A DNA stretch of 64,000 nucleotides. It comes from Octopus vulgaris. Its lineage: Eukaryota. Positions 1 through 64,000 of this stretch are shown in pieces; within the stretch, counting starts at the first letter, position 1, and each line of letters begins with the position of its first letter. The translations under genes were made by a program, and so were the position numbers. The stretch is from positions 41,106,001 to 41,170,000 of the forward strand of contig OX597828.1 of assembly GCA_951406725.2 (NCBI GenBank). The letters run 5' to 3'. The notes beneath the pieces were generated by a model. That model ran no database searches. It was given only the letters and a program-made list of their open reading frames with translations, and had not been told where the DNA came from.

Positions 1-697
1 CGACTTTGACTTTCATCTTTTCGGGGTCGATAAATTATGTACCAGTTGCGTACTGGGGTCAATCTAATCAACTAGCCCCCTCCCCTCCCATAATATTTCC
101 GGCCTTATGCCTAGAATAGTAAAGAATATAAATACTCACCCTGAAGATGTGTGGCCTGGTGGTTAGGGTGTTGCACTCAGTGTTTGCAAGATTGTGGTTT
201 CAATTCCCAGACAGGTGGTGTATTGTGTTATAAAACAAAATTCTTCATTTTACGTAGCTCCAGCGCACTCAGCTGTAAACGGGTCACCCTGTGACAGACT
301 GGTGTTCTGTTCAAGAGTGGCATGGCACCTTATGGAACTACACCAATGTGAGAAAGTGCATTGTGGTCAGCAGTGTATAACATTCAATTGTCTGGTTGAT
401 ACAATGATATGCTCAGTACTATATGTACATAGTTTATATATGGCTTCCGTGCTGGTGGCACGTAAAATGCATCAATCCGACCGTGGCCATTGCCAGCCTC
501 GCCTGGCACCTATGCAGGTGGCACATAAAAAGCACCCACTACACTCACGGAGTGGTTGGCGTTAGGAAGGGCATCCAGCTGTAGAAACATTGCCAGATAA
601 GACTGGAGCCTGGGGCAGCCTTCTGGCTTCCCAGATTCCCGGTCGAACCGTCCAACCCATGCTAGCATGGAGAACGGACGTTAAACGATGATGATGA

Positions 698-728
<31 letters not shown>

Positions 729-1232
729 GCACATGGCTTAGTGGTTAGGGTGTTGCTCTCATGATCTAGCGATTGTGATTTCAATTCTTAGACCAAGTGG
801 TATGTTGTGTTCTTGAGCAAAACACTTCATCTCATATTGCTCTGGCAATCACTTCAACACCTGATGCATGGTACACCATACACCTGTTCAGACAACGATG
901 ATTTGATCACAATAAAAACAAATCATTTTGTGCAGATTGTTTGGGAAAAGCTGAACACTCATACGTCATCTCCGATGGGAAAGTCCATCATATAAACACA
1001 TCCATGTTCAAGTTTGTTCTTTTTTATGAGTGATTTTTCTTTCCTTCTTACCTTAGTTCTTCACAATAGCATCCTTAAAGCCATTAACATTCCAAGGTTT
1101 TGTCAGTCTCAGCATCAGTTTGAAATGATAGCAACAGTGGTTTGTAGTTTGTGTTTTGCAGTAGGTTGCAAAGGATCATGGGAATATTGTATCAAATAAA
1201 ATTGTCCACACTGAATTTAAGAATTGAACAAA

Positions 1233-1632
1233 GGTGCAGGAGTGGCTGTGTGGTAAGTAGCTTGCTTACCAACAACATGGTTCTGGGTTCAGTCCCACTG
1301 CATGGCACCTTGGGCAAGCGTCTTCTGCTATAGCCTTGGACCGACCAAAGCCTACTGAGTGGATTTGGTTGAGGGTAACTGAAAGAAGCCCGTCATATAT
1401 GTGTGTGTGTGTGTGTGTGTGTGTATGTATTTGTGTCTATGTTTGTCTTACCTCCCCCTATTATCGCTTGACAACCGATGCTGGTGTGTCTAGGTCCCCG
1501 TAACTTAGCAGTTTGGGAGAAGAAACCAATAGAATAAGTACACAGAATAAGTTCTGGGGTTGATTTGTTCAACTAAAGGCTGTGCTCCAGCATGGCCGCA
1601 GTCAAATGACTGAAACAAATGAAAGAGTAAAG
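1233..1632 (+). mobile_element. tRNA-derived SINE (family 1)
   Basis: A box TGGCTGTGTGG, B box GGTTCAGTCC, internal (TG)n and an AAAGAGT tail. Confidence 0.85.
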
Positions 1633-1696
1633 GTTAAATCTTGGTAAATTTACTTGTTTAGTTTATCTGTGATGTATCTCTTTCGTTTGTAATATA

Positions 1697-1896
1697 CTCT
1701 TACTCTTTTACTTGTTTCAGTCATTTTGACTGCGGCCATGCTGGAGCACCGCCTTTAGTCGATCAAATCGACCCCGGGACTTATTCTTTGTAAGCCTAGT
1801 ACTTATTCTATCGGTCTCTTTTGCCGAACCGCTAAGTGACGGGGATGTAAACACACTAGCATCGGTTGTCAAGCAATGCTAGGGGGACAAACACAG

Positions 1897-1927
<31 letters not shown>

Positions 1928-2100
1928 CATATATATGACAGGCTTCTATCAGTTTACGTCTACCAAATCCACCCACAAGGCATTGGTCGGCCCGGGGCTA
2001 TAGCAGAAGACACTTGCCCAAGATGCCACGCAGTGGGACTGAACCCGGAACCATGTGGTTGGTTAGCAAGCTACTTACCACACAGCCACTCCTGCGCCTA
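1697..2100 (-). mobile_element. tRNA-derived SINE (family 1)
   Basis: Full-length reverse copy. Further copies at ~7718-8075, 9733-10113, 21065-21495 and 60710-61100 (all -). Confidence 0.85.
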
Positions 2101-2293
2101 TATGTGTATGGGTGTACAAAAATCAAGTCTAAAGAGTATATTATGAAATCAATTATTTTAAAACATCATTAAATGTGTTTCAGTGACCATTCATAATCCT
2201 CTACACTCACATCATCAGAGGTTGCTGCACAAAATACAATTCATGTTGTATGTCTCAATATTTATATGTGTCTATCACAATAATCTCTTTTAA

Positions 2294-2739
2294 CCCTTTC
2301 GTTGCTGTATTTATTTTAAGATGTTCTGTATTTCTTTCAATTACTTTAAATATAACAAAGAATTTAGTAAAATGAATTAGTTATCATTAAGCTAATGTTA
2401 GGAACATAAATTGTGACTGAGGTTTGGTGGAAGATTTTAATTCAAAACTTATGGAAACAAGACATTTGTACTATAGAGCCAGAGGCTGTTTCTGCCGGGT
2501 TGGTAACGAAAGGGTTAACCCTTTAGCATTTAAACCGGCTATATCTGGCCATAAGTATTCTGCCTGTTTTATGGTCAAACTGGCCAGATCTTGTCTCTCA
2601 AACCTACCCTACAATATCGTTTTTAAAATTAACAGCTACCTCATCAAAATCTTACAGCTACAATATGATGCATGTTTATTTCAAAACAATGTGGATAAAA
2701 AAGCATTAGTTTTGGCAGAATAATGCAAACACTAAAGGG
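2294..2739. mobile_element. Two tandem piggyBac-type MITEs sharing a TTAA
   Basis: TTAA|CCCTTT...AAAGGG|TTAA|CCCTTT...AAAGGG|TTAA, with units 2294-2514 and 2519-2739. Related copies at ~3836-4060, 4125-4750, 14998-15217, 20618-20748 and 60203-60422. Confidence 0.8.
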
Positions 2740-3089
2740 TTAAACAACTGAAATATATTGATTTCTTTCCATTTTTGCAATAAGCTTAATCAAACAACAG
2801 ATGAATGATAGGTTTTCTTTTCCTGGATATTGTTACTTAGTGTGACTACCCTCTTGTTTCTCCCACCTAATCATCCATTATCATCCAAATTCTATATTCA
2901 TCTCTATTTGACCTTAACAGATACCCCTGTCTGTTGATGCAATCAGTTGCACAAATCCTGTTTACATTTAAAGTATGATAACTGTGTTCTATATTGAGAA
3001 TCACACACACACACACACATGTAAACACCTTCACTCATACAAATATATACACACAAGCTTATAAATTGCCAATTTATATCTCTTTTTAG

Positions 3090-5338
3090 ATTTGTGAAGC
3101 AATTTTAATTCGATTGATAATAAACAAGAGCAGTTGGCCATTCAGACTTCCCGTTGATGAACGACAGGTTTGTTAAGAAAAAAAAAAAGAAGCTTCTTAC
3201 AATACTCTTACATTGAAATTCTGTTTATTTAATTATTCACAAATTATCGTTAGTTGATGTTTTAGAATTCACTCACACACACATGCATGCATGTTGGGGC
3301 CTTGTAAAAAGCATCCAGTATATGCTGTAAAGTGGTTGGCACTAGGAAGGGCATCCAGCCATAGAAAACCATGCCAAAATAGATAACAAAGCTTGTCTCA
3401 GTCCTCTGACTCACCAGCCCCTGTCAAACTGTCCAAACCATGGAAAACAGGCATTATATGGTGATGATGATACCATAAGGATGAGTGTCAGCAAGAGCAT
3501 CTAGCTGTAAAATGTTGCCTTGAATATTATATTCAGTTAATTCATGCTAGCATGGAAAAGCAGACATTAAATCGAATGAACAAACGGATGATGAACCTCC
3601 ATAGAGGTTTCTGTCCACCAAATTTCACTCACAAGGCATTGGTCATCCCAATCCTATAACATGGTTCCCACACAGAAGGACCAAATCTAAAATCTCATCA
3701 TCATAAAATGGACTTCTTTACAACACAGACATAGTTTATATAAATAATATATATAAATATACATTCTAAAAATTAGATTAATCTTCTGGAATATTGACAC
3801 CTTATTCTTATTAAGGTCTATTCAGCACAAACCTTTAACTGTTCAGCATTCAAATTACTCTGTCAGCTGTAATGACTTTTACTCACATTGTTTTGAATTA
3901 ATCATGCATTATCTTGTAGCTTTGGCATCTCTATAATATGGTTATATATTTTTAGACTGATATTGTAGGGTAGGTGTGAGAGGCCAGGTCTGGTTAGTTT
4001 GAACATAAAACAAGGAGAATATTTGAGGCTTGATATGGCTGGTTTAAATGCTAAAGGTTGAATAAGATTAGTTCAACTTACAGAGTATTGTGTTTATCTG
4101 GGATTTAAAGTTTTTATAACTTAACCCTTTAGCATTTAAACTGGCCATATCTGACCAAAATACTCTACTTGCTTTATGTTAGAACTGGCCAAATCCGGCC
4201 CCTCACTTGTACCCTACAATGTCATTCTAAAAATAAATTACCATATCATCAAATATATGAAGCTACAAGATAATTCATGATTAATTCAAAACAATGTTAA
4301 TAAATAAGCACTGTCCCTGTAACTTAGCGGTTCATCAAAAAACCAATAGAATAATTACTAGACTTAAGAAATAAGTCCTGGGGTCGATTTATCAAATGAC
4401 TGAAACAAGTAAAAGAATAAAAGAAATAATATATATATATATATATATAAAAGCATCCAGTCGACAGTTGTAAAGTGGTTGGCATTTGGAAGGGCATCCA
4501 ACTGTAAAAACTGCCAAAACTGACCTCACCTGTGCTCGTGCCATGTAAAAAGCACTCAGGCCACTCTGTTGGGTGGTTGGTGTTAGGAGGAGCATCCAAG
4601 CATAAAAAACCCCAGCCAAAACAGAGACAGACGTCTGGTGCAGCCTTCTGCATGGCCAGCTCCTTACAAACCATCCAACCCATGCCAGCATGGAAGACAG
4701 ACAAACAAAGATGATGAGGATTTAACAGAACAATCTGAATGCTAAAGGATTAATACATTCTTCTTCTTCTCAGTAAATTGCCAAATGATCTTTCTTTATT
4801 TGTCTCCTTTTCTATTCAGGTCCCTGATTATTACGAATTAATTGCCAACCCAATTGACCTTCGAACGATAAAACATAAAGTTGTGGATGCAGAATATAAA
4901 TACACTGAAAATTTTGTTGAAGATCTATCACTCATGTTCCGAAATTGTGCCATTTATAATTCAGTAAGGTTCATTCTTTCTTTCTTTCTTTCCTATTTTT
5001 CTCTCCCTCCTCTTTACTCATCTCCCATATCTGTTGATATCACACATACTAGACACTCCCGCATATATGTATATATGTACCCATGCACACACTTATGATT
5101 ACGGGCTCGTGGGTGCTGGTGCTACATAAATTGCACTTGTACAGGTGCCATGTGAACATACCGATGCCGGTGTTGCATAAAAACACCCAATACACACAGT
5201 AAAGTGGTTGGCGTTAGGAAGAGCATCCAGCTGTAGAAACCATGCCAAAACAGACACAGAACCTGGGCAGTTCTTCAACTGGCCTGCTCCTGTCAAACCG
5301 TCCAACCCATGCCAGCATGGAAAACAGATGTTGAATGA

Positions 5339-5374
<36 letters not shown>

Positions 5375-6074
5375 AATAATATATAAATATATGCATATAT
5401 ACATACATATATGTACATACCTATGCGGAGTAGATAAAGCAGGGGACAACTGATGAAGGGAATGTTCTTTATGTTGCATATTTCGTTTCTCTGTTTTTTA
5501 CACACACATATATATATATGACTGGCTTCTTCCTTTGGTCTACTATATCCACTCACAAGGCTTCAGTTTGCCCGAGGCTATAGTTGAACACACACTTACC
5601 CAAGGTGCCACGCAGTAGGATTGAAACCAGAACCATGAGGTTGGGAAAGCAAAGTTCTTACTGATGGGTTTCTTGCAGTTTTCATCTCCCAGATTCACTC
5701 GCAAGACAATGCTTGGCCCTGGACTGTTGTGGAAGACACTTATTGTGCCATGCTGTGGGACTGAACCTGAAAGCATGGGGTTGTGAAGTTCACTTCTTAA
5801 CCACTCAACCATGCCTCTGCTCTTCTCCCCCACCACACCCCTCATCCTTTTTGTTCCATTGATGGTAATCAGTATCTCTCTAAAACCTTTCTCTTTCTCG
5901 TTGCAGGTCGACAGTGAAGTTTACCGATGCATGGTTCTGCTGGAAAAACAGTTCATCAATCTATTATCGAAATTCCTGCCCCAATACCCATACAGCCGAA
6001 AGAAAAGTACAAATGGATATACTGACCAAGCATACACCTGTTATGGTACACGAAAAAGGGGCCATTGTATATAA
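3090..6074 (+). CDS. BAZ1B: 3' end (last three exons) of a BAZ1B/WSTF-like bromodomain chromatin-remodelling protein; 5' part lies left of the window
   Basis: Phase-0 AG/GT-bounded exons 3090-3167 (ICEAILIRLIINKSSWPFRLPVDERQ), 4820-4963 (VPDYYELIANPIDLRTI...MFRNCAIYNS) and 5907-6074 (VDSEVYRCMVLLEKQFINLLSKFLPQYPYSRKK...stop) join into one bromodomain with WPF, PDYY, P-D-L and YN motifs. The tail LLSKFLPQYPYSRKK resembles WSTF LLHKHLPGHPYVRRK (recalled, not searched). Confidence 0.85.
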
Positions 6075-6363
6075 AATGAAAGAAAGAAAAAATATTCAAA
6101 AAAATCAACTCCAAAGTAAATAATAATAATAAAAAAAAATGGTCTGAGGTGTGGATTTTGCCCAAAAATAAAAGAATTCATTTGTCACTCATTGTTCCAT
6201 TACACACAAACAATCTTCTTGTGACCCTGTTTCACCTTCTCACCCTGTAAAAGAATACTTCAACACATCATTGCTGCATTTTCTAATTTTTTGGCATGTC
6301 GATATGTTTGTGCGCATGTGTATGTGTGTATGTATATATATAGATTCACACATACATAAATAA

Positions 6364-6396
<33 letters not shown>

Positions 6397-6484
6397 TCTT
6401 AATGCAAGAGTTGTAATGATATATAAAAATATATTTTACATAGTGCAAACATTATCTAATATAGAACTCAATACATTGGGTAGA

Positions 6485-6525
6485 GTATATATGTGTGTGT
6501 TTGGGTATGTATATATGTATTATGC

Positions 6526-6579
<54 letters not shown>

Positions 6580-6650
6580 ATATATGTTTGTGTGTACATA
6601 TATATGTGTGTGTGTGTGTGTATATATATATGTTTGTGTGTACATATATA

Positions 6651-6681
<31 letters not shown>

Positions 6682-6695
6682 GCATATGTATTTAT
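6485..6695. repeat. (TA)n(TG)n compound microsatellite
   Basis: Direct inspection. A higher-order block is repeated about three times. Confidence 0.9.
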
Positions 6696-7684
6696 ATTAG
6701 TACACATGCTTAAAGAGATAGACTGTGATTGAAAAGTTTCTTTAGCATTAATATAAACCAGTTAACAACAGGTTTTTTTTTTGAGCTTCTTAATGTACAT
6801 CTTGTTTCCCGCTCTTTCCATTTCTCTTTCACATTTCTTACCTACCCCTACATGATAGCCTTCATCCCTCCCTCCATACACACACACACACACACACACC
6901 AGAATTCACTAATCCACACCAACTGCCATGGCTCAGGGATTCCAGGATAGCTGGTCTACCGCCCTGCTGTTTTTACTGGCAGCTGTCCAGACCACTCTGT
7001 GCAGTTGGTATACCTGGACAATTGAACAGGTTTTTTTCTTCTTCGTGTTTTGCCATTTTTAGGACAATGGAAAATTTTCTCATCTTTTGTTAATGACATC
7101 TTTCTAAAATACATAATACACATATGTACACATAATGGAAAATGGATGTTAAATGATGATGATGATGTGTGTGTATGTATATATCATCATCATCATCGTT
7201 TAACATCCATCTTCCATGCATGCATGGGTAGGATGGTTGATAGGAGCAGGCCAAGTAGAAAATTACCTTAGGCTACTGTGTCTGTTTTGGCAGGCTTTTT
7301 ACGGCTGGATGCCCTTCCTAACGCCAACCACTCTGCAGTATACTGTTATATATAGTATACTGTTATATATAGTACACTGTTCTGCAAAGGTAAGATCAAC
7401 AAAAAAAAGTACTCCAGCTGATGAGAGATAAATATTGCTTAATGAATACAGCATATAGTTTTATGAGCCACGCACTTTTATACGATGAAAACAACGCAGA
7501 CAGTATTTTCTGACACATTTGGTGCTTTCATGCAATCTTCAGGCTATGGTTGTTGTATATGCCATGTGAGCATAGCCTGAAGATTGCATGAAGGCACCAG
7601 ACATGTTATAAAATGCTGTGTTGTTTTCATCACATGAAACTATTATTAGTAGCTCATAAAAATATATATTGTGTTTATCAAACA

Positions 7685-7716
<32 letters not shown>

Positions 7717-8636
7717 TATACTCTTTTACTTGTTTCAGTCATTTGGCTGAGCCCATTCTGGAGCACCACCTTTAGTCGAGCAAATCGACCCCAGGACTTA
7801 TTCTTTGTAAGCCTAGTACTTAGTCTATCGGGGACATAAACACACCAGCACCAGTTGTCAAGTGATGTTGTGGGGACAAACACAGACATATACATTCACA
7901 CATACATATACATATATACAATGGGATTCTTTCGGTTTCCGTCTACCAAATCCACTCACAAGGCTTTGGTTGGCCCGAGGCTATAGTAGAAGACACTTGC
8001 CCAAGGTGCCACACAGTGGGACTGAATCCAGAACCATGTGGTTGGTAAGCAAGCTACTTACCACACAGCCACTACTATATATACCAACTAATATTCACAA
8101 TAACATAGCAAAGATCATATATTGAAAACATGTTAAAAATATAATTTTATATATACCATTTTAAATGCTAAAGGGATTTCTGAATCACCTTGTGTGTGTG
8201 TGTGCATATACATACATACATATATATATATATGATTATAGATATGGTGTGTATATATAATGTATACCCATGTACATATTTTTATATATGTATGTGAATA
8301 TATAGTTATGTGTATATATATATATATATATATATAGACATATACACACACACACATACAAACATACACATACTGTATATACACACATGTAACCATGATA
8401 CATTTTCTGCTGCCCAAATACACACCTGTGCTGTATTATGTATCATAATAATTGCAATCCTGTTAATTCACCATTGTATCTTGATAATGTACCGTATTCT
8501 ATTAACTGTGGTAGAACACTCAACCAAACCACTTAAGTACTGAACCACTTTATTTCAGTGGTATTAATAAACTCTTCTACAAACCAAACTGAATAATCTT
8601 TGTCTTCATTATTATTTTTTTTGTCCTTAATTTTTA

Positions 8637-9200
8637 TTGGGTTGTCCAGAAAGTTCATACCGATTTATAGTAGCTTACTTTTCGACTTATTTTAGAACAT
8701 GGTTGAGTCTACATCTCTATTTTACTACACCTCTACTTAGAGCACAGTTTAAGCTATCTTTTTGTGGAAGAAGGTATATGTTCCTATGACCTGTGTTAAT
8801 TCTGTAACCCTTAAAAATGGAAGATAAGAAAGTTCATTTTCGGCACTTGATGCTTTGGGAACCAGATAAAAATTGCTGCAGCTTGGCTGGGATGTGTTAC
8901 CCCACCCTCCATATTCACCAGATATTGCTCCTTCGGATTTCCACTTATTCAGGTCTCTGCAGAATAGTCTTAATGGTAAAAATTTCAATTCCTTGGATGA
9001 CGTAAAAAGATACCTTGATGAATTCTTTGCCCTGAAACCACCTCAATTCTGGGAAGAGGGTATTTTCAAGTTAAAGGAAAGATGGAGACGCATTGTGCAA
9101 AAAAATGGTTCATATTTGGTTGATCAAAAATGTAATGGCAAGTATTTATTGACCTTTTTCTTTCCTTTAAAAATTGGCATGAACTTTCCGGACAACCCAA
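8637..9200 (+). mobile_element. Internally deleted mariner transposon (mellifera-like)
   Basis: TA-flanked TIRs TTGGGTTGTCCAGAAAGTTCAT / ATGAACTTTCCGGACAACCCAA. N-terminus MEDKKVHFRHLMLWE lies next to C-terminus WDVLPHPPYSPDIAPSDFHLFRSLQN. Confidence 0.92.
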
Positions 9201-10115
9201 TACATTTTGCTGTTTTTTAGCTTAAGTTTCAGTCATTGTCTCCACCATTAGTATTATAATTATCATTTGTCATCAACTTTATTATTACTGTCAGCATTCT
9301 TTTTTTTCTTTGTTTGTTTTGTTTATCTGTGGATTCTGAATTATTTTACTGCTCTTCAGATGAGGATCAAATTCTCTCTCAGCATTGTTCTGCGTTTGAG
9401 GATAAACTATTTCCATATCTGTATCTTTCAATAGATCCCAGCACTTCTATAAGCAAACTTTGTCTACATTCATTGTAGTTTGAATTTAATATATATATAT
9501 ATATTAGAAGAAATAAGGTGCTCAGAAGTCTGGATGGTTTTACATTTACAGATTTTTATTATGTCACATGTTTTTATAAATTATATATTAGCGCTTACAT
9601 CTACTCTAGCAGAATCTCCAGAATATATGATTTATAAAAACATGTGACATATTAATACAAATCTGTAAATGTAAAACCATCCAGATTTCTGAGTACCTCA
9701 TTTCTTCTGATATATATATATATATATATTCCTTACTCTTTTACTTGTTTGAGTCATTTGCCTGTGGTCATGCTGGAGCACCACCTTTAGTCAAACAAAT
9801 CAACCCCAGAACTTATTCTTTATAAGCCTAGTACTTATTCTATCAGTCTCTTTTGCCAAACTGCTAAGTTGCAGGGATGTAAACACACCAGCATTAGTTG
9901 TCAAGCGATGGTGGTGGGACAAACACAGACACACACACACATATATACATATGATGGGCTTCTTTCAGTTTCTGCCTACTGAATCCACTCTCAAGGCTTT
10001 GGTCAGCCCAAAGCTATAATAGAAGACACTTGGCGAAGGTGCCACGCAGTGGGACTGAACCTAGAACCATGTAGTCGGTAAGCAAGCTACTTACCATACA
10101 GCCTCTTCTGCATCT

Positions 10116-10597
10116 AATAATAATGAAATTATTGCATACAGTGCTCAGGTGCACACAATGTACAAATGTCTGGGAAGTGAACAGTGTATGAGTCAGATAC
10201 ATGCTTGTGTGTGTATGGAGGGGAGAAAATCAGGTGTAGTGTTGGTGAATCTCAGGAGCATGGAAGTTTTGAAGGATGCAGTGCTCCGACAATTAACAAC
10301 TGATGTCGGCAGTTTGCTCCATGCTTCAGCAGCTCTTAGCGTGGAAAAATGTTTTCGAAAGTCATGGGAGCTGTGCTGTTTTCTGACTTTGTAAACATGT
10401 CCACGGGTGTTAGACAGATGGAGTTTGAAAAGGTGCTCAGAGTTATTGTTTGTAAAATGGTTAATAATTTTATGGGTGTCTGCCAAGTCAGTTGCCAGAT
10501 GTCAGAGTTTCAATGTATCCATGCCCAGGGAAGTAAGGCATTCAGAATATGGCAAATGCCTGATGGAGGGTATTCTCTTGGTTGCATGTTGCTGTAT
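10116..10597 (-). mobile_element. CR1 LINE 3' fragment
   Basis: Encodes the ORF2 C-terminus TRGHVYKV...HFSTLRAAEAWSKLP...FK, followed by the 3' UTR and a (TTA)n tail. Confidence 0.8.
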
Positions 10598-11074
10598 GGC
10601 TTGGATATTTATATATTCATATATATATATATATATATGTTTCACTTGTTTCAGTCGCGTAACTGTGACCAAACTGGAGCACCACCTTGTTAGGTCTTAG
10701 TCAAGCAAATGAACCCTACTTATGTTTTAAAGCCTGGTAATTATTCTATTAGCCTCATTTGCTGAACCCCTATGTTACAAGGGCTGTAAACAAACTGATA
10801 TTAGTTGTCAAGCAGTGGCAAGTGACAAACACGACACACATGCACAGACATATATAATCATCATCGTTTAACATCCATCTTCCATGCATGCATCTTTAGT
10901 GCTTGACCAATTAACCAAAGACATGCTAACATAGATATGTCAACAGAAAAAGAAAAAAAAGGAGAAACAAAAAGGAAAAATAGACACAACCAATTTTTGT
11001 TTATTTCTAAAATATCTTGGTTAAAAAAATAGAAGCAAGTAAAAAAACAAAAGTCAAGTCTTGTTCTGCTGTTT

Positions 11075-12484
11075 CTATCGTGGACACATGGCATGTCTTC
11101 CACCATCAACAGGAAGCAAGGCTCCAGTAATGAAAGAACTGGCATCAGAGGCTAAGAAGGCAATTGCCCTAGAGACTTCATCAACTTGTCCGGCACGTCC
11201 AAGAGCATGGGTTCCTCTCGATTTCTCCAGAAACTGAAAAGAGAATTATTATGGAAATGGTGACCGATGTATGAAATACATGACCAACATACAAAGCTAA
11301 AAGACCAATATGCACACAAACATGCAGTTACATGACTGACACTCAGTTATGTGGCCAAAACATACACGCAGCTATGTGGCCAAAACATACACATAGCTAT
11401 GTGGTCAATACTGAAAATAGCTAAACAATATTTTTAATTTGTCACCTCAATCATCATCATCATCATCATCATCGTTTAATGTCCGCTTTCCATGCTAGCA
11501 TGGATTGGACGATTTGACCGAAGACTGGCGAACCAGATGGCTGCACCAGGCTCCAATCAGATCTGGCAGAGCTTCTAGAGCTGGATGTCCTTCCTAATGC
11601 CAACCATTGCAAGAGTGTAGTGGGTGCTTTTACATACCAACGGCACGAGGGCCAGTCAGGCGGTACTGGCAACGGTCACGCTCAAATGGTGTTTTTTACG
11701 TGCCACCGGCACAGGAGCCAGTCCAGCGGTACTGGCAACGACCTCGCTCGAATGTTTTTTTCACGTGCCAGTGAGGTAGCACTGGTAACGATCACACTCA
11801 AATGGTGCTTTTTACGTGCCACCGGCATGGAAGCCAGTTAGCTGCTCTGGTAAGGATCACACTCAGATGGTGTTCAATGTATATATTAAATTTCTGTAAA
11901 ATAAAGCACTAAAATGACACAACTTAAATAAGCAACCATGTAGGGCCCGGTTTGATGTGAAGCTTAGTTTCAATTATATTACAGATTTCACACAAAAGTC
12001 AATGAATACAACAATTTCTCTCTGCATATGTAGTCAGTATGTTAATGTATTTTGTACCATTAAGTATTATATCAACACATGTGGTCAGTATTTGACAATC
12101 TTCTATACAACTAACCATTGTGCCAAGCAGGACTATAGTAGAAGACAACTGTGTGGCACCTTAAGGAAATGCCTTCTATTTAGGCTGACCAAAGCTTTCT
12201 GAGTGAATTTGGTGGTGGAGACCGGAAAAAATATGGTGTGTGCATGTGTATATACAGGGTGGCTCAAAAGTAGGTTTATAGTTATCACATAGGCACTTTA
12301 AATTACTTTTAAAACATTTTATTACATTTAAATTTCTATCTTACAATTAACTAACTTAACATAGAATAATGGTTTCATATTTTTTTAATAATTAAGATCA
12401 AAACTGTTAATATATGGATGCGAAAGAGATAGTTGAATAACTGTAAACCTACCTTTGGGGCCACTCTGTCTGTGTGTATGTGTG

Positions 12485-12519
<35 letters not shown>

Positions 12520-15500
12520 CTTTTATCCTTTTGTTTCGGTCATTTGAAAATAACTGGATGGTCTGTATTTGATTGTATTTTGCACCTATTACAACTAACT
12601 AATATTTTAGTATATGTGGACAGTTTGTGAATATCTTTTGTACAACTATTTATTCATCATTATCATTTAACGTCCGTTTTTCCATGCTGGCATGGGTTGG
12701 ACGGTTTGACTGGGGACTGGCAAGCCAGGGGGCTGCACCAGGCTCCAATCTCATCTGGCGATGTTTCTACAGCTTGATGCCCTTCCTAACACCAGCCACT
12801 CAGAGAGTGTTTTGGGTGTTTTTTATGTGCCACCAGCATGGGAGCCAGTCAGGCAGCACTGGTATCGACCACATTCAGATGGTGCTTTTTACGTGCCACC
12901 GACATGGGGAGCCAGTCAGGCAGCACTGGCAACAAAGAAATTATGCTACTGTGCACTTATGTATGTGAATGTATTCATTTGAAGTCAGTGATTTTTGCTT
13001 GTGTAATGTGCAACAAGTCCAGTGGATCATGTTGAACAGAGCTGGGCCACATACTAATGTCCCAATAACTTGTTTAAAAACAGTTTATAGTAGTTTGTGA
13101 GATACAAGAAGGGGCTAAAATAAACAAAATAAATATTGAGTCTTACCTGAGCATAAGCTTCTTCACTCATGCCTCCTCTTTTGTGTATTTCAGTGACGAT
13201 AACCCCAGGGCTGAAAAATATAATCAGAAGTACAAACAACTTAGCTAGGGTAGCAAGTTTTAATCTGTATTCATATTATTGTGAGGATCACAGGCTTTGT
13301 GATAGCTTGGTATAAGAATCAAACTGATGAATTTCATCTTAAGAGTCATCAGGATTCACTTTTATAAATACCAAAAGATAACATCAAAAAGCTATTTATT
13401 AAAATCTAAGAAAGATTACACACGGCACAACTCATTTACATAATGGTACAAGGATTACTTATTCTACATAATGGTATAAATATCTGAACATTAACAGAAC
13501 TAATGTGAAGATATGAGACTTACTTGACACTGTTTACACGCACTTTCTTCGGTGCCAACTCTGCAAAACATAGAGAAAGATGGAAAATACTCAGCACATC
13601 ATAAAATAACAAGATACAACAATGGCTGGAACACTTAATCATAGGCCTGCTTGACCAGGCTCAAAACAACACAGAACTGAACACTTAATCATAGGCCTGC
13701 TTGACCAGGGTCAAAACAACACAGAACTGAACATTTAATCATAGGCCTGCTTGACCAGGCTCAAAACAACTCAGAACTGAACATTTAATCATAGGCCTGC
13801 TTGACCAGGCTCAAAACAACACAGAACTGAACATTTAATCATAGGCCTGCTTGACCAAAACAACACAGAACTGAACACTTAATCATAGGCCTGCTTGACC
13901 AGGGTCAAAACAACACAGAACTGAACACTTAATCATAGGCCTGCTTGACCAGGGTCAAAACAACACAGAACTGAACACTTAATCATAGGCCTGCTTGACC
14001 AGGCTCAAAACAACACAGAACTGAACACTTAATCATAGGCCTGCTTGACCAGGGTCAAAACAACATAGAACTGAAAAGAAAAGTGAAAAATATTTGAAAG
14101 AAATGAGGAAAAAAATCAACTTACCAAGAGCTACAGTACAGGTGAACTGATCCAAAGCACTTTTAGACATATTGTATGCTAGAACTCCAGGGAACTGAAA
14201 TACAAATGGTAAACTGAATTGAATAGGAAGACTTTGTCATAAATACAGAATAATGGTAGAACATTGTCAGTTTCTAAAGAGGAATTAAAATGAATACTAA
14301 ACAGTTAGCTTAGATGCATTAAGGTTATCTATCTTAGTGATTATAACTGACTGAATATATATATTTAAGAATAAACTCTTTCCAAGTAATCTTAGTATAA
14401 TCATAGAATAAAATGTGTCAAATTACTATTCCAAGTCTACCCATTCAATATGTAATCCAAACCTTATTAACATGAAACAAGGGGTAGATTAAGCTAATGT
14501 GGGGTTTATAGCATAAGAAAGAGCCCTAAATTAAAAATAAAAAAAAGGTTCTAAATTAAAAACTCAGCTAATTTCTCAAATGACAGAACCAGGGGTTGAT
14601 GTTAAACCAGTCAATGAATTAACTACCTCAGAAGAACATCTTTTTTATCTTCTATCTTTTATTTGTTCCAGTCATTAGACTGTGGCCATGCTGGAGTACC
14701 ACGTCGAAGAATTTTTAGTTTAAATGAATCGATCCCAGTACTTTTTTCTTTTTTAAGCCTGGTGTGTGGTTAGGGAGCTTGCTTCCTAACTGCATGGTTT
14801 CGGGTTCAGTCCCACTGTGTGGCACTTTGGGTAGGTGTCTTCTGCTATAGCCCGAGCCGACCAGATATTTGTGATTGAATTCGGTAGGTGGGAGTTACTG
14901 CCATGTGTGTATGTGTGCTAATAGCTGCTCAGTGCCTCTCCGAAAGAGAGAGAGGGTACTTACTCTATCAGTCTCATTTGCTGAACTGCTAAGCTATCCC
15001 TTTCGTTGCTATATTTATTTTGAGATGCTCTGTGTTTCTTTCAATTAATTTAAATATGACAAAGAATTTAGTAAAATAACTTAGTTATCATTCAACTAGT
15101 GTTAGGAACATAAATTGTGACTAAGGTTTGGAGGAAGATTTTAATTCAAAACTTATGAAAACAAGACATTTGTACTCAGAGCCAGATCCAGTTTCAGCTA
15201 GGTTGGTAACGAAAGGATAATGGAAATATAAAGAAACCAACAGCAATTGTCAAGCAGTGATGGGAGACAAACCAACACACACACACACATATGACAAGCT
15301 TCTTTCAGTTTCTTGTCTACCAAATCCATTCTCAAAGCTTTGATCGGCCTGAGGCTATAGTAGAAAACACTTGCCTAAAGTACCACGCAATGGGACTGAA
15401 TCCAGAACTATGTGGTTGAGGATCAAACTTCTTACCACACAGCCATGTGGATCTTCTATGCAGTTTCTATCAACAGAATTTCTCTCACAGGTAGTACAAC

Positions 15501-18500
15501 TGAGGTGACAAGACTTAGCTAGAAATGTTAATTTCTTGAAAAGAGAAGTTGACTTTTACACATGAAAATTTATAATTTTAATCTTGGAAAATCTAAATGG
15601 CGTCAACTTACAGATCTTATGCCATTTACACTGGAAACATTCACAATAGTTCCTTGAGTTGCTATCAAATGAGGCACTGCTAACATGGTCAGTTGATAAA
15701 CAGACCTGGAGGAAGAAATTTACCCAGTTTTTAACAAAAAAAATCTTTTATATTTATTTTATCATTTACATAACCAATGCACACACACAGATAGGTAGCA
15801 AGAAAGATAGATAGATTGATAGCAAGAAAGATAGATAGATTGATAGCAAGATAGATAGATAGCAAGAAAGATAGATAGATTGATAGCAAGAAAGATAGAT
15901 AGATTGATAGCAAGAAAGATAGATAGATTGATAGCAAGAAAGATAGATAGATTGATAGCAAGATAGATAGATAGATTGATAGCAAGATAGATAGATAGAT
16001 TGATAGCAAGATAGATAGATAGATTGATAGCAAGATAGATAGATAGATTGATAGCAAGAAAGATAGATTGATAGCAAGAAAGATAGATAGATTGATAGCA
16101 AGATAGATAGATAGATTGATAGCAAGATAGATAGATAGATTGATAGCAAGATAGATAGATTGATAGCAAGAAAGATAGATTGATAGCAAGAAAGATAGAT
16201 AGATTGATAGCAAGAAAGATAGATAGATTGATAGCAAGATAGATAGATAGATTGATAGCAAGATAGATAGATAGATAGATAGCAAGAAAGATAGATTGAT
16301 AGCAAGAAAGATAGATAGATTGATAGCAAGATAGATAGATTGATAGCAAGATAGATAGATAGATTGATAGCAAGAAAGATAGATAGATTGATAGCAAGAT
16401 AGATAGATTGATAGCAAGATAGATAGATAGATTGATAGCAAGATAGATAGATAGATTGATAGCAAGATAGATAGATTGATAGCAAGAAAGATAGATAGAT
16501 TGATAGCAAGATAGATAGATAGATAGATAGCAAGAAAGATAGATAGATTGATAGCAAGATAGATAGATTGATAGCAAGATAGATAGATAGATTGATAGCA
16601 AGATAGATAGATTGATAGCAAGAAAGATAGATAGATTGATAACAAGATAGATAGATAGATTGATAGCAAGATAGATAGATAGATAGATAGCAAGAAAGAT
16701 AGATAGATTGATAGCAAGATAGATAGATAGATTGATAGCAAGATAGATAGATAAATAAAATGATAGCAAGAAAGAAAGATAGATAAATTCATAGAAAGAA
16801 AGACAGATAAATAGACAGACAGACAAACAGATAGATAGATTAAGGGTAGGAGGGAGAGAGATTCAGGCAATATTTTCAAATTACATTCAATGCAAATCTA
16901 ATAAAAAGTCTGTAGTTCATAGCTTAATGATTAGGTCACTCAAAACAGGGGTTTTAGGTCAGAAAGTATTTTGGAAAAAACAAAACAAAAAGAACCTACA
17001 GAGAGGTGGAAGTGATGGGTGTAATTATAGAGATTTCATAATAACTATATTTGTTTGGTGATATCCAACATCAGCAATACTTGTAACTGTTAAATACAGC
17101 ACTGGACAGTTCTTGTTTTATTTCACAGCAGCAGAACAACTGGGAAGAACATCATCATCATCATTTAACATCTGTTTTCTGTGCTGGCATGGGTTGGACA
17201 GTTTGATCAGAGCTGGGAAGCTGCACCAGGTTCCAGTTGATTTGGTTTGGTTTCTAAGGCTGGAAGCCCTTCCTAATGCCAAGCACTGCATGAGCGCCCT
17301 AATGTGGCACTGGCATGAGTACTTTTTACGTGGCATTGGCACAGGGTTTTTGTAGGCCAACCCTCTTCATCAGAGAGAGTGACATTAACACATCTGCTGT
17401 GGACAACAGGTCTTCTTGAGTACAGAATGGTGCCAGATATCTCAGTATTTAAAGAGGAGGTAACAAGGTGGTCGAGAATGCAAAGAGAGTCTCATTAGAG
17501 GTGGAGTGGCTTTATTAAGAGGAAATTAACAGGTTAGTGAAAAAACAAACCTGAGATCAAATCTTGCTGTCACACAAGTGAAAGGAAAGTAGATTATCAA
17601 ACAGAAAAACAAATTTTACCCAAAGGTACAGGGACCTTTGAAGCCAACAAGGTAGCTTCTATTTCTAGACCTGCTAGAAATAGCACCCAAACCATTTTTT
17701 AAAATCATGTCTTCATTCTTGCACATGTTCAGTCCACTGATGGATGAAGGCCTCAACATCATCTCTCCACCAACTACGTTTGAGTGCTGAACGATTTAAC
17801 AAAGTCTTCATTCCAACTTCTGCATGATGTTTCCCTTTTTTCAGATGTGGTGTCCATTCTCTCAGTTTGCTTTTCTCTCTATTCTCCTTTCTTCTAATCA
17901 CACGTCCCACAAAAGACCATTTCTGGATTTATATCTTCCAGACAATAAATCTGTTAAACCTCTTTTGCCACTCTCATCCTGTTGTTTCACCACTTACCCA
18001 TTTTCTTAATTTTCAGCATTCTCCCCCTCCATAGTTCTTTGTGTTGATCTTAATTTATTTTCAATGCTCGTGTTGGCAGTCCTTGTTTCTGATGCATGCA
18101 TCAGCATGTAGACAGCATACCCTGGTTGAAGACCTTTCCTTTTAGACACATGGACAATTTACTGCTCATGATGTGATTCAGTTGACCAAAGAATGCCCAT
18201 CCTAATTGTATTTGTTGTTCAATTTCTTTGGTCTGATTTTTATCCTTTAAGCAGAATTATTTGTTCAAGATGGGCAAATTGGTTCACATAGTTCAACTAT
18301 TTCATCATCTATTACTACATTTCCAGTTGTGATTAGATGGTTGGAGATTATCTTCATTTTACAATCTCCAACCATTGTCTCCACTATTACTTTTTATTTT
18401 ACAAAACTAACATTTTTGGCACCACAAACAACACAAGAGATGAGAGAGATGAATTACATATTTTTGTGATTGGAAAGACATCACAGAATTGAAAATGGAG

Positions 18501-21303
18501 GAATTCTTGATAAAGATACGAAAAAGAAATCCTTTCCTCAAGCCAATAATTAACTTAGAAGATTAATTCCAAATTTAGATTTCGTACCGTACATTAATGT
18601 TAAAGACTTCATCAAATTGTTTCAAGCTAGTGGTTTCAATAGATCCATTAGCCAAAATTCCAGCACAGTTTACCTGTAGATACAATACAAAAAATAAATA
18701 ATAAGCATGGATTGTTAAGTAGAAACAAGGCATCGTACAGAGGTAAGGAATAACACACACACACACACACAAAAAGTGGACAAAATAAGGGACCAAGAAA
18801 TTGTTAAAGAATATCAAAAACAAAAAGGAAGAGAATGTCATTTGGCCCTTTCATAACCACATTTCTAATGTGAAGTCCATATTTAAATTTGTTATAAAAC
18901 AAGAAAAAAAAATTTCATTCTCAGTTAAAGTGGTGTCTGGAACATAATTTATTGAAGTTTTACACAAAAAATATAACAAACCAAAAGAAAAATTTTCATT
19001 ATTAACTGAATTGGTTAAGGCAGTGAGCTGGCAGAATTGTTAGCACAACGGGCAAAACGCTGAACGGTATTTTGGCCTTCTTCACATCCTAAGTTCAAAT
19101 TCCGCCGAGGTTGACTTTGCTTTTCATCCTTTTGAGGTTGATGAAAAAAATACCAGTTGAGCACTGAGGTTGATGTAATCAAGTAGCCCTACCCCAAAAT
19201 TTCAGGCCTGGTGCCTTTAGTAGAATGGATTATTAATTAAATTGGTGTCTGGAACATAACTTATTAAAGTCTTACTTCAAATGATGGTGGAAGATTATAG
19301 TTTTTAAGTGAACACTTTAAAACGAAAAAGGTATAGAAAGGATTAAAGATAAGGTGTGAAGATTAGGAACATTAGAAATTGTAACAGATTAAGAAACAAA
19401 TATATTTACCAAAATGTTTAGTTTTCCAAAATGAGAAATGGTTTTCTCCATCACATTTTTGACATCACCTTCCTTTGAAAGGTCAGCCACAACCATTAAT
19501 GGCTGAAATAAGAAAGAGTTTTCATTAAATAGCATAGACCAGTGCTACTCAAAGTGGTGGCCTGCAACGAGGTTCCAGAAAAGGAAGAAACATTATAAAA
19601 TGCTTATGTAATATTGTGTTATTTGTTTATAAAATAAATATAAGATTTTAAAAATTGTCAACTTTTATTACATTTTTTTTTTTTCATCGTTTAACGTCCG
19701 TTCTCCATGCTAGCATGGGTTGGACGGTTCGACCGGGGATCTGGGAAGCCAGAAGGCTGCACCAGGCTCCAGTCTTATCTGGCAATGTTTCTACAGCTGG
19801 ATGCCCTTCCTAACGCCAACCACTCCGTGAGTGTAGTGGGTGCTTTTTACGTGCCACCTGCACAGGTGCCAGGTGAGGCTGGCAACGGCCACGGTCGGAT
19901 TGGTGCATTTTACGTGCCACCAGCACGGAAGCCAGTCAAGGTGGCACTGGCATTCATTATACATATTATTTCCAGTATAAATTAATATTACAAAGAAATA
20001 TTACCAGCCCTGGGCACAGTGGAAAAGAAAAACTGCCAGTATGCCACATCAGATAGTTTGAGAAGCACTGGCACAGACCAGAGATGAGGAACAATTAAAC
20101 AGTATAGCTTTAAATAGTGCATAGATGAGGAATTCTTATAATCTATTGGTTTGTAGGGTTCCTATTGTGATTCCATCTTGATGCAGTGTATCAAAAGTTA
20201 GAAGGGAAAGTAAAAAATTATCCACACTTTCACCAAAACTTCCTTTAAGTTGGCTGCACTGCTTTCAGCGCTTGTATTCTAAAAGGCGATACTCTTCTGG
20301 TTACATATCTGAGGTTTGACCTTGTTCACTCCAGTTTTCTTTCTTGTGTTACAGAGTAAACATGGCTGCACCACTGGCAGTGTGAACCAAGGACAAACAG
20401 ATCGGTGATCTGATTTCTCTAGTCTAAAGGTGTGTTAGGAGCTGAAATTCATCACAGGTTTTGAATAAAATACAGAGACAGCATTCCCCTGTGTAAAAGT
20501 ATGAGTGGAAAGAGATGTTTAAAAATGGCTGGCCAAGCATGAAGCACAAAGAGAAAGCAGGATGCCCATCAACCTCCACAACTGATGAGAAGATTCAACA
20601 AGTTTGAGAGATGGTTCTTATCATTCAACTAGTGTTAGGAACATAAATTGTGACTAAGGTTTGGGGAAGATTTTAATTCAAAACATGAAAACAAGACATT
20701 CCAACTCAGAGCCAGAGCTGATTTCAGTTGGGTTGGTAACGAAAGGGTTAAAGAGAAACAGTATTCAAAAATAACTAAGATTATACAGTGAAGGTTTATA
20801 CCAGTCAAGTACAGACTGCAACTAGGAGCACTTTCTGAAAAAAATGCTAAAATGAAAAATTGGTCTGCAGCACACTGGATGATAAAAATTATATTAAGAT
20901 AAAAATATGTGTGCGTGCGTGTGTATATATACAGAATAGGTACACTTTAACTTAACAAATTTTTGCGCAATTGACCTTTGAGCATATTCCTCTTCTCACT
21001 GATAAGACACTGAGAAGGAATGAAACATTAGGTTTCAGATTTGTACTCCTGTTTAGCTGACATATCTTTTATCTATTTTTTTTAATCTACTTGTTGCATT
21101 CATTAGACTGTAGCCATGCTGGAGCACTGTGATGAAAAAGGTTTTAGTCAAATGAATCGACCCCAATGCTTTTTTATATTATTTTAAGACCTGGTACTTA
21201 TTCTATCAGTCTCTTTGCAGAACTACTAAGTTACAGGGATGTAAACACATCAAAACTTGCTGCCAAGTAGTGGTGAGGCACAAACAAAACACAAACAAAC
21301 ATA

Positions 21304-21354
<51 letters not shown>

Positions 21355-24300
21355 GATAGGCTTCTTTCAGTTTCTGTCTACCAAATCCATTCACCAGACT
21401 TCAGTCTGCCTGAAGCTATAGTATAAGACATTTGCCCAAGGTGCCACACAGTGGGACTGAACCTAGAGTCTTGTGACTGGGAAGTAATACAGACATGATA
21501 ATCCTAACTCTACAATATTTAAGAAAAAATTAGCAACAATATACTTCACGCCATACATATACGCACATATATAAATGCATGCATTACACACTGTACATGC
21601 AAACATGATGATATACTGTGTTAATGTGTTTCTCCCACAAAAGAGACAATAAAAACATACAGATGGGTTTATTGTTTCTTTATTTTGTGTGTATGTGTGT
21701 GTTGAATGAGACTGTTTTACCTTAGAACCATTTTTTTCACATTCATCTGCAGTTTTCTTCAAGTTGTCTTCTTTCCTGCCAGTAATAGCCAACTTTGCAC
21801 CAAGTTTACTAAACAACACTGCAGTACCGGCTCCAATACCAGAACTGGCACCTAAAAAAGATAGAAAAAGAAAAAAATTTGCAGAACTTTTGTTTTTTTT
21901 GGGTTGTCATTCTTTACCTCAATACAATGATTTGTTTTTAGTTAAGAATCCTTAATTACAATTTATCTTTTGTATAATCAAAGTTACATTTCACATACAT
22001 GCAAAGAATTCCAAAGCATCTATTCTATGGAGTTCTAGCTAGGAAAAGAGTGTTATGCAAACCAACGTTACAAAGACTGCATGGTTACAGACTTGTAAAC
22101 ACTATATACTACATCAATCTGTATATTGGAAACTGCAGTACATACAGTAAAAATAAGCAGTAAACAGTCTACTTTATACCACATTCAATATGAAATGATG
22201 TCAAAATTTTACACCAAAAAGATCAAAAAATTATGTCACATTCCACACACAAAAAAACACAAAAAACATGAAATAATGTCACAATTGCACACCACACTAA
22301 ATAATATTAATTTTTCACCCAGAAATGATTATCACAGAATCACATGAAACATCACAATACCTTTTGTATATAACCCAAAATATAGTTCAGTTAATTACAA
22401 ACAATACCAATCTCGACAATTCACATAATCAACATCATCATTTAATATCTGTTTTCTATGCTGGCATGGGTTGGACAGTTTGATAGATGCTTGGAAGGCC
22501 AAGGGCTGCACCATTGTCCGTTTTGGCATGGTTTCTACTGCTGGATGTCCTTCACTAATGCCAACCACTTTATATAATCAATTTACAACACAGATACAAT
22601 AACAACCAACCCAAGAAATAGTAGCCATATCTTCTTCAAATCCTGCCACCTCAGGCAGGATGAGATTTGAACAAGATATCAGTTAGTTATATATATATCA
22701 CACTGACACCCTGTCACCACCACCTTTGTCCCGCTTTCCAGCTCCATCCGGATTACTCTCATTCAGACAAGGAGAATCATGTCTTGCATTTGACCTGGCA
22801 ACCTCACCAGTGCTGGTGCCATGAAAAGAACACCAAGTACACTGTAAAGTGGTTGGCATTAGAAACGGCATCCAGCAGCAGAAACCATGCCAAAGTAGAC
22901 AGTGGATCACAATGCAGTCTTCCAGTTTATTGGATCCTGTCAACATGTCCCAAACTATGTCAGCATGGGAAATGGCCATGAAATGTTGAACACTTAAGGG
23001 CAATTCTCAGAAAAAGTTAACTGTCCTCATAAATATACAAATATCATTTAAGTCCTTTCATGACAATATGAAACCATGATGCAATTGGTATTAAATGCTC
23101 AAATAGGTGGTGGTATAAAATAGAGTGATATAACTACTCCTACTGTAATATTTAAAGATTACTCTGATAATATTTTAATACATATCATCATCATCACCAT
23201 CATTTAACATCTATTTTCCATGCTGGCATAGGTTGGACAGTTTGACTGGAGCTGGTAAGGCCAGTGACCACACCAAGTTCCAATGTCTGTTCTGGCATGG
23301 TTTTTACAGCCAAATGCCCTTCCTAATGCCAACCACTCCTGTAGTGTACTGGGTGCTTTTTATGTGACACCAGTACCTACATCAATTCTGCTGTGGCAAA
23401 CGAGGCCCCTTGAGTACAGTAAGGTGCCAGATATCTTAGTCTTTTGTGATCTTCATAAGGCTCAGCGTCTTGAGATCGGCCTTCATATCCCATCTCTGCC
23501 TGGGTCTTCTTCTTCCATGAGCTTCATCCACTTTAAATGACTCCCAATTCTGTATACAACTGTCTACATCCATATGCATCACATGACCAAACCAGCAGTC
23601 TTCTCCTTTGCACACTGCAACTAATTCCTCTTATGCCCAACTTTTATCTCAATACACAAGCGCCCTGTTGCATATGAACACCGACACTGTACATCCAGCA
23701 GGGCATACTAGCTTCATTCCTCTATACTCTTCACATATCTTCTGCATTCATATATCTTCACATATCTTCTGCAGGGCTCACAATTCACTATCATGTCGGG
23801 TTGCTGTTTGTATAAATGCATCATACAATCTTCCTATCACTCGGAGGCAAAATCTCTGAATTTTCTTGATCCTATGTATGTACAATCATCATTTTAATGT
23901 CCACTTTTCCATACTTGCATGGGTTAGATGGAATTTGCTGAGGCAGATTTTCAACAACTGGATACCCTTCCTTCACCTGTCTTCAAGGTAATATTTTCCT
24001 CATGACCAAGGCAGGGAGCTGGCAGAACCATTAGCACACCAGGCGAAATGCTTAGCAGTAGTTCATCTGTCTTTATGTTCTGAGTTCAAATTCCACTGAG
24101 GCCGACTGTCTTTCATCCTTTTCTGGGTCGATAAATTAAGTATCAGTGTCTAATTGACTGGCCCCCACCTCCCCCAAAATTTCGGGCCTTGTGCCTATGG
24201 TAGAAAAGTATATTTTCCCCATGAACAGACATATTTTTCATAGAAGACTGGAAATGAAGAACACTATCTGCATCATGGTGACACATGTTAAGATAAGAAG

Positions 24301-25184
24301 GCATTAACATAAAACATTAAACCATTCATCTTTCTCCCCCCCGCCCCGCCGCTCCCACACACACACAAATTAGGGTTATAGCCTAAAACGTGGGATTCCG
24401 CAAAAAAAGAAAAAAATTAAGGGGACGTAGGGTTTTGTTTACATCTCCGTCATCAAATTTTCCAGAGTGAATTACATGGTTCGTTATTAAATATATCCCC
24501 CCCTCGTCCCCTCTTTTACAAACCAAAATATGGGATTTGCAGCATATTAAGGTCAAGGTACTTGATTCCACGCAAACAAAAAAAAAATCAGTTTTTTTTT
24601 TTTTTAGTGAAAATCGTGCGGGTGTTAATATAAAATTTTACCAAAATGTTACTCCAGTATCCCTGTTTATATGTTATATATAAACTTTGCCTTTCATCCT
24701 TTCGGGGTCGATAAATAAAGTACCAGTTATGCACTGGGGTCGATGTAATTGACTTAATCCCTTTGTCTGTCCTTGTTTGTCCCCTCTATGTCTAGCCCCT
24801 TGTGAGCAATAAAGAAATATATATATAAAAATAAAAATTCGTTCTATTAGAAAGTCCTGTATTGTTTTCTTCTTGTTTTTTTTTTCTTTTTTCCAGGTTT
24901 TGATTGATGCTCAAAACAAAAATACTGAGTATCATTTTTTAAAAAGAAATCCAAAAGAAAAAAAGGCTTAACGAAAAACAAATCGAAGGGTGGTGGTTTA
25001 AAACAACCCATGTTTAAACGAATAAATGCAAGGTGACACCCGTAAATGTTCTGCAACGTGTTTGATAGATTCTACACAACAACAACAACAGTATATATAT
25101 ATATATATAAAGGATTAGACTACAGACGAAGAAGACCTTACCACTTATTAGAGCCACTTTGCCACTTAAGTCACACATGTCCAT
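11075..25184 (-). CDS. SDR-A: classical SDR, FabG/3-oxoacyl-ACP reductase-like, 9 exons, 258 aa, intact
   Basis: Exons 25184-25142, 21851-21721, 19502-19410, 18673-18588, 15705-15612, 14194-14125, 13560-13524, 13210-13147, 11233-11075. All are GT-AG and total 777 nt in frame. Motifs: [27 protein letters not shown] (YxxxK), VRVNSVNPG, FITG..PVDGG. Confidence 0.93.
12255..12468. mobile_element. Tc1/mariner-type MITE
   Basis: TA|CAGGGTGGCTCAAAAGTAGGTTTATAGTT ... AACTGTAAACCTACCTTTGGGGCCACTCTG. Confidence 0.7.
13626..14075. repeat. 50-bp minisatellite x9 in SDR-A intron 6
   Basis: Unit CTGAACACTTAATCATAGGCCTGCTTGACCAGGCTCAAAACAACACAGAA. One unit carries a 6-bp deletion. Confidence 0.95.
15790..16840. 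repeat. Compound (GATA)n satellite punctuated by TGATAGCAAGA(AA)
   Basis: About 1 kb of variable 20-28-bp units in SDR-A intron 4. Confidence 0.95.
17780..18365 (-). mobile_element. Old RTE-like LINE ORF2 remnant
   Basis: Broken minus-strand peptides (GWAFFGQLNHIM, LKGKVFNQ, EWTP) resemble the RTE C-terminal region. Many stops. Confidence 0.4.
19540..20070. mobile_element. hAT (Charlie-like) MITE with a nested RTE 3' end
   Basis: CAGTGCTACTCAAA ... TTTGAGAAGCACTG with 8-bp TSD GCATAGAC/GCACAGAC (7 of 8 match). Confidence 0.75.
20360..20617 (+). mobile_element. Degraded mariner transposase N-terminal fragment
   Basis: Broken frames give SVI*FL*SKGVLGAEIHHR and FKNG...AGCPSTSTTDEKIQQV, matching the mariner HTH/GRP linker pattern. 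Confidence 0.55.
23185..23860 (-). mobile_element. Degraded RTE LINE 3' fragment
   Basis: The minus strand gives EASMPCWMYSV...WFGHVM, followed by the GAT-tailed UTR of the family at 31588. Confidence 0.6.
24008..24208 (+). mobile_element. SINE (third family) with a Deu/Nin-like core
   Basis: GAGCTGGCAGAA head, GAGTTCAAATTCC B box and CTTTCATCCTTT..GGGTCGATAAATTAAGTA core. Relatives at 1-126, 19017-19230, 34375-34730 (-) and 45235-45400. Confidence 0.65.
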
Positions 25185-25581
25185 GATTTCAACTTTGGAT
25201 CGCAGCAGCCGTTACCGAAGAGAAAGGAACGAAAGAGAAAAGAAGAATGAGATGCGCAATGGGACTTCACTTCCGTTTTATGTCTATGCAAATAAACCAG
25301 AGGAAGTGGTTACATAAATATTGTTTACAACGTGTTCGTTTTATTAATTTAGATGTTACATTTCATATTCTGTTTGTCTATTAAGTTTTCATGTATTATA
25401 TGAAAATGGTAACAAACATAGTTTCGTTTCTCCATTGACACTTTCACTCTGTTAAATATAAGGAATCACAGGTTCGACGACGGTCGGAGGATTCCCCTCA
25501 TCAAAAACAAATTTATCTATTTGTTTATTTATGCATTTCATTTTGGGGTGATCTTTCGTTTAAAATTACACTGAATCGGCC

Positions 25582-25767
25582 ATACATACATACATACATA
25601 CATACATACATACATACATGCATGCATGCATGCATGCACGCACGCACGCATGCATGCATACATACATACATACATACATACATACACACATACATACACA
25701 CATACACACACACACACATACATAGATACATACACACACACATACATACATACATACATACATACAT

Positions 25768-25814
<47 letters not shown>

Positions 25815-25860
25815 TAGATACATACACACACATACATTCAGACATACATATACACATACA
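25582..25860. repeat. (TACA)n/(CA)n microsatellite
   Basis: Direct inspection. Confidence 0.95.
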
Positions 25861-26559
25861 CCGAGTAAAAAATTTCAGTTATCTCTCTCTTTCACACATT
25901 ACTCTCTCTGTCTCTTCACACACACTAACAGAAGCACTTCACTTACACAACATACTGTCTGTCTCCCACACCCCATCAAACACACACACACACGCACACA
26001 TGTACATCAATGCTTCGGTAACTTCAAAAGAAATTCCCTCGTCATAAAATCGCTTCCTCTTAGTCTCTTTCGCTCTCATTACTTCAAATGTTCCCGCAAG
26101 CCCATATGTAAAAAAATAAAAGTTTTTTACGGAAATCACCGACGGAAACGTGCTACTACAAACGAAAGATCGCCAATCGGCATAACTTGGCGATCGGTCG
26201 ACTTACAACACCGTTCTTTGTCTTGAGTTTGCGTGGTAGAGTCTGTTCGTTAACTTGACAACAAAGTCAAGGTGAGCTCTGATTGGCTGTATGCAAATGA
26301 GTTCATTTCTGGGGTCCGGAATTCTGGTAGGAAAAAAACATTTCGCAACCGACGGGTGGCGAAAGGACTTTCGGAAAATTCACAAGATCTGATTTTTCCC
26401 CTCATAACTTTTAGGAAAATGGACATCTTTGCTTCCAATTTGTGTATATGTTAATCTGAGTCAAGTTGAGCTTAACTTTAGAATAGTACTTTCTTTCTTT
26501 TTTTTTTATTTTGTATTATTGTTTAAAAGTGTGGGGGAATATGTGTACTTAATACCGGT

Positions 26560-28279
26560 TATCAATTGCACTACGGAGGAACCTCTAGGTGACTCTGATC
26601 ATGCTATGATCATCGCCAATCTGGCTCTTGCGGGCAACAAAAACCTGAACCATCTCCAATCTGCTTCCTTCGATTGGAAGAGAGCAGATTGGAACCTGTA
26701 CCACACTGAACTACAGCACCCAAACTGGCGTGAATTCTACAACTCTGGAGATGTGAATACTATACTCCAGAGTATCCTGGACTCAATATGGGCAGCATGT
26801 GCAGCATCAGTGCCACGTAAACAAAAAAAGAAGAACCGCCCCAAAAGGGCAATTTGGGAAACTTCAGCGGTCCGACTTGCCAGGAGGGAACGTCGGACTG
26901 CTGAACGGGAATACAGGTTGCATAAATCAGACACCAACAGGAAGAAGCGGAATAAATCCTCCAACCATCTCAAGCAAGTGACAAAAAAAGCAGTGCTTGA
27001 ATTTGAACAGTGCATAGCAGCCAATCCTGACAGCAAGGTTTTCTGGAAATATGTGCACTCAAAGCAGAGACCTCACTCTCCAGTGGGCCCTCTTCGCAAC
27101 CCTCACACAAACCAGATCACTGACGACCCCAAGGAATGCGCAGAACTCATTGCCGAGTGCTATGCAAACATATTCACTGTTGAAAGTCAAAATGTACCAT
27201 CTTCACCATCACTAACAGCAAACTCCATAACAACTATGGAATTTACACCTGCAATGCTGCGACGTCACCTTCAAAATAAGCGCAACTATGCCTCCCCTGG
27301 TCTCGATGGAGTTACATACCTGCTTCTCAAACGTGGCAGGCACTTCCTTTTACACCAGCTTTCTATTTTCTTCCAGTACTGTCTCAACAATGGTGCTACT
27401 CCGGAGCAGTGGAAAACTGCCAGTGTCATTCCTCTGTTCAAAAAGGGCGACCGCACATCACCTGTCAACTATCGCCCAGTCAGTCTCACTAGCTGTATTG
27501 CAAAACTGATGGAATCGTGTGTCAGAGAAACACTCTGGAACTTCTGGAGCTCTCACAGTCTCATCCGACCCTCACAATATGGATTTGTCCCTAACTCCAG
27601 CTGCAGTGACCAGCTTGTCGAGTTCCTTGAGGACATTACTCAGATTACTGACAGTGGCTCATGGGTGGATGTTGTCTACCTTGACTTTGCTAAGGCTTTC
27701 AACTCTGTGCCACACAAAAGGCTTATGGTGAAACTCTCTGCAATGGGTGTGGGGTATGACCTTTTTAACTGGTTGAAATCCTTCATCCTCAGCCGAAAGG
27801 AGGTAGTCACAGTTCTAGGACAGCACTCTACACCATATGAGATGTCATCGGGTGTACCACAGGGATCTGTCCTTGGCCCCCTCTTGTTTGTGGCATACAT
27901 TAACGACATAGATGCCAATTTAAAGAATGCCACAGTATTGAAATATGCAGACGACATCAAGCTGTACCTTGAAATCAAGAGGACAGATCCTGATGTCTAC
28001 AACTCTTTCCTGCAATCAGACCTAGACACAATGCAGCAATGGATCACAGACTGGCAACTGAAACTGGCTGTGGACAAGTGTACCACCATGCATTTTGGGA
28101 TAAAAAACCCTGCGTTCACATACTCCCTCCACAACACTGATATCAAGAAATCCTCTTGCGAGCGTGACCTAGGCATCACTGTCAGCAGTGATTTGCGTTG
28201 GTCAAAGCATATCTCTAAGATTGTCAGTTGTAGTGCACCTGAGCACTGTACACAATTATTATTATTATTATTATTATTA
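26560..28279 (+). mobile_element. CR1-clade LINE ORF2 fragment (end of AP endonuclease plus reverse transcriptase), 5'-truncated and internally deleted
   Basis: ORF 26429-28348 contains GDSDH (endonuclease end), NYRPVSLTS, YLDFAKAF, SGVPQGSVLGPLLF, YADD and ERDLGI. At ~28225 it jumps to the 3' end GTGCACCTGAGCACTGTA plus a (TTA)n tail, which is shared with the copies at 10116, 46207 and 59563. Confidence 0.9.
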
Positions 28280-30695
28280 ATCTTTCAGCAATCCTCTCCA
28301 ACTTTTCCCATCCATATATACCATGTAATAGGTCATACACCTTTATAGGTCATACGCCTACTGATCCATTGGGAAGTTTGAGTGAGCAGAGATTATAGTG
28401 GTTTCCCAGAACATTTGAGCCTACCCCAGGCTTTATAAGGCATCAGCATTCACTATTCCAGGTCTTTCGCTCTAGACCTTCTAAGGTCTAGTCACTGACC
28501 ACAGAGCTACTCAACCATGTTCCAGTTCTAGTGACAGACAACCAGTCAGCCAACCATGTTCCTGATCCAGTCATGACGACGCTAATATACACCAGCAGCG
28601 TAGGACATCTCCACCATCATCGCCATTCACCACCGTTGACTTCAAATACATACACAGCACTCGTCCAGGTTTAAACTCCATGCTGTTTGTGAATATTTCA
28701 CCGAGGTAAAACAGTTCCAGTCTACCTCAAAGAACTTCCTGTATCAAGAGACTCAGCATGGCATTGAAGCCACAAACTGCTGCACGACATGTGCCCAACC
28801 GGCATTCTGCCTCGTGACCCCAACATTTTGTTATAGAACTATTGCTATCATGTACCTCACTTATGAACTGGTAAACCAATTCCATCTTAACTCAATATGC
28901 TGATCTTATACTCTGTATTTTGTTTTATACGCACACACCTCCTGTCATACACACGAACACCCAGACACAAACACTTGTTGCACGCATTCAGACACTACAC
29001 TTTGCTAGCACCCATACTTTATTTTTGTACACATTGTAAATAAAGTCTTCTTTTCTCTCAAACAGTAGAACGGTTGTCGTCCTCATTTATTCCTTTTGGC
29101 ACTGTATTTGGCTTCTTATTTTGATAGGGGCAACCGTGCAGCATTCAAAAGGAGACATTTGTCACCAACTCCTTACGTACGGTCGTATTCCCTACAAACT
29201 TAAAGCTAAAATCAGTACAAACGCATGAACAATGTCATAAGTAACAGTGACAAACGAAATATACACCGCCGATAGTTGTTGTTGACAAACAACGGCAGTA
29301 ATTTTATTCAGCTGAATACACGTATTTGATTGGTTGAAATTACCGAAATACTAGAACTTTAACGTGAAATAACTTCGTAAATATAAGTTTTTCTCAAAAA
29401 TGCTGAGAGTAAAAGATGTTTTAATATGACACATTCTACCAGTGTCCGAAGTTTGAAAGTGTTTAGTAACAAAAAATTATTTTTAAAACTAGTTTCAAAA
29501 AGTAAAGATCCGAATTTTTTTTTAGAATCATAATCTCCGTATTTTCCCCGCATATTTTGAGAAGAAAAAAATTCTGAAAAAAGTTTAAAATGAAAGAAAT
29601 GGAGATGGTAATTTAGAAATGTCGATTTTTGCCAATTTTTTGGCAGATTCGTATTCCCCGTAGCCGAAAATGGGGGAGGGGTCTGTGTCGAAAAAAAAAA
29701 AGTTTAAAAAAAGTGTGGTTTCGGGGTGGGGACGGACGGAAGTCTTGCCAATTCAAATTGTTGTTTGTTGACGGATGCTGAACAGGACTGATACAAAATA
29801 TGGATTTGTGTAATCTAAGTGGAAAAGTGGCTTTGATTAGCGGTGAGGGAAATTTTCACCTGTTTATTATTTTCTGTTTTATTTTCGCTATTATAAAGAA
29901 ACGAACAACATACAGCTAAGTATAATAAATAATTCATTGGAAACATCTCTACCCTTTACATCGCCGCGTAGTATGTGGTTGTTCGCCTTGCTAGAAATAG
30001 CAGTTAAATATTCTTTAAATGAAACCTAACTGCGTAAAAGAAAGAAATATATTTAGAATAGTCTATTCTAAGATACTGCTAAAAGAAAAAAAAAAAAGAA
30101 TCGTAAGTTTGCTGAGAATTGATTTAAAGCTGAACAACATTATTGCATGTTTGTTTATATTGATATTAACTAAAAATGTTTATTAATCATGAACCTGACT
30201 ATAATTTACGAAAGCAAAAAAAGAATAGAGTCCTTTCACTTTAAAGCCAAGAGAAAAAGATGTTCTATGTAACACATTCTTTCGGTATACGAAGTTTAAA
30301 AGTGTTTAGTTACAAAGAAATTGTTTTTAAAAATCTGCCGGTCAAAGTGAAAAGATCCAAAGAATATATTAAGAATCAGTCGAAAAACACACTAAACAAA
30401 ACAAATAATAAATTGAATTGAAAGGCATGCAACACGCCCCCGTCAGCTCTACATCGCATCATAAATATATTGGTGTTTCTTCCCTCTAAATTCTTTTATC
30501 GTAGAAGCTAACAACAAAACTGACAGAAACACGCCTCTCTACCTTATTAAGAGCGGGTACCAAACCAAATGAAATTTTCTAAATAAGTTTCTGTGCTGTG
30601 AGGTTTGGTATTTCGGGCAAGACCCTTCTTCAAGGAAACTTGGCCCCATTTTTAGTGTCTGTTTTATTTATTCATTTTTTTCTTTTTATCGTATA

Positions 30696-31084
30696 GGCGC
30701 AGGAGTGGCTGTGTGGTAAGTAGCTTGCTAACCAACCACATGTTGGTTCCGGGTTCAGTCCCACTGCGTGGCATCTTGGCCGACCAATGCCTTGTGAGTG
30801 GATTTGGTAGACGGAAACTGAAAGAAGCCTGTCGTATATATGTATATATATATATATATATATGTGTGTGTTTGTTTGTCTGTGTTTGTCCCCCTAGCAT
30901 TGCTTGACAACCGATGCTGGTGTATTTACGTCCCCGTCACTTAGCGGTTCGGCAAAAGAGACCGATAGAATAAGTACTGGGCTTACAAAGAATAAGTCCT
31001 GGGGTCGATTTGCTCGACTAAAGGCAGTGCTCCAGCATGGCCGCAGTCAAATGACTGAAACAAGTAAAAGAGTAAAAGAGAGTA
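30696..31084 (+). mobile_element. tRNA-derived SINE (family 1), young copy
   Basis: GGCGCAGGAGTGGCTGTGTGGTAAG head, with a small internal deletion, and a (GTAAAAGA)n tail. Confidence 0.85.
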
Positions 31085-31587
31085 ACACAAGTTTTCTGCG
31101 AGTAACACACCTTTTGACATGTGCGCCATTTCCATATTATCTCTGTAGCTATCATCTCTGTTTATCTTACACATGCATAAATAAATAAACGGTGGGGTTG
31201 CAGAGTATGTACGCAAACTTTGACCTCTTTTACAAATTTTTTGGCATTCCTTCGGTTTGACTCGACAAAACAATAACAAGACCTCGCTTGTTTCCGTGAC
31301 TAGTCGACAATTCACTTCGGATATCTTCGTGACCTCCGTGACAGCCACTAAAATGGGAGGAGGAGAAGAAAGCTAATGGGTTGTGTGTGCATGCTTGTTC
31401 TCGTCCGTGTGTACGTGTACGTGCTTCTTGTGTGTGTGTGTGTGTGCTTGTTCTTGCCTCTGTGTGTACACACAGTAGCTGTCACTGTCATGGAGGTCAC
31501 GAAAATATCCGAAGTGAATTATTGAGTTGTCATGGAAATAAGTGAGGTCTTCAGTCAAACTGAAGGAATGCCATTTTTTGGGGGGTC

Positions 31588-32646
31588 AGTGAAACATGGG
31601 CCGTGACTGCTGAGGACATGCGTAAGCTCGCGAGGAATGAAGCCAGTATGCTCCGATGGATGTGTAATGTCAGCGTGCATACTCGACAGAGCGTTAGTAC
31701 CCTGAGAGAAATGTTGGACCTAAGAAGCATCAGTTGTGGTGTGCAAGAGAGACGATTGCGCTGGTATGGTCATGTGGCGAGAATGGATGAAGATAGGTGT
31801 GTGAGGGAACCCGTGGAAGAGGTAGACCCAGGAAAACCTGGGACGAGGTGGTGAAGCACGACCTTCGAACCTTGGGTCTCACTGAGGAAATGACTGGCGA
31901 CCGAGACCTTTGGAAATATGCTGTGCGTGAGAAGACCAGGCAGGACAAGTGAGTCCAGCCCACTTATGCATGCCTTTCCCCCCTTAGACACACAAAGACC
32001 TGTTGAGGCAAGCGAAGTCGATATCGAACCTCTTCCGACGACAAACACCTATGGCAACCCCCCTTGCTTGCGAAGACCTGTTGGGGCAAGTGAAATCGAA
32101 ATTGAACCAATCCTATGACTAGCACCCGGCAGATGCCAGGGCCCTGGGACTGGAGGTATGTAAAAAGCACTATCCGAATTGTAGCCGATGCCAGCGCCGC
32201 CTCGACTGGCTTCCATGTCGGTGGCACGTAAAAAGCACCATCCGAATCGTAGCCGAAGCCAGTGCCGCCTCGACTGACTTCCATAAAATGCACCATCCGA
32301 ATTGTGGCTGATGCCAGCGCCGCCTCGACTGGCTTCCATGTCGGTGGCACGTAAAAAGCACCATCCGAATCGTAGCCGAAGCCAGTGCCGCCTCGACTGG
32401 CTTCCATAAAATGCACCAATCCGACCGTGGCCGATGCCAGCCTCGCCTGGCACCAGTGCAGGTGGCACATAAAAAGCACCCACTACACTCACGGAGTGGT
32501 TGGCGTTAGGAAGGGCATCCAGCTGTAGAAACGTTGCCAGATAAGACTGGAGCCTGGTGCAGCCTTCTGGCTTCCCAGATCCCCGGTCGAACTGTCCAAC
32601 CCGTGCTAGCATGGAGAACGGACGTTAAACGATGATGATGATGATG

Positions 32647-32648
<2 letters not shown>
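31588..32648 (+). mobile_element. RTE-clade LINE 3' end (ORF2 C-terminus, repeat-containing 3' UTR, (GAT)n tail)
   Basis: Encodes RNEASMLRWMCNV...RLRWYGHVARM, then a frameshifted GRGRPRKTW. The UTR ends GGACGTTAAACGATGATGAT. Shorter 3' copies are at ~441-698 (+), 5100-5342 (+), 11449-11870 (-), 12655-12931 (-), 19686-19952 (-), 42995-43367 (+), 53020-53340 (+), 58640-59012 (+) and in both foldback arms. Confidence 0.85.
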
Positions 32649-32678
<30 letters not shown>

Positions 32679-35600
32679 ATGTGTGTGCATATGATGTAGT
32701 TTCACATGTTGTGCATATGGATTAAAAATATTGAAGTTGTCACAAAATGCTGGTTGAGAGGTTTCTTATACATGTAAGCCATAACAAGAATAGTCTCTAC
32801 AGTGAGCTGAATTCCAGAGCTTTTATAAATTCACTCAAAAGTTCTAGAACATTCTATAAAATCTTTAGGCATGGAAGTTAAACTTTTTTCTGTCTGTCAA
32901 TGCTTATCAAAAACTGGTGTGAACAATGACTGACTGGAAAAAATGTCAGTAGGTGTTATAATAGAGTTTAGAGATATAGCGAAAAATTAACCCTAGTTAA
33001 CATTACCAAATATAGTAATATTAATTGCTAGTGGCTATTATCACTGATCAACATTATCAAATACGATAATATTATTCACCAGCTGGTATGACTTTCAAAC
33101 TTTCCATGTTTGAATTTGGAGAAGACTATCCTGCTACAGTGCATCCTATAGTGTGTCAATGTATTAGTGTGTGTGTGTGAAATGTAACTCTTTGACTATG
33201 AGTATAACATAGTTTAATGTATTATTTCTTTGTTCAGGTGCCAGTTCTGGTATTGGTGCCGGTACTGCAGTGTTGTTTAGTAAACTTGGTGCAAAGTTGG
33301 CTATTACTGGCAGGAAAGAAGACAACTTGAAGAAAACTGCCGATGAATGTGAAAAAAATGGTTGCCAGGTAAAGCATTCACATACGTAGATGCATGTAGA
33401 TGTGCAAGCCTGACTTCTGCATGCATATATAATGACCATCCCAAAATACAACAATATCTGTTTCAACACACGATTTCGCATCAGGAATCTTGAAAGACGA
33501 ATTGATAAACGTATTATATATATATATAGGTAAACAGAAGTGCTAACCTGGAACTAAAGTCTCATTTCTTCTCAGTCTAGTGAGGTATATAATCATCCCA
33601 AGGTCCAACATATTACAAGGCAAAATGCCTGCCACTCTATTAATTAAGCATTCATTGCCTTTCAATGTTTCTATTCCTGCCTTCCTGGGATTAAATGGCT
33701 GTTTTTGTTAAACTATATGAAAAAGAAATTTTTAATACAGACTCAAACCCCAATAAATGTTAGGGTTCGCCATCTGTGGTCTGTTTAAATTGATGGTCTA
33801 TGCTATTTAATGAAAACTATTTCTTATTTCAGCCATTAATCGTTGTGGCTGATCTTTCAAAGGAAGATGATGTCAAAACTTTGATGGAGAAAACCATTTC
33901 TCATTTTGGAAAACTAAACATTTTGGTAAATATATTTGTTTCTTAAATCTGCTGCAATTTCTAATGTTCCTAATCTTTACACCTTATCTTTAATCCTTTC
34001 TATACCAGTTCACCTCAGAGCACTTTTGGTTTTGATTCCAGCCCTGCTTGTTTTAAAATATTCATATACTAATTCAAACTTCCATTCTTAAACTATTGCT
34101 TGCTTCCTTTTCCATTTCCCTCATACCTTCTGTCTATACTCATCCCTTATAATATTTATTTCAAATCTTGGCACAGTTGATTACATTGACACCAGTGTTT
34201 AACTGGTACTTATTTATCAACCCTCTTCCTAACACCAACCACTCCAGCTGTAGAAACACTGCCAGATCAGACTGGAGCCTGGTGCACCCTCCTGGCTTCC
34301 CAGACCCCGGTCGAACCATCCAACCTGTGCTAGCATGGAAAATGGACGTTAAACGATGATGATGATGATAATGTTGATGAAAGGATGAGAGGCAAAGTCA
34401 ACCTTGGCAGAATTCGAACTAAGAACATGAAGATAGATGAAATGCTGCTAAGCATTTTACCCGGCATACTAATGATTCTGCCCGCTTACCACCTTCTCAT
34501 CCCTTATAATATTGGTTTCAAATTTTGGCACAAGGCTAGCAGTTTTGGGGGAGGAAGTAAGTTAATTGCATCGATCCCAGTATTCAGCTGGTACTTATTC
34601 TATTGACCCCCAAAAGCATGAAAGGCAAAGTCAACCACAGCGGAATTTGAACTCAGAGTGTAAAGACAGATGAACTGTTGCTAAGCATTTTTGCCTGGCA
34701 TGCTAAAAGTGCTGTTAGCTCACTGCCCCCATCCAGACAGCTCTAGTCCCACCTTTGTACACAACCGACCCTATCACTTTTTCAGCTTTATCCCTCTCAT
34801 TTTTTCTCAACTCTGTCACTAATCCCTTCTTTGTCCCCTGTTCCCTGCCATACTCCTTGATTTTCTCCTCTTATCATTCCTCGTCTCTCCACCATAAAAT
34901 CATTACTGACTCTCTCTTGTGTCCTCCCTAAGTTATAGGGGCCAATTTAGGCCCTTAACCTTGCAAATTATAAGGCAGTCTTCACTCGTGCCATGGGTGC
35001 CATGGAAAAAAAAAGCACCCAGTACATTCTGTAAAGTGGTTGGCATTGGGAAAGACATCCACCTGCAGAAACTTTGCCAAAGTAGACATGGGAGCATGAT
35101 GTTGTCTTCTGATTGGTCATCCCCTTTCAAACTATGCCAGCTTGGCAGCCAGATGCTAAATGATGATGATGATGATGTTTCAGACACCATTTTAATTAAT
35201 GATAAAATTTTACCTAATCCTTCTAAATTGCTTAAATTTAATTATCAATATTTTGTTTTCTATTTGTTTCAAAATGAATTTAAATATGGACTGTCTCATT
35301 TGAAATAGAGTTATGAAAGAATGAACTAACATTGTCTTAACCTTTTTTACCATTTTCTTGGTGCCATTATTTTGTCCTTTCAACCCTTATTTTTCCCCTG
35401 CCATTCTTTGCCTCCACATAATGCCTTATTTCTTGTACTTCCACTTTAGAAACTATGTTTATCTTTTGTATGGCGTCAACAGGTGAACTGTGCTGGAATT
35501 TTAGCATATGGGAGTATTGAAACCACAAGCTTGGAACAATATGACGAAGTCTTTAACATTAACGTACGGTAAGAAATTTGTAATTAAATGTTAATCATCT

Positions 35601-35904
35601 TAATTATGTATAAACATTGATTACCTATATAATTATATAAATATTGATTGCGCTTATATATAAACAATGCAATAAAAAACATGTTAGGTGTGTAAACAAT
35701 ATAACAGAAGTTATACATGATTAAAAATATATTAGTTATGTAAAAGACATGTTTAAAAAGAAATCTGCAAAATATCTTAAACAGCTGTGTGGAATTTTGT
35801 TAGTGTCCTCTATTATTGACAGAAGCTGGAGGAACCTTATTGCATATATACACAGCTTCTTTAATGCCCCTGTATATATAGTTCCTATCTTTTAAAAGAC
35901 TTTT

Positions 35905-36307
35905 ATTCTTTATTCTTTTATTCTTTTACATGTTTCAGTCATTTGACTGTGGCCATGCTGGAGCACTGCCTTTAGTTGAGCAAATCGACCCCGGGACTTA
36001 TTCTTTGTAAGCCCAGTACTTATTCTATCGGTCTCTTTTGCCAAACTGCTAAGTGACGGGGATGTAAACACACCAGCATCGGTTGTCAAGCAATGCTAGG
36101 GGTACAAACACAGACACACAAACACATACATACATATACATATATACGACAGGCTTCTTTCAGTTTCCGTCTACCAAATCCACTCACAAGGCATTGGTCG
36201 GCCCGGGGCTATAGCAGAAGACACTTGCCCAAGATGCCACGCAGTGGGACTGAACCCGGAACCATGTGGTTGGTTAGCAAGCTACTTACCACACAGCCAC
36301 TCCTGCA
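35905..36307 (-). mobile_element. tRNA-derived SINE (family 1), young copy
   Basis: Near-identical to the copy at 1697-2100. Confidence 0.85.
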
Positions 36308-38029
36308 CCAACTTGAGAACCTCCAGTTACTGGAAAATACTAGGAGTGAAATTTTTGCTTCATGTCCATATATGACAAAATACCTCTTAGTGAGAATTAA
36401 GGATAAACCACCAGACACATCATAACACATTCCAGTGTTGGCTCATGTAATTGTTGATATTTCCTAAGGCATTAGTTATATTTACTGTTCAGTTAATTAT
36501 CTTCTTTTGATTTCTCTTTGTCTTTTTGTTAATGCATTTGCTCATTCAAACATCGATTGAATCAAATACATACATACAGATAGACAAATGCACGTACAGA
36601 TACTGTTTCTTTTGCTGTCAGGCTTTTTGACATGTCTTGATATATAGGTGCTGACTGTAAAACAAAGGGCATCACCCCCTCTCTCTCTTCCGGAGAGGCA
36701 CTGAGCAGCTTTACGCACATATACACACACGGCAGTAACCTCCGCCTACCGAATTCAATCACAAAGCTTCGGTTGACTCGGGGCTATAGTGGAAGACATC
36801 TGCCCAAAGTGCCACGCAGTGGGACTAAACCCGAAACCATGTAGCTAGGAAGCAAGCTCCCTAACCACACAGCCATGCCCGGCAATCCTTCACAAAAGCT
36901 TCACTGAACTGTTTGTCCAACAGACTCAGGGAATTATAAACTAATTGGACACAAGTCAGGGTTGGCATCAGGAAAGGTATACGACTATAGAAAATCTGCC
37001 TCAGTAAATCCTTATCTGACCTTTATTGTAAAAACATAGAAGTTAAAACGCAGATGGTAATAATGATGATGATAACTAATTTTTTATCTCTAGGTCTGTC
37101 TTTCAGTTGACCATTGTTAGCAGTGCCTCATTTGATAGCAACACAAGGATCTGTAGTGAATGTTTCCAGTATAGACGGTCTAAGAACTGTAAGTCATTTT
37201 CAGAAAAGATTTGTTTTTATAATAACGTTGCTTCCCAAAGCAACTATATAACACTTTTTAGATTTTCCTTCAAGATCAAATTCCAATTTCCATATTAAAA
37301 TTGGAGAAAGTCTATTTTTCTCTTAAATTTTGTAAATTTCAAAGAATTAGTATTTTTATAGCAATGAGTTAATGTTTCTAGCAAAGTCTGTCATGCCACT
37401 TTTACTGTGGGATGTGAGTGAAATTGTAATAGTTTGAAGGAATATTTCAGGATATTGGTATGTAACATAAGGTGTTGAGCTGCCAGAATTGTTAGTACGC
37501 CGGACAAAATGCTGCTAAGCATTTTGTCCATCTTTATGTTCTGGGTTCAAGCATGGAAAAGTAGATGTTGAGAAGATGATGATGTTTCTTGCAAACATTC
37601 CCACTTGTTTTACTTGTGAGTGAAATTGCAATAAGTGCAAGGGTTATCTAGGAAGGGCATCCAGCTGTAAAATCTTCACCAAAACAGGCACAGAAGTCTG
37701 GTGCAGGCTTCTGCCTGTCCAGCTCCTGTCAAACCGTTCCAACCCATGTCAGCATGGAAAGCAGATGTTAAATGATGATGGTGATGATTAATATTGATTT
37801 GGAGCATGAGCACAAGCATTTGCTAGATTAACCTAGTAATAAACACATGCAACAGGCCCTGCATTTTCAGAGCCCACACATTTTCAAGGGCCCTGTGCTA
37901 AATGCCTTATTGTTATAGTCTTTCAATTTTATAGACCTTTGCAGGGTTAGAACTTAGAACAAGGAACAGCCCTGCCACCAACACATTGTCTTTGTTTCAG
38001 GTAAATACTGTTGAGATTGTATATTGAAT

Positions 38030-38375
38030 AGGTTCATGGCTCAGTGGTTAGAGCGTTGAGCTCAGAATCATGAGGTAGAGAGTTTGATTCCCAGACTGGG
38101 CTGTGTGTTGTGTTCTTGAGCAAGACACTTTATTTCACGTTGCTCCAGTTCACTCAGCTGTAGAAATGAGTTGTGACATCACTGGTGCCAAGCTGTATCA
38201 GCCTTTGCCTTTCCCTTGGATAACATCAGTGGCATGGAGAGGAGAGGCTGGTATGCATGTGCGGCAGCTGATCTTCCATAAACAACTTTGCCCAGACTTG
38301 TGCCTCGGAAGGGAACATTCTAGGTTCAGTCCCATGGTCATTCATGACCAAAGGGGTTCTTTACTCTTTACCCTT
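38030..38375 (+). mobile_element. tRNA-derived SINE (second family)
   Basis: TGGCTCAGTGG A box, AGTTTGATTCC B box and TTGTGTTCTTGAGCAAGACACTT core. Relatives at ~148-410 and 728-990. Confidence 0.75.
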
Positions 38376-39635
38376 TTTAGACTTGGAATGGTAGTTTGAT
38401 ACTTTTTATGCTATGATTATACTAAGATTACTTGTAAAGAGTGTATTCTATAATAAATAAATTCTACAATAAGTCTCTTGGTAATGGTAAGACAGTCAGT
38501 CTTACACTGAGAAAGAGCATGAATTTACCTAAGCTGGTTCTCCAAGTATCCATGTTAATTCCTCTTTAGAAACTGCTATAAAAATAGAATAATGTTAGAA
38601 CATTTTAATCTGTCTGTTCAATTCAGTTTATTATTTGTATTTCAGTTTCCTGGAGGTCTTGTTTACAACATGTCTAAAAGTGCTTTGGACCAGTTCACTT
38701 GTACTGTTGCTCTTGGTATGTTGGATTTCGTTTTTCTCCCTTTCAAATGTTTTGCACTTATATTTTTCTCTCAGTTCTGTGTTGTTTAGCCCTTGATCAA
38801 GCAGACCTATGATCAAAAAGGCTCCTGCCGTGACTAATATAACATAACTATGTGTCTCATCTATTTTAAAATGTTGATTTGTGATGATTTGAGGAAGATT
38901 TGACTGTAATTTCTAGCAAATCATGTGACAATATAGAACAGTCATGAGCAACCAATTTTGAGAAGCAGGTTGCATGAAACAGCTTATCATCAGGCAGGCC
39001 ATACTACAAAAAAAATTCAAAGTACATTTCATTGTTGCAGAGGCAGACTGAACCATCGGCCAATCAGGCACTGCCCAAAGGGCCCAGAGCTCTGAGGGGC
39101 TCACACTCTACATGTTAACTCTACTGATATCAATGCTAAGGGGCCCGGTAAACAGTTTTGCCTGAGGACCCTTAATACTCTCAGTCTACCCCTGCATTGA
39201 TGTGACATTCAGAGAGTTCTGCAGATCAGTTTTCAAACCTACACTCAGTCAAATTTTTATTGTCCAGAAACACAACAAGTCTCTTTTGTTCTGAAGTAAC
39301 TAATTACACACCACTTCCATCTAAGTCCAGCCTCACACCCATCTCTCTTTTCGTCATCCCAGCTATGTCTCAAGGCCCTGACCTCTCTGTCCTACATTAG
39401 TTGCATGCAACCTCCAGTTAAGCTCAGTTTACACACCTATCTCCTCTCCTTGCTGTGTCTCAAGGCCTAGACCCTGCACCTTTGTTCCACTGATCCCAAT
39501 CCTTTCTTCCACAGAATATTAATCCCTTGCAATTACAAATACATTTCTTTCAAATTTCCAAGTGTTTAATCAGAATATATCCCTATTGATCTTCCCAGGT
39601 TTGGATCAGTGCATCCTGCCTCCTGCTCTGAATTA

Positions 39636-40604
39636 CAGTGATCCCTCGTTTATCGCAGTAGATTGGTTCTGAGACCGGCCATCCTTCTCTCTCTTTTGGA
39701 GAGGCACTGAGCAGCTATACACACACGGCAGTAACTTCCACCTACCGAATTCAATCACAAAGCTCCGGTCGGCTCAGGGCTATAGTGGAAGACACCTACC
39801 CAAAGTGCCACGCAGTGGGACTGAACCCAAAACTATGTAGCTAGGAAGCAAGCTCCCTAACCACACAGCCATGCCCAATAACTGAATTTCTGCGAAGTAG
39901 GGACACCATATTTACAGTATTTATTTAACGTGTATTTGGACTTTTAAAACCCTCCCTGTACTGTTAACAACCCACCCATTACAGTAATGTATTAATAACA
40001 AGGACAACTGTTAAGCAATAACACTTTAGATTTTAAAAAATAAAGATTGCTACTGTACTCAACACGAAGTTGAAGTAAAATTTGAATGATGGTGATGAAT
40101 TTGCTGCGCAGTAGAAATGATGATGATGAAGCTGATGGCAGTGCCCTTTCCTGGGACATCTCTTCCGAAGGTACAACCGTAGTTGTAGCAGCAGGAACTG
40201 GCTCTTTTTTGCAAGACTGCAAAAACATTGTGATAGGAAGTTGCTGCCGCTGCTTCTTTTTCCGTTCAAATTGCATCTTGTAGGGATTCATGACTTGCAC
40301 AGAATGAACCATATCGTCGTCCCATTCCTGTGACCCCTCTTTCAATTCTTTAGCCAGGTTGCTGAGCTTGGCCAGCTGTTCCAAAGTCAAGCTAGTTTGG
40401 TCAACAACTTCTTCGTTTATTGCTGCATTTCTTCTTCTTCGCTGGCTGACTTTGTCATGTCTTCGAGGTCTGTGTCGGTTAGCGGCTGGGAGTGGCAGTC
40501 TAATAAAGCATCGATGTCTCTAGGTGTTCATACATATATATTTTTAAAATCCACCAAGTTGTGAATCCGTGATAGTTGAACCGCGAAGTAGTGAGGGATC
40601 ACAG
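39636..40604 (-). mobile_element. Tigger/pogo-like deletion derivative with a nested SINE
   Basis: TA|CAGTGATCCCTC ... GAGGGATCACAG|TA. Transposase C-terminal remnants HSQPLTDTDLEDM and KKKQRQQLPITMF. SINE head at ~39680-39876. Confidence 0.75.
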
Positions 40605-43600
40605 TAAGCCATTACAAAACAAAAATTCAGCAAATATGTTATTAGTCACATCAAACAGGCTGTACATTGCTGTCAAACATTGTATATTTTGTTTACTTGA
40701 GAAGAATTACTGAAGTTACTCCATGAAAACAATTATTGTTTTATCTGAATATTCCATGATATACTTAGAATTTTTCACCTTATTCCATGTCTTCCAGAGT
40801 TGGCACCAAAGAAAGTGCGTGTAAACAGTGTCAAGTAAGTCTCATATCTTCACACTAGTCCTGTTAATGTTCAGATATTTATAGCATTATGTAGAATAAG
40901 TAATCATTGTGCCATTATGTAAATGAGTTGTGTTATGTATAATGTTGCTTACATTTTAATAAGTAACCTTTGATACTATCTTTTGGTATTTATGAAGGGA
41001 AACCAGATGAGTCGCTATGTTGAAACTATTCAATTTAATCATTCCTCTAATCTTCCACACAACATTATGGTCTAACCATAGAGCCCAGTTGTACAGCAAG
41101 AATATATGTTTATTAAATATCAATATGCTTTTGTATACATATTTACTTTTAACATATTATTTTCAGTTAGTCAAGTTAAGAGTGAAAATTGTGTATGTGG
41201 AAAGCATTAAAAACGTTAATTAGTAATAAATGTAGTAATGAAAAGAAAAGACAATGATAGTAGTCGCTGATTATTATTGTAATTAGTTCAGTCAGTATGA
41301 GAAACAACTCTTGACATGCTTAAGCCTTATTATGACCTCATCAGTGAAATATAGACTTCACTGTACTTGTTGAAATTGTAGATTTACTCCAAAATGATAG
41401 AACAATCGCAAGAGTGTACTTTGGATAACATGGTAAAATAGACTTGTTTAGCGAATATATTACTTAGAACAACCATCTGCATAAAAAAACTGTAGTTAAT
41501 GTTAAAATATATTTTATTATCTTCACTCTTGACAATTGTTCTTGTATCTTTGGCAGGAATTGTTGGGTGGTATATCATGAAACATCTGTCTTGTGTTCTG
41601 TCCCATTGCGGGAACTAAATAGGATACTGCTTCATTCTAAAACACTTACTTGCTATCGTATCTATCAACTTGGTACCAATTCATAAACAGTGTTGTCTTA
41701 AATAATTACAGGTTAATCCTCGTTATCTGAGATACTCACAAATATTTTTTTGATGATAGGATTTGAACCCTTGATCTTTCTGTTAGTGAACCAATCCCCA
41801 AATAACTTGGCTTCCAGTGACTCTCCAGTGAAGTTTATTGTTCTCAGATCAACTGATATCAGTCTTAGGTCAACCCTGATTAAGTAAACCCATGAACAAA
41901 GGCTCTCTAGCCATGACCATCCACTAAATTTCAGATAAAGTTTATATCACCTTACACTATCCAATATGTTCGTCTCCCTTTTTTTTAAAGGTAGTATTAC
42001 ATGATTTGAGAGATTTGGTTGCTATTTCTGGAAAGGTAAAGGACTATGTAGATCCTCTCTCATAAGTTTGAAGGTTTCTGAAATCATAATGATAATGTGT
42101 GCCATAACCCATTGGGTCAAAGTGGCACAACTGAAAACTTCATTTTTATCTAGAGTATATCACGAACAAGTTAAATTTACCTAGCTCTGTTGTTCTCTGC
42201 TAGGATCCATAAGACCCCTGGGTGTCTGTATGAACCCTGGGTATCTGTAATAGCCCTGGATGTCCAGGTAAGATTTAGTCAGGTGTTAAAATTCATGTGC
42301 AAAAATTGCTTATATTTCCATAATACTCAAAATATTTTAACATTTTTTAAATACATTTTCTAATAATACCTAATTATACTAATACAATAGAATTTTTCAA
42401 ACATTGAATGGCTGTGGAGGGCCACCTGAGTGAAATACATATCAAAGGGGTTAAAAAATGGTTGAGGAATACCGAACTAGCTCATGACCCTCAAAATTAT
42501 AAACCTACAGGTACTGAACTCAGCACGGCAACCTAATGAAACATATACTACTGTCACTGTTAATTACAGCTCCTAACCATGCGATCTATTTCAGCTTTGT
42601 GGAGTGAGCCAACTAGAGTTAAACACGTTGCTGTGCTGATATGCTATAAAACCCTTAGCTATTCACTTGGTCAAGTTGACCATCTGTGACTTTCATAATG
42701 ATATTAATACAGATTATATCTTGCAACCCTCAGCTAAGTTGTTTGTGCTTCTACATGTTATTCCAGTCCTGGGGTTATTGTTACTGACCTACAGAAGAGA
42801 GGAGGCATGAGTGAAGAAGTTTACACTCAGGTAAAGTTAATCATTTCTTGTTTGCTCGAGTTTACTCTTGTATCAACTGGACTATTGAAGACAGTAAGTT
42901 CAAATATTTTTACCTGTGTTTATTACTCTAAATAACTTTTGTTTTTAAAAATTCTTTTAAGTAAGTTATTTAGACAGACAGTTGTATACAGAAGTGCTGA
43001 TCACTTAAAGATGATGGAATTTATGGGAGAGGGAGACCCAGGAAGACACGGAACGAAGTATTGAAGGCTGATCTCAAGATATTGAACCTTGCAAAGGAGA
43101 TGACTAAGGACCGGGGTATCTGGTGCCTTATTGTACTCAAGAAGACTTGTCCACCACAGCAGTATTGATACTGGTGCAGGTGCCACATTAGAAGCATGCA
43201 GTATATTCTATGGAGTGGTTGGCATTAGGAAGGGCATCCAGCTGTAGAAACCATGCCAGAAAAGACAATGGAGGCTGGCGTAGTCCCTGGCCTTACTAGC
43301 TCTGGGTCAAACCGTTCCAACCCATGCCAGCATGGAAAACAGACGTTAAATGATGATGACGATGATGTGTCTCAGCTCTATTCAATATAATTTACTGGGT
43401 GAGCTGCTCCTCATACAACTCTTGAAAATCAGTTATGCAACCCAAAGCATAAATACATTTACTTTCATAGATACAGAGAGGTAACAGTTTAAAAATATTG
43501 TTTGGTTATCATCAACATTGCATTGATTAGATAACTGTTTGTGTTTGTCACATACCTGCGTGTCTGTGTATTGGCTAAATAATTGTGTGCATGTTGTTTG

Positions 43601-45402
43601 TTAAACTGTGTGTATTGTCCATATGACTATGTGTGTGTATTGGTTGCACATCTGTGTGTGTGTGTGTGTGTATTGCTCTCTCAGCTGTATGATTTGGCCA
43701 TGTACTGCCTATGTATGTCACTGACCATTTTCAAAAGGACTCTATATCTTTGCAGTTTCTAGAGAAATCCAGAAGGACCCATGTTCTTGGACGTGTAGGA
43801 GAAGTCGATGACATCTCTACAGCAATTGCATTTTTAGCCTCTGACGCCAGTTCCTTCATCACAGGGGCCTTGTTTCCTGTTGATGGTGGCAGACACATCA
43901 CATGTCCACAAGCTACATATTCAGAAGTCACATATTAACAATAAAAGCAGCAAAACAAAACTTGACTTTTTCATTCTTTCTTTCTTTCTTTATCCAACAT
44001 TTTGAAGATGAATGGAAATTATTTTGTTTTCTCCTTGTTTTTCTGTCTACAACAATTTAGATGGTCAGTTCTGTTGTAAGGAGCTCTAACTGGCCAGCTC
44101 TGTAGAGTGGAATTCCATCTGATATCAAGTGAAAACAGGACCTGTGACTAAATCACATCACACCATAGCAGTTTCAAATGAGGAGCAAAGCGACTAGTTT
44201 GGCCTTCTTAAAACTCACTTATTATCACTTCTGTCTTTGAACCTACTGAAAAATAAACAACGAAGTAAATTATTCAAAATATAAACCAAAATACAATGTC
44301 AAACATAGAGTATACTTAGAAGTTCTTTTCCCAACCAGATCTGGTGGGGAATTGATTTGATTCTGTTTTCAGCACATCAAGCAAGCCGCTTCTACTGTAC
44401 CCTTTGGGTGACCAGTGTCTTGTGAAAGGAATTAAGATAGAATTCTGTAATTTGTGTATTAGTATGTTAACTTGATAGAGCTTAATAAAAGGAAAAACTC
44501 TTGCACATTGTGGGGGTCATCCTGCTAATAAAACACATGCACACGTTATATTGCATTTCAGTTTTATTACAATTATTAATTAATTGTTATTATTATTATC
44601 TATTGATTATCAATTAATGAAAGTCCTTTCATCATAACCTATGGCACATATTTTGCAGCCATTTTTGTAACTGTTCATTGCAAAGGTTAGGGCTTACAGA
44701 TAATTTAAAGGATTTAGCTACAATTTTGATTTTAAGCTTAGATTGTCAGAGGATTCTTCTAAATCTCTTAGCTAATTCACTATCAGGTCTCACATCTACA
44801 AATATTATCCTATCAAATGTATTATTGTACTATGTACTGGTGTTGGTGATCAAATATTTGTCCTTAACTTCCCTATTCCAGAACATATTGATAAGGCATA
44901 GGGGGTCTTTCCCATCTGCATTATTTTCAAGAAAATTTTCAAACACTTTCTTTGCTTCTTCATATATTCTGCCCCTATATTTTTATGTATTCCAAGACAA
45001 TTGTATTCAAAATCTAGAATGCTGTTGAATGTGTTTTTACTGTTCTTGGTATTGGCACATTGGTAACATGCATACATGACAGTTTCTGTTAACAAATTTT
45101 CAATCCTAAGACACAAGTCAATTCAAAGACATTTGTTCAAGGTGCAATGCTGTGAACTTCTTAATACTTATGTGTCTGTTATTACATCAACAGCAGTAAA
45201 TATATGTTCATTGTAATGCAGTGTACCAATATGAGGGAGTGGCGAGTTGGCAGAATCGTTAATATAGTGGACAAAATGCTTAGCAACATTTCGTGTCTTT
45301 ACATTCTGAGTTCAGATTCCGCTGAGCTCAACTTTGCCTTTCAAGGTCAATAAGTAACAGTTGAGCACTGGAGTTAATGTAATCAACTTAACACACCACC
45401 CA

Positions 45403-45636
45403 CCCATCCTTGTTACTTTCCAGGAAGTCCCCATCCTCAGAACTTTCCATGAAGTCTCATCCTCGGAACTTTCCAGGAAGACCCATTCTCAGAATTTTCT
45501 AGCAAGTCAACACCCTCGGAACTTTCCAGGAAACATGCGGAACTTTCAAGGAAGCCCCCATCATCTGGACTTTCCAGGAAGACCCATCCTCGGAACTCTC
45601 CAGGAAGACCCATCCTCGGTGCTTTCCAGGAAGTCC
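45403..45636. repeat. ~26-bp degenerate minisatellite x9
   Basis: Consensus CCCATCCTCGGAACTTTCCAGGAAG(A/T). Confidence 0.9.
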
Positions 45637-46206
45637 CCAGGATGTTGTCTCAGTTTTAGACGCAGCAAATGATTTTAGCTTAATAGAGGCCATTGATTGG
45701 TTAAAATTCGAAAAATTAAACTACGTTAAACTTACAAATTACAATTTTCTCAAGAAAGCCAAGAGAAAAAATGTTTTATTTTGACACATTCTACCAGTAT
45801 ACGAAGTTTAAAAGTTAACTAGAAATTGTGTTGAAAACTGCCGTTCAAAAGGAAAAGCTCCCAGAGTGGTGAAAATAATCACAGGCAGTAAGTAAAAATA
45901 TCCAAATGCATTTCATAGAGATGACCCGGAAGTTGTTGATCTTTTGCAAACAGCAGAACATTTCTTCAGCTAAATACACGCCATTGATTGGTTAAAATTA
46001 CCCAAATACGACAACTTTAACACGATATAACTTGTAAAATACGAAATTTTGTCAAAAACGTTCAGAGTAAACCGTACGTGAGAAATTCTACGAGTATTCG
46101 AAGTTTCAAACTGTTTAGTTAAAAAAATATATTTTAAATCTGTGATTGAGATGGAATAGATCAGCCCTGTATTGTACACCTTGCGTGTACTTCATTCACA
46201 CATAAA

Positions 46207-46918
46207 AATAATAATAATGAAATTATTGTATACAGTGCTCAGGTGCACCACAACTTGTCAAAAGTATGTATAAAGCATATGCAGTAATGTACAAATGTCT
46301 GGGAAGTGAACAGTGTATGAGTCAGATACATGCTTGCGTGTGTATGGAGGGGAGAAAATCAGGTGTAGTGTTGGCGAATCTCAGGAAGCATGGAAGTTTT
46401 GAAGGATGCAGTGCTCCGACAACTAACAACTGATGCCGGCAGTTTGTTCCGTGCTTCAGCAACTCTCAGCGTGACTGATGCTGGCAGTTTGTTCCATGCT
46501 TCAGCAACTCTTAGCGTGACTGATGCTGGCAGTTTGTTCCATGCTTCAGCAACTCTTAGCGTGACTGATGCTGGCAGTTTGTTCCATGTTTCAGCAACTC
46601 TTAGCGTGACTGATGCTGGCAGTTTGTTCCATGTTTCAGCAACTCTTAGCGTGACTGATGCTGGCAGTTTGTTCCATGCTTCAGCAACTCTTAGCGTGAC
46701 TGATGCTGGCAGTTTGTTCCATGTTTCAGCAACTCTTAGCGTGACTGATGCTGGCAGTTTGTTCCATGTTTCAGCAACTCTTAGCGTGACTGATGCTGGC
46801 AGTTTGTTCCATGTTTCAGCAACTCTTAGCGTGACTGATGCTGGCAGTTTGTTCCATGCTTCAGCAACTCTTAGCGTGGCTGATGCCGGCAGTTTGTTCC
46901 ATGCTTCAGCAACTCTTG
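46207..46918 (-). mobile_element. CR1 LINE 3' fragment ending in an 11-copy 45-bp tandem array
   Basis: Same 3' UTR and tail as the copies at 10116 and 59563. Unit ACTGATGCTGGCAGTTTGTTCCATGCTTCAGCAACTCTTAGCGTG repeats at 46429-46918. Confidence 0.85.
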
Positions 46919-47240
46919 GAGTGTTTAAGGTTGTCTCAGATATAATTAGACGGTGAATATCAGAACCTCAGTTACATACCTGGAATAGGTATGCCACTGT
47001 AGTAGTGCCTCCCGGTGTCATCTATAAATTAGGCAGGGTGCTTGCTTAATTATTTTGCGTATTTATATTGCAGTCTTTTTATTTATTGAGTCTCTCCTTC
47101 TCTCTCTCTCTTTTTTGCATCTTGTTAACTGCTTACTTTAAAAAAAAACAAAACAATTATATTCTTTTTCACGAGTGCAATAAAAGTTGTGATTTATATA
47201 ATTTTAACCCTGACAGTGGCATTGGGAAATAGGATTCAAA

Positions 47241-47248
47241 ACGGAAGT
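47241..47248 (+). promoter_or_regulatory. ETS-type motif ACGGAAGT in the SDR-C promoter, also present upstream of A and B
   Basis: Same motif in the same gene-relative orientation at 29736-29743 (B) and 25276-25269 (A, minus), 55-90 bp upstream of each ATG. Confidence 0.45.
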
Positions 47249-47326
47249 AAAAACCTATTTAGATATCGTATCTTTTCTTCAAATTGATGTTCGTTGACGG
47301 CAGCTAAACGAGGATTGAAAGAAAAT

Positions 47327-50300
47327 ATGGACTTGATTAATTTAAGTGGAAAAGTTGCTTTAATTAGCGGTGAGCGATGAGGGAAAATTTCCTCTATTTA
47401 TTATTTTCTTTTTCTTTTCGTTGTTATGAAGAAACGAACAAACACACAACAAAGTATAAAAACTAATTCAACAGTCGCATCTCTCCCTCAAATATCATAC
47501 GAGATAACGAAGAAAAACTACGTAGTTGTTCGCCCTGCTAGAAATAGCAGCCAAATTTCAATTTAATTCAAATCTTACTCTGTTAAAGAAGAAATTATAT
47601 ATAAAGGATAACCTAAGTTTTATCAAATTAGTTTACGAAATTGCATGTTAACCTGATAAACTAGTCGAATGTATACGTAAATAACATAAAACCGGTAAAG
47701 ATTTGCAAGAATTAAATGTTAGTTCTCCGGCAGTTTTCTTTTATGTAAATAAATGGGTACTTGTCTATTGTCGTGGTCCCGGTTTCGCACACGCGAATTC
47801 GCGCGCGCGCGCGCACCAGACGTAGGTACTCGATACTCGAGATCCTACGAGGTGACTTGCGCATGCGCAGTGCAGAATTCGCGCATGCGCGTTACCCCCC
47901 CCCCTAAAAAAAAAGGTGTTGGATTTCACTAAAAATATATATGTGTGTGTGTGTGTGTATATATAACATTTTCAATTTTACACAAAAAAATTACATAGTC
48001 GCTTTCCTCGCGGATTTACAGATAAATGAATTAATTACTATTTTACAGAATAAAATTAATGAATTAATTATATAAATTAAATAATTCTTGAAAATTAATT
48101 AATATTAATAATATTTTTTGAACAAAGTAAATAATTTATAAAACTTGGTTAATAATTTTTTTTACACAAACGCGAACGTATATAATTTGTGAAACTTTTT
48201 TTTTTTTACAGACGTATATAATTTGGTAAACTTAATGAATTAATTTCTTCTCATCATCATCATCGTTTAACGTCCGTTCTCCATGCCAGCATGGGTTGGA
48301 CGGTTCGACCGGGGATCTGGGAAGCCAGAAGGCTGCACCAGACTCCAGTCTTATCTGGCAATGTTTCTACAGCTGGATGCCCTTCCTAACGCCAACCACT
48401 CCGAGAGTGTAGTGGGTGCTTTTTACATGCCACCCGCACAGGTGCCAGGAGAGGCTGGCAACGGCCACGGTCGGATTGGTGCCAGTCGAGGCGGCTCTGG
48501 CATCGGCCACGATTCGGATAGTACTTTTTACGTACCACCAGTCCAGGGGTCCTGGCATTTGCCGGGTGCCACACTTGCCCCAACATGTCTTCGCGAGCAA
48601 AGGGGGTTGGCGTGGGTGCCTGTCGTGGGATGAGGTTCGATATCAACTTCGCTTGCCTCAACAGGTCTTTGTGTATAAATGTATAAATTTTTCGCACTAA
48701 ATTCTTTCCGTAGAATTTATCAAAAAACGCGCAAAATTATTCCGTAGAATTTATCAAATTAAAAAACGCAAAATTAATATATTTTTTGAAATTGCAAATT
48801 ATTTAGAATATAAAACAAATGAAGTTAAATTTTTAAAATAAATGTCATATACTTATACTCTGTAAGGTGCTGTGTTCACACTTCAATTTACTATTTTCTA
48901 GAAATGTTGCTTTTCTAATTGAAACAATTTTTCTCAATCTCCATTTAAAAGTCCATAATGCCTCTTGAGCCATATCAAAATGAACAACTTTGAATTACGC
49001 GGCGGCGGTGGTGGTGGTGGTGGTGTGAGGTTCTAATTTTTTTTCCGATCTCTCTTTGCCCCCTCTTTATCTCAGTTGTTCATTCCGCTAATAATTAGAA
49101 AAATTTTCGCGCCCAATTTTTGTTGTCGCGGGAAAAGATGAACGATTTAAAATAAATATATCTTAATTGTAGTGTGAGAAAGTATATATATTCTGATGAC
49201 AAAATATATTATCTTTCAAAAACATCCCAAATTTATAGACTATATCGTGTAGGTTTAAGAAATATATATATATATAAGAGAATGAAACATCTTTCATCTG
49301 TCTCCCCACCACACCTCCATCTAGGGGGGCAAAGAGAGATCAGAAAAAAATTAGAACCTCACACCACCACCACCACCACCGCCGCGTAATTCAAAGTTGT
49401 TCATTTTGATATGGCTCAAGAGGCATTATGGACTTTTAAATGGGGATTGAGAAAAATTGTTTCAATTAGAAAAGCAACATTTCTAGAAAATAGTAAATTG
49501 AAGTGTGAACACAGCACCTTACAGAGTATAAGTATATGACATTTATTTTAAAAATTTAACTTCATTTGTTTTATATTCTAAATAATTTGCAATTTCAAAA
49601 AATATATTAATTTTGCGTTTTTTAATTTGATAAATTCTACGGAATAATTTTGCGCGTTTTTTGATAAATTCTACGGAAAGAATTTAGTGCGAAAAATTTA
49701 TACATTTATACACAAAGACCTGTTGAGGCAAGCGAAGTTGATATCGAACCTCATCCCACGACAGGCACCCACGCCAACCCCCTTTGCTCGCGAAGACATG
49801 TTGGGGCAAGTGTGGCACCCGGCAAATGCCAGGACCCCTGGACTGGTGGTACGTAAAAAGTACTATCCGAATCGTGGCCGATGCCAGAGCCGCCTCGACT
49901 GGCACCAATCCGACCGTGGCCGTTGCCAGCCTCTCCTGGCACCTGTGCGGGTGGCATGTAAAAAGCACCCACTACACTCTCGGAGTGGTTGGCGTTAGGA
50001 AGGGCATCCAGCTGTAGAAACATTGCCAGATAAGACTGGAGTCTGGTGCAGCCTTCTGGCTTCCCAGATCCCCGGTCGAACCGTCCAACCCATGCTGGCA
50101 TGGAGAACGGACGTTAAACGATGATGATGATGAGAAGAAATTAATTCATTAAGTTTACCAAATTATATACGTCTGTAAAAAAAAAAAAGTTTCACAAATT
50201 ATATACGTTCGCGTTTGTGTAAAAAAAATTATTAACCAAGTTTTATAAATTATTTACTTTGTTCAAAAAATATTATTAATATTAATTAATTTTCAAGAAT

Positions 50301-52790
50301 TATTTAATTTATATAATTAATTCATTAATTTTATTCTGTAAAATAGTAATTAATTCATTTATCTGTAAATCCGCGAGGAAAGCGACTATGTAATTTTTTT
50401 GTGTAAAATTGAAAATGTTATATATACACACACACACACATATATATTTTTAGTGAAATCCAACACCTTTTTTTTTAGGGGGGGGTTAACGCGCATGCGC
50501 GAATTCTGCACTGCGCATGCGCAAGTCACCTCGCAGGATCTCGAGTATCGAGTGCCTATGTCTGGTGCGCGCGCGCGCGCGAATTCGCGTGTGCGAAACC
50601 GGGACCACGACAATAGACAAGTACCAATAAATGTTTATGTCAATTAAAAAATTTGTCAGCAAAATCTTACAAAATGACAAAGTTCTAAAAGACGTACATG
50701 TTTCTGTTATATATGAAAATAAAAGTTTTTTACTCGTCAATTAATTCTAAAAGAAAAGAAAGGTATTATAAGTGACTATTATGATTAATGAAACCGAGTT
50801 ATGATTTTATGGTATATTTTATAAACATTAAACAGAGCACACCTTTGTATTTTTATAAACATTCAGAGGTTGCCGATGTGTAGCGTAGGAGGCCTGTAAT
50901 TATTATGACTAATTAGTGTGATTTAATTACCGTGTTTTATAATGTATTTCATAAACAATAGAAGTCTATACTTGAAAAGTTTTGAGGACTTGCGGGGTGA
51001 GTCTAGCATGTTTATAAGTGGTCCCTTCCGTTTTATAAAGGAATCGTTGTTTGCATATATATATTCTACAAGTAACTTTTGTTTATTTATTTATACACTT
51101 GTAAGATAAACGGAGATAATAAACTACACGAAACTAGTTTAAGGAGATGGTGAAAACGTTCAGAAGTGTTAACTTGTTTTTAAAGATATGAGCAACTGCA
51201 AATTTATGGTCCACCCGGGGTGACAGAGGCTGTGTGTGTGTGTGAGCACGCGTGTATATATATGTATTATTGAAAATTTAGATAGTTTAATAATTGCGTA
51301 TATAACACGTAGGTATATGATACAGGTGATATAATACTAAACCACATTAAAATACAAACCCAATTTGGGTTGAAACCTTGTAGCTTGCTTTAGAAAGGCG
51401 AACAGATTCAATTATTCGGTGAGAACCGATCGTATGGGTGAACATACGTCTGGAAATCTCTGAATATCTGTAGAGTATTTTCATTTATTCTTTTACTTAT
51501 TTCAGTCAGTTGACTGCGGCCATGCTGGAGCACAGTCTTTAAGAGTTTTTTAGTCGAAGAATTCGCCCCCAGGATTTATTCTGTCGGTGGTTTTTTGCCG
51601 AACCTCTAATTTACGGGGACGTAAGCACACCAATATCGGTTGTCAAGCGATGGTTGGGGTGGACACGAACATACACACAAAGACATATACACGTAAATGT
51701 ATATACAGGAGTTGGACAAAATTTCAAACAAGTTTAATTTAATATGGGGCCTTTGGCAGTAATTGCAGCTTGAATTCTACTAGGGGTATGGACTCGTATA
51801 AAGTTTGAATTGTTTCCAAAGGAATTTTTGTCCATTCTTCAGCTAAAACAGTCTCCAGTGGTGGCCAGATAAGACGTTCAACTTCACTAGAATGTTCCTC
51901 GTGCCATTCAGTAACAATTTTAGCTGTGTGAATTGGTGCATTATCATCCTGAAAGGTTGCGATTCCCTCTGGAAACAGTTCTGCAACCATAGTATGAATT
52001 TGATCAGATAAAATGCTTAAATAGTCTTGACTATTAATTCTGCCATGAAGGAAAACCACTGGGACGGCGGATTTCCAAGATACAGCCCCGCCCACCTGAT
52101 CATTACAGATCCTCCTCCATGTTTAACAGTTGGAAGAAGATAGTCTGGGTCAAATGCTTCTTTTGGCTGTCTCCACATGTATACTCAGCCAGTGGTAGGA
52201 AATAAGGTAAAGGATGACTCGTCCGAGAAAATAACATTCTTCCACTGCTCTAGGAACCAATTCTGTAGGTTTTTACTCCACTCTAAATGCTTTGCAACGT
52301 TTGTTTTTGAAAGTAGTGGTTTTCTGATTGCAGCCCTCCCATGAAATCTGGATTTGTGCAGCTCCCAGCGAACAGTTTTTGTGGAAACTGGGTTTTTGAG
52401 ATGGTCATTAAACTCTGCAGTAATTTTGAGAGTTGTACAATTTGCATAAGAGTTCCGGAGTATTGTTTTGACAAGGAGGTTTTTCCTTCTTTCTCAAAGG
52501 CTGTCATTACTTTCGAGACGTTACCAAACATTTTGGCTGTTTTCATTATGCTAGCGCCTGTCGTACAAGCACCAACAATTTGAGCTCTTTGAAAGTCCGA
52601 TAGATCTGTCATTTTAATGAGTTTTAATTACCTTTTTCTGATGATATCTGAAAAGCAACAGCAATTTTAGCAAAACATATTAAGCAACACTAATAATAAA
52701 TCAAAATATATAAAAATAAACAAGCTTTTGATTATTTTATAGATATTTCAAAATTATGATGCTAGGTGTTTCCATTATTTTGTCCAAACC

Positions 52791-52827
<37 letters not shown>

Positions 52828-54301
52828 TATGTGTGTGTGTGTACGATGGGCTTCTTTCAGTTTCCATCCACCAAATCCAGTCAGAAGGTTTTGGTTGCAC
52901 CCAAGGCTATAGTAGAAGACACTTACTCAAGGTGCCACACAGTGTGACTAAATAAAATATTTTGTAGTATAATACAATAAAGTGTATTGCTCAATCCATT
53001 CTCTCCAGTGCTGACCTCTAATTGTGGAGGGAACCTGTGGAAGAGGTAGACCCAGGAAGACATGGGATGACATAGTGAAGCATGATCTTTAAATGTTGCG
53101 TCTCACAGAAGCGATGACAAGTGATCGAGATCTTTAGAGATTTGCTGTCCTTGAGAAGACTTGTCAAACCAAGTGAAATTGTAGTTGTGGCTGCTGCCGA
53201 TGTCACGTAAAAGCACTTGTGCCAGTAACATGTAAAAAGCACCCACTACACTCTTGGAATGGTTGGCATTAGGAAGGGCATCCAGCTGTAGAAACCAAGC
53301 CAAAATCAGACCGGAATCTGGTACAGCTCCCTGGCTTACTATCATCATTATCTTCATTACCATCATCTTCATCATCATCCAAAGTTCACTCCAAGTGTGC
53401 TATCCGTTGCTCTACAGTCTCACATGTCTGCTCTGATGTGCTGTTTGCCGCTGACTGGCCCCCTCGTGCTTTGCTGATGCCGCATGTCCACCGCGGCACT
53501 TCCGGTGGGATCCACAGGCCCCACTTCCGACAGGACATGCCTACTCCCTCACTTCTGATCCTTCCCTACAACACAGCCTGGCTCATAACACCACAGCTAT
53601 GATTAGCATGCTGTATAATCAAAGTAGTAAGGTGAGAAGAAAGAATTATCTTCATCAACGTTCATTGGTAACATTAAACATTTATGCATACATGCATACA
53701 AAAATACCCTGTTGTTGATGTTGAAATTCCAATGAAGGAGCCTTGGATCTAGGTTAGAAACCAGTCCTTTCTCTATTGGCATGTAATCTTGAAATAAACT
53801 GTATCATTACATACAAACATATATATGAGAGAGAGAGAGAGAGAGAGCTAATAATGAGGGATTATCAACCTGGGCAAAATACTTCATAAGGTCTCTGCTG
53901 AGACACCAGGCTAACAATATTGCTTAGATTAGTGAAGGACTCCAGGTATTGTTATGGTAGGGTCCAAGGCTATGGTTCATCACAATTCTATATTGAAAAT
54001 CCATGGATGGGCTCCAGACAAACTGGTTTTTACGCAGAGTGATATATATAAGACAAGTTATAAATAATGGTCATTACATATTTTTCTTTTATTAGAGCAA
54101 ATTTGACTTACAGCTGTTTCGAGTAGTCATTATAAGTATGTTACTGATAGGTTTACTCAATTGTGATCAATAGACTGATTGAGTAAACCTATGAGTACGT
54201 ACCTATAATGATCACTGGAAACAACTGTAAGCCAAATTTACTCTAATAAAGGAAGAATATGTAATTATCATTATTTATAGCTTGTCATATATATATGTAT
54301 G

Positions 54302-54360
<59 letters not shown>

Positions 54361-54717
54361 GTATATGTATATATATGTGTATATGTATATATATGTGTAT
54401 ATGTATATATATGTGTATATGTATACATATGTGTATAAGTATACATATGTGTATATGTATATATATGTATATATATATATGTATGTATATATATATATCT
54501 ATATGTATATATATATATATATATATCTATATATATATGTATACATATGTGTATATGTATATATATATATATGTATACATATGTGTATATGTATATATAT
54601 ATATGTATACATATGTGTATATGTATATATATATATATATGTATACATATGTGTATATGTATATATATATATATGTATACATATGTGTATATGTATATAT
54701 ATATATATATATATATC

Positions 54718-54758
<41 letters not shown>

Positions 54759-56117
54759 ATATATATATGTATATATGTATATATATATATGTATATATAT
54801 GTATGTGTATGTATGTATTTATATATGTATGTATTTATATATGTATGTATGTATGTATTTATATATGTATGTATGTATGTATTTATATATGTATGTAAGT
54901 ATGTATGTATGGTATTGTATTGTATTGTATTGTTAATGTATTGTATTGTATATTCATATGGTACACGTGTGGATTAGAAATATTGAAACCGTCAAAAGAT
55001 GATGGTTGAGAGGTTTCTTATACATGTAAGCCATAACAAGAATAGTCTCTACAATGAGCTGAATTCCAGAACTTTTATAAATACACTCAAAAGTTCTATA
55101 ACATTCCATAAAATCTTTAGGCATGGAAATTAAACTTCTTTCTGTCTGTCAATGCTTATCAAAAACTGGTGTGAACAATGACTGACTGGAAAAAATGTCA
55201 GTAGGTGTTATAATAGAGTTTAGAGATACAGCGAAAAATTAACCCTAGTTAATATTACCAAATACAGTAATATTAATTGCTAGTGGCTATTATCACTGAT
55301 CAACATTATCAAATACGATAATATTGTTCACCAGCTGGTATGGCTTTGAAATTTAGTCTTTACATGTTTGGATTTGGAGAAGACTATCCTGCTACAGTGC
55401 ATCAAATAGTGTGTCAATGTATTAATATGTGTGTGAAATGTAACTCTTTGACTATGAGTATAACATAGTTTAATGTATTATTTCTTTGTTCAGGTGCCAG
55501 TTCCGGTATTGGTGCCGGTACTGCAGTGTTGTTTAGTAAACTTGGTGCAAAGTTGGCTATTACTGGCAGGAAAGAAGACAACTTGAAGAAAACTGCAGAT
55601 GAATGTGAAAAAAATGGTTCTAAGGTAAAGCAGTCACATACGTAGATGCATGTAGGTGTGCAAGCCTGACTTCTGCATGCATATGATTATGCAGATAGAT
55701 ACACTGATACGTTTGTTGTTGTTTTAGTGATATTAAAATCCTAACACAGTACACCACCATGTTAATGTATAGTCTGATTACACACATACATACATACATA
55801 CACATACACTCATACACATACATGCATATGTAGGTAAAAAGAAATACAAACTTGGACCAAAGATTTTGTTTCTTCTCAATATTGTTTCAATCTGTTGAGG
55901 AATATCTTCATCACAAGGCCATCAGCATATACATACATGCACACATATAAACATACATGTATATATATATATGTATATATAAATATCATAATGGCTACCT
56001 CTGATGAGTGCAGGGTTACATAATCGGACTGGTACCTAACACTCTGTTGAACCCCTAGTGCGAAACCAATTGGTAAGATTAGCTGTAATGTATATATAAT
56101 ATGGTACACTTTGATTA

Positions 56118-56160
<43 letters not shown>

Positions 56161-59100
56161 CACATCATATGTATAGACCCACTCAGTCTGATACTATCAT
56201 TGTTGTTCATCTAAGTCAATACTTCTAGGGTAAAATGTAGCTTGTGGGATTTTAACAGAATAGAGTTCTGGGGAGGGAGGGACGAGTTTCCATTAGACTG
56301 AATAGGATTAAGCTAAGGTTAAAATAATTTCCAACAAAATTCATTCATGATATACAACTGATTTAGTCCACCCTAATAGTTGGTTGGTACTTTATTTAAT
56401 GCAGCCCACACCACCACTGCAAGGTGTAGTAAATGACTTCTGTGTGATATGTGCATATATGACAATATATTACAAGGCAAAATGCCTGCCACTCTACTTA
56501 TTAAGCATTCATTGCCTTTCAGTGTTTCTATTCCTGCCTTCCTGGGACTAAACAACTGTTTTTGTTAACCTATGAAAATGAAATTTTTAATACAGACTCA
56601 AACCCCAATAAATGTTAGGGTTCCCCATCTGTGGTCTGTTTAAATTGATGCTATTTAATGAAAACTATTTCTTATTTCAGCCATTAATCGTTGTGGCTGA
56701 CCTTTCAAAGGAAGATGATGTCAAAACTATTATGGAGAAAACCATTTCTCATTTTGGAAAACTAAACATTTTGGTAAATATATTTGTTTCTTAAATCTGC
56801 TGCAATTTCTAGTGTTCCTCGTTTTCACTCCTTATCTTTAACCCTTTCTATACCAACTCACCTGAGACAACTTCTGGTTTTAATTTAGCCCCTTTTATTT
56901 TAAAATATTCACATATAAATTCAAAACTTCCATCCCCAAATTATTGCCTTTTCCTTGTCCCATTTTCCTCATGCCTTATATCCACATTCATCCCTTATAT
57001 TATTAGACAACCCTACTCCCAACTCTGTACGCAACCCACCCTCTCACTTTTTCAGCTTTATCCCTCCCATTTTTTCTTAACCCTGTCACTAATCCCTTCT
57101 TTGTCCCCCATTCCCTGCCACACTCTCTTCTCTTACTTATCACCCCTCATCTCTCCACCTAAAATCATTACCTACTCTCTCTTCTGTACTCCCAAAGTTA
57201 TAGGGGTCAATTTAGGCCCTTAGCCTTGCAAATTATAAGGTAGTCTTCACTCATGCTGATACCATGGAAGAAAGCACCCGGTACATTCTGTAAAGTGATT
57301 GTCATTGGGAAAGACATCCAGCTAAAAAACTGGAGCATGATGTCGTCTTCTGATTGGTCAGCCCCTTTCAAACTATGCCAGCTTGGCAGCCAGACGCTAA
57401 ATGATGATGATGATGATGATGTTCCAGACACCATTTTAATTAATGATAAAATTTTACCTAATCCTTCTAAATTGCTTAAATTTAATTATCAATATTTTGT
57501 TTTCTATTTGTTTCAAAATGAATTTAAATATAGACTGTCTCATTAGAAATATGATTCTGAAAGGATAAACTAACATTACCTTAACTATTTTACCATTTTC
57601 TTGGTGCCATTATTTTGTCCTTACAACCCTTATTTTCCTCCACCATTCTTTGCCTCCACATAATGCCTTATTTCTTGTAGATCTACTTTAGAAACCATAT
57701 TTTTCTTTTGTTTTGCATCAACAGGTGAACTGTGCCGGAATTTTAGCATATGGGAATATTGAAACCACAAGCTTGGAACAGTTTGATGAAATCTTTAACG
57801 TTAATCTGCGGTATGAAATTTTTAATTAGAAGTTAATCATTACAGGTACAGGTGTGGCTGTTTGGTATGAAGCTCCTCTTACTTATCATCCCTTGTCTCT
57901 CCACCTAAAGGCGGTGAGCTGGCAGAAATGTTAGCAGACTGGGCGAAATGCTTAGCGGTATTATTATTTAAGTACCTGATTCTCTCAAGAATCATCATTA
58001 TTATTATATACTAGCAGTATTGTCTGGCGTTGCTCGGGTTTGTAAGGGAAATAACTATATAAGAATTTTTAGAGAGTTACTTCCCTTATATAAAACCGAG
58101 CGAAAAATGGATTAAAAATGGGGAAAAATGATGGTAAATTTTTTTTTAAATCATAAACTCATCGTAGACGTGCGCTAATACCCAGAAGGGCTCAATATGA
58201 ATCACGACTATAAGATACCCGCTTTTAGTTAAACTGCACCGCAAAATGTGGGAGTAGTTAGGAATCTAAATCGGAGTAGACAGACACACACACAACTACA
58301 GTTTTATATATAAAGATATGCACACACACACATATATAAAGTGTATGTGTGTGTGTGTGTATTTGCATGCAACTGAATGTGCATTCTCTTGATGTGTGTA
58401 CACTGATTATAAAGAAAGCCTCACTGTCCATATAAAGGTGTCATTCGTTGGGAGTCCACCATGAAAACATGTCCTTGGTATGTTTGTGCTGATTGTAAAA
58501 TGAAGAGTGTTACTGTTTACATAAGTAGTAACACACTTTGTTGTCTGTCCTCCTGCAAAACCATATCTGAACTGTTTGTTGTTCAACAAACTCAAGGAAT
58601 TATTACTTTGCTTACAAACAGGTAAAAAATTTGCATCAGGAATGTGGCCGATGCCAGCGCCGAAGTCAGCGCCGCCCCGACTGGCTTCTATGCTGGTGAC
58701 ACATAAAAAGCACCATTCGAATGTGGCCGATGCCAGCGCCGCCTTGGCTGGCTTCCGTGCCGGTGGCACGTTAAAAGCTCCAACCAATCGTGGCTGATGC
58801 CAGACCCCCCTGGCACCTGTGCAGGTGGCACGTAAAAAGCACCCACTACACTCGCGGAGCGGTTGGCGTTAGGAAGGGCATCCAGCTGTAGAAACTCTGC
58901 CAGATCAGATTGGAGCCTGGTGCAGCCTTCTGGCTTCCCAGACCCCGGTCGAACCGTCCAACCCATGCTAGCATGGAAAACGGACGTTAAACGATGATGA
59001 TAATGATGATGAATGGCATCAAACTGTAGAATGTCTGCCTTAGCAAAGTCTTACTTCATCCATGCAAGAATCAAAAAAGTAGATGTTAAAACAATGATGG

Positions 59101-62100
59101 TTATAATGATGCTGATGCTGGCTAAATTTCTTCCTCTAGGTCTGTTTATCAGTTGACCATGTTAGCGGTGCCTCATTTGATAACAACCCAAGGATGTATA
59201 GTGAATGTCTCCAGTATATGTGCCCTAAGAGCTGTAAGTCATTTCCAGAATATTTTTTTTTTTTAACTTTTATAATGGTATTGTTTAGAAAAACGATTGT
59301 ATAATACTGTTTAGATTTTCCTTCAAGATTAAATCCCAATTTCCATTTGGGAAAATGGAGAAAGCTTATGTTTCTCTTGAATTATGTAAATTTCAGAAAA
59401 TTACTAAGTCAGAGTGTGAAAGACTGGAAAAATTATTATTTCCTTGCTTGGAAACAGGTAAGGGTTAGCATCAGGAATAACATTCAACTGCAGAAAAATC
59501 TGCCTCAGTAAAACCTGATCTGACATATGCAAGCATGGGAAAGTAGTTTTTGAGATAACAATATAATAATAACGAAATTATTGTATACAGTGCTCAGGTG
59601 CACCAAAACTTGTCAGAAAGTGCATATAAAGTACATGCAGTAATATAGAAATGTCTGGAAAGCGAACAATGTATGAGTCAGATACATGCTTGTGTGTGTA
59701 TGGAGGGGAGAAAATCAAGTGTAGTGTTGGCGAATCTCAGGAAGCATGGAAGTTTTGAAGGATGCAGTGCTCCGACAACTAACAACCGATGCTGGCAGTT
59801 TGTTCCATGCTTCAGCAACTCTCAGCGTGAAAAAATGTTTCCTGAAGTCATGGGAGCTGTGCTGTTTTCTTACTTTGTAAATATGTCTACGGGTGTTAGA
59901 TGGGTGGAGTTTGAAAAGGTGCTCAGAGTTATTGTTTGATGATGATGATGATGATGATGATGTCTCTTGCAAAATCTATAATCCCATTCATACTACTTGT
60001 GAGTGAAACTACAATAAGAGCAAGGGCTATATTAGGATAAAAGCATTTATTTGTATCGTCAAGGCAAGCAATGCTAAATCAGCCCAGTAACAAGAGTGTG
60101 TTACAGGCCCTGTATTTTCAGAGCTTATGCATTTTCAAAGGCTCTGTACTAAATTCCTCCTTATCCTAGTCTTTAACTTTTATGAATTACTGAATGTTTT
60201 AATCTTTTAGTATTCAGATTTCTAAGTCAAATGTAATGCTTATTTACTCACATTATTTTGAATTAATCATGCATTATCTTGTAGCTTCAAGATATTGATA
60301 ATATGATTGTATATTTTTAGAATGGCATTGTAAGATAGGTGTGAGGGGCTGGATCTGGCTTGTTTGAATATAGAACAGGGGAAATATCTTGACCAGATTT
60401 GGCCAATTTTAATGCTAAGGGATTAAGGTTCATTCACAACTCAAAATAATTGAGCTTATCTTCCTTATAAGATCAGATGAATGAAATAAATTTGTTATAA
60501 ACACCACTGTAACAGCAATTGTTAGGATATGTGTTGGAGGTTGGCCTGTTACCAATTGTAACAGGTGTTGGTGTTGCAGATGTGCAAGATGAAAGAAGAA
60601 CAGTGTTCGAGGTTGTAAACAAATATTTATTTACCTTTACATATTGTTATAGCCAAACCACGATGGGTTGATATGTATAACTCGTAAAATATGCAAGGTA
60701 AAGAGAGATATCTCTTTTACTCTTTTCAGTCATTTGACTGTGGCCATGCTGGAGCACCGCCTTTAGTCGAGTACTTATTCTATCGGTCTCTTTTGCTGAA
60801 CTGTTAAGTTACACTGATGTAAACATACCAGCATCGGTTGTCAAGCGATGTTGGTGGTGGGGGGGGGGGCAAACACAGACACAAACATATACACACACAC
60901 ACACATATATATGTATATATATACATACATGTATATGACGGGCTTCTTTCAGTTTCCGCCTACCAAATCCACTCACAAGGCTTTGGTTGGCCCGAGGCTA
61001 TAGTAGAAGACACTTGCCCAAGGTGTCACGCAGTGGGACTAAACCTGGAACCATGTGGTTGGTAAACAAGCTACTTACCACACAGTCACTCCTACGCCTA
61101 TAGATTTTCCTTGTATAGGTGTGTTCGTCTTCTTGTCATTGTGTAGTAGTAAACCACAGATACCGATAGGGTAATGTTGTAGAGAAGAGAAAGTGAAGCT
61201 AGTGCAAGTGAGAGTGATGGGACGAAACAACTGCTTCGCTGGTGGGCTACCATAGTTGTCCCTCTGTGCCTTTTTATTTGATGATGGTGTTTCGTTTGGC
61301 TGATCAGCCAGACTTGGTTCTCATTAACTGACTTTGGCTTATGGAGTTCTTGTATTTATAACTATACAAAACTAGTTAGGAAAACAGATATACTGCAAAG
61401 ACAATGGATATACTTTGTGGGGATCGACTGTTATCTCAATTCCATTCTCCACTGCATACAAGAGGTTAGAAGGGTCAGGTGGCAAAGACATAAATCAGTT
61501 TAGCGAAGCCACGTGTTAAATGTAACTGTTATCACTATTGTTTCTCTGTGAGAAAACTGCTGTTGAAATATTATGGGAAATTTGCCAATTCAGGTTCGAA
61601 TCTACTCTGTGCATAAATGAAGTCACTGCAATACTGTAATGTTAAGCATCCTTCTAATATCAAATTGAGATTTTTACGTGGGTAAGGAACATTTTTATTG
61701 CATACAGGTCTTGGAGGTAAATTATCAATGTTTAGGTAAAAATAATTGTAGAAACATTGTCTTAATTTCAATTACTCTGCACTCTCCATTTTAGCTGATC
61801 TATATAGACTGGTTCTTCAAATAAGCATCTGGGTCCATAGAAATAATTATAATTTTGAACTTTGGTAGAACATACATCTAGTAACCCACAGGTGACTGGC
61901 TTGTATCTTCCATGTGAATTTATGACAAATTCTTCCTATTCAATTCAGTTTACCATTTGTATTTCAGTTCCCTGGAGTTCTAGCATACAATATGTCTAAA
62001 AGTGCTTTGGATCAATTCACCTGTACTGTAGCTCTTGGTATGTTGATTTTTATCCTCATTTCTTTCAAATATTTTTCTCTTTTCTTTTCAGTTCTGTGTT

Positions 62101-62642
62101 GTTTTGACCCTGGTCAAGCAGGCCTATGATTAAGTGTTCAGTTCTGTGTTGTTTTGAGCCTGGTCAAGCAGGCCTATGATTAAGTGTTCAGTTCTGTGTT
62201 GTTTTGAGCCTGGTCAAGCAGGCCTATGATTAAATGTTCAGTTCTGTGTTATTTTGAGCCTGGTTAAGTAGGCCTATGATTAAGTGTTCAGTTCTGTGTT
62301 GTTTTGAGCCTGATCAAGCAGGCCTATGATTAAATGTTCAGTTCTGTGTTATTTTGAGCCTGGTCAAGCAGGCCTATGATTAAGTGTTCAGTTCTGTGTT
62401 GTTTTGAGCCTGGTCAAGCAGGCCTATGATTAAGTGTTCAGTTCTGTGTTGTTTTGAGCCTAGTCAAGCAGGCCTATGATTAAATGCTCAGTTCTGTGTT
62501 GTTTTGACCCTGGTCAAACAGGCCTGTGATTAAGTGTTCCAGCCATTGTTGTATCTTGTTATTTTATGATGTGCTGAGTATTTTCCATCTTTCTCTGTTT
62601 TGCAGAGTTGGCATCGAAGAAAGTGCGTGTAAACAGTGTCAA
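47327..62642 (+). CDS. SDR-C: third SDR paralog, exons 1-7; exons 8-9 expected beyond the window
   Basis: Exons 47327-47369, 55494-55624, 56681-56773, 57725-57810, 59140-59233, 61968-62037, 62606-62642. Lengths and phases match SDR-A and the frame is open: [21 protein letters not shown]...VNCAG...[21 protein letters not shown]...[12 protein letters not shown]. Confidence 0.92.
47756..50625. mobile_element. Foldback-type non-autonomous DNA transposon, probably Merlin/IS1595 superfamily, with ~1.3-kb inverted arms
   Basis: Arms ~47756-49064 and ~49323-50625 are near-perfect reverse complements around a ~260-bp spacer. Termini are GGTACTTGTC...GACAAGTACC. The direct repeat AATAAATG flanks both ends (47748-47755, 50626-50633). 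A peptide remnant [17 protein letters not shown] is present in both arms. Confidence 0.85.
51706..52793 (-). mobile_element. Degraded Tc1-like transposon nested in a SINE microsatellite
   Basis: TA-flanked TIRs CAGGAGTTGGACAAA / TTTGTCCAAACCCTG. Peptides [34 protein letters not shown] and WPP. SINE halves lie at ~51490-51700 and ~52840-52950. Confidence 0.88.
54286..54950. repeat. (TA)n/(TATG)n compound microsatellite
   Basis: Direct inspection. Confidence 0.95.
55991..56086 (+). ncRNA. Candidate type I hammerhead ribozyme of the Penelope-associated minimal type, probably degenerate
   Basis: CTGATGA at 56001, an imperfect stem II closed by G56008-C56061, GAAA at 56062, palindromic stem III ACCAATTGGT, GUA triplet ending at 56075, and an imperfect stem I (ATGGCTACCT / AGATTAGCTGT). 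Confidence 0.5.
58011..58316 (-). mobile_element. Non-autonomous Helitron
   Basis: Minus strand reads A|TCTTTATATATA...CCCGAGCAACGCCAGAC (degenerate subterminal hairpin)...CTAG|T. AT target site, no TSD. Confidence 0.75.
59563..59937 (-). mobile_element. CR1 LINE 3' fragment
   Basis: [28 protein letters not shown] plus the same 3' UTR and tail as the other copies. Confidence 0.8.
62087..62540. repeat. 50-bp minisatellite x9 in SDR-C intron 6
   Basis: Reverse complement of the 13626-14075 unit, with an exact period of 50. Confidence 0.95.
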
Positions 62643-64000
62643 GTAAGTCTCATATCTTCACATTAGTTCTGTTAATGTTCAGATATTTATACCATTATGT
62701 AGAATAAGTAATCCTTGTACCATTATGTAAATGAGTTGTGCCATGTGTAATGTTGCTTAGATTTTAATAAATAGCTTTTTGATGTTATATTTTGGTATTT
62801 ATAAAGGTGAATCCTGATGACTCTTAAGATAAAACTCGTCAGTTTGATTCTTATACCAAGCTATCACAGAGCCATGTGGTCCTAACTGCAGAGTCCAACT
62901 GTAAAGCAAGAATATGTTTATTAAATATCAAAATGAATTACTAAAGCTACCAATATTTTTAATATATTATCTTCTGTTAGTCAAGTTAGTGTTCAAATTT
63001 CTAGGGAACATTATAAATACTAACTAGAAATAAATGTGGTGTAAAAAAATCAATATTAGTCAATAGTTAAATATTATTTTAATTATTTCATTAAGTATGG
63101 GAGACAACTCTTGACATGCTTAAGCCTTATTATATCCTCATCAGTGAAATAGAGACTTCACTGTACTTGTTGAAATTGTAGATTTACACCGAAATGATAG
63201 AACAATCGCAAGATTGTACTTTGGTTAACATGGAAAAATAGACTTGTTTAGAGAATATATTACTTAGAGCAACCATCTGCATAAAAAAACTATAGTTAAT
63301 GTTAAAATATATTTTATTATCTTCACTCTTGACAATTGTTCTTGTATCTTTGGCAGGAATTGTTGGGTGGTATATCAGGAAACATCTATCTTGTGTTCTA
63401 TCCCATTGTGGGAACTAAATAGGATACCGCTTCATTCTAAAACACTTACTTGCTATCGTATCTATCAACTTGGTACCAATTCATAAACAGTGTTGTCTTA
63501 AATAATTACAGGTTAATTATCGTTATCTGAGATACTCAAAAATATTTTTTTGATGATAGGATTTGAACCCTTGATCTTTCTGTTAGTGAACCAATCCCCA
63601 AATAACTTGGCTTCCAGTGACTCTCCAGTGAAGTTTATTGTTCTCAGAGCAACTGATATCAGTCTTAGGTCAACCCTGATTAAGTAAACCCATGAACAAA
63701 GGCTCTCTAGCCATGACCATCCACTAACTTTCAGATAAAGTTTATATCAACCTTCACTATCCAGTATATCGTTCTCCTTTTTAAAGATAGTATTTCATGA
63801 TTTGAGTGATTTGGTTGCTACTTCTAGCAAGTTGAACAACTATGAAGATGCTCTCTCATTAGTTTGAAGGATTCTGAGATCATAGTGATAACTCAAAGTG
63901 GCACAACTGAAGGTTTCATCTTCATATAGAGTATATTTAGAGGAAGTTAGAATGATCTAACCCCCCCACCCTTCCAAATGTTATACTCACAGGAGCTGGG

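What the first reader, a model, noticed from the sequence alone, without database searches (positions are those of the whole stretch)
49390..49540. Transposase remnant in both arms suggests the foldback arose by inverted duplication of one end
Seen: the right arm on the + strand reads [31 protein letters not shown] ([13 protein letters not shown] at 49462-49500). It is mirrored on the minus strand of the left arm (~48884-48975), where it reads [12 protein letters not shown]. Known, from recall: Merlin/IS1595 transposases carry W-R-C..C-R-K-x-x-S-I-R-x-G-T-F-F-E-x-S-K-L after the zinc ribbon. Inference: the arms include former coding sequence, so both long 'TIRs' are copies of the same end of the parent, produced by template switching or abortive gap repair. 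This would capture how foldback elements originate.
Basis: partly seen in the sequence, partly recalled or inferred. Interest (0 to 1): 0.7.

Follow-up and report, generated by a model that had tools for sequence, protein, structure and literature searches.

The report
Octopus Merlin transposon with mirrored halves
A broken 2.9-kb jumping gene, likely from an octopus, has two 1.3-kb mirror-image arms that both carry the same scrap of its transposase gene and the same retroelement scar, so one half was likely copied onto the other end, a process already described for the fly transposon Galileo.

Summary
The element is 47756-50625 (2,870 bp): GG...CC ends, perfect 8-bp target duplication, arms of about 1.3 kb, 261-bp spacer. 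Database and HMM searches found nothing. A published Merlin protein set did: 49450-49509 matches Octopus Merlin transposases at 18 of 20 residues, and 49412-49441 matches an upstream block in another frame (compared by eye). The four-cysteine segment between them and the DDE domain are missing. The remnant reads outward in both arms, so both interiors have the parent's 3'-half orientation. Both arms also carry the same 424-bp LINE tail with 0 differences. Arm-to-arm copying is therefore well supported. The exact pathway, and whether the outer tips are copies too, is untested: no parent DNA was available. Differences cluster at the arm ends (8 in 253 bp versus 1 in 1,055 bp), which suggests later conversion or assembly polishing. 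Galileo copy 147 in Drosophila willistoni already shows transposase and foreign TE in both TIRs. This is a Merlin case of a known process.

The parts
47748..47755 (.). left copy of 8-bp target-site duplication AATAAATG
   Evidence: chance of an exact 8-mer about 5e-5
47756..49063 (-). left arm (1,308 bp), starts GG; inverted copy of the right arm
47756..47943 (+). outer, largely GC-rich tip of the left arm; 3 substitutions and 2 indels against the right tip; possibly the native 5' TIR (inferred)
48251..48674 (-). 5'-truncated LINE 3' tail (RTE-type, label recalled), left copy
   Evidence: 0 of 424 differences to the right copy
48875..48934 (-). transposase remnant block B, left copy
48943..48972 (-). 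transposase remnant block A, left copy
49064..49324 (.). 261-bp non-repeated spacer; likely parental sequence upstream of the ORF (inferred from codon count)
49325..50625 (+). right arm (1,301 bp), ends CC; reads remnant, AT-rich DNA, LINE tail, AT-rich DNA, GC-rich tip
49412..49441 (+). block A: about residues 29-37 of a 301-aa Octopus Merlin transposase, with one extra codon
   Evidence: all 6 of 6 occurrences of its first five residues in the Merlin set are Octopus proteins
49450..49509 (+). block B: about residues 70-89 of the same family; 8 nt replace the 32 codons between A and B, which hold four cysteines
   Evidence: 18 of 20 identical by eye
49710..50133 (+). LINE 3' tail ending in GAT repeats, right copy; no target duplication found
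50626..50633 (.). right copy of 8-bp target-site duplication
47327..47369 (+). host context: predicted first coding exon of a short-chain dehydrogenase gene; the element lies in its intron 1 (47370-55493)

Best explanation
This is a non-autonomous Merlin-type DNA transposon whose two 1.3-kb arms share the same transposase scrap and LINE tail, likely because break repair copied the 3' half of an already deleted element onto its other end, and later arm-to-arm conversion likely kept the middle identical. Inferred order: (1) an Octopus Merlin copy lost its four-cysteine segment and everything from about residue 90, including the DDE domain; (2) a break in the 5' part was repaired by pairing the short native TIR with the opposite TIR and copying inward for about 1.1-1.3 kb, to near the expected start codon, before rejoining at the spacer; (3) the LINE tail entered before the copy, or entered one arm and was converted across; (4) the intact GG...CC tips would let a transposase in trans move the whole hairpin. 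Shown: anatomy, target duplication, remnant identity and orientation, shared insertion. Inferred: steps 1-4 and their order.
For: GG...CC ends and an exact 8-bp duplication fit the Merlin definition (PMC8101967). The remnant matches Octopus Merlin proteins in two blocks in the right order and reads toward the tip in both arms. Both arms share the same internal deletion and frameshift. The LINE tail is 0 of 424 different between arms, while 23 alignments elsewhere in the window are 69-97% identical. Both copies share 5 positions, of 288 columns covered by at least 4 paralog bases, that depart from the paralog majority, and a 27-nt gap against the longest paralog. Counting 28 codons back from block A puts the expected start codon near 49328, next to the inner arm boundary at 49325 (hand count). 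Differences are uneven: 8 events in 253 bp at the ends versus 1 in 1,055 bp in the middle, Fisher p = 1e-5, or p = 0.006 for substitutions alone (zones drawn after seeing the data; longest-run permutation p = 2.5e-5 and 8e-4). All 5 substitutions are transitions. The same products and model are published for Galileo.
Against: No parent DNA, sister copy or empty site could be examined: the tip occurs only twice in the window, and the paralogous intron stops aligning at 47603, before the insertion. The match to Merlin rests on a by-eye comparison with a paper supplement; all 6 tool searches were blank. A test for the transposase's own C-terminus just after block B was not convincing: 206 of 3,000 random and 83 of 3,000 shuffled 40-mers scored as well, and other places in the arm scored higher. 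So '3' half' rests on orientation alone. A single recent copying event does not explain the 3 differences in the inner 65 bp. Differences confined near unique sequence are also what short-read polishing could leave. That the tips and the remnant come from the same Merlin family is assumed.
Confidence: 0.65

Rival explanations
1. The whole arm, tip included, was duplicated in one snap-back or aberrant sister-chromatid transposition event. The hairpin then transposed here as a unit, and conversion later homogenised the middle.
For: The outer and inner ends have similar substitution levels (3 of 188 and 1 of 65 bp), as one older event would give. Recently active Merlin insertions in O. vulgaris average 2,636 bp (28,998 bp / 11), compatible with a mobile family of about this size.
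Against: It needs a further transposition to explain the matched target duplication. The species of the window and the structure of those 11 insertions are unknown. The counts are tiny.
Confidence: 0.17
2. Two separate copies of one deleted, LINE-carrying Merlin family inserted back to back, lost their inner 5' ends and later moved as a composite.
For: It also gives two outward-reading 3' halves with a shared LINE tail, with no templated repair needed.
Against: It predicts even divergence along the arms, which is rejected unless conversion is added. It needs local insertion, deletion and re-transposition. No single-half copy lies in the window.
Confidence: 0.08
3. The long inverted repeat, or its near-perfect middle, is an assembly product (fold-back chimeric reads or polishing that made two repeats identical).
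For: 8 of 9 difference events lie within about 190 bp of unique sequence. 0 of 4 slippage-prone tracts in the middle differ versus 4 of 7 at the ends (p = 0.19, not significant).
Against: The repeat stops exactly at GG/CC with an 8-bp duplication and unrelated flanks. The host exons on either side are in the order of the paralog. Polishing could level bases but not plausibly add a kilobase. It could still account for the flat middle alone.
Confidence: 0.06
4. The long arms were inherited unchanged from an autonomous parent that already had kilobase TIRs.
For: Merlin-1_DR and Merlin-N5_DR are listed with 1,000-bp TIRs. A near-complete Galileo has 69 bp of ORF inside its TIRs.
Against: The arms hold a frameshifted, doubly deleted N-terminal piece and a LINE tail, so any such parent would itself be a product of the same copying.
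Confidence: 0.04

Closest known systems
Galileo copy 147 and relatives, Drosophila willistoni (PMC4168063; passages and section 10 read)
   Same: TIRs of about 1.6 kb that contain transposase coding sequence and a piece of another TE in both arms, with identical target duplications.
   Different: P superfamily. The recruited ORF piece is the final part, at least 545 bp; here it is a short, internally deleted N-terminal piece. The authors called ORF recruitment unique to Galileo as of 2014.
Galileo 2RT copies, Drosophila mojavensis (PMC3573991; abstract, sections 7 and 10 read)
   Same: TIRs lengthened to 1.1-1.26 kb by recruiting internal sequence from one end; double-strand-break repair on the opposite TIR is the proposed mechanism.
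   Different: The recruited F1 and F2 regions are non-coding. There, 170 copies trace the series; here there is one copy.
Octopus Merlin transposase family (XP_029646117.1, XP_029633801.1, XP_029648038.1, KOF67805.1 in S1 Appendix of PMC8101967; passages seen)
   Same: Two colinear N-terminal blocks, 9 of 9 plus one extra codon and 18 of 20 identical by eye.
   Different: Only about 30 of 301 residues remain; no cysteine segment and no DDE domain. TIR sequences of these loci were not available.
Repbase Merlin-1_DR and Merlin-N5_DR, zebrafish (table in PMC8101967 supplement)
   Same: Merlin elements listed with 1,000-bp TIRs.
   Different: The table says nothing on coding remnants in the TIRs or on their origin; sequences not seen.
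Made1 MITE (PMC1784062; search listing only)
   Same: Non-autonomous element that is almost all inverted repeat.
   Different: Short Tc1/mariner-type MITE (recalled); no coding marker considered here.

Membership tests
Merlin superfamily (non-autonomous derivative) | TIRs starting 5'-GG | tested here: met
   47756 GG and 50624-50625 CC; definition from PMC8101967
Merlin superfamily (non-autonomous derivative) | 8- or 9-bp target-site duplication | tested here: met
   exact 8 bp at 47748-47755 and 50626-50633; no empty site available
Merlin superfamily (non-autonomous derivative) | sequence similarity to a Merlin transposase | tested here: met
   two blocks match Octopus members of a published Merlin set, by eye (chance estimate); Pfam, NCBIfam and database searches blank
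Merlin superfamily (autonomous element) | DDE_Tnp_IS1595 catalytic domain | tested here: not met
   0 hits for 4 DDE-region motifs in six frames of the window; no long ORF in the element other than antisense LINE-tail frames
Merlin superfamily | TIR length 24-462 bp as first described | tested here: not met
   arms about 1.3 kb; but two Repbase Merlins are listed at 1,000 bp, so length is not a strict criterion
Merlin superfamily | TIR sequence shared with an autonomous family member | not testable with these tools
   no eukaryotic genome or Repbase collection; tip motif absent from the supplements searched (which left files 5-8 unsearched)
Foldback-type element (structural class) | long TIRs making up most of the element around a short loop | tested here: met
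   about 91% of 2,870 bp is arm
Foldback-type element (structural class) | internal tandem repeats in the TIRs (recalled for Drosophila FB; stated for Galileo) | tested here: not met
   0 of 53 Tandem Repeats Finder rows fall in the element; only microsatellite tracts
Foldback-type element (structural class) | dispersed copies showing movement as a unit | not testable with these tools
   one copy in 64 kb
RTE-type LINE (the 424-bp insert) | 3' tail continuous with a LINE ORF end | tested here: inconclusive
   the paralog at about 31600-32644 continues upstream into a frameshifted ORF end whose motifs I recall as RTE-type; no library hit was sought for it

The most novel reading that the evidence does not exclude
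This hairpin is a member of a young, still-mobile Octopus Merlin foldback family (the roughly 2.6-kb 'recently active' Merlin insertions of O. vulgaris), born by copying the parent's 3' half and kept palindromic by continuing arm-to-arm conversion. It would extend transposase-in-TIR recruitment beyond Galileo and scatter 1.3-kb perfect RNA hairpins into introns of a heavily RNA-editing animal.
Probability: 0.25. Interest if true: 0.5.

Novelty: new member of a known kind. Interest (0 to 1): 0.3.

Why it matters
It gives a clean, two-marker example (coding orientation plus a shared retro-insertion) that long foldback arms are secondary products of copying within an element, in a superfamily other than P/Galileo. 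I found no paper describing this for Merlin in three searches of the held library, which lacks most subscription journals and Repbase reports. If sister copies exist, their end-versus-middle differences would let one date duplication and conversion separately. The element sits in a predicted intron, so its transcript would form a long double-stranded RNA; any effect on the host gene is untested. It does not overturn a model: it fits the one already proposed for Galileo.

Tried and rejected
Searches with the 49-aa peptide: Pfam and NCBIfam, 0 families for 2 of 2 proteins. The 20-aa block-A frame also gave 0 Pfam families. The word-index search of longer proteins found no candidate; phmmer over 1.84 billion representatives, 0 at E up to 0.001; ESM Atlas, no usable hit; plasmid tblastn, none. 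These blanks likely reflect a 20-residue signal and possibly absent cephalopod proteins, and are weak evidence either way. Other Merlin pieces in the window: none. Other copies of the tip: none beyond the 2 arms. A C-terminal remnant after block B, joined by microhomology: not significant, dropped. Empty site in the paralogous intron: alignment ends at 47603. Target duplication around the LINE tail: none of 6 bp or more. Homology between spacer and arms: only the 24-bp inner arm ends. An Octopus consensus in supplements: not found (4 files of the second paper were not searched; the O. vulgaris library is on Zenodo, out of reach). A by-eye resemblance of the spacer's right edge to the transposase N-terminus was not tested and is not used. 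Literature search for the 'same end' MITE origin gave 0 papers and 2 marginal ones.

Full report
Observation. The longest inverted repeat in the window is a pair of arms around 49200. A global alignment extends them to 47756-49063 and 49325-50625, with a 261-bp spacer. The element is 2,870 bp, begins GG, ends CC and is flanked by an exact 8-bp duplication, about 5e-5 by chance.

Is it transposase? All six tool searches with the 49-aa peptide were blank. I then searched S1 Appendix of PMC8101967, a 1.43-million-character set of Merlin-related proteins, for short motifs of the window's translation. One five-residue motif occurred 9 times and another 6 times, and all 9 and all 6 places are Octopus proteins. 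By eye, 49450-49509 is 18 of 20 identical to XP_029648038.1, residues about 70-89 of a 301-aa family. A rough chance expectation is 2e-9 (assumed background frequencies). In a different frame, 49412-49441 matches residues about 29-37 at 9 of 9 with one extra codon. Only 8 nt separate the blocks where the family has 32 codons with four cysteines. Four DDE-region motifs have no match in the window. So the remnant is real, doubly deleted and frameshifted. The host is likely an octopus, inferred from these matches.

What the arms say. In both arms the remnant reads from the centre toward the tip, the orientation of the parent's 3' half. The expected start codon (28 codons before block A, about 49328, hand count) lies beside the inner arm boundary (49325), so the spacer is likely upstream parental sequence. 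A test for the transposase's C-terminus after block B was not convincing (206 of 3,000 random and 83 of 3,000 shuffled 40-mers scored as well), so the 3' assignment rests on orientation. A second marker is a 424-bp LINE tail at the same site in both arms, with 0 differences. Elsewhere in the window 23 alignments of it are 69-97% identical. Both copies share 5 private positions among 288 comparable columns and a 27-nt gap against the longest paralog. That paralog runs upstream into an ORF end that I recall as RTE-type. Two independent insertions at one site are implausible, so sequence was copied between arms.

Uneven divergence. There are 9 difference events: 5 in the outer 188 bp, 1 in the middle 1,055 bp and 3 in the inner 65 bp. 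Fisher p is 1e-5 for all events and 0.006 for substitutions, with zones drawn after the fact; a longest-run permutation gives 2.5e-5 and 8e-4. At the rate of 0.0036 per site per Myr quoted in PMC13282606, the ends date to about 2.2 Myr (0.6-5.6) and the middle to about 0.13 Myr (0.003-0.73). This fits an older duplication with later conversion, or a retained native tip. It could also come from short-read polishing, which I could not exclude.

Mechanism. Most likely a deleted Merlin copy was broken in its 5' part, paired its short native TIR with the opposite one, copied inward to about the start of the ORF and rejoined; conversion then kept the arms alike. The anatomy, remnant and shared insertion are shown; the pathway and order are inferred. 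Whole-end duplication followed by transposition is the main rival. O. vulgaris has 11 recently active Merlin insertions in 2 families averaging 2,636 bp, which would fit a mobile family of this size, but their structure and the window's species are unknown. The tip occurs only twice in the window and no empty site was alignable.

Context. The element lies in predicted intron 1 (47370-55493) of a short-chain dehydrogenase gene, one of three start exons in a cluster. A pre-mRNA would carry a 1.3-kb hairpin; no effect was tested.

What is known. [quoted passage not shown] PMC3573991 (abstract, sections 7 and 10) describes TIR lengthening in Galileo by recruiting internal sequence and proposes break repair on the opposite TIR. 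PMC4168063 (passages, section 10) describes copy 147, with over 500 bp of transposase and another TE in both TIRs, and calls ORF recruitment unique to Galileo. PMC13282606 was read in parts 1-2 of 3 with a supplement search. PMC9115989 was used only for a partial supplement search, with no hit. Searches for a Merlin or octopus case showed none among the listings, in a library that lacks most subscription journals.

Verdict. This is a non-autonomous Merlin derivative of foldback shape, a new member of a known kind, with modest novelty as a Merlin case of a trait reported for Galileo. Interest 0.3.

Noticed in passing
window 13293-25190 (-), 29754-40815 (+), 47327-62873 (+): Cluster of three short-chain dehydrogenase gene copies with matching exons. 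The long inverted matches 13293-14247 / 61915-62873, which include a 50-bp tandem array, fall inside two oppositely oriented paralogs and are not transposon arms.
   Followed up: partly
window 47370-55493: The foldback sits about 385 bp into predicted intron 1 of one dehydrogenase copy, so its transcript would form a 1.3-kb near-perfect double-stranded RNA.
   Followed up: partly
window 26408-28348 (+): 646-codon open frame with a reverse transcriptase domain (Pfam RVT_1, E 6e-36): a LINE fragment.
   Followed up: partly
window 31600-32644 (+): Longer copy of the LINE tail found in the arms, with a frameshifted ORF end and a 123-bp internal tandem repeat.
   Followed up: partly
window 51739-52122 (-): Likely Tc1/mariner-type transposase remnant (label recalled; Pfam DDE_3, E 0.006, below the curated cut-off) in the same intron.
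   Followed up: partly
window 46429-46917: 45-bp tandem array of 10.9 copies, 97% matches, open in both directions.
   Followed up: no
window 47800-47892 and mirror 50490-50595: The GC-rich tip holds several short palindromes and a (CG)7 tract; possible transposase-binding or structural motifs, untested.
   Followed up: no
window 49074-49084 and 49395-49405: An 11-bp direct repeat shared by the spacer's left edge and the arm just upstream of block A (seen by eye); about chance level, but could be a template-switch scar.
   Followed up: no
PMC8101967 S1 Appendix: [quoted passage not shown]
   Followed up: no

What the first reader, a model, noticed from the sequence alone, without database searches (positions are those of the whole stretch)
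47748..50633. 2.87-kb Merlin-type foldback transposon with 1.3-kb inverted arms inside SDR-C intron 1
Seen: two near-perfect inverted arms (~47756-49064 and ~49323-50625) with only scattered mismatches and a ~260-bp spacer. The termini are GGTAC...GTACC and an exact 8-bp direct repeat, AATAAATG, lies on both sides. Known: Merlin/IS1016-IS1595 elements have GGNRM termini and 8-9-bp TSDs, and their TIRs are usually tens to a few hundred bp. Kilobase foldback arms are best known from FB and Galileo. Inference: this is a recently inserted non-autonomous Merlin foldback family that moved as one unit. I am not aware of a description in cephalopods.
Basis: partly seen in the sequence, partly recalled or inferred. 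Interest (0 to 1): 0.85.

Follow-up and report, generated by a model that had tools for sequence, protein, structure and literature searches.

The report
Self-correcting palindromic Merlin transposon family
This is one of dozens of young copies of a non-coding jumping DNA element whose 1.3-kb mirror-image arms are pieced together from two Merlin transposon families, and mutations unique to one copy often appear in both of its arms, likely because the arms copy each other as Y-chromosome palindromes do.

Summary
The element is real: 47756-50625, arms 98.9% identical, 261-bp spacer, 8-bp duplication AATAAATG, in intron 1 of an SDR gene. It belongs to a young family: 173 exact termini in the genome; 52 of 64 paired copies have an exact 8- or 9-bp duplication (19 and 33), the Merlin signature. 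It encodes nothing, but an intact 294-aa DDE_Tnp_IS1595 transposase elsewhere shares its terminus (26 of 27 nt), its outer ~410 bp and its spacer. Each arm is a mosaic: a deleted remnant of a second Merlin family, a 424-bp retroposon tail, and the first family's 3' end; both ends are 'right ends'. In 42 copies, 17 of 83 copy-private substitutions sit in both arms (about 0.02 expected), subfamily variants are symmetric, yet some one-arm variants pass between sister copies. This points to tract-wise arm-to-arm conversion. Contigs of four public runs appear to hold the empty site. Six other Merlin loci carry similar inverted duplications. Published Merlin TIRs reach 462 bp; end replacement is known from mariner and Galileo. 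Verdict: new variant of a known kind.

The parts
47748..47755 (.). left target-site duplication AATAAATG
47756..49063 (-). left arm, mirror image of the right arm
47756..48252 (-). outer left arm: 3' end and terminus of Merlin family A (GGTAC terminus)
   Evidence: element 1-388/411 matches the 3' side of the transposase at G000:C11:87.618 Mb, 83-84% with gaps
48253..48676 (-). 424-bp retroposon-tail insertion with (GAT)n end, left copy
   Evidence: high-copy repeat; absent from older relatives L237, L278, L280, L284; bounds mirrored from the right arm
48677..49022 (-). deleted remnant of Merlin family B, left copy
   Evidence: bounds mirrored from the right arm
49064..49324 (.). unpaired spacer, derived from the region 5' of the family A transposase gene
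   Evidence: 96% over 78 bp to C11, 87% over about 210 bp to L171, 84-87% to both arms at C9
49325..50625 (+). right arm
49362..49707 (+). deleted remnant of Merlin family B: 5' leader, 62 bp of transposase ORF at 49450-49511 (reads [14 protein letters not shown]), 3' trailer
   Evidence: 58 of 62 nt to L168; trailer 117 of 138 to L168 and 74 of 76 to L167; tblastn
49708..50131 (+). 424-bp retroposon-tail insertion, right copy
50132..50625 (+). 3' end and terminus of Merlin family A
   Evidence: 358 of 439 columns to the C11 element, 43 gaps; 85-92% to older relatives from element position 2376
50626..50633 (.). right target-site duplication AATAAATG
47327..47369 (+). first coding exon of the host SDR paralogue (context; intron 1 is 47370-55493)
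   Evidence: paralogous exons

Best explanation
This is a non-coding, 2.87-kb member of a young transposon family with Merlin-type ends and 8/9-bp target duplications, whose two arms are mirror copies of one chimeric Merlin 3' half; it is likely cut and pasted in trans by a family A Merlin transposase, and its arms are likely kept alike by tract-wise arm-to-arm gene conversion. Shown: family, duplications, mosaic make-up, relatives lacking the retroposon insert, and the excess of copy-private variants in both arms. Inferred order: (1) a family B Merlin came to lie within a family A end and lost most of its ORF; (2) a retroposon tail inserted; (3) this whole half was copied in inverted orientation over the other end, probably by double-strand-break repair on the opposite terminal repeat, as proposed for Galileo; (4) with two right ends it amplified to at least about 85 copies; (5) the arms go on recombining, mostly without crossover, now and then with crossover (inversion of the inside) or with loss of one arm.
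For: Duplications: 19 exact 8-bp and 33 exact 9-bp of 64 paired copies, 0 of 4032 control pairs. Partner: 294-aa open frame, PF12762 E 1.3e-19, terminus 26 of 27 nt, shared 3' end and 5' region. Mosaic. Concerted evolution, 42 copies, 1020 of 1415 columns: arms within a copy differ by 0.23%, between copies 0.69%; 17 of 83 private substitutions are in both arms, 14 of them non-CpG, 0.02 expected; 17 of 26 two-arm variants are within one copy, re-pairing arms gives mean 0.48, maximum 7 in 10,000; a 37-bp deletion lies in both arms of L082 only; subfamily variants are symmetric in 16 of 16, 12 of 12 and 11 of 11 carriers; no substitution column separates left from right arms. Tract-wise, not wholesale: the window copy and L033 share two one-arm variants (1185, 1291) but each has its own two-arm variants; the window copy is identical over element 189-1184 and differs outside. 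Crossover: L096 has outer markers on the opposite arm from its relatives L087 and L089, with the inner marker unchanged. Arm loss: 18 of 64 paired copies are shorter than 2.6 kb.
Against: No family A element with an intact ORF, two termini and a duplication was found: C11 is intact but has one terminus, C9 has a stop, C14 is frameshifted, so the mobilising enzyme is inferred. 7 of 64 paired copies show no duplication and 3 have a mismatch. 66 of 83 private substitutions are in one arm only, and in some older copies an arm is as close or closer to another copy's arm than to its partner (L037, L085, L158). 'Private' is relative to 42 of about 85 copies, so conversion may have happened in unsampled parents, not at the present site. 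All variants come from one assembly; no spanning reads were seen. The 36-bp deletion used for the crossover also occurs in L040, so it may recur between short direct repeats.
Confidence: 0.8

Rival explanations
1. The palindrome is rebuilt from one arm at every transposition (a hairpin or single-strand intermediate), so arms start identical like LTRs and no later conversion is needed.
For: Many of the youngest copies have 0-1 substitutions between arms; subfamily variants are nearly always symmetric.
Against: One-arm variants are inherited by sister copies on the same side (6 of 9 between-copy doubletons; L031/L033, L036/L037), and L087, L089 and L096 share one-arm indels. Wholesale rebuilding would erase these.
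Confidence: 0.1
2. The likeness of arms within a copy is made by assembly or polishing, which merges reads from the two arms.
For: Only one assembly was analysed; no listed contig spans the element.
Against: 66 one-arm substitutions and many one-arm indels survive; merging among about 170 near-identical arms would pull private alleles to the family majority rather than double them (inference); symmetric subfamily variants travel as linked haplotypes over 11-16 loci. Flanks differ and the spacer is shared, unlike fold-back read chimeras.
Confidence: 0.05
3. The family is mobilised by a transposase of another superfamily (hAT, P or Mutator) and only carries Merlin debris.
For: No complete autonomous Merlin partner was found; long inverted repeats are typical of Galileo (P superfamily; PMC3573991) and of Mutator (recalled). 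I did not search the genome for these other transposases.
Against: The terminus itself is the 3' terminus of PF12762-coding elements at C11, C14 and C9, and the mixed 8/9-bp duplication with GG ends is the Merlin definition (PMC8101967).
Confidence: 0.05

Closest known systems
Merlin superfamily (IS1016/IS1595-related DNA transposons)
   Same: GG termini, 8- or 9-bp duplications, DDE_Tnp_IS1595 transposase in relatives; Merlin is reported as abundant in an octopus (191 sequences; PMC8101967, passages).
   Different: Published TIRs are 24-462 bp (same paper); here 1.3 kb, made of a duplicated chimeric 3' half. An ordinary family B element in this genome is 1625 bp with about 55-bp TIRs.
Rearranged mariner MITEs (Rpmar17, Rpmar49 in Rhodnius; Dromar7, Dromar11 in Drosophila)
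   Same: One end replaced by an inverted copy of the other, giving long TIRs that contain transposase remnants, then amplified in trans (PMC4678618, PMC4161770, passages).
   Different: Other superfamily; the Rpmar49 arm is 221 bp; the word 'conversion' does not occur in either main text; here the arm joins two families and a retroposon.
Galileo and other foldback elements of Drosophila
   Same: Long TIRs extended by recruiting internal sequence; repair on the opposite TIR and conversion are proposed (PMC3573991, passages).
   Different: P-superfamily transposase and internally repetitive TIRs; here no tandem array in the arms (0 rows), and conversion is counted from variants rather than proposed.
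Y- and X-chromosome palindromes
   Same: Arm-to-arm conversion in kilobase tracts with rare inversions (PMC3723533, abstract).
   Different: Those are fixed arms of over 10 kb that carry genes; these are 1.3-kb mobile arms replicated at many loci.

Membership tests
Merlin | terminal 5'-GG | tested here: met
   GGTAC at both ends; definition from PMC8101967
Merlin | 8- or 9-bp target-site duplication | tested here: met
   52 of 64 paired copies exact (19 and 33); 2 ambiguous, 3 with one mismatch, 7 none; control 0 of 4032
Merlin | DDE_Tnp_IS1595 transposase in the element or in a relative with the same ends | tested here: met
   element holds only a 62-bp remnant; C11 relative has a 294-aa ORF, PF12762 E 1.3e-19, and 26 of 27 terminal nt; D137, D198, E239 read from the translation (motif assignment recalled)
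Merlin | TIR length within the described 24-462 bp | tested here: not met
   1308 bp; a described range, not a defining limit, and the reason for calling this a variant
Merlin | complete autonomous partner (intact ORF, both termini, duplication) | tested here: inconclusive
   C11, C9 and C14 each show one terminus in the DNA fetched; searches score only the best candidates
Merlin | mobilisation by the Merlin transposase | not testable with these tools
   needs an excision or binding assay
Foldback/Galileo type | kilobase inverted arms | tested here: met
Foldback/Galileo type | internally repetitive (tandem, modular) arms | tested here: not met
   Tandem Repeats Finder 0 rows at score 40; only short microsatellites are visible
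Foldback/Galileo type | P-superfamily transposase | not tested
   no search for P transposases was run; the coding remnant and relatives found are Merlin
MITE | short length and very high copy number | tested here: not met
   2.7-3.1 kb and about 85 copies with an exact terminus; three derivatives of 82-122 bp exist

The most novel reading that the evidence does not exclude
Family A has no ordinary left end at all: its autonomous form is itself a palindrome with two divergent transposase genes, kept alike by arm-to-arm conversion, and Merlin in this genome turns into such double-right-end palindromes again and again. All three loci with a family A ORF over 88% identical show mirrored sequence 5' of the gene (1.1-kb arms with both ORF copies at C9; 44-bp and 14-bp stubs at C14 and C11) and none shows a short left TIR. 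The family would then be a natural panel of about 85 replicate mobile palindromes with conversion several hundred times faster than mutation.
Probability: 0.3. Interest if true: 0.75.

Novelty: new variant of a known kind. Interest (0 to 1): 0.55.

Why it matters
It nearly triples the TIR length described for Merlin and shows how such arms are built: both ends are copies of one 3' half, including insertions that postdate the parent. How long TIRs arise and stay alike has been proposed (Galileo) or called elusive (mariner, PMC4161770). Here dozens of young, dispersed copies give a direct count of arm-to-arm conversion, tract limits, crossover and arm loss, on a scale far smaller than the sex-chromosome palindromes where this is usually measured. 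It also means that arm identity cannot date foldback insertions. An intronic copy would put a 1.3-kb near-perfect hairpin into the SDR pre-mRNA, a likely substrate for RNA editing or small-RNA processing (inference, untested). The insertion appears to be polymorphic, so carriers and non-carriers can be compared.

Tried and rejected
No coding capacity: tblastn of the C11 transposase against the element found only a 14-residue remnant (E 0.025). Rfam gave one chance hit on the (TG)n tract (23.5 bits against a cut-off of 90), ARAGORN none, Tandem Repeats Finder none. Left terminus of the C11 element: not found in L081 or the next 9.9 kb. A genome search with PF00106 did not list the window's SDR exons; they were mapped from paralogues instead. 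No target duplication at the ends of the transposase-bearing foldbacks L142 and L183; L145 lies in a TA tract, so these are not shown to have moved as units. L144 and L146 were fetched for paired hits and are not inverted duplications. No RNA holder listed on record; expression and editing were not examined. The joint table did not display the empty-site joint (396 rows not shown); joints that skip 542 bp in runs X2 and X4 were not followed up. Earlier findings of the scan: three look-ups, nothing returned. Rows left out of the arm analysis: 9 short or rearranged copies by hand and 2 without the inner cut motif, of 53; columns within 4 of a gapped column were masked. Not in print, as far as searched: Merlin+transposon+octopus, Merlin+foldback+transposon (two general papers, listing only), Merlin+DNA transposon+long terminal inverted repeats (one hAT paper, listing only), cephalopod+foldback+transposable element (0 papers), two searches on conversion of transposon arms (no fitting title). 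Repbase, Dfam, Feschotte 2004 and the repeat library of PMC13282606 were not seen and may hold this family: that paper lists 2 recently active Merlin families with 11 insertions and 28,998 bp (first third of the text) and 18 Merlin families in all (one supplement file); whether this family is among them I cannot tell.
Full report
Observation. The window holds two inverted arms, 47756-49063 and 49325-50625, identical in 1295 of 1308 columns, around a 261-bp spacer. The ends read GGTAC...GTACC and are flanked by AATAAATG on both sides. The element lies 386 bp into the first intron (47370-55493) of the third SDR paralogue of the window: exon 1 starts at 47327 and the glycine-motif exon at 55494. 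It has no tRNA, Rfam family or tandem array.

Family. The 27-nt terminus occurs 173 times in G000 (85 forward, 88 reverse, control 0), so there are at least about 85 copies. Of 64 paired copies recovered, 19 have an exact 8-bp and 33 an exact 9-bp duplication, 2 lie in microsatellites, 3 have one mismatch and 7 have none; 0 of 4032 mismatched flank pairs give such a repeat. 46 are 2704-3143 bp long; 18 are shorter, many having lost most of one arm while keeping roughly 35-110 bp of its end. Arms of different copies differ by 0.69% on average, and many have a neighbour at 0-1 substitutions: the family is young. GG ends with 8- or 9-bp duplications define Merlin, whose described TIRs are 24-462 bp (PMC8101967, passages).

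Empty site. Contigs of four public runs were laid on the locus (two labelled organism A, one B, one C). In X2 and X4 the left-flank contig aligns to 47755, the last base of the duplication, and goes on for 68 letters unlike the element; on an empty allele these would end at 50700, and the next contig starts at 50671, an overlap of exactly 30. In X1 the right-flank contig has 22 unaligned letters before 50626, again 30 with the duplication. In X6, 5 letters before 50626 do not align, which is weaker. I infer that 4 of 4 runs hold the empty site; the joint itself was not displayed. All four also hold pieces of the family.

Parents. A PF12762 search found 150 Merlin transposase matches. One, at C11:87.618 Mb, has a 294-aa open frame (E 1.3e-19), ends in the element's terminus with one mismatch in 27, shares the outer ~410 bp on its 3' side (358 of 439 columns) and the spacer on its 5' side (96% over 78 bp). 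I call this family A. The inner arm is different: it matches the leader, 62 bp of ORF (58 of 62) and the trailer (117 of 138; 74 of 76) of family B, whose ordinary members are about 1.6 kb with GGCAC ends, about 55-bp TIRs, an 8-bp duplication and a 301-aa PF12762 protein. Between the two lies a 424-bp high-copy repeat with a (GAT)n tail; elsewhere in the window it follows an ORF end that resembles RTE LINEs (label recalled). Older relatives (L237, L278, L280, L284) have the B remnant joined straight to the A-like end without this insert, three of them still with B's right TIR. So each arm is one chimeric 3' half and the element has two right ends. Because B remnant and insert are in both arms, the arm was duplicated, or overwritten, after they arrived (inference).

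Concerted evolution. I aligned both arms of 42 copies (of 53 then in hand; 9 short or rearranged and 2 without the cut motif left out) and kept 1020 of 1415 columns. Arms within a copy differ by 0.23%. Of 107 variants, 83 are private to one copy; 17 of these are in both arms, 14 outside CpG, where independent mutation predicts 0.02. Of 26 variants carried by exactly two arms, 17 are within a copy; random re-pairing gives a mean of 0.48 and a maximum of 7 in 10,000. A 37-bp deletion is in both arms of L082 and nowhere else. Subfamily variants are symmetric in 16 of 16, 12 of 12 and 11 of 11 carriers, and no substitution column separates left from right arms. Homogenisation is partial: 66 private variants are in one arm; the window copy and L033 share two one-arm variants near the inner end while each has its own two-arm variants further out; the window copy's arms are identical over element 189-1184, which includes its two private symmetric changes, and differ outside. 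L096 carries two outer markers on the opposite arm from its relatives L087 and L089, with the inner marker unchanged, as a crossover between arms would give (one marker may recur). A simple unbiased model puts conversion at about 770-870 times the mutation rate per site (rough, and blind to unsampled parents). The private rate in the spacer (0.0015) is close to that in the arms (0.0012), so the arms are not simply conserved.

Wider pattern. Among 52 distinct 7-10 kb stretches with Merlin transposase sequence (54 rows, two overlapping), 6 have an inverted duplication that includes transposase on both strands, always diverging from the centre: C9 (family A, 1.1 kb, 98.5%), C1:70.34 Mb, C14:35.68 Mb, C1:98.63 Mb, C8 and C20 (820 bp, 100%). 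Four of the six were fetched because paired hits were seen, so this is no frequency, and no duplication was seen at the ends of L142 or L183. The three family A coding loci show no short left TIR: C14 begins at a 44-bp mirrored stub right after a 9-11-bp direct repeat of its right flank, C11 at a 14-bp stub. This is the basis of the novel case; one-ended insertion or plain deletion of a normal left end would also explain it.

Mechanism. Most likely the element is excised and inserted by a family A transposase acting on two identical right ends (inferred; no complete partner found). Breaks in one arm, from excision attempts or from hairpins during replication, would be repaired on the other arm, giving conversion tracts, sometimes crossovers, sometimes loss of an arm; the same repair, run past the old repeat boundary, would first have lengthened the arms. 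Rivals: rebuilding of the palindrome at each jump (contradicted by inherited one-arm variants), assembly merging (contradicted by surviving one-arm variants and linked haplotypes, but not excluded by reads), and another superfamily's enzyme (contradicted by the termini).

Comparison. It works like the rearranged mariner MITEs, where one end is replaced by the other (PMC4161770, PMC4678618; passages), and like Galileo, for which TIR extension by repair on the opposite TIR and conversion are proposed (PMC3573991; passages); the arm dynamics resemble Y palindromes (PMC3723533; abstract). It is a Merlin by ends, duplication and descent, not a Galileo or FB (no tandem modules; P transposases not searched) and not a classical MITE. 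Searches found no Merlin or cephalopod foldback, and no title on conversion of transposon arms; Repbase, Dfam and the library behind PMC13282606 were not seen and may already hold the consensus.

Verdict. Observation confirmed, interpretation supported and extended. New variant of a known kind; interest 0.55. The value lies in the measured concerted evolution of the arms and the repeated double-right-end architecture rather than in this one insertion.

Noticed in passing
L131 3201-6275 (G000:C9:89.443-89.446 Mb): Two divergent copies of a family A transposase gene in 1.1-kb arms (98.5%), with an insert in the centre that looks like a Helitron helicase remnant (label recalled).
   Followed up: partly
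L183 3739-5841; L145 4197-6541; L142 3524-6723; L143 4001-5967; L173 3714-4454: Other Merlin loci with inverted duplications that include transposase sequence, always divergent; L183 has 820-bp arms that are 100% identical.
   Followed up: partly
L059 1432-2313 and L065 1438-2340 (minus strand): Both transposases have an N-terminal CxxC...CxxH/C motif; Pfam gives only weak zinc-ribbon hits (E 0.02-0.15, under cut-off) and not Zn_Tnp_IS1595. PMC8101967 states that Merlins lack that domain.
   Followed up: partly
L132 2347-7720: A family A element sits inside the ORF of a third Merlin family, with a 9-11-bp direct repeat but no left terminus. Merlin-in-Merlin nesting also appears at L232 5198-5319, where a 122-bp mini copy of this family lies in an older relative.
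   Followed up: partly
L007 253-1442 and from 1501: Two independent copies with different 9-bp duplications lie 58 bp apart on C27, suggesting a local hop.
   Followed up: no
L159 and L094: One arm of L159 carries the terminal variants of the other subfamily, and L094 carries a foreign variant in one arm: possible conversion between copies.
   Followed up: no
all paired copies: Duplication length differs by subfamily: 13 of 24 exact cases are 8 bp in the T11 subfamily, 5 of 27 in the younger A11 subfamily.
   Followed up: no
window 13281-21906 (-), about 29800-41040 (+), 47327-62886 (+): Three SDR paralogues; the first and third share 974 bp at 95% around their late exons (13281-14247 and 61915-62886), more than their other introns, suggesting conversion between paralogues.
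   Followed up: no
window 26408-28345 (+): 646-codon open frame with reverse-transcriptase motifs (YADD), a LINE fragment (label recalled).
   Followed up: no
window 4754-5095 (+): Exon-like frame resembling a bromodomain (VPDYYELIANPIDL...) (label recalled).
   Followed up: no
window 8870-9217 (+), 51742-52627 (-): Mariner-like and Tc1-like transposase remnants (labels recalled).
   Followed up: no
window 48184-48725 and 49657-50198: Contigs of runs X4 and X2 skip 542 bp that include the retroposon tail: an arm variant in organisms B and C.
   Followed up: no
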